Below, piece after piece: positions 1-64,000 of a DNA stretch of 64,000 nt; position 1 is the stretch's first letter, and each line of letters opens with the position of its first letter. The notes beneath the pieces are model-generated. The model was not told where the DNA came from. It was given only the letters and a program-made list of their open reading frames with translations, and made no database searches. The position numbers and the translations under genes were made by a program. Source of the DNA: an uncultured Gemmatimonadales bacterium (GTDB taxonomy: Bacteria; Gemmatimonadota; Gemmatimonadetes; Gemmatimonadales; Gemmatimonadaceae); the NCBI GenBank assembly GCA_963850905.1, contig CAWKMU010000004.1:512001-576000 (forward strand), in the 5' to 3' direction.

Positions 1-1
1 C

Positions 2-301
2 GGCGTTTACCTCTCCGGCTACGCCGACAGCGTTGCGACCCGCGGGTCCGAAGGGTTCGTCGTCGGTGTCCCGGCCGTCGAGAAGGTCATGCGCGACGGC
101 TACTGGAAAACCGGACGCCCAGCCCAAACGCTTCACTTCGAGCACCTCGTGGAGCGCGGACTGTCGCCGGACGTCGCGATCGCCACCGGAGAGTACGTGT
201 TGTCGGGCGGTGGCGAGCCTGAACATACCGGCTGGTTCACAACGGTCTGGAAGCGGACGCCTGCCGGATGGCGCTGCGTGCACGATCACTCGTCGTCGTA
301 A
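2..301 (+). CDS. Nuclear transport factor 2 / DUF4440 (YybH-like) protein, 5'-partial
   Basis: Frame is open from the window edge; C-terminus GWFTTVWKRTPAGWRCVHDHSS is typical of SnoaL/DUF4440 proteins. Confidence 0.75.
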   Translation, partial: GVYLSGYADSVATRGSEGFVVGVPAVEKVMRDGYWKTGRPAQTLHFEHLVERGLSPDVAIATGEYVLSGGGEPEHTGWFTTVWKRTPAGWRCVHDHSSS

Positions 302-317
302 CAAGGGGAAGCCAAAC

Positions 318-1955
318 GTGGCATACTCTCTGACACGCCGACGTCGATGGATCACGCTCGTTGCGCTGCTCGCGCCACACGTCGCGATGCCTCAAACAGC
401 GCCAAGAACCGCGCAGCCTCCCGACGACTGGCCATCGTACAACCGAACGGTCGCCGGCGACCGCTTCTCGCCACTGACGCAGATCAACCGCTCCAACGTG
501 GCCGGCCTCCACACCGTCTGCACGTATACGTTGCCAGAGGTCACGTCACTCCAGACCGGCCCCCTGGTCGTGCAGCGCACGATGTATTTCACGACTGACA
601 CGATCTCCTACGCCGTCGATGCGGCCACTTGCGCCGAGAAGTGGAAGCTGGTCCGGCACAGTGAGACGCCGAGCGGCCTGGCCGTGCACCGCGGCCTGGC
701 CTACCTGAACGGGCGGTTGTTTCGCGGCACGTCCGATGGGCACGTCATTGCCCTGGACACCGCGCACGGCAAGCTGCTCTGGGATCGTGCGATCGAGCCC
801 AGGAGTCCGGGCAGCTCAATGCCAATGGCACCCATCGCCGCGAAGGGCCTCGTGTACATCGGTAACGCGGGCGGTGACCTGGTCGGCGTCACTGGGCGCG
901 TGTTCGCGCTCGACGCAGCGGACGGGCACATTGTGTGGACGTTCGACGTGGTCCCCGACACGGGATTCGCGCGAAGGACCTGGACCAACTCGGCGCTGCC
1001 GGTATCCGGCGGCGCGTTCTGGACGTCGTTCACGCTCGACACGCGTAACGGCGTGCTGTACGTGCCGGCGGGCAATCCCGCGCCCGACTTCGACGTCGGC
1101 CGCCGCACAGGCGACAACCTCTACGCCAACTCGGTTATCGCGCTGAACGCGACCACCGGACACCTGCTCGGCTACAACCAGCTGGTCAAGCACGACAATC
1201 ACGACTGGGACGTCGACAGTCCGCCGACACTGGTCACGACCACGGCAGGCCGCGCGATCGTGGCCTCGGCGAATAAGGATGGTCTGCTGTCGGTGCTCGA
1301 CCGCTCGCGCCTCGCCGGGCGCAGCGTTGGAGCGGCCAAGCCGAATGCTGCGACCGCTCTGCCCCTGGTCTGGCAGATGCCGACCACGACACGCACCAAC
1401 GTCGACGCACCACTCTCGCGCGACAGCGCCGTGCACTTCTGCCCCGGGATGGTCGGTGGGGTCGAGTGGAACGGAGCCGCGTACAACCCAATGACGAATA
1501 CGCTGTTCGTCGGGGCGGTCGACTGGTGCGCGAGCGTGCAGCTTGTACGCGATTCGACCGCGATTCCGCATGCTGGTGCAGCGTGGTTCGCAGCGGAGAA
1601 TCAGGAGCACATGCTCGATTCGTCGGACCGGGCCAAAGGCTGGGTGACGGCGTTCGACGCCGATAAAGGGACCGTGCGGTGGAAGTATGCAGCGCCACAT
1701 CCGATTCTGGCCGGCGTCACGCCGACGGCCGGCGGCCTGGTATTCACCGCGGACCTCGGCGGTCAACTCTATGCGTTCGATGCCGAGAGTGGTCACGTCC
1801 TCTGGGAATCCAGCACCGGCCAGTCGACGGGCGGGGGCATCATTTCGTATGCCGTGGCTGGACGCCAACTCTTGGCCGTCGCAGCAGGCATGAAATCGCC
1901 CGTGTGGCCCGGCGGCGCCAACCAGAGCCGCATGCTGGTGCTTGGGTTGCGCTAA
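318..1955 (+). CDS. Secreted PQQ-dependent dehydrogenase family (beta-propeller) protein
   Basis: DWPSYNR..GDRFSPLTQIN start, repeated A.D..TG...W propeller motifs, GNPAPD, HDNHDWD, CPG..GGVEW; GTG at 318 follows AAGGGG and a signal-like N-terminus. Confidence 0.85.
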   Translation: MAYSLTRRRRWITLVALLAPHVAMPQTAPRTAQPPDDWPSYNRTVAGDRFSPLTQINRSNVAGLHTVCTYTLPEVTSLQTGPLVVQRTMYFTTDTISYAVDAATCAEKWKLVRHSETPSGLAVHRGLAYLNGRLFRGTSDGHVIALDTAHGKLLWDRAIEPRSPGSSMPMAPIAAKGLVYIGNAGGDLVGVTGRVFALDAADGHIVWTFDVVPDTGFARRTWTNSALPVSGGAFWTSFTLDTRNGVLYVPAGNPAPDFDVGRRTGDNLYANSVIALNATTGHLLGYNQLVKHDNHDWDVDSPPTLVTTTAGRAIVASANKDGLLSVLDRSRLAGRSVGAAKPNAATALPLVWQMPTTTRTNVDAPLSRDSAVHFCPGMVGGVEWNGAAYNPMTNTLFVGAVDWCASVQLVRDSTAIPHAGAAWFAAENQEHMLDSSDRAKGWVTAFDADKGTVRWKYAAPHPILAGVTPTAGGLVFTADLGGQLYAFDAESGHVLWESSTGQSTGGGIISYAVAGRQLLAVAAGMKSPVWPGGANQSRMLVLGLR

Positions 1956-1957
1956 GA

Positions 1958-1982
1958 GCTAGACGCTGGACGAGCGTCTAGC
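1958..1982. terminator. 10-bp stem hairpin at a convergent gene junction
   Basis: GCTAGACGCT-ggacg-AGCGTCTAGC is a perfect inverted repeat between the convergent PQQ and CPBP genes; its arms are heptamer-repeat units. Confidence 0.55.
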
Positions 1983-2897
1983 CTCTATCCCCATTTGGAA
2001 CCGCAAAGGCTCCCACTGCCCTCGCCAAATTGTAGCGGCCAGCAACACGAGCGAAGCGGCCAAACACACGCCGACCGCGGCGACCGAAGCCTCGGGCCCG
2101 AACGCGCCGCCAGTCCAGAGCACATCGCCTGACAGCGTGCTCGAGACGAGGCCATGGGCGGCGTTGCCGGACACCGCGGCGCCAAAGACACCGCCCTCCA
2201 TGAAGTTCCACCCAAAATGCAAGCCGATAGGTAGCCACAGCGAACGGGTCGCTGTGTATGCGACGGCCAGCAGGATGCCAGCCTCCAACGCGATCGCGAC
2301 CGTGCTCACAGTCGACGCGCCGTGGTTGAAACCGTGGAGAATCCCGAAGAGGGCCGCCGAAAAAACGAGCGCGACAAGGGTGCCGAACCCTTCCTCCACA
2401 ATGCGGAACACTGCGCCACGAAACACGATCTCCTCGCCGACGGCAGCGACCAGTGAGACGGCAATGGCATGCCCGAGGTACGTGGTGCCAGCATACGCTC
2501 CGAATTGGGCGACACCCTTCCATGCGAGCACCAGCTCGACCGCAGTGAACAGCGCCATGCCACCGAGGACACCTGACAGGGCTAGTCTGGCCGCATGCCT
2601 CCGTCCCAGCTCCTGAGCCGTGCGCCTTTCGATCGACCGCACGAGCAGGCGATACGCCCCGATCATGACCGCCCCGACGCCCATCGCACACACGACGGCC
2701 AAGGCGCCGCCCCAGGGAGCTGACGACACCCGGCGGAGCAACCCAAAGGCCATCTGGCACACAACGTCCACCGCGAGGAGCGTGACAAAGAACACCAGGA
2801 GTCTGACAGGCATCGATCGCATCACCCGCCAACGATCGACGTGCTGCCCGCCCGAACGCCTTTCGGGTGGCATGAGTTGCTGCAGCTCAGAGTTCAT
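1959..2897 (-). CDS. CPBP (CAAX/Abi) family intramembrane glutamic endopeptidase
   Basis: GEEIVFRG, FGILH and HFGWNF motifs with multiple TM segments; start placed at MNSELQ just downstream of the M1 peptidase stop. Confidence 0.9.
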   Translation of the reverse strand: MNSELQQLMPPERRSGGQHVDRWRVMRSMPVRLLVFFVTLLAVDVVCQMAFGLLRRVSSAPWGGALAVVCAMGVGAVMIGAYRLLVRSIERRTAQELGRRHAARLALSGVLGGMALFTAVELVLAWKGVAQFGAYAGTTYLGHAIAVSLVAAVGEEIVFRGAVFRIVEEGFGTLVALVFSAALFGILHGFNHGASTVSTVAIALEAGILLAVAYTATRSLWLPIGLHFGWNFMEGGVFGAAVSGNAAHGLVSSTLSGDVLWTGGAFGPEASVAAVGVCLAASLVLLAATIWRGQWEPLRFQMGIEARRSSSV

Positions 2898-2905
2898 CGG
2901 TGCCC

Positions 2906-4864
2906 TCACCGTTTTTCCCTCAGCAACGCGTCGATGCTGTTCGCCTGCTCCGGGGCGGCGGCGGCAATCCCCATTGTCTTCTTGAGCCAGTCCGCGTAGG
3001 CCTCCCGGTCGTTCGCTTGCACCACCAGAGCGAGGCCGAGCGCGAGGCCGCGCGTGCGTACCTGCACACGCGACTCCTGGTCTCGGGTCATGCGCAGCAC
3101 AGCCTGGAGAGCCTCCGCCGCCGGCACCTGGCCCGTGGTCGTCAGCTCTTCGAGGTCGGCCGCCAGAGCCAGACGCTCGGGTTCCTGCAGCTGGCGATAC
3201 CCTGTCATCATCAGATTGTCGAGGAGATTCCCGGTCAACAGCGACCCGTAGTAGCCGCTGCCGTATGCGTTTGGCCAGACCCACGACGGCGATCCGGAGA
3301 GAGGCAGCTCGGCGTGTGACGTGCTGACGACTTCGCAGCGGCGCGGAGCGGTCTCGACATGCAGGCACACAGGGACCGGCCACGGATTGGCGCCCTGGTC
3401 GACGGCAAGGGTTGCTCCTCCCGATCCCGATGCAAGTGAGAATCTCAGCACGGGCGCGCCCGGTCGATCGAGAAAGGCGAAGAGAACCGGTCCGACGTCG
3501 ACGCCCGTCTCTTGCTTGATCGCGGCAGCGAGGTCGCCGGAGGTTGCGTTCCCGAACCGGTGGTCGATCAGGTAGCGGTGCAACGCCCGTTGGAATGGCT
3601 CCGCGCCCACCCAGTCCTCGAGCATCTCGAGGATGCTGGCTCCTTTGATGTAGACGACCACGTGATAGACGGGGTCCGCTTCCTCACGGGAATGGATCTC
3701 GACCCGCACCGGTCGCTCGCCGGCCGTATCCCGTATCATCATCGCATCGCGCGTATCGGTGATGCTGAGGTGGCGCTCGAATTCGGGTAGCTCCATGTCG
3801 GAGATCTTGGCTTCGAGCCACGTGGCAAACCCTTCGCTGAGCCACACGTCGTTCCACCACGCCTGCGTGACGAGGTTGCCGAACCACTGGTGGGCCATCT
3901 CGTGCGTCATGGTCGATCGCATAGCCTCCTGCCGTTCCTGCGTATCCTGATCCGGCGGCGCCAGGAGGAGTTCGGCTCGATAGGTGATCAGCCCAGGGTT
4001 CTCCGTGGCTCCGAAGGGCATATCTAGAACCGCGATGTGGTCGAGCTTGTCCCAGGGATACGGGATGCCCGTGTACTGCTCCAATCGCGCGAGGATCGGC
4101 GCCGTCGCTATGCGCGCGGCTACTGCCTCGCCACCACGTCCGCGCGGCGCGATGATCCGCACGGGAATCTGTTTCTGGCCCGCCACGCCGGCGTCGACGA
4201 CATCGAACGGGCCGACCGCGAACGCGACGACTTCCGAGGCAAGCGGCTGGGTGGGTGCGAACTGGACGCGCTTCATGTCGTCCGGCTCATCCCGGCTGGA
4301 GACCATCGGTGCATTCGCCACCGCCACCTGGTCGCGCTTCACGTGCATGACGAGCTCCCACGGCGCCTTGTAGCCCGGCTCGTCAAAACAAGGGAACGCG
4401 CGCCGAGCATCGATCGGCGTGAAGGAGGTGTAGACGTACCAGTCGGCCCCGGACTTCTTGCGGTACGCCCCCACGTTGGACGTATCGGACAACGTACCGC
4501 TGTACTGGATGGCGATCTCCAGCGGACCGGGTCCGGCACGCATGGGGAGGTCCACCGCCAGGAACTCCCCACCGAGGCGCCACCGGGCCGCTCTCGTCCG
4601 GTTCGCGGCCTTCACGTCGACGCGCTGGATCTGGAGGTCCTTGGCATTGAGCCACACGACGGTGGTGCTCGTGGTCAGCTCGACTTCGATGACCTCGGAG
4701 CCCCGAAAGGTCGGCTGGTCCGGCAGGATTGTGAGGTCCAGACCGTAGTGGGTCGGGTGTGCCGAGTGCGGCAGGCGAAAGTCCGGGGCACTCTGCTGCG
4801 CGCCGAGGAGCGCGGTGGCACTGAGCAGAGCGAGAGTGGAGACGCAGACCGACACCGTCCGCAC
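2906..4864 (-). CDS. Secreted M1 family aminopeptidase
   Basis: ARRAFPCFDEP, GATEN (GAMEN variant), HEMAH-x18-E and VYIKG motifs; signal peptide; start uncertain (GTG 4864 preferred because ATG 4897 lies inside a REP). Confidence 0.9.
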   Translation of the reverse strand: MRTVSVCVSTLALLSATALLGAQQSAPDFRLPHSAHPTHYGLDLTILPDQPTFRGSEVIEVELTTSTTVVWLNAKDLQIQRVDVKAANRTRAARWRLGGEFLAVDLPMRAGPGPLEIAIQYSGTLSDTSNVGAYRKKSGADWYVYTSFTPIDARRAFPCFDEPGYKAPWELVMHVKRDQVAVANAPMVSSRDEPDDMKRVQFAPTQPLASEVVAFAVGPFDVVDAGVAGQKQIPVRIIAPRGRGGEAVAARIATAPILARLEQYTGIPYPWDKLDHIAVLDMPFGATENPGLITYRAELLLAPPDQDTQERQEAMRSTMTHEMAHQWFGNLVTQAWWNDVWLSEGFATWLEAKISDMELPEFERHLSITDTRDAMMIRDTAGERPVRVEIHSREEADPVYHVVVYIKGASILEMLEDWVGAEPFQRALHRYLIDHRFGNATSGDLAAAIKQETGVDVGPVLFAFLDRPGAPVLRFSLASGSGGATLAVDQGANPWPVPVCLHVETAPRRCEVVSTSHAELPLSGSPSWVWPNAYGSGYYGSLLTGNLLDNLMMTGYRQLQEPERLALAADLEELTTTGQVPAAEALQAVLRMTRDQESRVQVRTRGLALGLALVVQANDREAYADWLKKTMGIAAAAPEQANSIDALLREKR

Positions 4865-4882
4865 GATCTCACTGATGGGCGG

Positions 4883-4907
4883 GTAGGGGCGACGCATTGC
4901 GTCGCCC
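4883..4907 (+). repeat. GTAG-type REP palindrome, copy 1
   Basis: GTAG + GGGCGACGCA-t-TGCGTCGCCC. Confidence 0.8.
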
Positions 4908-5071
4908 AGCAGGGCGGCCGAGCAGGTGAGCGGCCGGGATAGGCGGAGTAGCGGCATGGCATACAATAACTCCGTCCGCAACCGGACGGCCCCTGAATTC
5001 CGCCTCATAGGACAGCGGTTGTTGGCGCGATGACGTAGCGCCAGGAGATAGCCGCCGCTACGATACCGCCC

Positions 5072-6461
5072 ATGTGTGCGGGTGGCGCGCCTCGCGACGG
5101 CCAGGACCTCGGCGGGCATCTCGCAATCGTCGACGGCCATCTGTGGGTCGAACAGTGCGATGTCGTGGCGCTGGCCGAGCGGTTCGGCACACCACTCTAC
5201 GTCATTTCGGAAGGGCAACTACGTGCGAACGCCCGCGCGCTGCGTCAGGCCTTTGGGCGGCGCTGGACGTACGGACCGGTGGAGCTCTTGGCGTCGCTCA
5301 AGGCCAACTATGTGATCGCAGTTCGCCGGCTGCTCAACGAGGAAGGTCTGGGCTGCGACGTGTTCGGGAGCAACGAGCTCCAGACCGCGCTGCGGGCCGG
5401 AGTCCCAGCCGCTCGCATCTCGGTCAACGGATCGGCGAAAAGCGACCGGTTGCTGCGCTCGGCCGTGACCGAAGGCGCCACGATCACTCTGGATAGCGAA
5501 CGCGAGCTCGACGCGCTGCTCGTCGATCACGTCGGCGCTGAACAAGAAAGCCCGCATCCGGCTCCGTCTCCGTCCGGACTATCCCGCCCTGACCGAGCCG
5601 TCGGATTTCTTCCCGGGCATGCCGATTCGAGACGCAGCGCAACTGTACAAACCTGGAATCGAGCCGACGGCCGCGGATGCCCTCGGACGCCGAGCGCTCT
5701 CGGACGAAGGCATCGAGCTCACCGGCCTGATGACGCACCTCGGCCGACACAGCGCCGATCCCGCAGTCTGGGCCAAGATGGCCGAGGGATTTGGAGCCCT
5801 CGTTGCTCGGCTCTGCCAATCGTGGGCGCCGTGGAGGCCGCGAGAGCTGGATATCGGCGGCGGATTACCGGCCCCGCGGGACCCCACGCATCCTGAGCGC
5901 CGCCCAGCCGCGGCGATCGACCGTTACGCCGAAGCCATGACGGGCGCGCTCGGCGCAGCTCTGGTCGCGGGCGGAATCGAGCCCGACGGAATTCTGCTAC
6001 AGGTCGAACCCGGCCGGAGCCTCTTCGCGGATGCGGGCATGCACCTGAGTCGGGTCGTCCACGTGAAGACGCAGGCCAGACCTGTGCCGACGACGTGGGT
6101 CGAGGTGGACACGACGGAGATGTTCATGCCCGATCTCCTGATCGAGCACGCGCACTTCAAGCCCGTGTTCGCGACGAGAATGGCCGCGACTCCCGTGGGG
6201 GTGGCGCACATCGTCGGAATCTCCTGCGGTTTCGACTTGCTTGCCCGCAATGTCCCCGCACCCCAGGTCGAGGCGGGGGATGTCATCGCATTTCTCGACA
6301 CGGGCGCGTACCAGGATGCCGCGGCGGCCAACTTCAATGTGTTGGGCCGTCCGGGTACCGTCCTCGTGAACGGCAATCGAGTGCGCCTGGTCAAGCGCCA
6401 CGAGACGCTCGACGATGTCCTCCGACGTGATACACCCGAAGCGGCGGCGGTCGTTCTGTGA
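5072..6461 (+). pseudogene. Diaminopimelate-decarboxylase-like (fold III PLP) enzyme, split by a +1 frameshift near 5520
   Basis: FGTPLYV and SLKAN (PLP Lys) in frame A; ARIRLRLRP, DIGGG, EPGRSL and GAY in frame B; removing one base near 5520 joins them; possibly a sequencing error. Confidence 0.8.
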
Positions 6462-6904
6462 CCAGGCTGCACCACGTCGGCCTCGCCGTCTCTGATCTCG
6501 AAATATCGATCGAGTTCTACTGTGCAGTGCTCGGCTGTGTGATTCGCGAGCGATCGCAGAGTGACGGGCCGGAGATCGAGACCCTGACTGGCGTGGCCGG
6601 TGCCCGCATCCTTACAGCGGATCTCGAGCTGGAGAGCGGCGAAGTCCTGGAGCTGATTCAATATCTCGTGCCGAAGACGGGCATACTGGCGCAACTCAGA
6701 CACCAGCCGGGACACACCCACATCGGATTCGTGGTCGACGACGTGGATGCGGTCTATGACCGGTTGACCGCACATGGATCGGTCCCGAGCTCGCGACCAG
6801 TCACGATCAACGAGCCGGGATCGGCGTGGGACGGCGTTCGGGCGATCTATGCCTGCGATCCGGATGGGCGCACGGTCGAATGTCTCGAGCTCCCTGACCG
6901 GTAG
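6458..6904 (+). CDS. VOC/glyoxalase family protein
   Basis: LHHVGLAVSD, LELIQY, HIGFVVDDVD and DPDG..VE motifs; GTGA overlap with the upstream stop. Confidence 0.9.
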   Translation: MTRLHHVGLAVSDLEISIEFYCAVLGCVIRERSQSDGPEIETLTGVAGARILTADLELESGEVLELIQYLVPKTGILAQLRHQPGHTHIGFVVDDVDAVYDRLTAHGSVPSSRPVTINEPGSAWDGVRAIYACDPDGRTVECLELPDR

Positions 6905-8316
6905 AAGAAAGTCGCGCCCAGCATCAGCAAGGCCAGCGTGCCGACGACCATCTTCGTCTCGAATACCCACGCCGGCTCACCCCGCCCGGGCGGCACGAAG
7001 GCGACAACGGTGCCGAGGCCGGTGACGACCAAGCCAACAGCGCCGGCGGCCAACAGCGTCGCCCGGGAATAGCGGACTCGCCTGAAATCTGGCCGGCCAG
7101 CGAGACGGAGGAGCGCGGCGAAGATGTACAGAAACGGGATGAGCTGCACGACGATGGCCAGCAGCAGCAGGATCCTGTAGCCCTCCTGCACGGTCGAGCC
7201 AACAAAGCCCATCACCAGCACCGCGCACGACACCGCGCCCTGTACGAGGAGCGCAACGTGTGGCGTCGCAAACCGCGGGTGCAGACGACCGAGCACTGGC
7301 GGCAGATAATGGTCGAGCCCTGCGACGAACGGGATCCGGGCGGATCCCGCGACCCACGCGGACGTCGTCCCCGCGACCGCGACGGTGAGGATCAAGGCGA
7401 GCGGAGCGACCATCCAGGCCACGCCGACTGCGCCTGCCATGCGATCCGCCGCCTGCATGATTCCCTGCACCGCACCGATCTCCTGGACCGGCATCGCGAG
7501 GATGACGGCGAGAGTGACGGCGACGTAGAGTGTCGCGGCTATGATCCCGCCCCAGATGACCGCCCGGGGCAGGCTGCGGCGGGGGTCCTTGATCTCATCG
7601 CCCATGACGGATGCGAGCTCGAGACCCGTAAGCGAGTTGCACACGACCGCGAACACACCAGCGAGGCGCCAGTCGAAGGCTGAAACTCGGAAATCGCTTG
7701 GCCGAAGATGGACTCCCTGCGAGTGTGGCACAGCGATCGCCAGGCCCACCAGCAGCAGGGCCGCGATGACCGATCCGATGCCGCCGAGGTTGTTGAACCA
7801 TTTGCCAATGTTGACGCCGAGGATGTTGGCGGCGGTCATGATGCCCAGGACGGCGACTGCCGTGACCGAGACAAAGTGTTTGTCGTCGCCGAGCGAGTAC
7901 CGCGTCGGCCCGGCCATGAACACCGAGATCCCAACGACGGATAGGACCAGCGTCGGGATGTAGAACATGTTGTTGGTCCAGTAGCACCACCCGGACATGA
8001 AGCCGTGAAAGTTGCCAAAGGTCTCTTTCGTCCAGAGATACACGCCCCCTTCGTGGGGGTATCGCTGGGACAACTCCACGACGGCGAGGCCTTGTGGCAG
8101 GAAGAAAAGCACCAGCCCCAGTGCCCACATCCAGACTGTGACGGGGCCGCTGGCCGCGATGACTGGCACATTGTTGATGTTGACGACCGCGACCACGAAC
8201 AGAAAGACGAGATCCCACTGGCCCAACGCGCGCCGCAAGTGAACGGCCGGGGCGTCGCAGACCACGGGTGCCGCCTCGACGGCAACCGCACGCTGGACCC
8301 CTTCGGCCACACTCAT
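6847..8316 (-). CDS. APC family amino acid permease
   Basis: LRRALG, ELSQRYPHEGGVY, GLELAS..GDEIKDPRR and LHPRFATP motifs; about 12 TM segments; alternative start 8370. Confidence 0.9.
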   Translation of the reverse strand: MSVAEGVQRAVAVEAAPVVCDAPAVHLRRALGQWDLVFLFVVAVVNINNVPVIAASGPVTVWMWALGLVLFFLPQGLAVVELSQRYPHEGGVYLWTKETFGNFHGFMSGWCYWTNNMFYIPTLVLSVVGISVFMAGPTRYSLGDDKHFVSVTAVAVLGIMTAANILGVNIGKWFNNLGGIGSVIAALLLVGLAIAVPHSQGVHLRPSDFRVSAFDWRLAGVFAVVCNSLTGLELASVMGDEIKDPRRSLPRAVIWGGIIAATLYVAVTLAVILAMPVQEIGAVQGIMQAADRMAGAVGVAWMVAPLALILTVAVAGTTSAWVAGSARIPFVAGLDHYLPPVLGRLHPRFATPHVALLVQGAVSCAVLVMGFVGSTVQEGYRILLLLAIVVQLIPFLYIFAALLRLAGRPDFRRVRYSRATLLAAGAVGLVVTGLGTVVAFVPPGRGEPAWVFETKMVVGTLALLMLGATFFYRSGSSRHSTVRPSGSQA

Positions 8317-8366
8317 GGCGCCGCGTCCTGGGTGCGCTGGGGAGCGCCCGCGATGCTCATGGGCGC

Positions 8367-9485
8367 TCATCCTGAGGTTCGACGCAGGAGTGCAAGCAGG
8401 AGCTCTACGAGAATCAATATCACAATCACGATCTCGAGAAGCTCTGCGCGCGCCGCTTGGGCTTCGCTGTTCAACATGGCGTACGTCTCGCGCAGGATGG
8501 CGAGCTTCCGGTCAATGCCGCGGCGCCACGCCTGCGCACGAAATAGATCGAGGGCAGCCGCGTAGATGCGCGCCAGGTATACGTCATTCGTGACCTTGAG
8601 TGAATTCTCGACCCGCTCGACGGTTTCGGTGACGTCGGCGACCCGGGTCTGCAGGTCGGAGAGCACGGCCCGGAAGCGGCCGGCAAGTCGTGGGCTGCGT
8701 CGTGCACGGGCAGCTTCCGCACGGTCGTACAGGGCGGGAAGATCGGCGTCGAGCTGCTGGTCATACACGCGCAGCTCCAGAAGCTGGGCGTTCGCAAACT
8801 CGAGGATGTACTCGACGTCGCGATCGTCGACCCGGGGCTCGACGACCAGCGCACTTTCCCAGGTCAGCACCGTCAGATCGTCGTCGTAGTACGAAAAGCG
8901 GTGCGGAATGAGCTCACGCCGGGCCGCGCTCGAGAGGCGCTGTCGCTCGCCGATGACGAGTGCCGCGATTTCCTCGTCGGTGAGTATATCGGCAATCGGC
9001 ACGGGGACCGGGCGCCCATCGGCGTCTGTCGATGGACCGTTGAAGCTGACGCGATCGACCCGATAGACCTTGTACTCCTCGGCCAGGGGTGCGATCGCCG
9101 GGCGCTCGACAGCAGGCGCAATGCGGGCGGCCAGTTCCCGGACCTCGCGATCGAACACCACCGCGAGGTCGGCCGCGCCTTCGATCGCCGCGCAGGCCTC
9201 GGTGAACGCCGACCACGTCAGGCCGGTCGCCGCAGGGATGCATACCTGCAACGAGCAGACGCCGAAATCGAAGAGATGCGCGGTAATCGTCGCCCGTCGC
9301 AGCGAGCCGCCGACCGCGAGGTCGAAGGTGCTCAGTGTCGCGAGGAGGGGCGGGTTGCGGATCTCGATCGCGCGAGCTTCCAGGCGCGATGGGCGAATCC
9401 GGCCGCGTATGCTGGCGCCCAACAGTTCCGCCGCGCGATCCAGACCAATGGTGTACCCAATGTCATAGAGGCGGTACACCGTCAC
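8367..9485 (-). CDS. Conserved hypothetical protein with C-terminal TM helix (RMD1/DUF155-like)
   Basis: LEFANAQLLELRVYD, ERVENSLKVTNDVYLARIY and a C-terminal LEIVIVILILVE helix. Confidence 0.65.
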   Translation of the reverse strand: MTVYRLYDIGYTIGLDRAAELLGASIRGRIRPSRLEARAIEIRNPPLLATLSTFDLAVGGSLRRATITAHLFDFGVCSLQVCIPAATGLTWSAFTEACAAIEGAADLAVVFDREVRELAARIAPAVERPAIAPLAEEYKVYRVDRVSFNGPSTDADGRPVPVPIADILTDEEIAALVIGERQRLSSAARRELIPHRFSYYDDDLTVLTWESALVVEPRVDDRDVEYILEFANAQLLELRVYDQQLDADLPALYDRAEAARARRSPRLAGRFRAVLSDLQTRVADVTETVERVENSLKVTNDVYLARIYAAALDLFRAQAWRRGIDRKLAILRETYAMLNSEAQAARAELLEIVIVILILVELLLALLRRTSG

Positions 9486-9651
9486 ACTACCGTCTACGTG
9501 GATGTCGTAGCTCAGGTCGGCTCCATGGCAACGAAAACCGCCGGCGCTCGCTTCGCACCGATTGTCTTACCACACTTTACCCCACGCACAGTATACGTTG
9601 GGACACTCATGACCACGATGCATAACCCACGGACGAGGGTCGGAGCTGAAC

Positions 9652-10080
9652 ATGAAAAAGGCCGTCCCGGCGGAATCCGCCTCCGCATTGATCGACGAGA
9701 GGATCAAGGAACTTGGGGATTGGCGCGGGCAATCGCTTGCGAAAGTGCGCGCAATCATCCACGCGGCAGATCCTGAAATCGTGGAAGAGTGGAAGTGGAT
9801 GGGCACTCCCATCTTTTCCCACGCCGGCATCATCTGCACGGGAGAGACGTACAAGAACGTCGTCAAGCTGACATTCGCCAAGGGAGCTGCGTTGAAAGAC
9901 CCGTCAGGCCTGTTCAATTCCAGCCTCGACGGGAATGTCAGGCGCGCCATCGACATCCGCCAAGACGACAGGATCGATGCGCCGGCTTTGAAGAATCTCA
10001 TCCGCGCTGCGGTGGCGCTCAATCTCGAGGGCAAAAGCAAGCCGAAGCCGCGCCGAACGAGCAGTAAGCGCGCCGGCTAG
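9652..10080 (+). CDS. DUF1801 domain protein
   Basis: DWRG..LA.VR..I, EEWKW.GTP and LFNSSLDGNVRRAID; GGAG RBS. Confidence 0.85.
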   Translation: MKKAVPAESASALIDERIKELGDWRGQSLAKVRAIIHAADPEIVEEWKWMGTPIFSHAGIICTGETYKNVVKLTFAKGAALKDPSGLFNSSLDGNVRRAIDIRQDDRIDAPALKNLIRAAVALNLEGKSKPKPRRTSSKRAG

Positions 10081-10247
10081 CGCCATCGAGAACCGCGGCC
10101 CCGATCGAGCCGTTCCTGCTGGCCGGCGTCGTACCCACCATCCGCCCCGGGGTCTGACAGGCTGCGGCCTGGTGAAATCCTGTGGGTTTCGCGTGATTTG
10201 GTGATCCGGATTATCAGAACGGTGCGCCGTGAGCCAACACTTCGGTG

Positions 10248-11168
10248 ATGACAAAGATTCTGTTTTTCATCGGTATCGTCCTGGCGGCGAGCGGATGGCT
10301 GTCCCCTCCTTTCGCCCTTGCCCTGGGTCTCGCCTATGGCCTCGTGCTCACCCACCCTTTTCAGGAAAGGAGCGTGAGTCTGTCGCGGTTCCTGCTGAAA
10401 GCCTCCGTCGTCGGTCTTGGCTTTGGCATGAACCTCAAGGAACTGGTCAAGACCGGAAGCTCGGGGTTCGTCTACACGGCGATCGGCATCGCGTTCGCCC
10501 TGATCGTTGGAACGGTTCTGGGCCGCACGTTGCGTGTCGGGAAAACGCAATCCTTCCTGATCTGCGCCGGAACCGCGATCTGTGGTGGAAGCGCCATCGC
10601 CGCAATCGGCCCAGTGATGAATGCCAACGAGGAAGAAATGGCAGCGTCGCTAGGTACGATCTTCGTCTTGAACTCCGTGGCCTTGTTTCTCTTTCCCCTG
10701 GTCGGATGGCAACTCCACCTGACCCAGACCGAGTTTGGACTCTGGTCGGCACTGGCAATTCATGACACCAGCTCAGTTGTTGGTGCCGCGGCGAAATACG
10801 GCCCGACCGCGTTGGCGATCGCAACGACTGTAAAGCTTGCCCGAGCGCTCTGGATCGTCCCGGTCACCCTTGGGACTGCCGTCGCAGAGAAGAACAAAGC
10901 GCCAATTCAATGGCCCGGATTCATCGCGCTGTTCGCGATCGCAGCAATGCTGAATAGCCTCCTGCCCCGACTGCATCCGTTGTTTCTCGAACTGAGCACG
11001 CTCGGGCGAGTAGGCTTGAGTGTGACGCTCTTCTTGATCGGCACCGGGATCTCTCGAAAGGTCCTGCAGCGGGTCGGGGTGAGACCCATGATGCAGGGTC
11101 TCGCGCTGTGGATCATCGTGGCGACGCTCTCGCTGTTGGCGATCCGCAGTGGCTTGATTGCTTTGTGA
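10248..11168 (+). CDS. YeiH/UPF0324 putative sulfate exporter family membrane protein
   Basis: GTAICGGSAIAA, AIHDTSSVVGAA and TTVKLAR motifs; about 10 TM segments. Confidence 0.9.
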   Translation: MTKILFFIGIVLAASGWLSPPFALALGLAYGLVLTHPFQERSVSLSRFLLKASVVGLGFGMNLKELVKTGSSGFVYTAIGIAFALIVGTVLGRTLRVGKTQSFLICAGTAICGGSAIAAIGPVMNANEEEMAASLGTIFVLNSVALFLFPLVGWQLHLTQTEFGLWSALAIHDTSSVVGAAAKYGPTALAIATTVKLARALWIVPVTLGTAVAEKNKAPIQWPGFIALFAIAAMLNSLLPRLHPLFLELSTLGRVGLSVTLFLIGTGISRKVLQRVGVRPMMQGLALWIIVATLSLLAIRSGLIAL

Positions 11169-12802
11169 GGCTCACAGGCTTCGCGATTGCCGTCGTTCTA
11201 GGCCTGCCAATTGCGCTCGATGCATGGGTGGTCGGCTCACACGTGGCCTCCGCACCGAGCGGCGCGGCTGAGCCGTCCCCGCACGGGGTGCGGCCGAGTG
11301 GATCTACCACGTTCACGATCCTCCACACCAACGACATCCACGGCAGGATCGAGGAATTTGTCGTCGACACCGGTGATGCCACGGCACAAACGGGCGATCC
11401 GGGTCGCACGCCCCAGGAGTATCCGCGACTCGGCGTGATCGGCGGGTTCCCGCGCCTCGCTGCGGCCGTGCGCGACATACGGCACGCCCGCGGCGCAAGC
11501 AACGTCGTCCTCGTCGATGCCGGAGACGCGTTCGGCGATCAGCTGCTCTCCAATATCACGCGTGGGGAGGCGACCCTACGCTTGATGGATGCGCTGGGCT
11601 ACGCGTTCATGGCCCTCGGCAATCACGACTACGAGTACACGGCCGCCAATACGCGACGGCTGCAGGGCCTCGTCAGATTCCCGATGCGCGCAGCAAACGC
11701 GATCGTACGGGCGACGGGCCAGCCGTTTCTGGGCGACCCGACACTTATCGTTACCGTCGGTGGTGTGCGTGTTGGCCTGCTGGCGCTGACGTATCACAAC
11801 ACGGACCAGACCGAGAACCCGGAAAACACGAAGGACCTACAATTCCAAAGTGGCATAGACGTGGCGGCCAAGTACGTCCCCGAGCTCCGCCGCCGGGCCG
11901 CGGTCGTCGTCGTTGTGTCACATCAGGGCTGGGTGGTCGACAGCCTGCTCGGCCTCCGCGTCCCTGGCATCGACATCATCGTCGGCGGCCACTCGCACGA
12001 TCGCATCCAACCCCCACGGCACGTTGGCGGCGCCTGGATCGTGCAGGCGCTATCCGACGGCTCGGCCCTTGGCGAGCTCACCGTTACGGTGACCGACGGT
12101 CACGTGGCGCGCGTCGATGGCGTGGTGCACGAGCTGTTCGCCGATCAGTACCAGCCAGACGCACGCTTCGCAGCAATGCTCGACAGTCTGCGTGCGCCAT
12201 ACCGCGACACACTCGAAGCCATGATCGCAACAGCTGCGGACCGCATCTCCCGACACTACCAGTCGGAGAGCCCCATCGACGTGCTCGCCGCCGAGATATT
12301 GCGGGAGTACGGCCGAGCGGACGCCGCGTTCCTGCCCGGGTTGGGCTTTGGGGTGACGATTCAACCAGGCCCGATCACCCGCGAGATGCTCGTCGGCCTG
12401 TTCCCGCACCCGACAAGCGTCGTGCATGAGCGACTCACCGGTGCGCAGATCCTGACCGTCCTCGAGCAGAGCGCCACAAACCTGCGGCCGGCCGACGATC
12501 TCGACCGTGTCGGCGGCATGGTGCAAACCGCAGGGATGCGTTGGACGATCGACCTCACGAAGCCTCTGGGCCAACGGATCCGAAACGTGTGGGTGGCCAG
12601 GCGGCGCCTTGACCGGGATACCAGCTACTCGGTGATGACGACTGGTGGATTGCTGCAGGGCACGCATCGCTATACCGTGTTCGCGAAGGGCAGCCACATA
12701 GTGTACGATGAGAAATCGTTCGCCACGGTGCTCGAAGCCGCCCTTCGCGCCAAGACGACCGTGCACGCCCCCCAACCGGGCGCCATAACATTGGCGAGGT
12801 GA
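11165..12802 (+). CDS. Periplasmic 5'-nucleotidase-family metallophosphoesterase with SoxB-like features
   Basis: ILHTNDIHG, DAGD, GNHD, SH.G and GGHSH metal motifs plus a 5'-NT C-domain; GTGA-coupled to yeiH. Confidence 0.85.
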   Translation: MRLTGFAIAVVLGLPIALDAWVVGSHVASAPSGAAEPSPHGVRPSGSTTFTILHTNDIHGRIEEFVVDTGDATAQTGDPGRTPQEYPRLGVIGGFPRLAAAVRDIRHARGASNVVLVDAGDAFGDQLLSNITRGEATLRLMDALGYAFMALGNHDYEYTAANTRRLQGLVRFPMRAANAIVRATGQPFLGDPTLIVTVGGVRVGLLALTYHNTDQTENPENTKDLQFQSGIDVAAKYVPELRRRAAVVVVVSHQGWVVDSLLGLRVPGIDIIVGGHSHDRIQPPRHVGGAWIVQALSDGSALGELTVTVTDGHVARVDGVVHELFADQYQPDARFAAMLDSLRAPYRDTLEAMIATAADRISRHYQSESPIDVLAAEILREYGRADAAFLPGLGFGVTIQPGPITREMLVGLFPHPTSVVHERLTGAQILTVLEQSATNLRPADDLDRVGGMVQTAGMRWTIDLTKPLGQRIRNVWVARRRLDRDTSYSVMTTGGLLQGTHRYTVFAKGSHIVYDEKSFATVLEAALRAKTTVHAPQPGAITLAR

Positions 12803-12813
12803 AGCGATGCCCC

Positions 12814-12855
12814 CAGTGTCCAACGTCTAGCGTCTAACGTCCAGCGTCTCACGTC
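12814..12855 (+). repeat. Heptamer tandem array (YARCGTC, about 6 units)
   Basis: cagtgtc caacgtc tagcgtc taacgtc cagcgtc tcacgtc. Confidence 0.75.
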
Positions 12856-12875
12856 CTTCTCACCCGGAGTAGCTG

Positions 12876-13583
12876 ATGGCAGACCAAACCCACGTTCGCG
12901 ACACGGTATCTGCTCGCCGCGGTTTTATCGGCCGGCTCCTCGCTGGCACCGCCAGCTTGGTAGCCGTCGCTGTGACGACACCGGTCCTCGAAGCGGCGAC
13001 CACGGTGGGATCCGGGGGCCCACGGCCCGCCGCTCCTGGGGACGACTGGATGAAGGCCCTGACAGCGCCGCACCGCACGGTGTTCGACGTGACGGGCCAT
13101 AAGAACGGAAAGCCCCTCACTCAGGCGAAGAACTTCCTCGATGCGTGGCGCGACGCGTTCAAGATTCCTGAGCACGACGTGAATCTCGTCATCGGGATCC
13201 ATGGAGAAGCGGCTCCGCTCGTGCTCAACGACGCCCTGTGGGAGCGCTACACGATCGGCCAGCGATACCAGGTGACGGACGGCGAGACGAAGGGCGCAGC
13301 GACCCGAAACGTGTTTGTATCCACTCATGCGGCGGCCGCAGGTCTCGTGACGCCTGAGCAGTCTGTCGAGGCGCTCCAGCAGCGAGGCGTCCAGTTCGTC
13401 ATCTGCATGAACACGATCGCCAACACCACGAAGAAGTTGGCCGCGGACGGTCTGGGTGCGCCGGACCAGATCCATGCGGCCCTCCTGGCGGGCCTGCTGC
13501 CGGGGGTGATCACGGTGCCCGCGATGAACGTCGCGCTGACGCAGTTGCAGGAGCGCGGGGTGAAATACGAGAAGCTCGACTAA
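12876..13583 (+). CDS. Tat-exported DsrE/DsrF-like protein
   Basis: ARRGFIG twin-arginine signal; HRTVFD, VIGIHG, LQQRGVQFVICMNT and LTQLQERG.KY resemble the DsrE fold with its conserved Cys. Confidence 0.65.
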   Translation: MADQTHVRDTVSARRGFIGRLLAGTASLVAVAVTTPVLEAATTVGSGGPRPAAPGDDWMKALTAPHRTVFDVTGHKNGKPLTQAKNFLDAWRDAFKIPEHDVNLVIGIHGEAAPLVLNDALWERYTIGQRYQVTDGETKGAATRNVFVSTHAAAAGLVTPEQSVEALQQRGVQFVICMNTIANTTKKLAADGLGAPDQIHAALLAGLLPGVITVPAMNVALTQLQERGVKYEKLD

Positions 13584-13613
13584 TGCTCTCTCTCGACTAG
13601 TGCTCTCTTCTCT

Positions 13614-13640
13614 ATTGTTGGCCGCTGTGCGGCCAACAAT
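13614..13640. terminator. 12-bp perfect hairpin, family B copy 1
   Basis: ATTGTTGGCCGC-tgt-GCGGCCAACAAT. Confidence 0.65.
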
Positions 13641-13660
13641 CGGCTAGGTTACGCACCACA

Positions 13661-15142
13661 ATGCATCGAAACCCCACCACCGCGCCGGCCAGCAACGCCG
13701 CCGGCTTCGCCACGCTTCCCCTCCACCGCGACCTACTCGCGGGTGTCACCGAGCTGGGCTTCGTCCGCCCGACACCGATCCAGGCCGATGCCATCCCACC
13801 AGCGCTCGGTGGGCGCGATGTGCTCGCCTGCGCAATGACGGGGAGCGGCAAGACAGCGGCATTCCTGCTGCCTATCCTGCACCAGCTTCTGCGTCATCCC
13901 CGCGACGCGAAGCACGGGACCACGCGGGCGCTCGTGCTCACGCCCACGCGTGAGTTGGCGACACAGATCGTCGATGAGCTGAATGCGCTTGCCGTCCACA
14001 CGCCCGTCACCGCGGCCGCAGTGATCGGCGGCGTGGGTATGGGGCCGCAGGAGCACGCGTTCCGGAGCGGGGTCGATGTGATCGTCGCTACCCCGGGTCG
14101 CCTACTCGACCACTTGTCCCATCCCTACGCGCGGCTGGACCGCATCGAGCACCTGGTGCTCGACGAGGCCGATCGGATGCTCGACATGGGGTTTCTCCCC
14201 GACATCCGGCGTATACTGAGCCGCCTGCCCGCGCGGCGGCAAACGCTGTTCTTCAGCGCGACGATGCCGGCGCCGATCCGCGAGTTGAGTGCATCCATGA
14301 TGCGCAACCCGGCGATGATCAACCTGGAGCGCCGGTCGGCACCGGCCGTTGGTATTACGCAGGCGGTGTACCCGGTCCCGCAGCAGCTCAAGTCGGCGCT
14401 GCTATTGGCCCTCCTGCAGCGCGGAGTGATGCAGCAGGCGCTGGTGTTTACGCGCACCAAGCATCGGGCCAACCGGCTGTGGGCGTTGCTCGACGGAGCG
14501 GGCATCAGCGCCGCCCGTATCCACGGGCGCCGCTCACAGGCACAGCGGACCGATGCGCTCGACAGCTTCAAGGATGGCCGCTACCGCGTCCTGGTCGCGA
14601 CCGACATCGCGGCCCGTGGTATCGACATTGAGGCGCTCGGCCATGTCGTGAACTTTGACGTGCCAGCCGCGCCCGAGGATTACATCCACCGGGTCGGACG
14701 CACGGCACGGGCGGAGACCACCGGCGAAGCGTTCACGTTCGCCGCGCCCGAGGAATCGGGCGACGTGCGGGCAATCGAGCGCGCGATCGGGAAGGCATTG
14801 CCCATCGTCACCCTGCCCGACTTCGACTACGCCGCCAAAACGACGGCCCACCTCGAAATACCGATCGCGCAGCGTCTCGCGGCGATCCGCGCCCAGCGTG
14901 CCACCGCGCGCGCGCGCGCCAAAGAGAAGGAAGAGCGTCGCGCTTCGGGCAGCCGCACGAGCGGCGGCAACACCGGGACCGGCGCCTCTCACGATGGCCG
15001 TGCCGCCCCCGCCCGCGGTCACACGCCCGCGCAGCGACCGGCGTCCTCCGCGCACCATCCAGATGGCTCGACCCAGTCAGCTCGGCGCCGATACCGCGGG
15101 GGCAGAGGCCGCCCACCGCAAGGCCGCGGTGGCGGCCGGTGA
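13661..15142 (+). CDS. rhlE: DEAD-box RNA helicase (RhlE-like)
   Basis: Q motif, TGSGKT, PTRELA, TPGRL, DEAD, SAT, ARGID and HRVGRTAR; basic Gly/Arg-rich tail. Confidence 0.9.
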   Translation: MHRNPTTAPASNAAGFATLPLHRDLLAGVTELGFVRPTPIQADAIPPALGGRDVLACAMTGSGKTAAFLLPILHQLLRHPRDAKHGTTRALVLTPTRELATQIVDELNALAVHTPVTAAAVIGGVGMGPQEHAFRSGVDVIVATPGRLLDHLSHPYARLDRIEHLVLDEADRMLDMGFLPDIRRILSRLPARRQTLFFSATMPAPIRELSASMMRNPAMINLERRSAPAVGITQAVYPVPQQLKSALLLALLQRGVMQQALVFTRTKHRANRLWALLDGAGISAARIHGRRSQAQRTDALDSFKDGRYRVLVATDIAARGIDIEALGHVVNFDVPAAPEDYIHRVGRTARAETTGEAFTFAAPEESGDVRAIERAIGKALPIVTLPDFDYAAKTTAHLEIPIAQRLAAIRAQRATARARAKEKEERRASGSRTSGGNTGTGASHDGRAAPARGHTPAQRPASSAHHPDGSTQSARRRYRGGRGRPPQGRGGGR

Positions 15143-15224
15143 CGCGTCCTTAGGGGGCCCGTAGCACCGTCTGCAACTGTCCGCCTCGCAAGCATGCCTT
15201 GATCATCGAAAGCGAATACGCGCA

Positions 15225-16838
15225 TCAATGCGGGGCGTGCTTATGCGCGGAATCGTTCGGCATGCCGCCGCTCTGCTGCAACGGGACGAGCCCTTTGTAG
15301 ATGGGGTTCATCGGCCCTGGGAAATAGACGATAGCGTACAAATAGTTCTGCACGAGATTCGTGCCCTCAAAGCCGTTTCCGAATGAGAAATTCCACTCAA
15401 AACCGTTCGCGGGTCCTTGCGTCTCACAAGGGGATTGGGCGGTGCGCGCTTCGCACGCCCAGTAGAGATACGGCTGAATGTTGTGGAAGGAGCCAAGCTT
15501 GACGTCGGGAGTGCTGACGACGGGTGTCCCTGCAGGGAACGCGAGCTCGTCGTAGTACAAATGCCCCATCGGACTCGCAGTGCAGCTGAAACCAGTAGTG
15601 CCTTTCATGCTACAGGACGGGTCAGACGGCCCGGTTTCGGGCAGGTCCCAATGCGTGAACCCAAGGTATCCGTGGCCGTTATCAGCCTTGTTCATGGCGT
15701 CGATCCACAGGACCGCGGTGTTGTGATCCATCGAACCGTCCGGACTGATGCCCGAGACACCGAAGGTTTGTTTGGCGGCCAGATTGGCGTCCGCGAGCCA
15801 CGTCACGTCTGAAACGGGGTCGTAGACGGTCTGTCCGCCTGGATTGAGTTGCAACCTCGTGCCGTTAGCGGGGGGCGGCGTAGCGGCCAGCTTGCCTTTG
15901 ATCATCGGCAGCACGTATAGCTGATTTCGCGATACGTTGGCTCCCTGAAATCCCGTATTGAACGAAAAACTTACAAACCCTTGTGTCGGATTCGCCGCCG
16001 CGGACTTCGACCAGTACAAGTAGGGTTGGAAATTGCCGAACGGACCCGTGGTACTGCCGGGAATTTGAACGGCTGTGCTGGGCTCCTGCAGACGCATTGT
16101 ATTGTAGTAAAGAGATCCGAGTGCACTGCCCGAGCAGTGGAACCCGAAGGACTCGCCCTGGGCCCCCGTGCGGTCGCAGTGGGAATCGTTCTGCGGGGCC
16201 GTTGGCAGTTGCCAGTTGTTGTGACCCAGGTATCCGCCGCCCTTGTTGAATGCGTTCAGGGCTTGAACCCAGAGGACCGCCGTCTGATAGGTCATCGAAC
16301 CGCTCTTATTGATGCCCGACACTCCAAAGGTCTGCTTGGCGGCCAGATTGCCGTCCGCCAACCACGAGACGTTCAAATGGCTATCGTACACCACCTGGCC
16401 GTCGGTGGCGGGCGGAAATTGGCGGGGCTGACCTGACGTAACTTGAGGGCTCTCAACGCCGCCGTCGGGCACCGCGGCCGCGCCGGCGGTCGGTGCCTTA
16501 AGACTTGCGGTCGGCGGTGGCTGGCCAGCTGCTGAGATTGGCCCTTGCCCGAAACGCGGATTCCTCGCTTTGCAAGCTGTCACGACTTCCGGAGCTACCT
16601 GCGGCAACGGCCGCGCCGCAGCCACCGGCTGAGCTATACCCTGCATGATGGGGATGACGCAGTCGACCTGCAGCCCGGTCCCGCTGGCGACGCCGCCCTG
16701 CGTGAAACCCGCGGCCGTGCAGGCCGCGGTGATTTGATCGCACGGTCTCGAATTCTCAGGTGGCTGGGCCGCCAAACGACCTGCCACCCCGACGACCAGC
16801 AAGGATAGGCCGGCAATTGCAATCGATACTGAGGACAT
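15225..16838 (-). CDS. Secreted protein with Cys-rich N-domain and two tandem DUF1566 (Lcl-C)-like domains
   Basis: Signal peptide; duplicated VYD....WLAD.NLAAKQTFGVSGI..GSM....A..W...N...YLG...W.LP ... N.QPYLYW ... FSF..GF. Confidence 0.7.
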   Translation of the reverse strand: MSSVSIAIAGLSLLVVGVAGRLAAQPPENSRPCDQITAACTAAGFTQGGVASGTGLQVDCVIPIMQGIAQPVAAARPLPQVAPEVVTACKARNPRFGQGPISAAGQPPPTASLKAPTAGAAAVPDGGVESPQVTSGQPRQFPPATDGQVVYDSHLNVSWLADGNLAAKQTFGVSGINKSGSMTYQTAVLWVQALNAFNKGGGYLGHNNWQLPTAPQNDSHCDRTGAQGESFGFHCSGSALGSLYYNTMRLQEPSTAVQIPGSTTGPFGNFQPYLYWSKSAAANPTQGFVSFSFNTGFQGANVSRNQLYVLPMIKGKLAATPPPANGTRLQLNPGGQTVYDPVSDVTWLADANLAAKQTFGVSGISPDGSMDHNTAVLWIDAMNKADNGHGYLGFTHWDLPETGPSDPSCSMKGTTGFSCTASPMGHLYYDELAFPAGTPVVSTPDVKLGSFHNIQPYLYWACEARTAQSPCETQGPANGFEWNFSFGNGFEGTNLVQNYLYAIVYFPGPMNPIYKGLVPLQQSGGMPNDSAHKHAPH

Positions 16839-17125
16839 CGTCAGGGATCCGGTGACCGGCGCTTCTTTATGAAAGCCCCTCCCCAAGAAACGGGAGGCTG
16901 CATCGGCCGAGTAGGAAAACGCGCGTTGATCCGAATGGATGCTGGGCGCTCGCCAATGCTACGTCACCGTCAATGGCACGTCCAATACTTTGTGTCGAGC
17001 GCGCCGATAGGTGACGGCTATGCACTGATCTCGCTCGAGACTGCCATCTCCGGACACGCAAGCTGCTGGACCAACGCTCGAAGGCGCTCGCCTGGGGCGG
17101 TGCACCGTGACCGGCCCTTGGACCG

Positions 17126-17150
17126 GTAGGGGCGACGCAGTGCGTCGCCC
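17126..17150 (+). repeat. GTAG-type REP palindrome, copy 2
   Basis: GTAG + GGGCGACGCA-g-TGCGTCGCCC. Confidence 0.8.
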
Positions 17151-17179
17151 GTTGTTGTCGGTGCGGTTGTCGGCCGGCG

Positions 17180-18760
17180 CTACTGGACCTCGACGGCCCC
17201 CGCCGTACACGCCGACGCCCGCCCGGCGCCGCGTTGATCGGTCGACGGGCAATGTCGTCCGATCCCGATCGCCGGACTACCAGCGGCCGGCAACATCGTT
17301 TCGGTGACGCCACCGTTGTTCTGAAGTGTGCCCAGGGACGGATCGGCGACCAGCGTGGTCGGCGTGCAGAGCGCACTGGGCGCATCTGAGCCGCCACCGG
17401 CGCGCACGACTGGGTACTGGATATCGCCACCGCCATCCCCGAGCGTCGCGCCGCAGTTGATCGGATTGTACCCATTGCCGACTGTATTGTCCGCCACGAT
17501 CGAGTTCTGCAAGATGAGATGTGTCGATCCGAAGGCGATGCCTCCATCGAACGACACAGGTCCCGGCGCGTGGTTGCCAGCGATCGTCACATTGAGCAGC
17601 GTCCCGCTCACGTTGCCGTCGACGAAGATCCCCCCGCCAAGACCGGTGAGCGCTGTGTTACCGGCGATCGTCGTGTTGGTCAGGTTCGCCGTCGATAGTG
17701 GACCGATGAAGAACCCGCCGGCAGTGCCAGCGGAGTTGTTGGAGATCGTGCTGGCGGACATGGTGATCGTCGTCCCCTGCAGATAGAGACCGCCCGCCGC
17801 GCTCGAGCTGCTGGGCGCGATCACGTTCGAGTCGAGACTCGTCCGGTCAATGATCGTGGGTTCGGTCCCCAAATACGCGACACGAAAGATGCCGCCGCCG
17901 AACGCGTCGCCTGTGTCCGACACTAACCGGTCACCGCAGAACGTGATCGTCGTGCCCTTGCCATCGATGGAGACGCCACCGCCATTGCCGCCGTTGCCGG
18001 GGTTCCCGCCCGTCCCAGTGGCTCTATTCCCAGTGAGGCGGCTGTTCACGAGCGTGAAATTGTTGCCGAGGTTGCCGATCGCGCCGCCGTTGCTGGCCGT
18101 GTTGCGAGTGAAGAGACTCCCGACGACCGTCGTGGGTCCGTTGCCAATTGAGTAGATCGCGCCGCCAGCAACGTCCTGGCCAGTGACCGGGCCATGGTTA
18201 TCGTCGAACGTGGCGTTGATGACCGTCAACGATCCGCCAAGTCTGAAGATCGCCGCGCCGCCGGAGTCGAGACCGGTGGTGTTGGCGACGTCGGTCGTGT
18301 ACCCGTGGCTGAATGTGATGTTTTGTACCGTGAGAGCAGGGTTGGTGACGTTGTAGTACGTCCGGATCGCGAGAATGCCGTGGGCATTGCCGCCGTCCAA
18401 CGCGATCAGACCTCCGCCGTCAATCACGGTGTTCTGGGTGACGAGGTGTTGTCTCGTCATGGGAATCGTGATCGGCTCCGATCCGCAGTCGAACGTGATC
18501 GTACCGCCGGCCGCGAGCGCTGCCGCAAAGCTCGCTTCGGTGCAACTCGCGGCGGTACCCGTCCCGACCACTGTGGTGGGATGCGAAACGTTGGCTGGTG
18601 TGACCGGCGACGTGCACGTCGTCAGGCCACTCCCGGGAGGCCCTGGTGGCGGGCTACCGTGTCCCGGCATCGTGACCGCATCGCTGCCGCAAGCCGTTGA
18701 AGCGACCAGAAGCGCGGCAACGGTGAATCGGTCGAGGAGGGGCATACTTCGAGACGCCAC
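17180..18760 (-). CDS. Right-handed beta-helix (Pmp-like GGAI repeats) lipoprotein with choice-of-anchor-Q-like C-terminus
   Basis: Lipobox-like ASTAC; repeated GGAI/GGGI and F..N motifs; C-terminal DP.LG.LQNNGG.T.T...GSPAI..G...DQRG..R. Confidence 0.75.
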   Translation of the reverse strand: MASRSMPLLDRFTVAALLVASTACGSDAVTMPGHGSPPPGPPGSGLTTCTSPVTPANVSHPTTVVGTGTAASCTEASFAAALAAGGTITFDCGSEPITIPMTRQHLVTQNTVIDGGGLIALDGGNAHGILAIRTYYNVTNPALTVQNITFSHGYTTDVANTTGLDSGGAAIFRLGGSLTVINATFDDNHGPVTGQDVAGGAIYSIGNGPTTVVGSLFTRNTASNGGAIGNLGNNFTLVNSRLTGNRATGTGGNPGNGGNGGGVSIDGKGTTITFCGDRLVSDTGDAFGGGIFRVAYLGTEPTIIDRTSLDSNVIAPSSSSAAGGLYLQGTTITMSASTISNNSAGTAGGFFIGPLSTANLTNTTIAGNTALTGLGGGIFVDGNVSGTLLNVTIAGNHAPGPVSFDGGIAFGSTHLILQNSIVADNTVGNGYNPINCGATLGDGGGDIQYPVVRAGGGSDAPSALCTPTTLVADPSLGTLQNNGGVTETMLPAAGSPAIGIGRHCPSTDQRGAGRASACTAGAVEVQ

Positions 18761-18842
18761 GATCTAGGTGGCGGTCACGTCGCCATGCGTCCTCGGTTCC
18801 CGCGTCCTTCTCTACGCCGTTCCCCGTTCAGAGAGGAGATGC

Positions 18843-19046
18843 TCACACAATGAACGCGCCGCGCCCCCCCTCGAGCACGGCCAACACGGCCCTCTGGCTC
18901 GGCTCGGGCAGGGTTGCCAGCTTGGCGTCCTTGCTCCCGCCATCTATGAACGAGAACACGACGGTCTCGTCGCTCCGCTCAATACGCGTGACATGATCCA
19001 TGTTGATCGCGAGGGTCGAGTCGAGACGCAACCAGTTCGCAGCCAT
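18843..19046 (-). CDS. Small hypothetical protein (67 aa)
   Basis: GGAGA RBS before ATG 19046; WLRL...AINMDHVTRIE reads like a beta-rich domain. Confidence 0.55.
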   Translation of the reverse strand: MAANWLRLDSTLAINMDHVTRIERSDETVVFSFIDGGSKDAKLATLPEPSQRAVLAVLEGGRGAFIV

Positions 19047-19450
19047 GAAGTCTCCGGAGAGCGTGTGGCGCGTAACGTAGCGCCAGTCGCGCGGCTGGGT
19101 AACGTTCACACGAATCGACTCTGCTCGCAGCCAACGCGGGCCTCACCGCCGCGCGGTGTTCCGGCAGGTCAAGCGGCGCGAGGCCGTGCCAGCACGCAGC
19201 CTCTGCAACGCGCTGCCGTCCCACGGTCTCCATCCGGTGATTTTTTGGGCCACGACATGGTCCGAGCACCGCAACTCGCCCTAGGCACTTGAGCGATACG
19301 AGCCGTCCCGCGCCGCTTCCTATCTTCCAACGGCCGGGAACAAGCGAAAGAGGAAGCACGCTCCCTTCGCGTGGCTCGTAGGTCGCGAAGGGGGCGCAGC
19401 CTCATTGTCGACGGGACGTTCAGCGAAGTCACAGAGGGAGAAAGAAAACA

Positions 19451-20060
19451 ATGGCCACGCACGTGATGCCAAAAAATGGGCCGCAGCCACAGGTGGCCGG
19501 GCCCCCACCGGAAGCTGACTGGACGAAGCCGCGAGCGATGGCGATCCCGAAACAGGGCTACTTCACCGTCGAGCAGGGACGATACGGGCCGGTCTTCCCC
19601 CGAACGCCGGCCTGTTACGGATTCACGATCATCGCGAAGATCAAGCCGGGGACGGAAGACGACATCCGACAATACGGTAAGAAGCTGGAGACTGCGGTCG
19701 GCGGTGACCCCAACGTGCTTGCCTCGCTTCAACTGCATTACCTGCGATGGGTGTTGTTCGACATCGGCCCGGACAAGTACTTCATGTATCAGGGAATCTT
19801 CGACACTGACTTCGACAAGTACGTTGAGGACGCAGTCGCTATTTTTGCTCAGACGGGAATCACGACGGTCTTCGAGAAGCTCGACGGATTTCCGGAGGAT
19901 TGGAAGACGAATGCTCCCGCCTTTATCAAGTTCGTCCGCCAACATCAGTGTCCCAGTTTCCTGGAATACGGCGAGTACCCGTACGTCACGGCGGGCGAGA
20001 TCAAGAAGGCCCTGAAATTGAAGCAGGCCTTCGCCGAGATGCTCGACCAGAATGCAGTAA
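19451..20060 (+). CDS. Conserved hypothetical protein, first gene of the DyP operon (probable dimeric alpha+beta barrel)
   Basis: Purine-rich RBS; LHYLRWVLFD..FMYQGIFDTDFDKYVED; deleting one A at about 20051 gives MLDQMQ* ending at 20060, otherwise the ORF runs to 20131 into the DyP. Confidence 0.7.
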
Positions 20061-20085
20061 CGCCGGCGCACCAGAAACCCGCTGA

Positions 20086-21429
20086 GTGTGTGCGGTGCTG
20101 CAACTCGACGACATCCAGCATTTCCTGCTGACACGCACGCCCGCACTCGCGGCGCGATATGAATTCCTGACCTTCCGTCAGCCTGACGCCGGACGGGCTT
20201 GGTTGGCTGGCATGATCGATAAGGTCGGCACAGGGCAGTCGGTGGGGTCTGCCTCGCCAGATTCGCGATGGGTGACCGTGGCTTTCACGTGGAACGGCCT
20301 CCGGGCGCTCGGCCTGGACGAAACGTCGTTGGCGACGTTTCCCGAGGAGTTCCGGCAGGGCCTGGCAGGGCGCGCGGAGATCGTGGGCGCCACCGGCCGG
20401 AATCACCCGGATCACTGGATGGGTGAATTAGCCAGTCCAGCTCTTCACGCCATCGGCATCCTGTTCGCCCGCGACGTCGAAGAGCGGGAGCGAGCCAAGC
20501 GGGAGCACGACCGATACCTCTCGCAGATCGACGGAGTGGGACGTCTCTCCGGGTTGGATCTGGAGGCAATTCCGCCAGGCGAAGCACGTGAGCATTTCGG
20601 CTATCGCGATCGTCTGTCGCAGCCGACGATCGAGGGAACAGGCGAGGAGCCGACACCCGGGTCGGGACCGCCCACAAAAGCCGGCGAGTTCTTCCTCGGC
20701 TACCCCGATGAGACCGGCTCGCAGGGGCCCATGCCGCAACCAGACATGCTGTCGCGCAATGGCAGCTACCTGGCATATGTCCGGATGCAGGAGCATGTGG
20801 GCGCCTTTCGCGACTTCCTGCGCCAACAAGGCGCCACGCGCGACGAGCAGGAGCTGATAGCGGCCAAGCTCATGGGGCGATGGCGCAGCGGTGCTCCTCT
20901 CGTCCTGGCACCCCAGAGGGACGACCCGGCGCTCGGGACCGACATGCAGCGCACCAACAACTTCGCCTACAAAACGGAGGACCCGTACGGCTACAGTTGT
21001 CCCGTCGGGTCCCATATCCGGCGCATGAACCCGCGTGACACGGCGGAGAACATGCAGCGGCGCAAGATGATTCGCCGCGGAGGCACGTACGGCCCGCCCC
21101 TGCCAGAAGGCGCGCCTGAGGACGGCGTGGAGCGCGGGGTCGCCGCGTTCATTGGGTGTGCGAGCTTGGTCCGACAGTTCGAGTTTGCAATGAACGTGTG
21201 GGCCAACGATCCCAAGTTCAAAGACCTCGGCAACGAGCGCGACCCGATCATCGGCACCCAGGATGGCACGTTCGACATGACCATTCCAAAGAAGCCGATT
21301 CGAAGAAAACTCAAGGGACTGCCTGCCTTCACCACCATACGGGGAGGCGCCTACTTCTTCCTCCCCGGCATTCGCGCGCTGCGGTTCCTCGCGGCAGGCC
21401 GTCCAGGAGTTACCCAACCAGCAGGATGA
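20086..21429 (+). CDS. DyP-type heme peroxidase
   Basis: LDDIQ, EHFGYRD.LSQP, GEFFLGY, NGSYL, KLMGRWRSG, CPVGSHIRRMNPR, IRRG..YG and GGAYFFLP. Confidence 0.9.
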   Translation: MCAVLQLDDIQHFLLTRTPALAARYEFLTFRQPDAGRAWLAGMIDKVGTGQSVGSASPDSRWVTVAFTWNGLRALGLDETSLATFPEEFRQGLAGRAEIVGATGRNHPDHWMGELASPALHAIGILFARDVEERERAKREHDRYLSQIDGVGRLSGLDLEAIPPGEAREHFGYRDRLSQPTIEGTGEEPTPGSGPPTKAGEFFLGYPDETGSQGPMPQPDMLSRNGSYLAYVRMQEHVGAFRDFLRQQGATRDEQELIAAKLMGRWRSGAPLVLAPQRDDPALGTDMQRTNNFAYKTEDPYGYSCPVGSHIRRMNPRDTAENMQRRKMIRRGGTYGPPLPEGAPEDGVERGVAAFIGCASLVRQFEFAMNVWANDPKFKDLGNERDPIIGTQDGTFDMTIPKKPIRRKLKGLPAFTTIRGGAYFFLPGIRALRFLAAGRPGVTQPAG

Positions 21430-21448
21430 CGACCCGGGAGGACACGAA

Positions 21449-22465
21449 ATGCCGACACTGAAAAGCCGTCCGCGAACGTACAACCAGGTCCAGACCCCGC
21501 GGAAATACACCCAAGGGAAACCACGCGTCAGCATTTACTGGACGTGGAGTTACCCCTGGGAAGCGAACCGTGATACCACCGAGCTGGACAACCGCTTCTC
21601 GACGATGACTGAGGTTCGTCGAGTGGGGTGGCCTGCCTACGAGACGATCGAGTTTTCCGAGAAAATGTTCGTGCAGGGAATCGCCGGAACGCTCGAGCTG
21701 TTCCACTTGGGCCTCCTGAGATTCCAGCAGTGCGTCAGCGAGGTAACGGGACATCCAGTCGCCGTCTACCAGCGCATCGATCAGGCGGGGCAAAAGCTTC
21801 CGCTCGATGAGCGGGTGCTCGACGATACCGACGTGCTCATGGTATTCGGGCTGGATCATATCGTGACCGAGCAGGAGGCGGCTCCCGAGGAGATCGAGGC
21901 CGTTCGGCACTTTCTTGCTCGGGAAGGAACGCGCCTCATCCTCGGACCGCACCACGACGTCGGAGTGTCCAGCGATCTGAAGGAACGCGCCATGGAGTAC
22001 GCGCATCACGGCGACCCGCTCGTGCCCCGCCAGCAACGCTTCGGCAAATACACGCGTTCGCTCATGAAAGGCCTCGCAGTCCCCGTCGAGAATCGCTACG
22101 GCCTCCGCCCAGCGACGATTCCGGGCACGAACACCCTCCAGCCACTCCGCACCTCGAAGGACCTGGATGCTCGCGACTGGCTCGCCGGTGTCACCACGTT
22201 CAATTTCCACATGCACCTGCCCCATTACGCCGTGACGACCAGTGATCCGGCCGTCATCCATGTATTGGCGCGGCAAGCGATCGACATGGCACATCCGCAT
22301 CCGTTCACGGAAGCCGGGAACCGCGAGTTCAATATGCTGCTCTGGATGCCTCCGAGGGGCGAACGCGCCGGCGACATCGTGCTCGCAGATTCCACCATCT
22401 TCAGCACGTTGTTCGGCGGGAATGAGAGCCTGGATCGTTTCTGGAAGAACATCGCGACCAAATGA
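21449..22465 (+). CDS. Conserved hypothetical protein, third gene of the DyP operon
   Basis: GGAGG RBS; 338-aa ORF with DVLMVFGLDH, LGPHHD and FNFHMHLPHY His clusters. Confidence 0.75.
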   Translation: MPTLKSRPRTYNQVQTPRKYTQGKPRVSIYWTWSYPWEANRDTTELDNRFSTMTEVRRVGWPAYETIEFSEKMFVQGIAGTLELFHLGLLRFQQCVSEVTGHPVAVYQRIDQAGQKLPLDERVLDDTDVLMVFGLDHIVTEQEAAPEEIEAVRHFLAREGTRLILGPHHDVGVSSDLKERAMEYAHHGDPLVPRQQRFGKYTRSLMKGLAVPVENRYGLRPATIPGTNTLQPLRTSKDLDARDWLAGVTTFNFHMHLPHYAVTTSDPAVIHVLARQAIDMAHPHPFTEAGNREFNMLLWMPPRGERAGDIVLADSTIFSTLFGGNESLDRFWKNIATK

Positions 22466-22488
22466 TTGTTGCTGGGTGACGCGCCCGC

Positions 22489-23418
22489 ATGGCCCGCCCA
22501 CGCTGTCACCGGGTGACGCTTCTCGCATCGCTCTGCGTGCTGAACGCGACAACGGCAGTCCGCGCTCAGAACAGAGGCGTGTATCCTCTCGGAATGAGCG
22601 CGACCAACTCCGGAGTGACGCCGCTCCCGGGATTCACCTACTCCAACCAGTTGCTTTTCTACTCGCGCGATGAGGCGAAGAGCAATGATGGCTCAACGTT
22701 GTCAGTCGCCGGCAACAACGCCCTCCTGATGGACATGAACACGCTGATCTGGGTGAGCCGCAAGGAAATCCTGGGTGGCGCTCACTATTCGGCTTTCGTA
22801 ACGCTCCCGTTCGCCAAGAACGATCTCACATCCGACGTGAACGGCAAAATCAGCGGAGGGGGCGGATTTGCCGACTCATACTACGTGCCATTCGTCCTGG
22901 GCTGGAACAAGGAGCGCGTGGCCCTTCGCATTCTCTACGGATTCCTGGCCCCCACCGGCCGTTTTGTGGCAGACGGCGGTGATAATGTTGGTTCCGGATA
23001 TTGGACGAACGCCTTCTCGTCTGGCCAGACGTTCTATCTGACTGATGACAGGGCTTGGGCGGTCTCGGCGTACGAGATGTACGAGCTTCATACCACGCAG
23101 GAAGGCACCGGCACGCGCCCCGGCGATACGTTTGATCTCGACTACTCCGCGACGCGAACATTCACCCTCACAAAGGCTACCGCTCTACAAGTCGGAGTTG
23201 GCGGCTACAATGCACGCCAGACCACAGCGAAGACAGGGCCGGAGATCACGGCGGATCAATCAGAGGAGCGTTACGCCGTCAATGCGCTCGGTTTCGTGAC
23301 AAATCTGACGCTCGCGAATCGGAGAGTGAACGCGGGCGTGAAGTTCTTCGAGGAATTTGCGAATCGAGCGACGTTCCAGGGTTTCTCCCTGCAGCTGTCC
23401 GGCTCGGTGCATTTGTAG
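22489..23418 (+). CDS. SphA / MetA-pathway-of-phenol-degradation family outer-membrane transporter
   Basis: Signal peptide, YPLG, GFADSY..P..LGW, APTGRF...NVGSGYWT and PGDTF.LDY; alternating beta-strand pattern. Confidence 0.75.
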   Translation: MARPRCHRVTLLASLCVLNATTAVRAQNRGVYPLGMSATNSGVTPLPGFTYSNQLLFYSRDEAKSNDGSTLSVAGNNALLMDMNTLIWVSRKEILGGAHYSAFVTLPFAKNDLTSDVNGKISGGGGFADSYYVPFVLGWNKERVALRILYGFLAPTGRFVADGGDNVGSGYWTNAFSSGQTFYLTDDRAWAVSAYEMYELHTTQEGTGTRPGDTFDLDYSATRTFTLTKATALQVGVGGYNARQTTAKTGPEITADQSEERYAVNALGFVTNLTLANRRVNAGVKFFEEFANRATFQGFSLQLSGSVHL

Positions 23419-23521
23419 TCGCTTCGCATGCGCCAAGGGGATGAAACAAGAGCGTGGGGCTGCAGGGCCTGCGACGCGCGCGCCGTTCTCTCCTTGCGCC
23501 TACGCACCCACAAAGGAGTGC

Positions 23522-23932
23522 ATGATGACCACCGGCCCGATGACGACCGTCCGGCACTACATCGACGGTTTCAATAGAGGTGACGCGACGGCGATGGCGG
23601 CGGCGTTTGCCATTCCGGGGTCGATCCTAGACGGCATGGCTCCGCATGTGTGGCACGGGCCGACCGCCGCTCAAGATTGGTACAGAGACGTGTTGGCGGA
23701 AGGTGAGGATGCAGGTGTTTCAGGTTATGCGGTTACTCTGGGCGAGCCGCTGCATGTCGACGTCACCGGGGATAGCGCGTATGTCGTCGTTCCCGCGTCC
23801 ATGACATTCACGACCCGCGGCAGGCAGGTCACTCAGTCCGGCGCGCTTTTTACTGTGGCGCTTCACAAGCTCAACCAGGAGTGGCGGATCGTGGCCTGGG
23901 CCTGGGCAAAAGGTAGTACGGCCATCCCATAG
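23522..23932 (+). CDS. SnoaL/NTF2-like protein
   Basis: AAGGAG RBS; YIDGFNRGD and GDSAYVVVP...FTVAL....WRI.AWAW. Confidence 0.75.
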   Translation: MMTTGPMTTVRHYIDGFNRGDATAMAAAFAIPGSILDGMAPHVWHGPTAAQDWYRDVLAEGEDAGVSGYAVTLGEPLHVDVTGDSAYVVVPASMTFTTRGRQVTQSGALFTVALHKLNQEWRIVAWAWAKGSTAIP

Positions 23933-23945
23933 CCCGCTCACCTCC

Positions 23946-24857
23946 ATGCAAGAGTCCGCCGCGGCGATCTACGCGTCGATCATCGCGAACCTGCTCATCG
24001 CGGTGCTCAAGTTCACCGCGGGGCTCGTCACGGGCAGTTCCGCCATGGTGGCGGAAGGGATCCATTCGGTCGTCGACAGCGCCAACGGGTCGCTACTGCT
24101 CGTCGGCCAACGCCGGAGCCGTCGACCGCCAGACGACAGCCATCCGTTCGGCTACGGGCACGAGATGTACTTCTGGTCGATGGTCGTGGCGATGCTGTTC
24201 TTCGGCGTCGGCGGGGGCGTGTCGGTGTATCAGGGAATCCATCGGGTACTACAACCCGAGCCGCTCGAGAATGCCGTCTGGAGCTACGTAGTGCTCGCCG
24301 GCGCTGGCGTGATCAATGGCGCATCGTTCCTGATTGGGTTTCGTCAGTTCAGGCGAACGACTGAGGGTCGTGGTTTTTGGGGCACGGTGCGCGCGAGCAA
24401 GGATCCGTCCCTGTTCAGCGTCGTACTGGAGGACGTCGCCGATCTGATTGGCGTTGGCATCGCGTTCGTTGCGATCGCGCTCGCGCGAGCGCTCCATGCG
24501 CCCTGGATCGATGGCGCCGGGTCGATCGGGATCGGCCTGGTGCTGGCGGGAATCGCGTTTGTCCTCATGCGGGAAAGCAAGGCGCTGCTGATTGGCGAGC
24601 GCGCCCGTGGAGACGTCATCGACGCCGCGCACGCTGCCGCCGCTGGCGAGCCGGCGATCCTGGCCATCCGGCAGCTCCTCACGTTGCAATTGGGTCCCGA
24701 AGACGTGCTCATTGGGTTCGGCGCCGAGTTTGAGCCCAGCCTTACCGCATCACAAGTGGCTGATGCCGTGGATCGCCTCGAGCGGGTGATCATGTCCGCG
24801 CACCCGGAGGTCAGGCACATCTATATAGAAGCGGAGGCCTTACGGGGCCGGCACTAG
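23946..24857 (+). CDS. Cation diffusion facilitator (CDF) transporter
   Basis: GSSAMVAEGIHSVVD, HPFGYG, LEDVAD and E.KALLIGE motifs. Confidence 0.9.
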   Translation: MQESAAAIYASIIANLLIAVLKFTAGLVTGSSAMVAEGIHSVVDSANGSLLLVGQRRSRRPPDDSHPFGYGHEMYFWSMVVAMLFFGVGGGVSVYQGIHRVLQPEPLENAVWSYVVLAGAGVINGASFLIGFRQFRRTTEGRGFWGTVRASKDPSLFSVVLEDVADLIGVGIAFVAIALARALHAPWIDGAGSIGIGLVLAGIAFVLMRESKALLIGERARGDVIDAAHAAAAGEPAILAIRQLLTLQLGPEDVLIGFGAEFEPSLTASQVADAVDRLERVIMSAHPEVRHIYIEAEALRGRH

Positions 24858-24896
24858 CGACGTTGGTCCTCCTGAACGATCAGGGATGTGGCCCAT

Positions 24897-24953
24897 GTTA
24901 CAGTCAACCAAGCGTTGCCGTAGACCGGTAGGGGCGACGACCGCCGTTTGCCT
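24897..24953 (+). repeat. Extended REP-containing element with deleted palindrome arm
   Basis: Aligns with 29295-29360 (gttac.gtca..caa.cg.tgcc.ta.accGGTAGGGGCGACG...ccgccgtttgcct) but lacks the right arm. Confidence 0.7.
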
Positions 24954-25047
24954 GGCCACAGCGAGTAACCACAACGGCGCGTAGAGAACCAGGGTCGATC
25001 AAATGCGGACCAGGTGCCTCCCTGTACCGAAGCGAATGGTGCGTCCT

Positions 25048-25103
25048 CAGCGTCCAGCGTCCAGCGTCTAACTTCCAACGTCCAACGTCCAGCGTCTAGC
25101 GTC
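25048..25103 (+). repeat. Heptamer tandem array (8 units)
   Basis: cagcgtc x3, taacttc, caacgtc x2, cagcgtc, tagcgtc. Confidence 0.85.
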
Positions 25104-25147
25104 TAATTTTGATTGCCCTGTTAGAATCGGAAAACCTGGAGGCGATC

Positions 25148-26461
25148 TTGAGCGCAACTCAGCCGCGCGTAGTGATCGTTGGCGGCGGATTCGGCGGACT
25201 CTCCGCGACGCGCCATTTGGCTGGGGCTCCCGTCAGCGTCACGCTCATCGACAAACGGAACTACAATCTCTTCCGTCCCATGCTGTACCAGGTAGCCACG
25301 GGGCTCCTATCCGCCGACGAAATTGCCGGGCCCCTCCGTTCGATCCTCAACCGCCAGCAAAATGTCGAGGTGCTGCTCGACGAAGTCGGCGGCATCGATA
25401 CGGAGAAGCGGCTGGTGCATTTGAAACAGCACGTGGTGCCGTACGACTTCCTCGTGCTCGCGACCGGGATTGAGTACAACTACTTTGGTCACGAGGACTG
25501 GCGTAGCGCCGCGCCGGGCCTCGAATCACTCGACGACGCCGACCTGATTCGCGGCAAGGTCCTGCTGGCCTTCGAGCGCGCCGAGGAGATTGCCGCGCTC
25601 GACCACGCGGACACGGAGAAAATACGCCAACTGCTCACGTTTGTCCTCGTCGGCGGGGGGACCGTCGGCGTGGAAATGGCGAGCACGCTGGCGGAAATGT
25701 CGCGCATGGCCCTGACGCACGATTTCCGCCACATCGATCCTCGCTCGGCGAGGATTCTCCTGTACGAGGCCGCCCCGCGAGTGCTTCCCACCTTTCCGGA
25801 GGTCCTTTCGACCAAGGCAATGCGCCATCTGGAGAGTCTGGGCGTGAAGGTGTTCACGAACACACGCGTCACGAATGTGGACGCCGCCGGCATCGTCGCC
25901 AATGGTGAGCGCGTGCCGGCCGCTACGGTGTTGTGGAGTGCTGGCGTGCTTGCGTCTCCCGCAGGCCGATGGCTGGGAGCGGCAATGGACAAGTCGGGGA
26001 AGATCATCGTGAACTCGGACTTTTCCGTGCCGGGGCACCCCGAGATTTTTGCGATTGGCGATACGGCGCACATCGTCGCGCCCGCGCGGAATTTGTTGGG
26101 CATGAAGGTGAAAGAGCCAATGGTCATGCCCGGGGTAGCACAGCCGGCCATCCAGGAAGGGAAGTACGTGGCCCGCGTGATTCGGCGACGCGCGCAGGGA
26201 CAGTCGCCGCCGGCGCCCTTCTGGTACTGGGACAAAGGCGATCTCGCGATTGTGGGCCGCACCTATGCCGTCGCGGATCTGCGATTCGTGCGCTTCGCGG
26301 GATTCCCAGCCTGGTTTGTCTGGGCCGCAGTGCACATCTATTTCCTGATCGGATTCGCGAACCGCTTCTTCGTGATGCTCCAGTGGGCAGTCACGTTTGT
26401 GACGAAGCGGCGCCAGGTGCGCGTGTTCCCGGAGCCAGACGACGCCGCGAAGACGCCGTAG
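25148..26461 (+). CDS. ndh: Type II NADH dehydrogenase family FAD oxidoreductase
   Basis: VVIVGGGFGG, LF.PMLYQVATG, VGGGTVGVE, FAIGD, PGVAQPAIQEG and DKG.LA; TTG 25148 follows GGAGG. Confidence 0.85.
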   Translation: MSATQPRVVIVGGGFGGLSATRHLAGAPVSVTLIDKRNYNLFRPMLYQVATGLLSADEIAGPLRSILNRQQNVEVLLDEVGGIDTEKRLVHLKQHVVPYDFLVLATGIEYNYFGHEDWRSAAPGLESLDDADLIRGKVLLAFERAEEIAALDHADTEKIRQLLTFVLVGGGTVGVEMASTLAEMSRMALTHDFRHIDPRSARILLYEAAPRVLPTFPEVLSTKAMRHLESLGVKVFTNTRVTNVDAAGIVANGERVPAATVLWSAGVLASPAGRWLGAAMDKSGKIIVNSDFSVPGHPEIFAIGDTAHIVAPARNLLGMKVKEPMVMPGVAQPAIQEGKYVARVIRRRAQGQSPPAPFWYWDKGDLAIVGRTYAVADLRFVRFAGFPAWFVWAAVHIYFLIGFANRFFVMLQWAVTFVTKRRQVRVFPEPDDAAKTP

Positions 26462-26482
26462 GGGCAACGCCATGCGTCGCCC
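26458..26482 (+). repeat. GTAG-type REP palindrome overlapping the ndh stop codon
   Basis: GTAG GGGCAACGC-cat-GCGTCGCCC; its TAG (26459-61) is the ndh stop. Confidence 0.75.
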
Positions 26483-26537
26483 GCTGGCATAAGACAGGTA
26501 ACCCGCGCCGGACCAAGCGTCACAGCTGATAGGAGAC

Positions 26538-26617
26538 AGGAGAAAGGAGACCGAGGAGCGCGGCCTCATGGCGCATAGCCCACCCAGGCCACCCAACCTC
26601 TTGGTCTCCTTTCTCCT
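26538..26617. repeat. 15-bp inverted repeat with 50-nt spacer, built of AGGAGAM heptamers
   Basis: AGGAGAAAGGAGACC (26538-52) / GGTCTCCTTTCTCCT (26603-17). Confidence 0.65.
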
Positions 26618-26636
26618 TTCTGCGTCGCTCCTCTCT

Positions 26637-26663
26637 ATTTTGGCCCGCTGTGCGGGCCAAAAT
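26637..26663. terminator. 12-bp perfect hairpin, family B copy 2 (possible bidirectional terminator)
   Basis: ATTTTGGCCCGC-tgt-GCGGGCCAAAAT abutting the DUF2950 stop. Confidence 0.7.
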
Positions 26664-27652
26664 CAGTCCGGGGTGCGTGTCCAGGATTTGTCCGGGTTGA
26701 ACCGCTCCATTTTCTTGAATTCGTCGAGCGTTGCTGGCCCGAGATCTTTCTGGTAGACGACGCCGTCGTGGCTGACGATGAACGTCTTCACTCCAGTGAT
26801 GCGGTATTCCACCGGCGCAGCTACAAGCGCGAATCCACCGATCATCACGCCTTCTACCACGAAATCCATCTCGCCAAGCGGAGCCGCGGGTCCCTGCCCT
26901 TTGAGAATCTTGAACAGATAGCCGTGATACGGCTGTGCGCCAGCGGTGTAGCCTTGTTCGATCGCGCGCGCTATTGCCTCACCAATGGGACCGCCCCAGG
27001 TGCCGTCTGGGTTTTGCCACGCGAGACCATCTTGTTTGCCTGGAGTACTGATGACGCGCTGCGCGTATTGGTGCACGGCATACCCTTCGCGCTTCGCGAG
27101 GGCGTAATCCTGCTGCGCTACCACGTAGCCACGGCAGATGTGAATGGCATCCAGCTCGTTGTAGCCTATGCGGCGGTAGAGCAGTTCCTGGCGGCCGGCG
27201 TTGGCATCGAACGACCACGTGTCGCCGCTTTTCACAATCGGCACGGGGAACGGCCAGTTCTCGTTGCCTACGATGAGGACCGCGCGGTTCCCGGTATTCG
27301 GATCCAGGGAAATGCTCTGCTTTTCGTGAGCCTCGGCTGCGAAAGCAGTGGCGCGCTCGCGGTCTTGCGGATACTCGCCGGTGAGAACGAGGTCGTCGCC
27401 ATCAGGGCCGAAAATGTCTTCGAGCGCGAGCTCGTCGAACTTCCCGGCTGCAGCGACGAGCGCATTGGCAGCTTCTTGGGGCGTAGTAAAGCTCTTGCCG
27501 CCAGCGCCGGAGTCTGCGGGAGCAGACGGCGCCGCGTTCGCCGTCGATTGCGCGTGGCCGAAGAGGACCGCTACGAGCAGACACGCGCACGTCGCCGCAC
27601 CCGCGGTCCGCAGAAGTCGGGAGCGTCTATCGCTCGCAGAAGTTGGTTGCAT
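26663..27652 (-). CDS. DUF2950 family protein
   Basis: F.TP.EAA.AL, WPFPVPIV, RRIG.NEL, PYHGY.FKIL..QG and GVKTFIVSHDGVVYQKDLG. Confidence 0.9.
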   Translation of the reverse strand: MQPTSASDRRSRLLRTAGAATCACLLVAVLFGHAQSTANAAPSAPADSGAGGKSFTTPQEAANALVAAAGKFDELALEDIFGPDGDDLVLTGEYPQDRERATAFAAEAHEKQSISLDPNTGNRAVLIVGNENWPFPVPIVKSGDTWSFDANAGRQELLYRRIGYNELDAIHICRGYVVAQQDYALAKREGYAVHQYAQRVISTPGKQDGLAWQNPDGTWGGPIGEAIARAIEQGYTAGAQPYHGYLFKILKGQGPAAPLGEMDFVVEGVMIGGFALVAAPVEYRITGVKTFIVSHDGVVYQKDLGPATLDEFKKMERFNPDKSWTRTPD

Positions 27653-27694
27653 TCGTGCGCTCCTCAGATCTGCTCTCGCCGGTCACGCGCCTGA

Positions 27695-28972
27695 TCAACG
27701 TCGTCCGCGACCACCGCCACCACCCCTGCCGCCACCGCCGCCTCTGGATCCCATGCTCGACGCACCTCGGCTGCCAGCGGAGCGAGCACTCGATCCGTTG
27801 AATCCCCCGGAGCCGCCTCCGAAGGCGTCCCGGCTTCCGCCACCGGCGCCCGACAGATCCCGGCCTCCGATGCTATTGGCGCCGGTCGAGCCCGTGCGGG
27901 TGCCTGTGCCGCCTCCCTGGGCGGCCCGACTGCTGACATCGCCGCCCTGGGTTTGTTGCCGCGCCCCAGCCTGGGCCTGGCGATTGCCCCCGGCGCCCCC
28001 AGCCCCCCCAGCCTGGCGATTGCCCACCGACTCTCCGCGTGTTCCCCCGCCAAACCGATCTGCGGTTGCGCGGTCCCCGTACGGCGCGCCGCCGCGGTGC
28101 TGCGCATTATGCTGCCAGTTCGAGGTTCGATTTGCGTTGACGTTGCGGTTGACGTTCGTGTTCCGATTGAAACTGTTGTAATTGTTGACTTGAACGTTGC
28201 CCCCACCCCAGCCGGGTCCATAGCCCCAACCACCGCCCCACATCGCCCCCATCGCCATGCCAAAACCAAAAGAGATCGCCATCCCTGCGGCGTAGTAGCC
28301 GGGGGGTGGATAGTAAATCGGTGGGTAGGCGTAGACCGGCGGCCCGTACACCGTTACAGGATTGTATGAAGGCACATACACGACTTCGGGGTTGGCTTGT
28401 TCGACCACAATCACGGTCTTGTCTTCGACAACCTTGGTTTCGACCTTCTGTTGCTCGGTCGAGGTCAAGGTGCCTTTCTCCTTGGCCTTCGCGCGCATGC
28501 GCTGCACCGCATCCATCACGGCGCTTTCCTGAGCGAGGAACGCATTGCCGAGATCGGTGGTCCACTGGATGTCGTCCGCGAGGCGCTTCACCACATCGGG
28601 CAAACCCGCCATCGATTGCACGCTCGGGTCCCACGGCTGCTTGGCCACGGCATCCGCCAGCTCTTTGTCTTTCAGGTTCGGGTTCTTGGCAAGCCACTGT
28701 TGGAGCTGGATGAGCTCGAGAGGATAGGTTGACGCCACCAAGGTCTGAGCCAGCAAAGGATCTGGATAGAGCGCAATGGGGGCCACGAGTGCGTCGAGCT
28801 GATCGGGAGGTAGCGGCTCCGACTTTTGCTCTTGCTGAGACGCGCTCGCCGTCTCCTGGGACTGAGCGGATGCGGCCAACTCACCGCCCACGAGCACGGC
28901 CGCACCCAAAGCGCCCATGCAGCGTCGTGTGATTGTCGCGAGCAGTCTCGATCGAGCGTTTTTGTTCGTCAT
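27695..28972 (-). CDS. DUF3300 family protein with Gly/Arg-rich tail
   Basis: LVAPIALYPDPLLAQ, WDPSV, W...LG.AFL.Q...VM.AVQ..R and VYVPSYNP..VYG. Confidence 0.9.
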   Translation of the reverse strand: MTNKNARSRLLATITRRCMGALGAAVLVGGELAASAQSQETASASQQEQKSEPLPPDQLDALVAPIALYPDPLLAQTLVASTYPLELIQLQQWLAKNPNLKDKELADAVAKQPWDPSVQSMAGLPDVVKRLADDIQWTTDLGNAFLAQESAVMDAVQRMRAKAKEKGTLTSTEQQKVETKVVEDKTVIVVEQANPEVVYVPSYNPVTVYGPPVYAYPPIYYPPPGYYAAGMAISFGFGMAMGAMWGGGWGYGPGWGGGNVQVNNYNSFNRNTNVNRNVNANRTSNWQHNAQHRGGAPYGDRATADRFGGGTRGESVGNRQAGGAGGAGGNRQAQAGARQQTQGGDVSSRAAQGGGTGTRTGSTGANSIGGRDLSGAGGGSRDAFGGGSGGFNGSSARSAGSRGASSMGSRGGGGGRGGGGGRGRR

Positions 28973-29325
28973 GCCTGCTGCCCCGATCACCGATCAGCGT
29001 CCCCTCGTGCTGTCCAGTCGCGGAACGCGGCCGACCGGATAATCTCCCCTAACCATTTGTACAAGGAGGGAAGCCACAAAACACAGTGTGCTTTAGGTGG
29101 ATAGCGTCCTGTTGAAGTCGCTGAGGGCAGCCAAATGCTCGCCCAGTCACAACGTCAACTCGAGCACGATTCGGCGCCGCGACTAAGCCTCGTTGCTCGG
29201 TTCCCTTCTCTTTGGCAGGAGCACGTAGGACACGGACCAACGTGCGGCGAGTTGGTTTGCACTAAGGTCGCATGGTGAACGAAGGATGGCCGGCGTTACC
29301 GTCAGACAACCGGTGCCATACACCG

Positions 29326-29349
29326 GTAGGGGCGACGCCTGCGTCGCCC
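29326..29349 (+). repeat. GTAG-type REP palindrome (within the 29295-29360 element)
   Basis: GTAG GGGCGACGC-ct-GCGTCGCCC. Confidence 0.8.
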
Positions 29350-29364
29350 GCCGTTTGCCTATCC

Positions 29365-30540
29365 ATGACCGAGCCCAATCCTCTCGAGAGCGATTTCTCG
29401 CTGGTACTCGGTGGGCCCATCTTCCAGATCTATCGGAAGGCACACCTCTCGGGAACCGCGTTGGAGCTTTTGCAGCGTCGAATGGCGGTCATCACGCTGA
29501 TCGCCTGGCTCCCGTTGCTGGGTCTCACGCTTGCGCGATATGCAGGTGGCGGCATCAGTCCACTCTCCTTTTTTCGTGACGTGGAGGCGCACGTTCGCTT
29601 CCTCATCGCGCTACCGGTCCTCATCGCCGCCGAGGTAATTGTTCACCGGCGACTGCGTCTGGTCGTACGCAATTTCGTCGTCCGAGAGATCGTACGTCCC
29701 GAGGACGTGCCCGCCTACGATCGCGCACTCGCATCAGCCATTCGACTGCGGAATTCTGTTCCCCTAGAAGTCGGGTTGATGATCGCCGTGTACACCTTTG
29801 GTTTGGTGCTCTGGAGTTATCGCGCCCCGCCGGGTTATCCAACCTGGTATAGCGTGAGTGGCGACCGTTGGCGGCTGACGCCAGCCGGCTTCTGGTACGT
29901 CTTCGTCAGCATCCCGCTCTTCCAGATCATTCTGCTGCGTTGGTACCTCAGGCTGCTCATCTGGTTTCGTTTCCTGTGGTACGTCTCCAGGTTGAACCTG
30001 CATGTCGTTCCCACTCACCCCGATCGCTGCGGTGGGCTCGGCTTCCTGGGCAGAGCCGCGTATACGTTCGGGCCGATCCTGTTCGCGGAAGGAGCGTTGC
30101 TCTCGGGTCTGATCGCCACCAGCGTTCTGTACGGAGGAGAAACCTTGATGTCCTACAAGGTCGAGGCCGTGGGCTTCGTTGCGCTCTTTCTCTTCTTCCT
30201 GCTTGGGCCACTCTTGATGTTCACCCCGGCGTTGCTTCGCAACAAAAGAAAGGGATTGGCGGATTATGGCCTGTTCGGTGAACGATACGTCCAGGGGTTC
30301 GAGCAGAAGTGGATCTTGCAGGCGGCCCCGACCGGCCCACTCCTGGGAAGTCCCGACATCCAGTCGCTCGCCGATCTCGGCAACAGCTACGGTCTCGTGC
30401 GCCAGATGCGCGTGTTTCCATTCGGAGCCCAGGACATCGTCAATCTCGCGTGGGTCACCGCCTTACCGCTCCTGCCGCTCCTGCTCACAGTCTTCTCAGT
30501 GGATGAGCTCATCAAGCGGGTATTCAAGGTCTTGTTCTGA
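29365..30540 (+). CDS. Conserved hypothetical integral membrane protein
   Basis: FSLVLGGP, H.RFLIALP, PTHPDRCGGLGFL and DIQSLADLGNSY; 7-8 TM segments. Confidence 0.75.
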   Translation: MTEPNPLESDFSLVLGGPIFQIYRKAHLSGTALELLQRRMAVITLIAWLPLLGLTLARYAGGGISPLSFFRDVEAHVRFLIALPVLIAAEVIVHRRLRLVVRNFVVREIVRPEDVPAYDRALASAIRLRNSVPLEVGLMIAVYTFGLVLWSYRAPPGYPTWYSVSGDRWRLTPAGFWYVFVSIPLFQIILLRWYLRLLIWFRFLWYVSRLNLHVVPTHPDRCGGLGFLGRAAYTFGPILFAEGALLSGLIATSVLYGGETLMSYKVEAVGFVALFLFFLLGPLLMFTPALLRNKRKGLADYGLFGERYVQGFEQKWILQAAPTGPLLGSPDIQSLADLGNSYGLVRQMRVFPFGAQDIVNLAWVTALPLLPLLLTVFSVDELIKRVFKVLF

Positions 30541-30559
30541 CTCGGTCCCGACATTTGTC

Positions 30560-30587
30560 CGGCGTCTAGCGTCCAACGTCTGGCGTC
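30560..30587 (+). repeat. Heptamer tandem array (4 units)
   Basis: cggcgtc tagcgtc caacgtc tggcgtc. Confidence 0.6.
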
Positions 30588-30656
30588 GTGGGTGACAGTA
30601 ACAACAACGGCCGGACACGGCCGGCCTGAAGGTGTGCACAGACTCACCCCCGGCGG

Positions 30657-30717
30657 GTAGGGGCGACGCATGCGTCGCCCTCTAGCGTCTAGCGTCCAGC
30701 GTCCAGCGTCCAGCGTC
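30657..30717 (+). repeat. GTAG REP (30657-80) followed by a heptamer array (30683-717, 5 units)
   Basis: GTAG GGGCGACGCATGCGTCGCCC tc (tagcgtc)2 (cagcgtc)3. Confidence 0.85.
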
Positions 30718-30974
30718 TCAGCCCTTGGTCCTACGGACCAAAGGCCACCTCGTGATTGCGCCAACGAGCCGCGTGTGCAACCCCACGGCTGCGTACATGA
30801 CTCAGGCAGACCTTGGTCATGATTGCCGTAGAGGCGCGCGCGCTTTTGACTGATACCCATATCTGATCGTGCGTCGGCAAGGGGCGGAGCGCAGGTCGGC
30901 GCCACGTCCCACATGACCGGCGCCACCGCGACCGCGCGTCCGTCCACGGCGCATGCACAGCAACCCTCGCAGGC

Positions 30975-32507
30975 ATGTCTCAACGCCAAGCGGTCGTCGT
31001 CGTTGTCCTCCTTGCGAGCGTGCTCACCGCCTCGGCCTATGGCCAGACGACGGCCGGTGCGGCGGCCGACACCGCGACCGCCACGCAGAGATCCCAGCAG
31101 CCGCCAATAGCGTGCGAATCGCAACTGGGTCAGCGCACCCATTGCCCGGCAAACACATCGAAGGGCGTGGTGCTCGCGGGCTCGACGGGCGCGGCGCCGT
31201 GTTTGCTGGGCAAGACGTGGGGCTACGACGACACCGGCATCTGGGTGGCCGACGGATGCAGTGGTAAGTTCGAAACGGGCGAGGTCAAGCAAGCGGCAAC
31301 AACGAAGAAAGAGACCCCCCGCTACGTCCCCAACCTCGGATTCCTGCTCTTCGACGGTGACAAAGGCCAGATCTACTTCCGACTCTTCACGTACGCGCGC
31401 TATCTCAATCAACTCGGCCTCGATCCCATATACGTCGACCATTTCGGCGTCAGCCACTCCGTGCAGCTGCGCCAGGATATCCAACTGACGAAATTCTTCG
31501 CCCCATTCGCGGGTTGGTTCCTGACGCCGCAGTTCCGGTACTACCTCTATGTCTGGTCGGCCAACACCTCACAGGGCCTGCCGGCGCAGGTCGTCGGCGG
31601 CGGCAATTTCAGCTGGACGTTCAACAGGTTCCTGACGCTTGGCGCCGGGATCTATGCTCTGCCGTCAGTGCGAAGTACTGAGGGCCAGTTCCCCTACTGG
31701 CTGGGCGTCGACGACCGCCTCACCGCGGACGAGTTTTTTCGCGGCTCGTACACGCAAGGCATATTCATCAAGGGCGAGCTGACCTCGAAGCTCAAGTACT
31801 CCGCGATGCTCGCAAACAACTTGAGCACCCTTGGCGTGAGCGCGGCACAACTCGACAACAAACTTGGCACGCAGAGCGCCTCACTCGTGTGGCTGCCCTC
31901 AACCGGGGAATTTGGCCTGTACGGGACGTTCGGCGACTACGACGACCACCAGCAGGTCGCCACGCGGCTCGGCGCGCATTATACGCATAGCCTCGAAGAC
32001 GCACAGAGCCAGCCCGGAACGGAAAGCATCGAGAACACCCAGATTCGCCTCACGGACGGCAGCATCATCTTCACGCCCGATCTGTTTGGTCCCGGGATCA
32101 CGGTGAACAAGCTGGATTACCAGATGACGAGCTTCAATGGCGGCATCAAGTACCGGGGCGTGGCGCTCGAGGGCGAGTTCTACAGTCGCTGGCTGAACAA
32201 CTACCGGGGCACGAATATCGATGGCCTCCACACCATCAATGACGTCGGCTACCAGATGCAGTCGTCCGGGATGGCCATACAGAAGTTCCTGCAGGTATAT
32301 GTCAGCGGATCGCAAATTTTCGGCAGCTACGGCAACGCGTCGGAGCTTCGCGCGGGCGCCAACTGGTACGTGATCGGTCAGCGCGGACTGCGTCTCAACG
32401 CCGAATGGATTCACCTGGTCCATTCGCCGGTCGGATACCTGGCCGTGCCCTATCCCGTCGGAGGCAACGGCAATCTGTATAGCGTCGCCTTCGAGATGAA
32501 CTTTTAA
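30975..32507 (+). CDS. Outer-membrane beta-barrel (porin-like) protein with N-terminal Cys-rich DUF3011-like domain
   Basis: Signal peptide; CES....RTHC...C..GKTWGYD..GIWV.DGC.G.F; aromatic beta-strands and terminal Phe. Confidence 0.7.
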   Translation: MSQRQAVVVVVLLASVLTASAYGQTTAGAAADTATATQRSQQPPIACESQLGQRTHCPANTSKGVVLAGSTGAAPCLLGKTWGYDDTGIWVADGCSGKFETGEVKQAATTKKETPRYVPNLGFLLFDGDKGQIYFRLFTYARYLNQLGLDPIYVDHFGVSHSVQLRQDIQLTKFFAPFAGWFLTPQFRYYLYVWSANTSQGLPAQVVGGGNFSWTFNRFLTLGAGIYALPSVRSTEGQFPYWLGVDDRLTADEFFRGSYTQGIFIKGELTSKLKYSAMLANNLSTLGVSAAQLDNKLGTQSASLVWLPSTGEFGLYGTFGDYDDHQQVATRLGAHYTHSLEDAQSQPGTESIENTQIRLTDGSIIFTPDLFGPGITVNKLDYQMTSFNGGIKYRGVALEGEFYSRWLNNYRGTNIDGLHTINDVGYQMQSSGMAIQKFLQVYVSGSQIFGSYGNASELRAGANWYVIGQRGLRLNAEWIHLVHSPVGYLAVPYPVGGNGNLYSVAFEMNF

Positions 32508-32527
32508 CGCGCCCGCGGCCTGCGATA

Positions 32528-33496
32528 CTAACCAATGCGGAGGACGACCTTTCCAAGCACGTGTCCTTGTGCAAGCCTCTGGTGCGCCTTGGCTGCCTGC
32601 CCCAGAGGATACGAGCTGTCGATGGGCACCTGCAGGCCGGCCGCATCCACCGCGCGGCTGAGGCGCCGGAACTGCGAGACGCCTGGCTCGCCATCGTACG
32701 ACACGACTTTGATCCCGCGCCGCTTTCGCGGCGGCGACTCGACGCCGTTCGGGTAGGCCACCCGCCCGCCAGCGCGCAGCGCATCGAGGCAGCGCCGGAG
32801 TCCCACACCTCCGGCGAGTGCCAGCACGGCATCGACCCCCGACGGTGCGAACGTCTTCGCCGCGAGCGCGATGTCTTCCTTCCGGCCATCCACAGCGGCA
32901 TCCGCGCCAAGCCGCTTCACCAGCGCCACCCCGTCAGCGCCAGAGGCGGATGCGAGCACACGGGCGCCGCGAAGCTTGGCGAACTGCACGGCCAGCGTGC
33001 CGACCCCGCCCGACGCACCATGCACAATGATCGTTTCACCGCGTCGCATGTGAAGGGCGTCGTCGATCCCCTGAAGAGCCGTGAGGCCGACGGCCGCAAT
33101 GGCACCGGCTCGCCGGAGATCGAGCGTGTCGGGGATCACCGCAACGTCGTCCGCCGCGACGGCCACGTACTGCGCGTAGAACCCACCCTTCGGATTCGCG
33201 AAACCGGACCCGTAAACAAGGTCGCCGATCGCGAGCCGCCTGACGCGGGCCCCCACCGCGGCAACAATCCCCGACCCGTCCGTGCCGAGGATGAGCGGGA
33301 AGCGCGGGCGACGCCCACTCGGCCACCAGCCGGCTCGCATGTCCGCATCCCACTGGGCTACGCCGGCCGTGTCCACGCCGATCAGTACTTCGTTCGCCTG
33401 GATCGGCGGTACGGGCACCTGATGCAGCGTGAGCACCTGCGGGCGCCCAAACCGATCGATCGCAGCAGCGCGCATGGTTTCTTTCACTACAGGCAC
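32528..33496 (-). CDS. NADP-dependent MDR / quinone oxidoreductase family protein
   Basis: P.ILGTD.SG, GLTALQG, HGASGGVGTLAVQFAK and GKVVL. Confidence 0.9.
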   Translation of the reverse strand: MPVVKETMRAAAIDRFGRPQVLTLHQVPVPPIQANEVLIGVDTAGVAQWDADMRAGWWPSGRRPRFPLILGTDGSGIVAAVGARVRRLAIGDLVYGSGFANPKGGFYAQYVAVAADDVAVIPDTLDLRRAGAIAAVGLTALQGIDDALHMRRGETIIVHGASGGVGTLAVQFAKLRGARVLASASGADGVALVKRLGADAAVDGRKEDIALAAKTFAPSGVDAVLALAGGVGLRRCLDALRAGGRVAYPNGVESPPRKRRGIKVVSYDGEPGVSQFRRLSRAVDAAGLQVPIDSSYPLGQAAKAHQRLAQGHVLGKVVLRIG

Positions 33497-35367
33497 TCCC
33501 TGACGGTTTGTGCGATATGCTCGGCATCGATCCCGGCGACGCTCAAGAGCTCTGACGGCGTGCCAGAGGTCGGCATCGCGCGCACCGCCAGCTTGATCAC
33601 AGTCAGTGTTGTTTCCATCGCTCCGGCGAACGCATTAAGGACCGCATCGCCCAGCCCGCCCTCGTACCAGTGATCTTCCACTACCACGAGCCGACCTCCC
33701 GTGACCCGCGCTGCCTCATGCAACGCCTCTACATCGATCGGCTTCACCGAATACGCATCAATGACTCGCACTCGGATGCCCTCCGACTGAAGCTGTTCGT
33801 ACGCGCGCAAGCTCTCGTGCAGCGTGATACCGGCAGCGATGATCGCGACCTGATCCGCATCTGAATGCCGGACCGCCTTGCTCCCGCCAATGGCAAACGT
33901 TTCGCCAGCGGGATAGATGACCGGTGTCGCGCCGCGGGTTGCGCGCAGATAAGAGATGCCAGGCAGGTCAGCCATTGCGGCCACGAGATGTGCCGTCTGG
34001 TTGGCATCACAAGGGTACAGCACGGTGCTGCCATGAACGGCCCGCATCATCGCCAGATCTTCGAGGGCCATCTGCGATGGCCCGTCCTCCCCGATGCTCA
34101 CGCCCGGGTGCGTCCCACACAGGCGAATGGTTGCATTCGACACAGCCGCCATGCGGATTTGGTCGAAGGCGCGGCTCAAGAAGGCGGCGAAGGTCGCGGC
34201 AAATGCCCGCTTTCGCAACACGCTGAGGCCGACGGCGGCTGAGACGAGTTGTTGCTCCGCGATGTACATCTCGAAGAATCGATCGGGATAGGCTGTGTTG
34301 AACTCCTCGGTGAACGTCGAATTGGATACCTCGCCGTCGAGGACCACGACGTCCGGCCGATTCGCGCCAACCGCCACGAGCGCGTCGCCGAACGCCTTCC
34401 GGACCGCTTCTTCGCTCCCGACCTGGTACACTGGCAGCTTCAACGGCCGGCCCGGGCGTTGGGTCGACGGTTGTAGTGGCGCGGGCTGGGCGACGGCCAC
34501 AATAAGGTGACGTTCACCGCCTAGCTCCTCGATGGCTTGTTTCGCCTGGTCGCGATTGAGGGGCTTGCCATGCCACCCTTCCTTGTTCGCCACGAGCGGC
34601 ACCCCGGAGCCCTTCACCGTCTTGGCAACGATGCACGTCGGTTGCTCGGTCTGCGCGAGCGCTTCCTCGTAGGCGCCATCGATGGCGGCTGCGTCGTGGC
34701 CGTCGATCTCGATGGCGTGCCATCCGAAGGCCCGCGCACGGGCGGCGTAGACAGGTGCGTCCCAACCCAGCTCCGTGGGCCCTCGCTGACCCAAGCGGTT
34801 CATGTCCAGAATGGCGATCAGGTTGTTCAGCTTGTAATGGCCGGCCTTGTCGAACGCCTCCCAGATGGATCCTTCGGCCATCTCGCTGTCACCCAGCAAT
34901 GTCCACACGGTGAAGGGCAGCTTGTCCAGATACTTGCCACCGAGCGCCATGCCAACACCGATCGGAAGGCCCTGCCCCAAGGAACCGGTCGCGACATCCA
35001 CCCACGGCAAGCCTTGCGGCGCGCCGTGAGACTCCAGGCTCTGCAAAGGCTTCGGATGTCCTTCGAGCCGGCTGCCCAACGTCCGCAGCGACATCAGCTC
35101 TTCGTCCGTGATGACGCCGGCCGCTTTATACATCGCATAGAGCAGCGGACTAGCATGGCCCTTGGAGAAGATGAGGCGGTCGTTGTTCGGGTTGTCTGGA
35201 CGGGGCCAGTCGTATTTGAGGTATTTGGTTAGGAGCACCGCCATCAGGTCAGCGGCCGACATCGAGGATGTCGGGTGGCCCGATCCGGCCGCCGTGGTGC
35301 ACCGGATACTGTCGACCCTGAGTTGGCTTCCCAACTCCCGGATGCGCTGCACGTCGTCCACGACCAT
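33487..35367 (-). CDS. tkt: Transketolase (short type)
   Basis: SGHPTSSMS, FSKGHA, LEGHP, TGSLGQG, GDSE..EGS.WEA, IAEQ and GEDGPSQM. Confidence 0.92.
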   Translation of the reverse strand: MVVDDVQRIRELGSQLRVDSIRCTTAAGSGHPTSSMSAADLMAVLLTKYLKYDWPRPDNPNNDRLIFSKGHASPLLYAMYKAAGVITDEELMSLRTLGSRLEGHPKPLQSLESHGAPQGLPWVDVATGSLGQGLPIGVGMALGGKYLDKLPFTVWTLLGDSEMAEGSIWEAFDKAGHYKLNNLIAILDMNRLGQRGPTELGWDAPVYAARARAFGWHAIEIDGHDAAAIDGAYEEALAQTEQPTCIVAKTVKGSGVPLVANKEGWHGKPLNRDQAKQAIEELGGERHLIVAVAQPAPLQPSTQRPGRPLKLPVYQVGSEEAVRKAFGDALVAVGANRPDVVVLDGEVSNSTFTEEFNTAYPDRFFEMYIAEQQLVSAAVGLSVLRKRAFAATFAAFLSRAFDQIRMAAVSNATIRLCGTHPGVSIGEDGPSQMALEDLAMMRAVHGSTVLYPCDANQTAHLVAAMADLPGISYLRATRGATPVIYPAGETFAIGGSKAVRHSDADQVAIIAAGITLHESLRAYEQLQSEGIRVRVIDAYSVKPIDVEALHEAARVTGGRLVVVEDHWYEGGLGDAVLNAFAGAMETTLTVIKLAVRAMPTSGTPSELLSVAGIDAEHIAQTVRECL

Positions 35368-35449
35368 GCTCCTTCCCTCGGGAATGGACCCGTCGATTCA
35401 AGGGAACGGGATGCGCATGAAGTTGGCCAACAAGGCTTGCGAAACGCCG

Positions 35450-37015
35450 CTATTGCGCGGCAAATGCCTTGCCGCGGACCGTCGCGTAAACCGAATCGAA
35501 GACCCTGAGTCTGTTGATATTCGCCACACCACCGATCACGATCGGATTGGCGAGATACAGGACCCTGCCATCCGCGCTCGTGAATGCCGGCCAGGGCGGC
35601 AGGCCCGGTCCGTTCGGATCACCCGATCGCGCAAAGTTTACCCAATAGCTGGACATTTCCTCGGCCAGGTTCCGGTCTGCGGCGCTCCAGTGCCACGGCT
35701 CCTGTTCCAAATGGTCGAAGACGTACCAGAGTTCAGCGAAGTGGCTCGCGCCCCAGCCCTCGTACACCGAGCCAACCGGAAATGGCGGCCGCTGTCTGAA
35801 CGAGTAGTAGTAGACCTGGCTCTTCCCCGTTCCGGCCTGCAACCTCGCCCAGGCCCACATGTCCCAGCCGAAGCGGAGGTCGCGCTCGAGATCGAGCCGC
35901 GCCTGCCGTGCCTCGTCGTCGGTCCCAAACGGATACGCGGCGACAAGAGGAGCCGGCAGCTCGCCCCAGCTGTGCGTCAAGTCGCTCCGGAAGGTTGCGG
36001 CCTTCACCTGAGCAACATCCACCAACGAACGCGCCTCATCGGCGTTCGAACCGACAAGCACCGCGACATCGTTCCGTTGCCCTGAAGCGAAGGCTTCGTA
36101 GGGTGTGACGGGAAGCACCCAGGGCTCGATCACCGGATGGCTGACCTCGCCGGCGTTGCCGCCAAGCAGGGTCGCCGCCGGCAATTCTCGGAGTTGCTGG
36201 AGCGAGGTCACTCCCAGCGAAGCCGCGTACTTCTCACCGTCGCGTTCCGCATTGGTTAGCAGGTACGCTGGTGCGAGCTGGATCGGCTCAAAGAGACCAC
36301 CGCTCTCGCCGATGGCGCGCTGAAACAGCCCCTTCGCGAGGGGCGAGGCCATCAGAATGCTGACCGATATCGCCCCGGAGGATTGACCGGCGATGGTGAC
36401 GCGTTTCGGGTCGCCGCCAAACGCCGCGATGTTCCTCTGAATCCATTGCAGGGCGGCGAGCTGGTCCATCAGTCCATAGTTCCCTGACGAGCGGTGCGTC
36501 GATTCACGGGTCAACTCCGGGTGTGCAAGAAAGCCAAGGGGACCCAGTCGATAGGCGATGGTGACAGCGATCACGCCTTTGTGGGCGAGGCGGTCGCCCC
36601 AATAGAGGGGCATCGAAGCGGATCCATTGCGGTAGGCTCCCCCATAGATCCAAACGATCACGGGAAGTTGCGCATGCGCGCGGCTCGCCGGAGTCCAGAT
36701 GTTGAGGTACAGGCAGTCCTCGTTGACCACCGGCGGCGCCTCGCCGGGCATGGATACACCACGCTGCATACACGCGGGGGCAAACGCATCGGCCTTTCGA
36801 GTGCCAGACCAGGCTGCGACACGTGCGGGCGGTCGCCACCGCAAATCACCGACCGGAGGAGCGGCGAACGGCACACCTTTGTAGACGTTCACGCCGCTGT
36901 GGCGTGCTCCGGATATCGCGCCGCCCTCTGTCCGCACCGTCTGTGCGCGAGGAGAGGAAGTGCAAAGAAGGCTCGAGAGACTCAGCGCCAAACCCGTCGT
37001 TATCGGAGATCTCAT
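35450..37015 (-). CDS. Secreted type-B carboxylesterase/lipase
   Basis: GVPFAAPPVGDLRW, EDCLYLNIW, WIYGG, GQSSG nucleophile and GASHFAE. Confidence 0.9.
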   Translation of the reverse strand: MRSPITTGLALSLSSLLCTSSPRAQTVRTEGGAISGARHSGVNVYKGVPFAAPPVGDLRWRPPARVAAWSGTRKADAFAPACMQRGVSMPGEAPPVVNEDCLYLNIWTPASRAHAQLPVIVWIYGGAYRNGSASMPLYWGDRLAHKGVIAVTIAYRLGPLGFLAHPELTRESTHRSSGNYGLMDQLAALQWIQRNIAAFGGDPKRVTIAGQSSGAISVSILMASPLAKGLFQRAIGESGGLFEPIQLAPAYLLTNAERDGEKYAASLGVTSLQQLRELPAATLLGGNAGEVSHPVIEPWVLPVTPYEAFASGQRNDVAVLVGSNADEARSLVDVAQVKAATFRSDLTHSWGELPAPLVAAYPFGTDDEARQARLDLERDLRFGWDMWAWARLQAGTGKSQVYYYSFRQRPPFPVGSVYEGWGASHFAELWYVFDHLEQEPWHWSAADRNLAEEMSSYWVNFARSGDPNGPGLPPWPAFTSADGRVLYLANPIVIGGVANINRLRVFDSVYATVRGKAFAAQ

Positions 37016-37067
37016 GTCCCAGGGTACGGCGGGACGCACGCGATTGTTTCGGCGCAGCCGATCGATC

Positions 37068-38909
37068 TCAGTGTGCCGACCCAACTCCATTGTGGACGAT
37101 GAACAGCCCGTCCGGATCGTATTTCTTCTTGATTTGGGCGAGACGCGGATAGTTGCTGCCCCAGTACGCGTGCTCGAAGTCCTTCTCGAAGTAGTTGCTC
37201 TCGCTCACGTACGCGCCCGTGTCTCCTGTGACGGCTCGAAGTTGATCGACAGAGCGATCAATGCGCTGCGCAGCTCGTCGCCCTTCCTCAATCGACGGCT
37301 CGAACCCCGCAATTCCCGGATAGGCGGGTCCTTGACCATCAGCCACGATCGCCAATGCGAAAGCGGTGAGGACTGAAGGATTCGTCGCGGTGTCTTTCGC
37401 CGCGGCGAGGACGTCGCTCGGCGCGCCCGCCAATCCCTTGTTGAAGTGCAATTCCACACCTGACTGGCGAGACGCGCCAAATAATGCATCAGCGAGGCGC
37501 TGTTGAGAGTCGCCTTCAAGCAACGACGCTGGCAGCCACAGCGACTCGTAACCCCAGATGAACCATCCCACTTGCCCGCCGTCCCCTTTCCACCACGCAT
37601 TATTGGGTCCGGCACCCGGCCGATCGTCCAACGTGAAGATAGGCTGCGCCAGGTGTGCCAGCAGGTGATCGAAGAGTCCGATGAACGGGTTCGAGTTGGG
37701 GAAGGCCGTCTCGGGCCAATGCGCTTTCCACCATTGCACGTCCCACATGTGCTGCGCGGGCCAGCTCCCGATAGTCACCCTCGATTTAATCGAATACAGG
37801 TTGGGCGAACGCGTGGCCCAGTCCAGGAAGGGCTGCCACGTTTTCTTCGCCTCGTCAGTGTCTAATCCTTGAGAGAGCATCGCGATCTCGAGCGTGTTGT
37901 CGGAATGCACGCGTGCCTGCTCTCCCCAATGCTCGTTGAAGAGATGCTCGCGATAGAAGCTCAGGAACTCTCGGATGAGGCGTCGATAGGCATCATCGGA
38001 TGCCGCTTTGATCGCGAAGCTGGCGGCACCGAAGAATTCGGGAAGATCGTGCAGCCTGAGCGTGAGGCTGCTCACGACACCGAAGGTGCCCCCTCCGCCC
38101 CCTTTCAGTGCCCAGAACAGATCAGGATTTGTGCACGCATTCGCGATTCGCACCGTGCCATCGGCAGTGACGACTTCGGCTTGCAACAGGCTCGCTGCGG
38201 CAGTGCCGTAGTGCTTCGAGTGGCTACCAAAGCCGCCGCCTTGAACGAGTCCGGCCACGCCCACCGTCGTGCAGCCTCCGCCTTGCACGTATTTCCCACC
38301 CTGCGTCGTCACAGCCTGGTAGGCCTGCATCCAGATCGTTCCGGCGCCAAGCGTGACCGCGGGTTGTGGCTGCATCGCGCGTTCGCATCCTTGCGGAACG
38401 AATGCGCTGTGCATGGCGATGGCGTGCATATGCCTGGTCCAAACGAGAAGCGAGTTGGGTGCGTTGGAAGTCCCCTGATAGCTGTGGCCGCCCCCTTTCA
38501 CGACGAGCCGAACGTTGTTTTCGCGGGCGAATCTGACCGCTTCGGCAATATCGTTGGCATGTCGTGCCGCGACCGCGTACACGCTCGGTTTGGTAGCCCA
38601 CGCATCGACCCATCCCAGAGTCTGCGTGAGGCCAGGCTGATCGCCCACGTAATATGGATTGCCCAGATCCTTGATGAGACGGGTGGCTGCGGCACCTGTG
38701 GGATCCGTTTTCAATATGGAAAGCGGAAAGTCGATGGGAATCAGATTGCCACCGACCGCATCGTTGAGACGCTTCCATGCCGCGTCCGATGGCCACCCGG
38801 CACGGGTGGACCGGCGCAGGCGAAACCGCTGACTCGACCACAGGTGGCGTGACAGGATCGGGGGCAGAGCGCCCCATCCCAGCGCCTGCAAGAAGAGTCG
38901 TCTGTTCAT
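37068..38909 (-). CDS. Tat-exported FAD-linked oxidase (berberine-bridge-enzyme-like)
   Basis: MNRRLFL Tat signal; VKGGGHSY, GGGCTTVG, DLFWALKGGGGGTFGVV and YWGSNYPRL..IK.KYDP. Confidence 0.88.
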   Translation of the reverse strand: MNRRLFLQALGWGALPPILSRHLWSSQRFRLRRSTRAGWPSDAAWKRLNDAVGGNLIPIDFPLSILKTDPTGAAATRLIKDLGNPYYVGDQPGLTQTLGWVDAWATKPSVYAVAARHANDIAEAVRFARENNVRLVVKGGGHSYQGTSNAPNSLLVWTRHMHAIAMHSAFVPQGCERAMQPQPAVTLGAGTIWMQAYQAVTTQGGKYVQGGGCTTVGVAGLVQGGGFGSHSKHYGTAAASLLQAEVVTADGTVRIANACTNPDLFWALKGGGGGTFGVVSSLTLRLHDLPEFFGAASFAIKAASDDAYRRLIREFLSFYREHLFNEHWGEQARVHSDNTLEIAMLSQGLDTDEAKKTWQPFLDWATRSPNLYSIKSRVTIGSWPAQHMWDVQWWKAHWPETAFPNSNPFIGLFDHLLAHLAQPIFTLDDRPGAGPNNAWWKGDGGQVGWFIWGYESLWLPASLLEGDSQQRLADALFGASRQSGVELHFNKGLAGAPSDVLAAAKDTATNPSVLTAFALAIVADGQGPAYPGIAGFEPSIEEGRRAAQRIDRSVDQLRAVTGDTGAYVSESNYFEKDFEHAYWGSNYPRLAQIKKKYDPDGLFIVHNGVGSAH

Positions 38910-39354
38910 GGAGGCTGGACCTTCGCCGATTCGAGTAGTGAATGCCGAAGTCGCCGAGAGATGCGGCCATGCCAGCGCACGCGTGGTGAGTGAGTATACT
39001 CGCCCAGCTCGAATTGTGTATTGAGACCACCCTGCGCGACTGGGGGCGGCGCAGCCGATCGGAGGGGACGCTCGCGGCACCGGTGGTGGTAAAGGGCTAA
39101 CCCGTCAGACGAGCTCGCATGCGTTGTATGCTACTTGACTGCTTACAGTTTCATTTGGCAATATCGTAATATGCGTAATTACACTGGTGCTCCATTATAT
39201 TGCGTTGTGTGACCGATCGCGTGTCCCGGACCCATCCCTGCGTCTTGGTGCTTGGACTCGAGGCGAGCGGTTGTCGCCGTTCGCCGAGAACGCAGGGTTG
39301 CGGTGATCCGACAGCGGCGCGCGCCACAACACTACGATCACGAGGGAGTCGTTT

Positions 39355-39864
39355 GTGAGTGAATCGAATCAGGACCACGCCGCGAAGCTGAGCGACCAAC
39401 TCTGCTTCGACCTGTACGCGGCCGCACGGGCGGTCACCCGTGCCTATGGGCCAGCCCTCGCCGCTGTGGGGCTCACCTACCCACAGTACCTGGTCATGAC
39501 CACACTATGGCAGCACGCCCCGCGCACGGTGAAGGAGCTGGGGCAGAGGCTCGATCTCGACTCCGGCACGCTGTCGCCGCTTCTCAAGCGACTCGAGTCG
39601 GCTGGTCTGGTGACCCGCCACCGCCGCCCCGATGACGAGCGCACAGTCGAGATCGCCCCGACGGCCAAAGGACGCGCGCTGGTCCGCGACGCTGCCGGCG
39701 TGCCGAGGGCGATGGCCGGCGCGATGGGGATCTCGGCTCAGGAAGCGAGACGCACCCGCGCCATATTGGGAAAACTGATCGCGTCCCTCGGGCGCACCCC
39801 GGACGACGAAGCGACTCTCGTGGCGGAGGCCGGCGACGCATCCCCGCGCCGTGCGGCCTCGTGA
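39355..39864 (+). CDS. MarR family regulator, OhrR-like (paralogue 1)
   Basis: LSDQLCFDLY (N-terminal Cys), LTYPQYLVM, LDSGTLSPLLKRLE and R..DDER; GGGAG RBS. Confidence 0.9.
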   Translation: MSESNQDHAAKLSDQLCFDLYAAARAVTRAYGPALAAVGLTYPQYLVMTTLWQHAPRTVKELGQRLDLDSGTLSPLLKRLESAGLVTRHRRPDDERTVEIAPTAKGRALVRDAAGVPRAMAGAMGISAQEARRTRAILGKLIASLGRTPDDEATLVAEAGDASPRRAAS

Positions 39865-40090
39865 TTGGCCACCTCGTCGCCACTGGTTGGCCTGTCCGCT
39901 TTGTTGTCGTGCCGGTGCTCCTCGTCGGGCTCCTCGTGACACGGTGGCTGCTGCGCCGAACGCGATCGCCGGCCGGCTGGCGCGCCCCGTCCGTTTGACG
40001 AGCGTTTGCGCGGCAGACGGCGTGGCAGAGCCGCTCGACCGCGGCCACGACGGTCGCGGCCGCTTACGCCACCGTTCGGCTTAGGCTCTA

Positions 40091-40594
40091 TTATCGGGCC
40101 GCACGTCGCGTGCGGCCATCCTCTGCGCCTTCGGTCGTCTGGTCGGCGCGCCGGGCGAGCGACGTCGTCACTTCTTTCAAAAGGGCGCGGAGCCGCTGGC
40201 CCGCGTCCGCCGTCAGACCCATGGCGGACGCCATCTTGGTCGGCACGCCTGCCGCCTCGCGCAGGAGCGCGGTTCCCTTCAATGTCAGGGCGACCTCGAC
40301 CGCGCGCTCATCCTCCTGGCGCCGGCCGCGGGTGACCAGGCCGGATGCGTCCAGTCGCTTGAGGAGCGGCGACAGGGTGCCCGAATCGAGCTCTAGTCGG
40401 TCGCCAAGCTCGGTGACAGTGCGCGGCGCGCGCTGGCGCAGCGCCACCATGACCAGGTACTGCGGGTAGGTCAGCCCCAGCGACGACAGGAGCGGCCGAT
40501 AGGCGCGTGTAACGGCCCGCCCCGTAGCACAGAGATCGAAACACAGGCTCTCGCTCAGGTCGGCTGCCTCTACTATGTGCTTCAGATTTACCAC
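40091..40594 (-). CDS. MarR family regulator, OhrR-like (paralogue 2)
   Basis: LSESLCFDLC, LTYPQYLVM and LDSGTLSPLLKRLD; GAGAGG RBS before GTG 40594. Confidence 0.88.
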   Translation of the reverse strand: MVNLKHIVEAADLSESLCFDLCATGRAVTRAYRPLLSSLGLTYPQYLVMVALRQRAPRTVTELGDRLELDSGTLSPLLKRLDASGLVTRGRRQEDERAVEVALTLKGTALLREAAGVPTKMASAMGLTADAGQRLRALLKEVTTSLARRADQTTEGAEDGRTRRAAR

Positions 40595-40760
40595 GGATGA
40601 CCTCTCGTCAATCGAGACGACTGGAGCGTCGGAGGAGCTGCGCTCGCCCGCGTACCTGCGAGCCATCGGGCGACTCCGTGGCGGCGCGTCACCGGCGACC
40701 CCTGCTAGCGCTCGCTCCGCGGCGGCGCCTTGGTGGGCGCTCGTCGCAGACGCTTGACCT

Positions 40761-40827
40761 ATAATATAACGATCAATCAAGTTGTCAATGATTGTCTATT
40801 GACAATTTCATTTGTACACGATAGAAT
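40761..40827. promoter_or_regulatory. Back-to-back sigma70-type promoters with phased operator-like boxes
   Basis: Plus strand: TTGACA(40799-804)-17-TAGAAT(40822-27). Minus strand: TTGACA(40788-83)-16-TATTAT(40766-61). Confidence 0.75.
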
Positions 40828-40911
40828 AGTACACCAAGGGATTGGAGGTGGCGGCGCCCGATCGACTCCCGCGCCACCGCCCTCACCACACTCCCCGCTC
40901 CAGGAGGTCGT

Positions 40912-41409
40912 ATGCTCGCCCGACGGCACGTTCAAACCATGGTGACGCTCACGGCGCTGGCCGCGATCGCAGCGTGTAACCCGTTCGCCACCAAACCGAA
41001 GGTCGGCCAGATTGATCCTGAGAACTCCTCCGCCAACTTGGGATGGAATGCGACGCTGTCGACGCCCGGTGGCATGACGGGAGCAGTCGACCTCCACGGT
41101 ACTGCAACGCTCGTCTCACATGGCTCCGGCAAGAGCGTCGCGACCATAGCAATCAGCAACGCGGCGCCGAGCGGCGTGCACCCGTGGCACGTGTATCAGG
41201 GGCAATGCGGCGATAATGGCGCTGTCGTCGGCTCGGCGACCGCGTACCCGCCGCTCAACGTCAATGGGGCTGGGACCGCGACCGCGATGGCGACGTTGCC
41301 ACTCGAGCTCCCCACCTCAGGTACCTACTACGTCGCCGTGAATGCGTCGGCAGCCAACATGCAGACGGTTTTGGCCTGCGGAAATTTGGCACCGCCGAAC
41401 GCCGGCTAA
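40912..41409 (+). CDS. Lipoprotein with Cu/Zn-SOD-like / CHRD-like beta-sandwich
   Basis: AGGAGG RBS; lipobox IAAC; HPWHVYQGQC...YPPL...YYVAVN...LACGNL. Confidence 0.7.
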   Translation: MLARRHVQTMVTLTALAAIAACNPFATKPKVGQIDPENSSANLGWNATLSTPGGMTGAVDLHGTATLVSHGSGKSVATIAISNAAPSGVHPWHVYQGQCGDNGAVVGSATAYPPLNVNGAGTATAMATLPLELPTSGTYYVAVNASAANMQTVLACGNLAPPNAG

Positions 41410-41503
41410 CGCCACGCGCACGCCGGCGTGGATCGCTGATCCAGTGCTGACCTCACGCCGGCTGGGCCGTGTACCAGCCGGCGGTGAGCGCCGGAGCCAG
41501 ACG

Positions 41504-42688
41504 ATGGGCTGGCGGACTATGGACATGTTGCGCGCCGTCTCGGTCGCGATCGGCGTGTACTTCGCGTTTCGCGCCATCTGGGCGGCGAGCACGGTCCTCC
41601 TCGTGGTCTTTCTCGGTATCCTGTTCGGACTTGCCGTGTCGGCCGGCGTCGACCAGCTCGCGGGCGCGCACCTAGGGCGCTGGCACCTGCCGCGCGCCGT
41701 GAGCGCCGCCGCGATCGTGCTCGGCCTTTTTGGATCGCTTGGTAGTATCGGCGCAGCAATGTATCCGACCCTGGCCGAGCAGGCCCAGGAGATCCAACGC
41801 CGGCTACCAGAGGCTGTGCGCAAGGTCTCCACGTGGACGACGGCCGAGGAGGGCGGAATCGTCCGCGCGATCGCCGGGCATCGCGCGGTCGATAGGGCAC
41901 TGCCAGGGCCCGCGATCCCCCGCCCTGCTGCCGCGAGCGGCCCCGATCGAGCGCCGCCCTCTGGCGACACATCCGATATCGCCGCACGGGTCTCCGACCA
42001 GGCGACCGCGCTGACCCGATTTCTGTTTGGTTTCGTCGGCTCGACCGTCGAGGTGATCGTCTACGCGCTCCTGATCCTCTTTGTGGGCGTCTATGTCGCG
42101 GCCGACCCCACCCTCTACCATCGCGGCCTGCTTCACCTGTTTCCGCACCGGGCACGCGAACGCGCCGGCGACGTCTTGAGCGCGATCGCGCTCGTACTCC
42201 GAAAATGGCTCGTGACGCAGGCGATCGCGATGCTCACGATTGCCGCCGTCTGGGCAGTGGCGCTCTCGCTCCTCGGGGTTAAAGCCGCGCTGGCCCTAGC
42301 TGTGATCGCGGGGTTCCTCGAGTTCGTGCCGACCATTGGGCCAACGCTCGCCGTGGTGCCGGCGCTTGCGATGGCACTGCTGGACTCGCCCCAGAAGGCA
42401 GCGTCGGTGCTCGTGGTCTATCTCATCATCCAAGGCATCGAGTCCAATATTCTGATCCCGATGCTTATGAAGGGGCAGATTCATCTCGCTCCCGCGCTCA
42501 CGATCGTGGCGCAGGCGCTCATGACCCTCGCGTTCGGCTTTTTGGGACTTATTGTCGCCGTCCCGCTGACGGCCGCGCTCATCGTCCCGGTCAAGCTGCT
42601 CTACGTCGAGGACGTGGTCGGCGACGGCATGACCGACGGTGAGACTGACCCCGCGAGCGCCATTCTGGTCGGACAGCTCGCGACGTAG
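41504..42688 (+). CDS. AI-2E family (PerM-like) transporter
   Basis: WL..Q...M, LEFVPTIGP, IQGIESNILIP and GFLGLIVAVPLTA; start uncertain. Confidence 0.85.
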   Translation: MGWRTMDMLRAVSVAIGVYFAFRAIWAASTVLLVVFLGILFGLAVSAGVDQLAGAHLGRWHLPRAVSAAAIVLGLFGSLGSIGAAMYPTLAEQAQEIQRRLPEAVRKVSTWTTAEEGGIVRAIAGHRAVDRALPGPAIPRPAAASGPDRAPPSGDTSDIAARVSDQATALTRFLFGFVGSTVEVIVYALLILFVGVYVAADPTLYHRGLLHLFPHRARERAGDVLSAIALVLRKWLVTQAIAMLTIAAVWAVALSLLGVKAALALAVIAGFLEFVPTIGPTLAVVPALAMALLDSPQKAASVLVVYLIIQGIESNILIPMLMKGQIHLAPALTIVAQALMTLAFGFLGLIVAVPLTAALIVPVKLLYVEDVVGDGMTDGETDPASAILVGQLAT

Positions 42689-42820
42689 ACTCGGCAGGCG
42701 CCGCGCACACGCCCGCACCGCTCGAGGCGCAATGGTCCTCCTCGCCGGCTCCTGCGTCTCGATCCAAGACATATGACGGCCAATACAGTTGTCTCCTATA
42801 TCGTCGACTCCTATTCTCTA

Positions 42821-42849
42821 TTGACTTATCGCATTGCGCACAATATAAT
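42821..42849 (+). promoter_or_regulatory. Sigma70-type promoter with ATTG-N4-CAAT box in the spacer
   Basis: TTGACT-17-TATAAT; ATTGcgcaCAAT at 42833-44. Confidence 0.8.
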
Positions 42850-42935
42850 GGTAGGCGAGTGCTGAGGCCCGCACGCCACGGACTCGCCGAGTCGCGCGTG
42901 CCGCCACACTCTCGGCCCGGGAGGGCCCCGTGCGC

Positions 42936-43283
42936 ATGCAACGCTCTCTGCAGATCCTAACTGTTCTCACGACGCTCGCGACGGTCGTCGCGTGCGGAAC
43001 GTACGGGAGAGGGGTGAAGAGCCCGAGTCCCGAGTACGCCTCCACCACCGTCGTCTGGGACTCCGGTCCGATCGACCGGGACTACAATAGCCAGCGAACC
43101 GAATTAGACGCGCGGCACACTCAAGAGATCGCCAACCCACGAGCTGGCGAATCGTCGGATCAAATGAAGGACCGGCAAGGAGCAGAGAGCAAGGACCTCG
43201 ATGCGCGATACGCAGCGGGCAAAGCGTCTCACTCCGATAGCGTGCCGGCGTCGGATCATGGACACGACGACAAGTCTCGCTAG
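42936..43283 (+). CDS. Small hydrophilic lipoprotein
   Basis: GGAGGG RBS; lipobox VVAC; charged helical body. Confidence 0.7.
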   Translation: MQRSLQILTVLTTLATVVACGTYGRGVKSPSPEYASTTVVWDSGPIDRDYNSQRTELDARHTQEIANPRAGESSDQMKDRQGAESKDLDARYAAGKASHSDSVPASDHGHDDKSR

Positions 43284-43373
43284 CCCGAGGCGGGTGGACG
43301 TGGATCGTGCGGTGTGACCGCACGATCCCGTGCGGAGAGGGGACGAGAAGATTCCCTTAAGGTGGAGGCTGCA

Positions 43374-43763
43374 ATGACGTGGAAATGGAGTGCCCGCGGA
43401 CACCTCTTGAGCATGGGGGTGGTGCTATCGTTGCTCGCCAGCTCGGCATGTGCATCACATCCACCCTACCAGCATCCGGATCTACGCACGGACTCCCACG
43501 GCGACGTCGTGAATCAACATCCGGGCGATGCCGCTCGCTCTACGCGCCAGGCACCGCCCCCGGCTCAGCACGCAACGCCGCCGGCGCAACCTGGGCCGGA
43601 GTACAGCTGGGGGTCGGGCCAATACAGCTGGGACAGCAACGACTTCCAATCCCGTGGCGGCGGGTGGGCCGTTCCACCCACCGGGTATTACGCCTGGACC
43701 GCGGGCAGCTGGGAAAAAAGCCGCACCGACAACTGGGTCTATGTCGAAGGCCACTGGCAGTAG
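43374..43763 (+). CDS. Small lipoprotein with YXWGXW-like repeats
   Basis: GGAGG RBS; lipobox SSAC; YSWGSGQYSW, AWTAGSW and YVEGHW. Confidence 0.7.
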   Translation: MTWKWSARGHLLSMGVVLSLLASSACASHPPYQHPDLRTDSHGDVVNQHPGDAARSTRQAPPPAQHATPPAQPGPEYSWGSGQYSWDSNDFQSRGGGWAVPPTGYYAWTAGSWEKSRTDNWVYVEGHWQ

Positions 43764-43853
43764 GAGCGAAGTGTCGATAGCAGCGGTCCATTGTTGGTTA
43801 GTCCGCCTTCCCGTGATGCGATCTGGCGCGTACCTCAAACATCAGGAGCTCCA

Positions 43854-44003
43854 ATGTTGTTCACAATCGCGGCCGTGCTCTTCATCCTCTGGATCTTAGG
43901 ATTCGGTGTATTCCACGTGGCAGGTGGCTTGATTCACTTGCTCCTGGTTCTGGCGGTCATTTCACTACTCTGGCAATTGATTGCTGGGCGACGGGCAGTC
44001 TAG
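43854..44003 (+). CDS. lmo0937/DUF5670 family small membrane protein
   Basis: AGGAG RBS; ML.TIA.VL.ILW.LGF.....[13 protein letters not shown]......GRR. Confidence 0.85.
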
Positions 44004-44059
44004 TGCAAACCGCGAACCGAGGCCGTACCATGCGCTCCATCGCCCTGCTGCGAGGCGGT

Positions 44060-44632
44060 ATGAAGGTCACGATGGGAGTGCTTGCGTCGCTGCTGTTGCT
44101 GTCCGCGCCGGCGGCTGCGCAAGAGAGAAGTGGCGGCGATCACGGTGGCCAGGAAGGCGGAGCCGGCGGCCACACGGTCGGCGGTGGACACATTCCCGCG
44201 CATGGTCCCGTCGCGTTCAAGGGCGGACAACATGCGGGCGAACCACACGGGCCCCCGAAGGGACAAGCGTTCGTGGATCAGCCGGGACACCCGAACGCCC
44301 CTCACGTTCACGCCGACAATGATGAGTGGGTCGGTCGAACGGCGCCCAATGATCCGCATTACCACCTGGATCATCCGTGGCAGTACGGACACTTCACCGG
44401 GGGGTTCGGGCCGACCCATACGTTTCGCTTGGCCGGTGGCGGCCCCGGTCGGTTCTGGTTCGGGGGCAACTACTTCAGTGTCGCGCCCTACAATGTTGGC
44501 TACGCCGGTGACTGGCTGTGGAACTCCGACCAGATCGTGATTTACGAGGACCCCGATCAGGTAGGGTGGGAGCTAGCGTATAACCCGAGGCTGGGGACGT
44601 ATGTCCATGTGATGTATCTCGGGAACCACTAA
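44060..44632 (+). CDS. Secreted Gly/His/aromatic-rich hypothetical protein
   Basis: Signal peptide ending AAA-Q; C-domain [28 protein letters not shown]. Confidence 0.7.
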
Positions 44633-44676
44633 CGAGACACAGTGAGCCCGCGGTCACTCGCAGCACTGAGAGTCTC

Positions 44677-44850
44677 ATGACGATCCCGCTCTTCTCCGCA
44701 CCCGTTGGACCCATCACGGAACACCGCCGGCGCCGGCGGCGATGGCAGCGACGACGACATTGGGGCACGGTGCTGCTCAGACGGGCCGTCGTGTTGGAGG
44801 CGGGGGCCTTGGTTGCGCTGGTGATCTGCATCGTCCTGGTGCTGGACTAA
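44677..44850 (+). CDS. 57-aa Arg-rich protein with C-terminal TM helix (below the ORF-track cutoff)
   Basis: MTIPLFSAPVGPITEHRRRRRRWQRRRHWGTVLLRRAVVLEAGALVALVICIVLVLD*; co-oriented with the upstream cluster; weak GAGAG RBS. Confidence 0.45.
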   Translation: MTIPLFSAPVGPITEHRRRRRRWQRRRHWGTVLLRRAVVLEAGALVALVICIVLVLD

Positions 44851-45025
44851 CGACCGACACTGCAACATCAGTCCCCCGGCCGACTCGACGACGCGCATTG
44901 TCCTTATGCAATGGCGCGCGACGGTGAGTCGGCCAGGGGAGCTCCCAGCGCCGCGGGACCGCATCCGCCAATCGAATGACGAGCGATCGACTACATCAGG
45001 CGCTTGGACCCCCTTGCACGTGTGG

Positions 45026-46933
45026 TCAACCCGGCACCGCACATGGCATGGTCAACGTGAACGTTGAGCCGACGCCAAGGGTGCTGACGACCGTGACATC
45101 GCCGCCCATCGCTCTCGCCAGATCGCGGCTGATGGCGAGGCCGAGTCCCGTACCTTCGTCCGTCCCCGTCAGCCGCCGGCCAACCTGGACGAACGGCTCG
45201 AAGAGCGTCTTGATGTGCTCGGCCGCGATCCCGCGCCCGGTGTCGCACACGGTCAGGTCGACCGCGGCCGCCGTTCCGGATCGGGAGATTGAGGTCGCGT
45301 CGTGGACGCGACGCCGACGGTCGGACGGTATAGCCGCCAGTGTGATGCTGCCGCCGGCGTCTGTGAACTTGATCGCGTTGGACAGCAGATTGAGCAGGAT
45401 CTGGAGCACTTTCTCCAGATCCCCGTGGAGAACGAGCGTGGGGACGCAGGGCGTGCGCACGAACGCAAGGCCTTTTGCCGACGCCAGCGGCTCGACCATC
45501 TGCGCGGCGCCGTCGAGTACCTCGCTCACGGGGCTGTCCACATTGACGAACGGAACCTCCCGCGATTTGAGCCTTGCGAAGTTCAGTACGTTGTTGATGA
45601 GGCCGAGCAGGTGCTTACCTGCCGTTTGGATTCGACCCAGCGCGTCCAGCTGCGCCACGGTTACCGGCCCGCGCAGGCCAATCGCGACGAGTTCCGTGTA
45701 CCCCAGAATCGCGTTCAGCGGTGTGCGCAGCTCGTGGCTCATCGACGTGAGAAACGAGGTCTTGACCTGATTGGCGTGCTCCGCGTCTTTGCGCGCAGTG
45801 TCCGAGCGCGCGCGAGCGGCGTCGGCGCTGATTTGCGCTAGACGCACTCCATCGTAGCGACGCGCACCGTCCAGGAGATCCGCGCAACGGCTCGCGAGAT
45901 CCTCCGCCAGTTGGACATCGTCCACCGTATAAGGGACGGCCCCGATCGGATTCACGAACGTGATCGCGCCGCGGAGTCGTTTGTGAATAATGAGCGGCAC
46001 GACGAGGAGGGTCCCGAGCCCGAGCGCTCGCAGCAGACGCAGATTATCCGGACCGTGCGCCGCGTCCGCGAGCACGGCGTCGATGTCGGTGTCCACAATC
46101 GTCGAAGCCCGCGTCTCCGCGATGAGCGACACGCCCAGCGGATCGCCCGGGGCTGGCGACCAGTGCTGGTCGAGCTCCTGCACGATGGCCGTTTTCATCG
46201 GGTCGGGGTGCACAATGGGCAGCCGCCACCACGAGCCATCGGGCTGGTCGACATCGACGATGGACCAGGCGCCGACCTTCGGGAGGGCAACCGTCGCGAT
46301 TGCCCCATAGACGCCCTCGAGGTCGAACGAGACGCCCAGGCGGCGACTCTCGTCAGCCAGGAATACCGCTCGGGCTCGGGCGCGGTCGGCGCCTTGGGCG
46401 ACGTCCTGCTCCCGCAAGGCGGCAAAGAGGAGGCGCTCCGTGATCGCCCGCTGACGCGAGCGTGCGTCCTCCCGGCGACGAGTGGCTCGGACCGTGACCA
46501 CCAGACAATCCAACCGACCGCCATCCTCCACGACGGGCCACAAATCACAGCACCACGTCGTGCGACGCGCCGGCGATTCGGCCCCGGGCGGGAATCCCAA
46601 GTGCGCGTCGTGCACGGCGACACCGTCGCGTCGGACTCGATCGAGAAGCCCCTTCAGCCCTTCGTACTCGGCGGACGGCAGCGCGTCCTCAATGGGCGCC
46701 CCGCAGTCGGCGCGACCGCCAGCGGTCTCACTGAGTCGTCGAAACGCCGCATTGGCGAACACAAGCACGTGCGCCGCCCCACTCACGACCGCCGACGGCA
46801 GCGGCGCGCACTCCAGGTGCGCGTGCGCGAGGCGCACCGACTCCTCGCTAGCGGTCGGCACACAACGCTCCAGGGAGGCGACCGGGCTCCCGACCGGCGC
46901 CAGGCGCGGTGGATGCGGCGTGACTGTAACCAT
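45026..46933 (-). CDS. Cytoplasmic sensor histidine kinase (PAS-like + GAF + HisKA + HATPase)
   Basis: MSHELRTPLNAI, QILLNLLSNAIKFT, D.GRGI, FEPF.Q and GTGLGLAI; LLVVPL...LRGAITF GAF segment; ATG overlaps the upstream TGA. Confidence 0.9.
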   Translation of the reverse strand: MVTVTPHPPRLAPVGSPVASLERCVPTASEESVRLAHAHLECAPLPSAVVSGAAHVLVFANAAFRRLSETAGGRADCGAPIEDALPSAEYEGLKGLLDRVRRDGVAVHDAHLGFPPGAESPARRTTWCCDLWPVVEDGGRLDCLVVTVRATRRREDARSRQRAITERLLFAALREQDVAQGADRARARAVFLADESRRLGVSFDLEGVYGAIATVALPKVGAWSIVDVDQPDGSWWRLPIVHPDPMKTAIVQELDQHWSPAPGDPLGVSLIAETRASTIVDTDIDAVLADAAHGPDNLRLLRALGLGTLLVVPLIIHKRLRGAITFVNPIGAVPYTVDDVQLAEDLASRCADLLDGARRYDGVRLAQISADAARARSDTARKDAEHANQVKTSFLTSMSHELRTPLNAILGYTELVAIGLRGPVTVAQLDALGRIQTAGKHLLGLINNVLNFARLKSREVPFVNVDSPVSEVLDGAAQMVEPLASAKGLAFVRTPCVPTLVLHGDLEKVLQILLNLLSNAIKFTDAGGSITLAAIPSDRRRRVHDATSISRSGTAAAVDLTVCDTGRGIAAEHIKTLFEPFVQVGRRLTGTDEGTGLGLAISRDLARAMGGDVTVVSTLGVGSTFTLTMPCAVPG

Positions 46934-48682
46934 CAAGTCCGCCGGCTCGCTGCCGTCGATGCGGCGGATTCCTGGTCTCCGTGCGCGACAGCCCGATACC
47001 TCCGCCGTTGCGGCTCACCCACCTCGCTCGCGTAGTCCAGTGCGATCAGTCGCTCCAACACCCCAGTGACGTCTCCGTCGGCCATACCAGCCTGCCTCGC
47101 GAGCAGGTCCGGCGATGCCTCGCGGAGCCGAATCAGCACGTCGAGGATCGTGCCTTCTCGCTCCGTGAGTCCGGCGTAGCCCGCACGGCGCACGCGCTGC
47201 TGGCGATCGGGGACGCCAGTAGTGATGCCGTGATAATCCTCGAGCCGCTGCCCAATGACCGCGCCGCGCGCACCGATCTCGTAGGTCCGATAGTCCCGAC
47301 TGTGCTGGCTGCCGCGCATCTTGACCACCACGAGCACGGGCCGGAGCTCGCCGGCGATTTCCACATATCGCTGCACGATGATGTCGTCCGTGATGAAGGA
47401 CACACGCTCGAGTGTGACACTCGTCGTGGGAAATGCCGGCGTTTCGGCGGTCATGACGACGGTGACGCCCGTCGCCGTGAGCGCGCCGACGAGGCGATAC
47501 AGCGACTCTCGGAAGTCCTCCCGAAAGGTGGGCGCGAGCGCCACCTCGAAACCCGATAACGAATCGATGACCACGCGTGTTGCGCCGAGCCGCTCGACCT
47601 CATCCAGAATCGCCGCCAGCGTCTCATCAACGGAGAGGTCCAGTGGCCGCAGATAGATCAGCGCCAACTTGCCGCGCTCGACCATCGCTGCGAGATCGAT
47701 GTCCAGCGCTTTCGCTCTCGCCAGGTACGCTTCCGGGTATTCCTCGAAGACGACCGCCACCCCAGCTTCACCCCGCGTGAGACCCTCGGCCAGGAACTGC
47801 GTGGCGAACGTCGTCTTCCCGCTGCCCGCCGGACCGCTCAACAAGACGGCGTCGCCCGCAGGGTATCCGCCACCGGTCATCGCATCGAGTCCCGGTACGC
47901 CCGTCGCGAGCCGCTCGGTGCGACGCGGCCGTCGCGCTTCTTGCTGCTCCGGAATACGCGGGAAGACCCGGATGCCGGTGTCGGTGATGCGAAAGCTGTG
48001 CAGCCCCGGCATCGACGATCGCCCGCGCACCTTGACTGCCTGGACCTTGCGAACGACGGAGTTGCGGTCCAGGACCTGCGACAGCCAAAAGAATGCCATC
48101 GGCCACGGTGAAGACGGGATTCTGCAGCTCGGGCTCAACGTATTCGCCGATCAGGAAAGAGGTGACTTCCCAGGTCGTCAGGTGAAGCGCCAGCCGCTGG
48201 ACGAACTGGTCCAGTCCCATCGCGTCCGCGCCGTTGGCGTCACGTGCCTGCAGCCCGAGGGTGCGGAACGAGTCGACGACGACGAGCCCGGGGTTGGCCT
48301 GCTCGACTTCGTCGACAATTCGCTTGAGCACGGCGGCAAGGTCGTGCCGCAGCACTTCCTCGGTCAGATTAATGAAGCGCACCGCAGACCCAACGAGCTC
48401 GGGCCGGAAGAAGCGAAACTGGCGCTGGTAGCGAATCATCTTGAGCGTCGGCTCGCCGAGGACCGTGAAATACAGCGCCGGCCGCTCGACGGTCGCGTTG
48501 TGAAAGACGATCTGTTGCGCCAGCGTGGTCTTCCCCGCGCCAGGGCCGCCGGCGACAAGATTGAACGAGAATTCCGGCAGGCCGCCGCGTAGCACTGCAT
48601 CGAGACCTGGCACCCCAGTCGCCAACGATCCGATCAACGACCGGTCCGCGACGCCCTCGTCAATCGACATGAGGTGAATCAC
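46933..48682 (-). CDS. Double-domain KaiC-like (RecA-fold) ATPase with C-terminal wHTH; +1 frameshift at 48087-90
   Basis: ATGVPGLD and GGPGAGKT (domain I); ATGVPGLD, GPAGSGKT, FEE, VVIDS, VSFITD and KMRGS (domain II); T4 run where DGILWL needs T3. Confidence 0.85.
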
Positions 48683-49131
48683 GGCATACCTCGATTGTGG
48701 CGCCCGCTCGCACGAGTCGTGGCGGGCGTGAGCGCGCCGTGGTCCAGCAGGCCAAGCGCCATATCGTCTCCGATGAGGCGGCCGAGGAGCTCGATGAGTG
48801 CCGAGAGCACAGCGGCAGCGCCGTCGTTTGCCGCCGCGGCCCCGTGGCGGAGGGCGCCCTCAGTCAATCCATCCAGGCAGTAGACCGACCCGGCGCTGAT
48901 TCGTACCGTCTCGAGCACGGGGTGTCCGCCTGCCACCTGAGCGGCCGCGAGCGCGCGAGCAAAGAGCGCACGGCACCCATCCGTTCCCATCCAACGCGAC
49001 AACTCATCCGATACGCGGTGGCAGACGCGGTCCGCGGCTCCCGTCGTATCGGCGCCGAGCGGTATTGACGCCTCTCGGGTAAGGAGCTTGGATGCGAGCG
49101 CTCGTGCGGCTACTTCGGTGGGTGGCGGCAC
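48679..49131 (-). CDS. Small alpha-helical hypothetical protein coupled to the KaiC-like gene
   Basis: GGGGAGG RBS before GTG 49131; L.RWMG.DGCRALF.RAL and LIELLGRLIG..MA..LL; GTGA overlap with the KaiC-like start. Confidence 0.7.
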   Translation of the reverse strand: MPPPTEVAARALASKLLTREASIPLGADTTGAADRVCHRVSDELSRWMGTDGCRALFARALAAAQVAGGHPVLETVRISAGSVYCLDGLTEGALRHGAAAANDGAAAVLSALIELLGRLIGDDMALGLLDHGALTPATTRASGRHNRGMP

Positions 49132-49493
49132 GTGGCGTGCCTCCCCGGGTAACGACCGCCGCAGCGCCACGAGCGTGCGACATTTCGACTGGCGCTGGTA
49201 CAGAGGACCTGTTGCGCCCAACTGGCGGCGACTACATAGGTCAGCCTCAGCAATATACCGCCGCGCGCCGGATTTAGCGAGCATCGCCGGATTTCGCGAG
49301 CTCCGGCGGAGGACGAGACGCGGCGGCCGGCCGTCGTGAAACTGCACGCGACGCTCGTATTCGTCGACGCTGGGAGGCTGTCCGGCGCGTTGGCGACGGC
49401 GGTGAAGTGCACGTTGTCGTTGACGCTACCGAATACCCACGTCACTGACGTGCGCACAGCAACCGTGTCGGGCGTGGACAATCGCAACGACCG

Positions 49494-49760
49494 TCAGTCT
49501 CGCTTGCCTGCGAGGAGGCGGCCGAGAACCAGCCCGATGGCACCGGCGATCAACAAAGAGCGGAACGGATGCGTCCGCGTCTGGCGCCTAATGGCACCGC
49601 GGGCCGCGTCGAGGTCGACGTCCCCCGCCATCTCTTCCACTCGATCACGCACGTTGACCGCAGCGTCCGACACGCTCTTGCCCGCGCTTGCCGCTTTCCG
49701 TTCTACTCGGCCCATAAACTCCTTGGCCTCATCCCTCACGTCTTCGAGTTTCCCCGCCAT
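49494..49760 (-). CDS. ElaB/YqjD/DUF883-like tail-anchored membrane protein
   Basis: GGGAGG RBS; helical N-part followed by HPFRSLLIAGAIGLVLGRLL. Confidence 0.75.
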   Translation of the reverse strand: MAGKLEDVRDEAKEFMGRVERKAASAGKSVSDAAVNVRDRVEEMAGDVDLDAARGAIRRQTRTHPFRSLLIAGAIGLVLGRLLAGKRD

Positions 49761-49854
49761 CGTGACCTCCCTTCTGCTCACTGTGAAAACCGCGCCCGCA
49801 CTCGGGCGAACTCGGTAGGCTTTGACGACACGCTCGGTCTCACCTACCTGCCTA

Positions 49855-50064
49855 CTACACGGCTTCGCGGCGTCCGGCCGCGACCAACACGACGCCTACC
49901 ACCAACGCGAAGGCCCCTGCCGCAGGTGTGATAAACCCCTTCTTCGCGCTGGACACCTGAACCGGACCGATGTCCGTGCTGTGCCGACTCTTCGTGTAGC
50001 TGAGTCCGCCGTAGGCGATCACCACACCGCCCAACACGATGAGCAGAATGCCGACTAATCGCAT
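49855..50064 (-). CDS. DUF3185-like small membrane protein
   Basis: GILLIVLG....YGG.SYT......IGP........P..G...LVVG. Confidence 0.7.
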   Translation of the reverse strand: MRLVGILLIVLGGVVIAYGGLSYTKSRHSTDIGPVQVSSAKKGFITPAAGAFALVVGVVLVAAGRREAV

Positions 50065-50187
50065 TCATCCCTTCCTTTGCATGGGTTGGGGCAGGCGCCG
50101 CGGGCATCCGCGTAGCAACCCGAGCGCGCCTTCACCGGACGTGTATCTCGACAAGGCCTCCAGCGACTCCGCTACGCCCGAGTGCGG

Positions 50188-50264
50188 ACTGTGGGCAATA
50201 ATATAGTACACAGTGTGTTTATTAGCAATTAGCTCTTGACACATTTAATTGTGAACAATATTAT
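50188..50264. promoter_or_regulatory. Divergent sigma70-type promoters within a 15-bp-phased box array
   Basis: Plus strand: TTGACA(50236-41)-17-TATTAT(50259-64). Minus strand: TTGCTA(50228-23)-17-TATATT(50205-00). ATTGtgaaCAAT at 50248. Confidence 0.75.
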
Positions 50265-50309
50265 AGGACAGTGAATGATGAGACGTACTATTTCCATGGA
50301 AAGGGGCTT

Positions 50310-51482
50310 ATGCAAAGGAAGCAACGCGTGACCGCGGCGAGTGGCTCTCTCGTGTTCGCATGGGCGGCACTAGCCGCCTGTAGCTCGTACGGCGGTCCGC
50401 CGCCAAGCGGGGATGTCGCGCCCAGCTACAGCACGGCCAGCGCATCGATTACCGTCGGGCCGCCTGACCTACCCGTCTACGAGCAGCCGGTGTGTCCCGG
50501 CGACGGGTATGTCTGGACGCCCGGCTATTGGGCCTGGGGCAGTGCGGACTACTACTGGGTGCCCGGCACATGGGTGGAGGCGCCACAAGCTGGCTACCTC
50601 TGGACTCCTGGATATTGGGGCTGGGGCGGCAGCGCGTTCGTTTTCCATGAGGGCTACTGGGGCGAGCAGGTCGGGTTCTACGGTGGGATCAACTACGGCT
50701 ACGGCTACTCCGGCCAGGGATATGACGGCGGCCGTTGGGACAACGGACACTTCGCCTATAACCGCTCGGTCAGCAATGTCGACGTGAACGTCGTTCACAA
50801 CGTGTACAACACGACGGTTGTGAATAACACCACGACGATTGTGAATAACACGACGACTCGCGTGAGCTACAACGGCGGAAACGGCGGCGTCACCGCACGC
50901 GCGACAGCCGAGGAGCAGACTGCTGCACAGGGGAGACACATCCCCCCAGTCGCTGCGCAAACCGCGCACGTCCAGGCTGCCCGCTCCAACCCGCAGTTGC
51001 AGGCTTCCGCGAACCACGGTAAACCGCCGATCGCCGCGACGTCCAAACCGGGAGCGCTGAATGAGCCCGGGGTGGTGGCGGCTACAGAGGCGGGGGCGAT
51101 GCATAATTCGCCTGCTGTGGCAGTGAACAATGACCCGCGGCCCAGCACGGCGGTGCACCCGAACGACCTGCCGCCTGTCGAGCACCCGGTCGCCGCTAGT
51201 ACAGGGAACCCGAAGCTGGACCAGCAATACCAGCAACAGCAAGCCAAGCTAGTCGCGCAACAGAACCAGGACCGTGTCAAGCTCCAGCAGAAACAGGATC
51301 AGGACCACCAGCGGTTGGCGCAACAGAAGGCTGATGCTGCGACGACACAGAAGCTGGAGCAGCAGCACGCGCAACAGACGCAGCAGTTGGCGCAAAAACA
51401 TGCCCAGCAGTTGGCGACGTTGAAAGCGCACCAGCAACCACCGCACCAAGATCAGGCGGTTGCGACGAAGGACAAACCATAA
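50310..51482 (+). CDS. YXWGXW-repeat lipoprotein with Asn/Thr/Val-rich middle and Gln-rich coiled-coil tail
   Basis: Lipobox LAAC; YVWTPGYWAW, YYWVPGTW and YLWTPGYWGW; (VNNTTT)2; Q-rich C-terminus. Confidence 0.85.
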   Translation: MQRKQRVTAASGSLVFAWAALAACSSYGGPPPSGDVAPSYSTASASITVGPPDLPVYEQPVCPGDGYVWTPGYWAWGSADYYWVPGTWVEAPQAGYLWTPGYWGWGGSAFVFHEGYWGEQVGFYGGINYGYGYSGQGYDGGRWDNGHFAYNRSVSNVDVNVVHNVYNTTVVNNTTTIVNNTTTRVSYNGGNGGVTARATAEEQTAAQGRHIPPVAAQTAHVQAARSNPQLQASANHGKPPIAATSKPGALNEPGVVAATEAGAMHNSPAVAVNNDPRPSTAVHPNDLPPVEHPVAASTGNPKLDQQYQQQQAKLVAQQNQDRVKLQQKQDQDHQRLAQQKADAATTQKLEQQHAQQTQQLAQKHAQQLATLKAHQQPPHQDQAVATKDKP

Positions 51483-51534
51483 TCGCTCGTTCAACTACCT
51501 GGGTTCAACTCCATCGAGCGCGAACCCAGCAAGC

Positions 51535-51574
51535 CTGCCGGCCGGCCTTCGCACCGCGAATCGCCGGCCGGCAG
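51535..51574. terminator. GC-rich hairpin downstream of the YXWGXW gene
   Basis: CTGCCGGCCGGC..TTCGC-acc-GCGAA..GCCGGCCGGCAG; a second stem CTGGGTTC/GAACCCAG at 51499-529. Confidence 0.5.
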
Positions 51575-51677
51575 CTATATCTCAAGTTGCTAGATCTAGG
51601 GAATGACGGGCGTGACCACTCTGCGCAGGCGCTCAGCGGTGCGAGCGCCGCCTCCGGGCCGGAAGGGGCCACCTCAC

Positions 51678-52028
51678 ATGGCAGCGATAGGCAACGCGAT
51701 ACGTACAGCCCTCCCACACGAGGGCGGACCGCTCCGCAAAGCGATGCGCGATGCCGCGCCAATGTGGGGCTTCAACCCCGGACAATCCATTCGGGTCGTG
51801 GAGTCGGCGTCCCCGGACTATCGTGTGCGGCTCACGTTCAGCGAACGCCGGGCGGGCGAGTTTCTGGTCGAGTACCTCGCCAAGCAGTTCAAAGGATTTG
51901 ACTCACAGTTCGCCCCCGGCGACTGCGACCGATTCGTCGACGGCGGAGCGCTGTGTTGGTCGTTCCCGACTGAAGAGGAGCGCCGCCGTTTCGTCTCAGC
52001 GCTGCACACAGTCGTTGGGATCCAGTGA
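51678..52028 (+). CDS. Hypothetical protein
   Basis: Globular-looking ORF (YRVRLTF..FLVEYL..LCWSFPTEEERRRF); start uncertain. Confidence 0.5.
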   Translation: MAAIGNAIRTALPHEGGPLRKAMRDAAPMWGFNPGQSIRVVESASPDYRVRLTFSERRAGEFLVEYLAKQFKGFDSQFAPGDCDRFVDGGALCWSFPTEEERRRFVSALHTVVGIQ

Positions 52029-52290
52029 CGGCACGACGCACGCGCTCGCTGTAGTTCGCACGGCTTCGGAAGACTCGTCCGTGCCGTCAGCGGCGGCCTC
52101 GTGAAAGTGCTCGAGCGGCCACCGCGCGACGCGCGTCCGCAACCCGGAGTGCGGCACGGCGAGCGAGATCGCGGAGTTTAGCTCCATCGGGAAGGCCTTA
52201 ACATCGCCACGTCACTGATCTGATCGCGTCAACACCATCTCCCACTATATTATACGCAATATGATTGCGTCCAAAATGTTTAACGGCGTG

Positions 52291-53715
52291 ATGACCGAGC
52301 CAGTTCCAGTTGACGCCGCAGGTGAGACGGCACCACTCGGCGTTCTCGTCGCGCCCCGCCCACCGCTCGTGGTCGACCCGAGGCAGCCAGCCCCGAGTCA
52401 GCCGACTTGGGACCAGCCGGCGCCGGACGAGGCGCCCACTCCCGCCGAGCCGCTGGCCCCTGCCCCGCCGAGAGTGGTTAGCAGAAGGGTAGCGCTGTAT
52501 CGACGACTGCTCGGCTCCCCTCGACGGCTCATTGCGGCCGCGATGATGCTGGTCGTGCTCATTGCCGGACTGCTCTGGTGGAATGCAGCCCGCGCGCCGG
52601 CTGTGCACTACGTGACGGCTCCCGTGACACGGGGCTCCGTCGCCAAAGCGGTCACGGCCAGCGGGACAGTCAACCCCGTCCTCAACATCCTGGTCGGCAC
52701 CTACGTCTCGGGCGTGATCAGCGCGCTCTACTGCGACTTCAATACGACAGTGACGAAAGGGCAGGTCTGCGCCAAGATCGATTCGCGGCCCTACCAGGTA
52801 GTCGTCGATCAGGAGCAGGCCAACGTCACCACGGCCATCGCGCAGCTCGCCAAGGATCAGGCCGCCCTCACGTATGCCAAGCTGTCGTACGATCGATCGG
52901 TGCCGCTCCTCAAGCAGGACTACATCACGGCGGACAGCGTGGACCGAGCAACGAATACCCTCGACCAGGCGGCTGCCCAGCTCAGGGTCGACTCCGCCGG
53001 GATCGTGCAACATCGCGCGGCGCTCGACGCTGCCCAGGTCAATCTGGGCTACACCGACATCGTCTCGCCTGTCAACGGCACGGTCATATCACGAAACGTG
53101 ACCGTGGGGCAGACGGTAGCGGCCAGCTTCACGACGCCGACGCTGTTCGTGATCGGCGAGGACCTCACCAAGATGGAAGTCGACGCCAATGTCAGCGAAA
53201 GCGACATCGGTGCGATCAAGGTCGGCGATACGGCGACTTTCACCGTCGAGGCGTACCCGCAACCGTTCGCCGGCGCGGTGGCCCAGGTGCGCCAGGCGCC
53301 CCAGTCGGTCCAGAACGTGATTACCTACGATGTCGTGATCAATGTCGCCAACCCCGCGTTTCTGCTCAAACCTGGCATGACCGCGACCTGCCGCATCATC
53401 ACGGCTCGACGCGATAGCGTGGTGCGCGTACCGGATCTGGCGCTGCGATACGCGCCGAGTACAGTGGCCGCACAACCCACTGCTGCTGTGCCAGCTGCTG
53501 GCGCGGCCGCTGCGGGAGTGACGGGCGGCGCCACCACTCGCGGGCAGGTCTGGCTCCTTCGCCAGGGCAAGCCCGCGAAGGTATCCGTGATCGTGGGACT
53601 CGACGACGACACGTATTCCGAGGTCCTCCAGGGCACCCTGCAGGTCGGGGACACCGTCATCACGTCCGAACGACGCGCCGCCGCCGCGCCAGCCGCGTCG
53701 CAACCCCGCCTCTGA
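52291..53715 (+). CDS. MacA-like efflux membrane-fusion protein
   Basis: VTASGTVNP, VSGVI..L..DFN..V.KGQ, I.SPVNGTV.SR.V..GQTVAAS and LLKPGMTA. Confidence 0.9.
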   Translation: MTEPVPVDAAGETAPLGVLVAPRPPLVVDPRQPAPSQPTWDQPAPDEAPTPAEPLAPAPPRVVSRRVALYRRLLGSPRRLIAAAMMLVVLIAGLLWWNAARAPAVHYVTAPVTRGSVAKAVTASGTVNPVLNILVGTYVSGVISALYCDFNTTVTKGQVCAKIDSRPYQVVVDQEQANVTTAIAQLAKDQAALTYAKLSYDRSVPLLKQDYITADSVDRATNTLDQAAAQLRVDSAGIVQHRAALDAAQVNLGYTDIVSPVNGTVISRNVTVGQTVAASFTTPTLFVIGEDLTKMEVDANVSESDIGAIKVGDTATFTVEAYPQPFAGAVAQVRQAPQSVQNVITYDVVINVANPAFLLKPGMTATCRIITARRDSVVRVPDLALRYAPSTVAAQPTAAVPAAGAAAAGVTGGATTRGQVWLLRQGKPAKVSVIVGLDDDTYSEVLQGTLQVGDTVITSERRAAAAPAASQPRL

Positions 53716-53733
53716 GCTGACGCGAGAGGCGGT

Positions 53734-55836
53734 ATGCCAGACATCATGATCGACGTGCAGGACATCACCCGCACCTACCATACGGGCGATGTCGATGTCA
53801 AAGCGCTCCGCGGTGTCAGCTTCAGTCTCGAGCGCGGCGAGTTCGTCGCAATCGTGGGACCGTCGGGTTCAGGCAAGTCGACACTCATGTCGATCCTCGG
53901 CTGCCTCGACCGACCCACGAGCGGCCACTACCTGCTCGAGGGAGTCGACGTTGCAACGCTGTCCGAGCCGGAGTTGGCCGCTGTCCGAAGCACGCGGCTG
54001 GGGTTCGTGTTCCAGAGCTTCAATCTCCTGGCCCGAACGAGCGCCATCGAGAACGTCGCGTTGCCGCTGTTCTACTCGACATCGGGCCCGGGAGATCGCG
54101 GGAGCCGTCTTGAACGGGCTCGAGACGCCCTGAAACTCCTTGGCTTGGGCGATCGCGAGGGCAATACCCCGGCGCAGCTCTCGGGCGGACAGCAGCAGCG
54201 GGTCGCCATCGCACGGGCATTGATCAACAGTCCGAGCCTACTACTCGCGGACGAGCCAACGGGAAATCTCGATACCCGTACGTCGCACGACATCATGGAC
54301 ACCCTGGTCGCGCTCAATCGGCAGCATGGCGTGACCATTATCGTGGTCACCCACGAGCAGGACATCGCGGCCTATGCGGGGCGGGTCATCACGGTCCGGG
54401 ATGGGCGTATCGTGTCGGATACACGGACACCCCACCCGAGCAGCGAGTCGGTCGCCTCAGCTGGCGGCGAACCCTCGGCGTTATTCCAGCCGCCGGCAGT
54501 ACTGCAGAAAGTCGAACCACGAGCGCACGTTGGCTTCGGTCTCATGATCGCGAGCGCTGCCATCCAGGCGATCGCTCGGAACAAGCTGCGGTCGGCGCTA
54601 ACCATGCTCGGCGTCTTCATTGGCGTGGCCGCACTCATCGCCATGGTCGCCGTCGGGCAGGGGGCAAACGAAGCGGTCGCCAAACAGATCGCGAGCCTCG
54701 GCTCCAATCTGCTGGTGGTGATGCCGGGCGCCACGACGACCAACGGCGTCCGCGCGGGAAGCGGCAGCGCGTCGACCCTCACCGTCACCGATGCCGAGGC
54801 CATCCGACGCGAAGATGTCGCGGTCGGACAGGTCAGCTATCTCGTCCGTCAGTCGGCACAGGTGGAGTATGGCGATCAAAACTGGACGACCACGGTCCAG
54901 GGCGTCTCCGTCAACTATCCGCCGATCACCAATTGGGAGATTGCATCCGGCCGCGCTCTATCGGACGACGATGAATCGAGTGCCGCGCTCGTCGCCCTGA
55001 TTGGCCAGACCGTGGCCCGCCAACTCTTCGCGCCATCCGAGATTCCGGTCGGGGCCACGATCCTCGTCAAAGGCATACCGGTGAAGGTGCTCGGCGTCCT
55101 GGTCAGCAAGGGCCAGAGCTCGTTCGGGCAGGACCAGGATGATCTCGTGATGATTCCCTTCTCGACTGCCGAGAACAAAGTCCTCGGCGTGGCCGCTCCA
55201 AACCAGCCGCAGACGGCGCTCACCGCGAACTATCCGCCGCCGCAAAATCCGTTCGGCATGAACGCGCGACTGACCGGCTACGTCAACTCGATCTACGTTC
55301 AGGCCGCCTCGCCGATGCTCGTGCAACCGGCGATCGCACAGCTCACCGCGACCTTGGTCCGCAGGCACGCCATCCGACCCGGCGAGGCGCCGGATTTCGC
55401 GGTCCGTAATCTCAGCCAGATCGCCACCGCGGCAGCGGGCAGCAGCCATGTGATGTCCGTGCTCCTGGCGGTCGTCGCGTCCATCTCGCTCCTGGTAGGC
55501 GGCATCGGCATCATGAACATCCTGCTCGTCTCAGTCACCGAGCGGACCCGGGAGATCGGCCTCAGAATGGCCATTGGTGCGCGGCGGATCCAGGTGCTCC
55601 TGCAGTTCCTCGCCGAAGCCGTATTTCTGAGCGTCACGGGCGGCGCCGCAGGGATCATTGCCGGGATCGTGACGTCCAAGCTCATCTCCGTCATCGCCGG
55701 TTGGCCCACCGATATCCTTCCCTCCTCCATTGTCGGAGGGTTTCTCTTCTCGGTTGCTGTCGGGATGTTCTTTGGGTTCTATCCGGCGCGGAAGGCATCG
55801 AAGCTGGATCCGATCGAAGCCCTGCACTTCGAGTGA
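53734..55836 (+). CDS. macB: MacB-like fused ABC ATPase-permease
   Basis: GPSGSGKS, LSGGQQQR, ADEPTGNLD, RSALTMLG and GGIGIMNI.LVSVTERTREIG. Confidence 0.88.
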   Translation: MPDIMIDVQDITRTYHTGDVDVKALRGVSFSLERGEFVAIVGPSGSGKSTLMSILGCLDRPTSGHYLLEGVDVATLSEPELAAVRSTRLGFVFQSFNLLARTSAIENVALPLFYSTSGPGDRGSRLERARDALKLLGLGDREGNTPAQLSGGQQQRVAIARALINSPSLLLADEPTGNLDTRTSHDIMDTLVALNRQHGVTIIVVTHEQDIAAYAGRVITVRDGRIVSDTRTPHPSSESVASAGGEPSALFQPPAVLQKVEPRAHVGFGLMIASAAIQAIARNKLRSALTMLGVFIGVAALIAMVAVGQGANEAVAKQIASLGSNLLVVMPGATTTNGVRAGSGSASTLTVTDAEAIRREDVAVGQVSYLVRQSAQVEYGDQNWTTTVQGVSVNYPPITNWEIASGRALSDDDESSAALVALIGQTVARQLFAPSEIPVGATILVKGIPVKVLGVLVSKGQSSFGQDQDDLVMIPFSTAENKVLGVAAPNQPQTALTANYPPPQNPFGMNARLTGYVNSIYVQAASPMLVQPAIAQLTATLVRRHAIRPGEAPDFAVRNLSQIATAAAGSSHVMSVLLAVVASISLLVGGIGIMNILLVSVTERTREIGLRMAIGARRIQVLLQFLAEAVFLSVTGGAAGIIAGIVTSKLISVIAGWPTDILPSSIVGGFLFSVAVGMFFGFYPARKASKLDPIEALHFE

Positions 55837-58220
55837 GCATCACCCGACAACGCCTGATACGGGGCTCGACTGTCGGAGCCAAACTGGCACCACCAGTCAC
55901 CAGGGACGATAGCCTGCCGCACGGTCTCACCAGCGACGAAGCGCGAAGGCAGCGTGCGACGTATGGGCCAAATACAGTGCCCGACACCGCGACGCGACCT
56001 TGGCGAATGGCCTTGACCAAGTTTTGGGCACCGGTCCCGTGGATGCTCGAAGCCGCCATCATCCTCCAGGCAGTGCTCCACGAGTATGCCGAAGCGGCGG
56101 TCATCGCCGCACTTCTGGTATTCAATGCTGGTCTCGCGTTCCTTCAGGAGGGACACGCACGGGCGACGCTTGCCGCACTAAAATCGCGGCTCGCATTGAC
56201 GAGCTCGGTGCGACGGGACGGCGATTGGAAGACCATACCGGCTACTGAACTCGTGCCAGGTGACACGGTGAAGCTATCGCTCGGCGGCGTGGTTCCCGCC
56301 GACGTACGCTTGACCGAGGGCTCAATCCTCCTCGATCAGTCCGTGCTCACTGGCGAATCGGTTCCGATCGAAGCAGGGCCGGGACTGCAGACCTATGCAG
56401 GGGCGTTGGTCCGACGAGGAGAAGCGACCGCGATCGTCACCGCGACTGGGGCACGCACGAAGTTTGGACGTACCGCGGAGCTCGTCCGAACCGCCCATGT
56501 CGAGAGTACGCAGCAGAAGACCGTCGTCCGAGTCGTGCGAAATCTGGCCATCGTGAACGGCGTCATCATCGTCCTCCTCGTGGCGTACGCCGAGAGGCGT
56601 CACATGCCGATCGGCGAGATCATTCCACTCGTGCTCACGGCAGTGCTAGCGTCGATCCCCGTCGCGCTGCCCGCGACATTTACTCTGGCAGCGGCGGTGG
56701 GCGCAAACGCCCTGGCGCGGCTCGGTGTGCTCCCAACCCGATTGTCCGCGGTGGAAGAGGCGGCGACGCTGGACGTGCTTTGCTCAGACAAGACCGGAAC
56801 GCTGACTCGCAACGAACTGGCGGTCACCGCTCTCCGTCCTGAGGCTGGCTTCGATGACGCCCGCCTGCTGGCGATGGCGGCGCTGGCCAGCTCTGATGGC
56901 GGACAGGATCCCGTCGACATGGCCATCCGCTCCGCTTCCGGGAAAGGCGACGTCGCCAATCTGCCAAGAGTGACCACGTTCACTCCGTTCGATCCGGTGA
57001 CGAAGATGTGCGAGGCGACAGCGCTGGACGCGAACGGCGGAACGGTGCGGGTTGTGAAAGGTGCCTTTGCAGTGGTTAGCGTGTTGGCCGCCTCGGCGCC
57101 GGCAACAGCCGCGACGGCGCAGGAGCTCGAAGCCAAAGGCTTCCGCGTGCTGGCGGTCGCTGTGGGCACACCGCCCACAGTGCGGCTGGCAGGAATCATT
57201 GCGCTGAGCGACCTCCCTCGCACTGATGCGGCCGAGCTTGTCAATGAGCTGCGCGCGCTGGGCGTGCGCACTGTGATGGTGACCGGCGATGCACGCGCGA
57301 CGGCCGCGATCGTCGCGCAAGCAGTGGGACTCGACGGAGCGATCTGTCCGGCGGGGCCATTCCCTGACAGTGTACGTCCAGAAGACTACGCGGTCTTTGC
57401 CGGAGTCCTTCCGGAGGACAAGTACCGCCTCGTTCAGGCGTTTCAGAAGGGTGGCCACACCGTCGGCATGTGCGGCGACGGGGCGAACGACGCGCCAGCA
57501 CTACGCCAGGCGCAGATGGGCATCGCGGTTTCGACTGCGACGGACGTCGCCAAGTCGGCCGCCGGAATCGTGCTGACGAAGCCTGGACTTGGTGGTGTGG
57601 TGGCCGCAGTGACAGAAGGCCGCGTGACTTTCCAGCGCATCCTGACCTATACGTTGAACACCGTTACGAAGAAGATTGTGCAGATCCTCTTTCTAGCGGT
57701 GGGTCTGATCATTACCGGCCAGGCAATCCTCACCCCCATGTTGATGGTCATTATCATGCTGACCGGCGACTTCCTCGGCATGGCCTTGACCACGGACAAC
57801 GTGAGACCCTCTCCGAAGCCAAATGCATGGCGAGTTGGCAACCTGACAATCGCTGGTGCCTTCATGGGTCTCTGCGAGCTGGCGTTCTGCACCGCCGCAC
57901 TGGTGATTGGCAAGTTCCGCCTGGGTCTTGGCATAGAGGCGCTGAGAAGTCTCGCTTTCGTGGCCATTGTGTTCGGCAATCAAGCAACGACCTACACGAA
58001 TCGCACTCGCTCCCACCTGTGGTCGACCCGCCCAAGCTCGTGGCTGGTACTGTCGTCGGTAGCCGATCTGCTGATTGCCTCAATATTGGCGAATCGGGGC
58101 ATCGCGATGGCGCCACTGCCGGTTTTCGTACTGGGAGGAACACTACTGGGAGCGATCGCTCTCGCGTTTATCGCCGACGTTGGCAAGGTCCCGGTATTCA
58201 ATCGCCTCGGGATCGCCTAG
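55833..58220 (+). CDS. P-type ATPase, plasma-membrane proton-pump (P3A)-like
   Basis: [53 protein letters not shown] and TM6 Asp (LTGDF). Confidence 0.85.
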
Positions 58221-60584
58221 AGGATGCTCCACTTCCAGTTCCGGATTTCTGGCAAGTCTTGCCCGTGCCGGTCGATGTATAGCTTGTGTTCGATGAGCTT
58301 GTCCTCCATAGCCTGCTTCAAGTAGTTCCCCTTGGTTCCCAACTGTGGCAACCGATCGACGACGTCCACCACCAGAATGGAAGCGGTCCAGGTCGTTCTG
58401 CACCCGCATGTCGAAGGCCGTGGTGATGGTACCCTCTTCCTTGTAGCCCCGCACGTGGAGGTTGCCGTTGGTCCGGCGGTAGGTGAGCCGGTGGATGAGC
58501 CAGGGGTACCCATGAAAGGCGAAGATGATGTGCTTGTCCTTGGTGAAGACCGCATCGTAATCCGTGTCGCTCAGTCCGTGTGGGTGCTCGCTCTTGGGCT
58601 GCAACTTCATCAGATCGACGACGTTGACCACCCGGATTCTCAGCTCGGGCAAATGCTGACGCAGAATCGAGACGGCGGCCAAAATCTCCAGTGTGGGTGT
58701 GTCGCCACAGCAGGCCATCACCACATCGGGCTCGGCTCCTTGGTCGTTACTCGCCCATTGCCAGATGCCGATACCTTCCGTGCAATGCACGACGGCGGCC
58801 TCCATCGTCAGCCATTGCGGGAGGGCATGTTTGCCTGCCACGACTACGTTGACGTAATGCCGGCTGCGGAGGCAGTGATCCCAGACCGATAGCAGACAAT
58901 TGGCATCGGGCGGGAGGTATACGCGCGCGATATCGGCCTTCTTGTTGACCACGTGGTCGATGAACCCGGGATCCTGGTGCGTGAAGCCGTTGTGATCCTG
59001 TTGCCAGACGTGGGAAGCCAGGAGGTAGTTGAGCGAGGCGATCTTCCGTCGCCAGGGCAGTTCCAACGTGACCTTCAGCCACTTGGCGTGCTGGCTGAAC
59101 ATCGAGTCGACAATGCGTATGAACGCCTCATAGCTGTTGAACAGCCCGTGCCGGCCAGTCAACAGATACCCTTCCAGCCAACCCTGGCACTGGTGCTCAC
59201 TCAGCATTGAGTCCAGCACACGTCCGGCGGGCGCGAGGAATTCATCATTCGCGACCGTTCGGGCGTCCCACTGCCGGTCGGTGACCTCAAAGACGGCACC
59301 CAGGAGATTCGACAGCGTCTCATCGGGTCCGAAGATCCGGAAATTACGCTGCTCCTGATTCAGCTTGGCCACGTCACGAAGGAACCTGCCTAGCACGAGC
59401 GTGTCTTGGGCGTCACCGGCTCCCGGCAATGGGACGTGGACCGCATGGACCCGGAAGTCGGGCATACGCAGATCACGTAGCAGCATGCCGCCGTTGGCGT
59501 GTGGATTGGCGCCCATCCGCCGCGTACCCGTGGGCGCCAGATCGGCCAGCTCCCCTCTCAGACGACCATCGTCATCGAACAACTCTTCGGCCTTGTAGCT
59601 TTTCATCCAGTGTTCAAGCTGCTTCACATGGTCTGGGTGATCGGCATCCACGAGGAGCGGCACCTGGTGCGCTCGGAAGGTGCCCTCGACTTGCAGGCCG
59701 TCGACCACCTTCGGTCCCGTCCAGCCCTTGGGCAATGTGAGCACGATCATTGGCCACCGCGGGCGAGTGCTGTCGTTCTGTTTGCGCGCGTCCCTTTGGA
59801 ATTGTCGAATGCCTTCGATGGCCCTTTCCATGGCAGCGGCCATGAGTTGATGCATTGGTCCGGGCTCGTCACCTTCTACGAAGTAGGGCGTCCATCCGCA
59901 GCCCCGTAGAAATTGCTCCAATTCCTCGTGCTCGATGCGGGCCAGGACGGTCGGGTTGCTGATCTTGTAGCCATTGAGGTGCAGGATCGGCAGCACCGCT
60001 CCGTCTGTAAGTGGGTTGAGAAACTTGGTGGACTGCCATGCGGTTGCTAACGGGCCGGTTTCCGCCTCACCGTCGCCAACAATGCACGCGACGATCAGAT
60101 CCGGATTGTCGAACGCGGCCCCGAAAGCGTGGCTGAGCGAGTACCCCAGCTCACCCCCCTCGTGAATCGACCCCGGTGTCGTCGGTGCAACATGGCTGGA
60201 AATCCCACCGGGAAACGAGAACTGCGTGAACAGTTTTTTCAGCCCGGCTTCGTCCTGACTGATGTTCGGATAAATCTCACTGTATGTGCCCTCGAGGTAC
60301 GTATTGGCCACCAGGGCCGGGCCGCCGTGACCTGGACCGGCGATATAGAACATGTTCAGGTCATACTTCTTGATGATCCGGTTCAAATGCACATAAATGA
60401 AGTTCTGGCCCGGCGTCGTGCCCCAATGACCCACGACCAGCGGCTTCACGTGCGACAAGGTCAGCGGTTCCTTCAGCAGCGGATTGTCGTATAGATAGAT
60501 CTGACCGACGGACAGATAATTGGCTGCGCGCCAGTACGCGTCCATTTTCTGGAGTAGTGCCGGCGTGAGCGTATTGGATTGCAC
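58217..60584 (-). CDS. xfp: Phosphoketolase (Xfp/Xpk); +1 frameshift at 58376-77 near the C-terminus
   Basis: [36 protein letters not shown] and [13 protein letters not shown]-terminus [12 protein letters not shown]...[10 protein letters not shown] is in the second frame. Confidence 0.92.
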
Positions 60585-60587
60585 GGT

Positions 60588-61808
60588 CTAAGTGTCCCGC
60601 AGTGAGCCGAGGTCGAGGAGGCGCATGACGCATTGTGCAATCATGAGTTCCTCGTCGGTGTGGATGACCCGTACCATCACGCGACCGGTCTCCGGTGAAA
60701 TCACAGGGGCATTGTCTGCATTGCGCGTCGGGTGCAGTGCGATGCCGAGAAAGCCCAGTCCCTCACAGATCCGCTCCCGGATGATCGGCGAATTCTCGCC
60801 AATGCCACCAGCGAATACCACCGTGTCCAATCCGCCAAGCACAGCAGCGAAGGACCCTAACCACTTCTTCGCCTGATAGCAGAACAGCGCCACGGCTTCC
60901 GCCGCCCGCACGTCACGGCGCTCCCGCACGAGCAGATCCCGCAGATCGGAGCTGATCCCTGAAACGCCCAACAGCCCCGACTTATGGTTCACCATCCGCT
61001 GAAATTGCGCCGGAGTCATCCGCTCGGCGCGCGCGAAGTAGTATGGTAGGCCGGGATCCAGATCTCCCGTGCGGGTCCCCATGACCAATCCTGCCGTGGG
61101 CGTGAAACCCATGCTCGTGTCAACGCTTCTGCCGTCGCGCAGGGCGGCCAGGCTGGCGCCATTGCCCAGATGCGCGAGGATCACACGCCCTCGCGTCGCC
61201 TCGGGATCGAGCTCGGCGAGTTTCTCCATTAGAGAAGCATAGGACAGGCCGTGGAAACCGTAACGCTCGACGCCTTTGGCTGCAAAGCGCCGCGGAATCG
61301 GCAGTAGCTTGGCAACTCGCGGCATGGCGCGGTGAAACGCGGTGTCAAAGCACGCCACCTGCGGGAGCCTTGGATGTCGGCCCAGGATCGCCTCAATCAT
61401 TCCGATTTCGCGCCCCAAGTGGTCGGGGTCGTACGGCACGATGCGGTGCAACGCCGCGAGCAGCTTCGGCGTCACCCGCTCCGGCTCGGAATGCGTCATG
61501 CCATGCACCACGCGGTGTCCCACGGCTTCGACTGACGCGAAGACCCGCTGCGTCCCGAGCCAGTCCAGGAGAAAGTCCACCGCCCCGCGGTGGTCGGCGG
61601 CGGCAACGCGGAGGGGCGCCTGTGGCGTACCAACCGAATCGCCGACGAACAAAGCCGTGCGACTCAAGCCAATGCGATCGATTTTTCCTTCGAGTCGTCG
61701 CCGCGGTGTTCTGCGTATATCGTATACCGCGAATCGGATGCTCGACGAGCCGCCGTTGATCGTCAGGACGGATCGAGTGATCTCGAATGGCAGCGCCCTT
61801 ACGCGCAC
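60588..61808 (-). CDS. ackA: Acetate kinase
   Basis: INGGSSS, GHRVVHG, CFDTAFH, RYGFHGLSY, HLGNGAS, TSMGFTP, GGIGEN and TDEE. Confidence 0.92.
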   Translation of the reverse strand: MRVRALPFEITRSVLTINGGSSSIRFAVYDIRRTPRRRLEGKIDRIGLSRTALFVGDSVGTPQAPLRVAAADHRGAVDFLLDWLGTQRVFASVEAVGHRVVHGMTHSEPERVTPKLLAALHRIVPYDPDHLGREIGMIEAILGRHPRLPQVACFDTAFHRAMPRVAKLLPIPRRFAAKGVERYGFHGLSYASLMEKLAELDPEATRGRVILAHLGNGASLAALRDGRSVDTSMGFTPTAGLVMGTRTGDLDPGLPYYFARAERMTPAQFQRMVNHKSGLLGVSGISSDLRDLLVRERRDVRAAEAVALFCYQAKKWLGSFAAVLGGLDTVVFAGGIGENSPIIRERICEGLGFLGIALHPTRNADNAPVISPETGRVMVRVIHTDEELMIAQCVMRLLDLGSLRDT

Positions 61809-61849
61809 GCCAATGGGCGCGAACGTACTTCAGCAGGGTCGAGGTAATT

Positions 61850-62413
61850 TCACGGCAACCATTGGCTAAGTCCCTGCTCACGGTCGCACCACACGGCGGC
61901 CAACATTTGCTCGGCTCGGATGCTGTTTGGCGGGACAATGTGCCGCCCCCACGCGTCGAACCGCGCGGCAATTAAATGGACCCGTGTGCCAGTCGGCACC
62001 TCGTGTCGGACAATGACGTGAGCTGCATCATGAAAGCCGAGCCGCCCGACAAATCGCTCGATGAGCGAACGCCACGCTCGGTCGGTGAGGCAAGCGGCAC
62101 CGAGCAGTGTCAGTGAGACGTGGTATACCGTCTCGTAATGCGATGCCCGTGCGCCGTCCCGACCTGAGAACTCGGCTTCGAGCGCGCGCACGTCGCGGCC
62201 GAGCATCGTCCCCCCCACAATGACGCCACGCACGACCGAAACGGCGACATTGCGAGCACCTGGTCGCGAGGCCACGCCGAACGCAACCCCCAGTGCGGTC
62301 CGGACGGTCCGCGACTGCTCGAGAGTGAGGCGCACTTCATTGTCCTTGTGGGTCGCGGGCGCTAGCCCGATCCAGTGCCGGCGATCGTCGCGTAGCGCCT
62401 CGCTAGACTGCAC
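61850..62413 (-). pseudogene. Degenerate relaxase/mobilisation-nuclease (MobA/VirD2-like) domain
   Basis: VYHVSLTL.....LTD..W.......LGF.....VIVRH.......VHLIA.R pattern; first His of the HUH motif replaced by Arg. Confidence 0.5.
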
Positions 62414-62729
62414 GTCGTTTGGCCGTGTGGTGCCACATCACGAAATGGCCCCGAGAACGATCAATCAGTGAATCAACCGCCCGCCACACAAAGGCGCGCC
62501 GAACGAAGAGCCACGGCACGGAGAGCAGCAGCCCAATGACGAGAAACACGGGGCCTTCTTGTTGGTGAGGCGTGATGTCAGGGTCGGACGCTTATCAACG
62601 CATAGGGCGTGCCACGGCTCAGAGCGCTGTGAAGTCTCGCAGGGTTATCGATGTCGGCGGGGCGATCCTGCGTGGGGTGAGCGCGGCGAGCCCCCGGAGC
62701 AGCGGTGCGACATTGGCAGCTGGACCCGA

Positions 62730-63998
62730 TCATTCCTGATCGAGCGGCAGATGGAACGTGAGTCGAGTCAGCTCACTGACCGCGCACGAGCCAATCCGCG
62801 CGGGAGCGAATTTGTACTGTGGAAGGACTTCGACCACCCGCTTTGTGAGCCAGCCAGTGTTGTCGCGGAGGGAACGGACGCTCTGCGGCACGACGCGGCC
62901 GCGCGTGTCAATGACGCCCGTGAAGGTAGCGGTATCACGTGCGAGCGTGGCCGAGTCATCGGCCAAGGCATCCAAGCAGTGGGAGGGTTTGGGAGCATCC
63001 CACATGATCTCGGTGCACCGCTTCCGGGCGTTGAGCACCGGCCGATCGACGGAATCCAAGGTTGCCGCACGGTCGAGCGACCACTCGGGCACCGCGGCGA
63101 CGCCGATCATCCCCGCCACGGCGTCGCTTGGCGGCGTGCCACTCGACACCATCAAGTGGAGTTGCGCCTCACCGTCCACCGCCCACCCTCGAGGCAGGGC
63201 TGGCAACGCACCGTTCGCCTGGGCCCGCTCGACTGTCGCCAGCACGCTCGTATCAACGGGTCCCGACAACGACGACGCTGCCACCCGCAAGCTCGCCGCG
63301 GACCCGAGCGTGTCTATCTCGAAGACAACTGCGCTCGCAAACACGGGAGCCACCGATGCTCGGCGACGCGGCGGGTCATCGACACTGGCACTATCCGACT
63401 GGCCAGGTTGCGCGCTGAAAACCGGGATCGGCAAATCACTCGGCAGCGCGAACGATCGGCGGATAGCGACGAGCGTGCGCGCAATGAACCGCGACCACGC
63501 CGTATCGGACGCCATCGGCGGACGATGCCCATCCAGCGACGCGTACAGCGGGAGCTGCACGGTGTCTCTGGCCGGCGGTAGCTTGCAGGACGCGTCTGAC
63601 CCGAAGACCGAATGTGCCCGCGGAATGACCACGTCCGCCTCACTATCGGGGATGGCGGCGGCCGCGAGCACCGAATCGCGGGTGAGCGTGATCTGCATCT
63701 CGGTGGCCGCTGATCGCATCGAGACGAGGATCCGCCGCGGTCGATAACCCGCGTGCCGCACCTCGAGAATCTGGTCGGCGGGCGGCGCGCCGAAGTACAC
63801 GAATCGGCCGCTGTCATCGGTCGCGACGATGTTCAAGGATGCGAATCCTCGGACACGCGCTCCGCGGATAGGTGCTCCGTCGGCGCCGACGACGCGCCCA
63901 TTCAAGCGGAGCGTCGAGTCCACGCTCACGGACCGTAACGCCTCCACCTGATCCCCTGGGAATCGCCGCTCAAAGGTCGCAGCCACGACATGATCGTT
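62730..63998 (-). CDS. Carboxypeptidase-regulatory-like domain + TonB-C-like protein, 5'-partial
   Basis: GRVVGADGAPI.GA.V...TDDSGRF...EVRH.GY; C-terminal VIDTRGRV.P.S....F.PA...C.V; frame open to the window edge. Confidence 0.65.
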   Translation of the reverse strand, partial: NDHVVAATFERRFPGDQVEALRSVSVDSTLRLNGRVVGADGAPIRGARVRGFASLNIVATDDSGRFVYFGAPPADQILEVRHAGYRPRRILVSMRSAATEMQITLTRDSVLAAAAIPDSEADVVIPRAHSVFGSDASCKLPPARDTVQLPLYASLDGHRPPMASDTAWSRFIARTLVAIRRSFALPSDLPIPVFSAQPGQSDSASVDDPPRRRASVAPVFASAVVFEIDTLGSAASLRVAASSLSGPVDTSVLATVERAQANGALPALPRGWAVDGEAQLHLMVSSGTPPSDAVAGMIGVAAVPEWSLDRAATLDSVDRPVLNARKRCTEIMWDAPKPSHCLDALADDSATLARDTATFTGVIDTRGRVVPQSVRSLRDNTGWLTKRVVEVLPQYKFAPARIGSCAVSELTRLTFHLPLDQE

Positions 63999-64000
63999 CT

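Follow-up and report, generated by a model that had tools for sequence, protein, structure and literature searches.

What reads the AT-rich intergenic patches around a pair of marR-type genes in the GC-rich DNA of an uncultured Gemmatimonadales bacterium, and which genes answer to them? We addressed this question in a window of 64,000 nucleotides, the whole stretch of DNA analysed here, from the source genome (G000, 4.49 Mb, 82% complete). Our main reading, to which we assign a probability of roughly 0.8 from sequence comparison, is that tandem 15-bp OhrR-type operators lie over near-consensus sigma70 promoters, and that the adjacent OhrR-like pair likely binds them, silencing lipoprotein and small membrane-protein genes until stress. 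The patches and their promoters were as follows.

39129..39188: array A, with 4 operator units ahead of marR1
40757..40831: array B, with 5 operator units and two outward promoters
40799-40827, plus strand: promoter TTGACA-17-TAGAAT in array B
40788-40761, minus strand: promoter TTGACA-16-TATTAT in array B, toward marR2
42779..42853: array C, with 5 operator units (3 of them strong) and the promoter TTGACT-17-TATAAT (42821-42849)
50194..50268: array D, with 5 operator units and two outward promoters
50236-50264, plus strand: promoter TTGACA-17-TATTAT in array D
50228-50200, minus strand: promoter TTGCTA-17-TATATT in array D, toward the DUF3185-like gene
52240..52284: site E before macA, one strong operator (52255-52269) and two weak flanks

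A first-pass annotation had described promoters at 40799, 42821, and 50236 with proximal boxes at 40811, 42833, and 50248, and all of these were found as described; array A, the two leftward promoters, and a distal array-like site outside the window (G000:C3:2599790-2599880) were not in its list. A strict promoter pattern gave six matches in the 4.49-Mb genome, four of them in this region, which also held 4 of the 20 sites genome-wide with a weighted promoter score of at least 16/18. Scanning the region for promoters returned 7, compared with 1.6 ± 1.4 in shuffles. Array A contained a decayed leftward promoter (TTGCCA-17-TCAAGT) with a near-consensus counterpart in G002, and no promoter of marR1 itself was identified at this array. 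The patch before macA had been taken to share one architecture with the others; instead, it carries one strong unit with two weak flanks and an in-register -10 (TATGAT) without a -35, and no sigma70 promoter was found there (best plus-strand score, 11/18).

Pooled autocorrelation of the five patches, with no motif assumed, showed peaks at lags of 15 (z 4.84) and 30 (z 4.0); at no lag did any of 400 shuffles match the z of the lag-15 peak, which bears out the 15-bp period proposed at first pass. The ATTG-N4-CAAT motif put forward with it stood only as a tandem array, which exceeded shuffles; the lone box was barely enriched genome-wide (30 matches versus 15–24 for other spacings), so the signal is the array. 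With the -35 and -10 hexamers kept fixed where present, the 3-unit score was reached by 0–2 of 3000 shuffles per patch. One could see in these patches merely AT-rich strong promoters, their period arising from TTG, CAA, and TAT hexamer words or from the AT preference of a nucleoid silencer, a reading that fits the near-absence of single-box enrichment and the distortion of units at the -35. We find it hardly credible: only 0–1 of the 3000 fixed-hexamer shuffles attained the score at arrays B, C, and D, the 16 other near-consensus promoters in the genome scored at most 1.1 with the operator matrix versus 13–25 for arrays, four other AT-rich patches gave z 0.2 at lag 15, and no arrays were present where the regulator was not found.

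The repeat unit is a 15-bp OhrR operator, CACAATT-N-AATTGTG, and the 12-bp box noted at first pass is the junction between two adjacent operators. De novo motif discovery in nine patches at single-OhrR Gemmatimonadales relatives favoured period 15 (225 bits versus at most 131 among periods 11–20) with the consensus CACAATTAAATTGTG, and an independent search in 51 regions preceding ohr led to the same consensus, again with period 15 ahead (695 bits; runner-up, 593). The OhrR boxes given in the cited accounts agree with it (PMC6034001, PMC2651793), so the initial comparison with OhrR-type operators was upheld. Promoter and array share a fixed register, in which the target-facing -35 begins at unit position 13 and the -10 sits two units on; among 29 good promoter calls within arrays, the -35 started at position 13 in 17, 14 in seven, 11 in four, and 12 in one. 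Units overlapping the -35 are distorted by the hexamer. The box series reported every 15 bp was correct in its period, but the members at 40796, 42818, and 50233 miss five of eight defined bases; at these points the array is broken by the -35 hexamer.

When the genome was scanned with the Gemmatimonadales-trained matrix (3 units), the five window patches took ranks 1–5 of 4.49 Mb, a ranking that is partly circular because the training set consists of homologous promoters; against a 65% AT background, the macA site fell outside the top 14. With the ohr-derived matrix at 4 units, ranks 1–4 went to array D, the distal site, and arrays B and A, in that order, and the macA site came 9th (6th at 2 units). 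Array C stayed out of the top 12 whatever the number of units; at 2–3 units, chance GC-rich sites ranked above the arrays. Array D was the best-scoring array genome-wide. Searching five relatives with a 19-base pattern turned up 10 matches, none beyond the known arrays scoring above 7.0, and a large distal regulon was therefore not seen.

Two regulator genes lie between arrays A and B.

39355..39864, plus strand: marR1, OhrR-like MarR, 169 aa, with single Cys17, Asp19, Tyr31, and Tyr42
40091..40594, minus strand: marR2, OhrR-like MarR, convergent with marR1 and 63% identical to it

The GTG start of marR2 was inferred from a GAGAGG ribosome site. The best PDB matches were 2PFB, 2PEX, and 1Z91 (E 3e-34 to 3e-32), comprising X. 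campestris-type and B. subtilis OhrR, and the best NCBIfam model was OhrR, with scores of 144 and 135 bits that lie below the cut-off of 200 set for this sole OhrR model, a Vibrio equivalog. Cys17, Tyr31, and Tyr42, corresponding to the sensor Cys and two conserved tyrosines, are present in both proteins; MarR2 has a second Cys at +4, in helix 1, and neither has the resolving Cys near the C-terminus that marks 2-Cys OhrR. The recognition helix LDSGTLSP is identical in the two and invariant in 92/92 homologs, and dN/dS values of 0.12–0.19 show purifying selection on both genes.

A different regulator encoded elsewhere might read the arrays, as the genome is incomplete and contains three further, more distant MarRs (28–33% identity). 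We regard this as very unlikely, since the OhrR recognition helix is confined to marR1 and marR2 among the genome's MarRs and arrays adjoin the clade OhrR gene in 9/9 clade genome loci. The arrays in fact track the Gemmatimonadota OhrR clade. Loci encoding the 115-aa lipoprotein described below scored 18.6–28.4 when OhrR-linked; in G006 and G081, where the clade OhrR was not found, they scored 0.9, 1.4, and -2.6, and 28/28 loci at which the SOD-fold lipoprotein gene had no OhrR linked to it scored at most 7.8.

The first-pass annotation had made the twin MarR pair integral to the system. Single-OhrR loci (L025–L030) do not support this, as the same lipoprotein genes are preceded there by arrays at least as strong. 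That both paralogs are required together, as a heterodimer or alternating along the array and integrating two thresholds, is suggested by retention of the convergent pair in G000, G001, G002, G004, and also L128, by the well-supported clade that marR2 forms (quick tree), with the second Cys in 6/6 members, and by purifying selection on both genes; we nevertheless judge it improbable, given the single-copy loci with the same arrays and targets, and because arrays read by identical recognition helices do not call for two proteins. Either paralog could act, because the helix is the same in both, and marR1 or marR2 alone could serve.

Around the arrays we find the following genes.

40912..41409, plus strand: lipoprotein, 165 aa, predicted Cu/Zn-SOD (CHRD-like) fold, conserved target
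41504..42688, plus strand: AI-2E family transporter
42856..42935, plus strand: conserved 5' leader of the 115-aa lipoprotein gene, hairpin predicted over the ribosome site
42936..43283, plus strand: lipoprotein, 115 aa, predicted helical hairpin
43374-43763, plus strand: WXXGXW lipoprotein
43854-44003, plus strand: DUF5670/lmo0937-family membrane protein
44030-44632, plus strand: secreted 200-aa protein
44677-44850, plus strand: 57-aa ORF
45026..49347, minus strand: three syntenic neighbours, namely an uncharacterised ORF, a kaiC-like ATPase lying in two frames, and a GAF histidine kinase
49494-49781, minus strand: DUF883/ElaB-like small membrane protein, below family cut-off
49855-50064, minus strand: DUF3185-like small membrane protein, below family cut-off
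50310..51482, plus strand: WXXGXW-repeat lipoprotein with a Gln-rich tail
52290..55836, plus strand: macA-like adaptor and macB-like ABC exporter

The AlphaFold model of the 165-aa lipoprotein (pLDDT 82) gave, in every listed Foldseek match, a Cu/Zn-SOD or CCS domain II. C99 and C156, the conserved SOD disulfide, are invariant in 88/88 sequences, and H93-V-Y95 replaces the H-x-H copper ligands; a complete set of metal ligands is lacking, and the protein is predicted to be inactive as an SOD. The model is shorter than SODs, the zinc loop and distal His were not found, and N144, at a position that appears to map to the distal ligand, is His in 33 of 88 relatives. The AI-2E transporter gene, internally deleted in G004, is probably co-transcribed. 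The 115-aa lipoprotein is the commonest partner of the Gemmatimonadota OhrR clade and shares homology with the C-terminal end of DUF6600 proteins of ~700 aa; a Foldseek search with its model returned nothing at E ≤0.001. Its leader was considered as a structured RNA and rejected (weak fold, covariation term ~0, double changes in 2 of 12 pairs), and an Rfam search of 38000-54000 gave no match. The small genes at 43374..44850, a set that differs among relatives, are probably carried on the array C transcript, and transcription of the DUF3185-like and DUF883/ElaB-like genes likely starts from the leftward promoter in array D. The kaiC-like/kinase block was not counted as a regulon member, there being no array at it in G000, G001, G002, or G004; the frame break in its kaiC-like gene may be either a genuine shared insertion or a systematic sequencing error. 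MacAB, proposed at first pass as part of the module, is a possible, weak member: the strong operator before macA is conserved exactly in G004, but no clear promoter accompanies it, and macAB was absent from the compared stretches of G001 and G002.

The expectation that lipoprotein and small membrane-protein genes replace ohr as targets agreed with the surveys. No Ohr peroxidase scored above the TIGR03561 cut-off in the five carrier genomes tested, a count limited by the 82% completeness of G000, and none of the five clade carriers was among the 10 Ohr-positive of 301 genomes. Among the matches listed, ohr lay within 2.5 kb at 0/11 clade loci versus 52/78 other OhrR loci; the metagenome scan served as a control, with canonical OhrR making up 78 of 80 matches listed. 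The ohr gene, linked or regulated, of the canonical OhrR-Ohr arrangement was thus not found in these sets. Two ohr-ohrR pairs within the order scored weakly with the Gemmatimonadales matrix (6.6 and 3.4). An unassembled ohr or an additional OhrR is possible in G000.

OhrR binding on tandem sites is cooperative, and the cooperative binding proposed for the window pair at first pass may follow that pattern. In the window, OhrR dimers would load each 15 bp, ~1.4 turns apart, so that successive dimers would lie on nearly opposite DNA faces and cover 60–75 bp with both hexamers; this coat would occlude RNA polymerase, and marR2 would be autorepressed as well. The output would be protection of the envelope or against general stress, not the reduction of peroxide, since peroxidases are missing from the targets and the SOD-fold lipoprotein is without its metal ligands.

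Release of marR1 and marR2 in 1-Cys fashion, with the N-terminal Cys oxidised or modified at its thiol, is somewhat favoured on balance, and the extra Cys of marR2 may shift its threshold. Alternatively, the same repressor and operators may answer to a non-peroxide inducer, the pocket around Asp19 having been retuned to a ligand or condition and the Cys having become a dispensable relic. In this direction point the replacement of the sensor Cys by S, A, or G in 16/92 homologs, at no fewer than five separate places on a quick tree, versus loss in 3/142 outgroup representatives, and the D/E at Cys+2 in 92/92 versus 4/142, although these counts come from different clustering levels and related, non-independent sequences. 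Cys-to-Ser members (TCC codons; L027, L030) also keep full arrays and near-consensus promoters, and the targets include no peroxidase. Against this, 76/92 homologs, both window proteins among them, retain the Cys along with both flanking tyrosines, an SOD fold is predicted for one conserved target, and Asp19 may be merely structural, Arg135 being nearly invariant likewise. A non-peroxide inducer is a tentative option to us; still, Cys replacement in 16/92 weakens the oxidation step, and its repeated loss in relatives makes peroxide doubtful as the clade's only signal.

A broader and more speculative proposal, which we hold with low confidence, is that this Gemmatimonadota OhrR branch kept the ancestral operator and dropped the peroxidase and, repeatedly, the sensor Cys, becoming a non-redox sensor with an Asp/Glu-marked pocket. 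It would gate an uncharacterised envelope system of a metal-free SOD-fold lipoprotein and free-standing DUF6600/WXXGXW pieces via five-dimer coats over the genome's strongest promoters. The analysis offers a precise regulon prediction for a widespread, barely studied phylum, ties several uncharacterised lipoprotein families to one predicted stress input, and provides, in natural Cys/Ser/Ala/Gly variants with an unchanged DNA-reading helix, a series on how a thiol-based peroxide switch gains a new input. The operator logic is textbook, so it is the rewired targets and the sensor, rather than the motif, that give the finding its value.

ElaB/DUF883, YeaQ/YmgE, and lmo0937-like sets are linked to RpoS/SigB, and lmo0937-like and ElaB-like small membrane proteins similar to theirs occur in the present module; unlike those general-stress sets, it has housekeeping-type promoters and a predicted repressor in place of an alternative sigma factor. 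Expression of lmo0937 is lowered by a SigB inhibitor, according to PMC3225968. As far as the cited descriptions go, the window proteins resemble B. subtilis OhrR (1Z91/1Z9C) in operator consensus, tandem 15-bp units, single N-terminal Cys, and recognition helix; the B. subtilis ohrA operator comprises two such tandem units, TACAATTAAATTGTA twice (PMC2651793), whereas here there are 4–5 units, lipoprotein targets in place of OhrA, and an acidic Cys+2. The C. violaceum OhrR footprint contains ATAGTGCACTAT, the 12-bp junction palindrome, and a CAATT-A-AATAG unit, and its footprints span the -10/-35 elements at ohrA as well as ohrR (PMC3469484). For S. avermitilis, OhrR is described with two 13-nt sites per 28-nt footprint and with non-ohr targets (PMC6034001). 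In these accounts the C. violaceum, Xanthomonas, and Streptomyces OhrR are all ohr-linked, unlike the window genes, and the first two are 2-Cys proteins with a C-terminal Cys that marR1 and marR2 lack.

OhrR homolog pairs and non-ohr regulons are also on record (PMC4999210, PMC8567585). The window pair is like P. aeruginosa OhrR/OspR, MgrA, SarZ, AbfR, MosR, and AsrR in the paralog pairs with overlapping operators and wider non-ohr regulons reported for them; those regulons, as described, include peroxidases or are global, whereas the one predicted here is confined to a small local set centred on lipoproteins, and no Ohr was found among the carriers tested. Precedents thus exist for the operator, its tandem spacing, the pairing of paralogs, and targets other than ohr. 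What is new is the Gemmatimonadota clade, the promoter-interlocked arrays of about five units, the uncharacterised lipoprotein targets, the invariant acidic residue by the sensor Cys, and the loss of that Cys in 16/92 homologs.

In the AT-rich intergenic patches around the two OhrR-like MarR genes (marR1, 39355..39864, plus strand; marR2, 40091..40594, minus strand), the three promoters of the first-pass annotation (40799, 42821 and 50236) and the 12-bp ATTG-N4-CAAT box touching each -10 were found in place. Two further promoters were recognized:

40788-40761, leftward: fourth strong promoter, TTGACA-16-TATTAT, facing marR2
50228-50200, leftward: weaker promoter, TTGCTA-17-TATATT, facing a DUF3185-like gene

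Near-consensus promoters are scarce in the source genome (G000, in which the window is C4:512001-576000): a strict pattern occurs six times genome-wide, four of them in this region, and a weighted promoter score yields 20, again with four here. The proposed 15-bp phasing was borne out by motif-free autocorrelation of five AT-rich patches, with maxima at lags 15 and 30 (z = 4.84 and 4.0; matched at any lag by 0 of 400 shuffles), and four other AT-rich patches gave no peak. The box as a repeated element stood only in part, single copies being barely enriched (30 matches vs 15–24 for other spacings) and the three boxes placed over the -35 being mismatched at 5 of 8 bases. EM on nine patches of single-OhrR relatives gave 225 bits for period 15 and at most 131 for other periods, with the consensus CACAATTAAATTGTG; a second EM, run on 51 ohr upstream regions (unrelated metagenome loci, among the matches listed), returned the identical consensus and period. 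The -35 begins at position 13 of the unit in 17 of 29 good promoter calls within arrays, at 14 in seven, at 11 in four and at 12 in one, and arrays B (40757..40831) and D (50194..50268) carry an outward promoter at both ends.

Scored over three units, the matrix from single-OhrR relatives, trained on partly homologous promoters, placed sites at 50224, 42809, 39144, 40757 and 52240 at genome ranks 1–5, followed at rank 6 by a distal site:

G000:C3:2599790-2599880 (L066:5790-5880): distal operator array, upstream of a 117-aa gene of unknown function

Per-patch shuffles with the hexamers fixed reached the array score in 0–2 of 3000 trials, and those of four control patches in 194–1791 of 2000. 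With the independent ohr-derived matrix at four units, array D, the distal site, array B and array A (39129..39188) ranked 1–4 and the macA site 9th, with array C (42779..42853) outside the top 12; at two or three units, several arrays were outranked by chance sites. At 16 other strong promoters of G000 the array score was 1.1 or less. The distal array contains two near-identical 18-mers spaced 45 bp and is retained in the genome G001 and, in part, in G002. In G004, an OmpA/Pal-type lipoprotein gene that may be another envelope target is preceded by a weak site of three units scoring 7.0 (L093:861-1560).

The nearest solved structures of both MarR proteins are OhrRs; both carry Cys17, Tyr31, Tyr42 and LDSGTLSP, and their genes show dN/dS of 0.12–0.19. 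Among the closest relatives, 9 of 12 loci come from Gemmatimonadales, Gemmatimonadetes or Gemmatimonadaceae. Of 61 relatives, four have the pair and two a single copy. The twin pair, earlier taken as integral, is not required: arrays are also present in single-OhrR relatives, and the twin arrangement is an add-on of some lineages. All nine genome loci of this OhrR clade have an array plus a 115-aa or 165-aa lipoprotein gene within 2.5 kb, and two metagenome clade loci, among the matches listed, are short contigs without either gene. The genome set and the set L022–L030 share members, and their counts are therefore kept separate and never summed. The array is absent beside the 115-aa gene in G006 and G081, where the clade regulator was not found (locus scores 1.4, 0.9 and -2.6), and at 28 of 28 OhrR-unlinked loci of the 165-aa family (scores at most 7.8). 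Ohr was above cut-off in none of five carrier genomes tested (G000, 4.49 Mb and 65% GC, is 82% complete); across the order it was above cut-off in 10 of 301 genomes, none a carrier of this clade; among the matches listed, ohr adjoins 52 of 78 other OhrR loci vs 0 of 11 clade loci. One clade member is divergent to groES (L127:1-640), with an inverted repeat of CIRCE-like type beside a short OhrR-type array.

The array-linked targets agree with the suggested module of lipoproteins and small membrane proteins. The 165-aa lipoprotein (40912-41409) is predicted to fold like Cu/Zn-SOD; its Cys pair is invariant, and Tyr95 stands where the second copper His is expected. Some relatives match CHRD. Near six unlinked family members (L098, L101, L104, L107, L108 and L110) lies a different palindrome, of TTGACC...GGTCAA type, which suggests another repressor. 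The 115-aa lipoprotein (42936-43283; 24 homologs) is a predicted helical hairpin with no Pfam family and resembles the C terminus of a group of ~700-aa proteins (L067:2170-4052 and loci L046–L064). These end in the same hairpin, and their G000 representative is a DUF6600 protein that also has W-G-W-rich repeats resembling the regulated WXXGXW lipoproteins; the array was absent at 11 of 11 scored loci. The leader of the 115-aa gene (42856-42935) is conserved over 10 loci, array-less ones included, with a predicted GGCCC-GGGA-GGGCC hairpin covering the ribosome site, for which covariation was not found in these loci. Remaining targets are WXXGXW lipoproteins, an AI-2E transporter, and DUF5670, DUF3185-like and DUF883-like proteins; the gene leftward of array A encodes a Transgly_assoc protein in G002. 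Inclusion of MacAB was weakly supported: one strong operator, identical in G004, lies before macA, and a clear promoter is lacking there.

Apparent frame breaks occur in two genes of the window, the first being:

46933-48682, minus strand: kaiC-like gene in two frames, break near 48088-48095

This gene is split in G000, G001 and G004 by a single additional T within a short run of Ts, and is a single 582-aa frame in G002. Both halves show dN/dS of ~0.1, the surrounding CTT T TGG is similar to a +1 slippage site, and a pattern search of 151 genomes found the break in G000 and G004 only; programmed frameshifting and a systematic error of long-read sequencing are both possible explanations. A phosphoketolase-like ORF (58143-60584, minus strand) appears to go out of frame toward its 3' end, the tail lying in ORF 58332-58892; a sequencing error may be the cause.

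The 92 close homologs share an unvarying recognition helix and have Asp or Glu at position 19 throughout. At the sensor position, 76 have Cys, 13 Ser, two Ala and one Gly, with losses in at least five separate places on a quick tree. In a more distant set of 146 representatives, four without coverage of the sensor position, Cys occurs in 139 of 142 and Asp at position 19 in four, a contrast that is only indicative because the two sets differ in their clustering and related sequences are not independent. The clade sister pair P0040 and P0049, whose contigs are listed with equal lengths, with Cys at the sensor position in one and Ser in the other, is possibly a second, independent duplication. 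The OhrR-like proteins would repress by occlusion, autorepression included (probability roughly 0.8). Modification of Cys17, retained in both window proteins, is the somewhat favored trigger of their release; a non-redox ligand acting instead is the less likely alternative. The two Cys-less members that have DNA context, L027 and L030, retain arrays and strong promoters. At the sequence level, the arrays with their register, the consensus of the promoters, the motifs of the proteins and the co-occurrence of arrays and regulators are shown, and a local regulon of known type whose targets are rewired and whose sensor is eroding is well supported. Listings of openly accessible articles on Gemmatimonad OhrR, lipoprotein OhrR regulons, Cys-lacking OhrR, and WXXGXW/YXWGXW showed none on this module.

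The 12-bp box is the junction between two adjoining operators, because the EM consensus and published boxes define a 15-bp unit, and 15-bp phasing is ordinary among OhrR operators. The five-unit score has a median of 5 at 52 ohr-linked loci among the matches listed (at least 15 in nine) and is at least 26 in 9 of 11 clade loci, six of which trained the matrix, and in 4 of 5 untrained ones; the arrays therefore exceed the usual two or three units. In the sections available of the respective reports, the OhrR box of B. subtilis and A. tumefaciens is TACAATTNAATTGTA (PMC6034001), the B. subtilis ohrA probe comprises two such units in tandem (PMC2651793), and C. violaceum footprints include ATAGTGCACTAT and CAATT-A-AATAG (PMC3469484). 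The OhrR-type likeness noted at first pass thus agrees with both EM consensuses, and their shared consensus matches the boxes published, in those sections, for B. subtilis, A. tumefaciens and C. violaceum.
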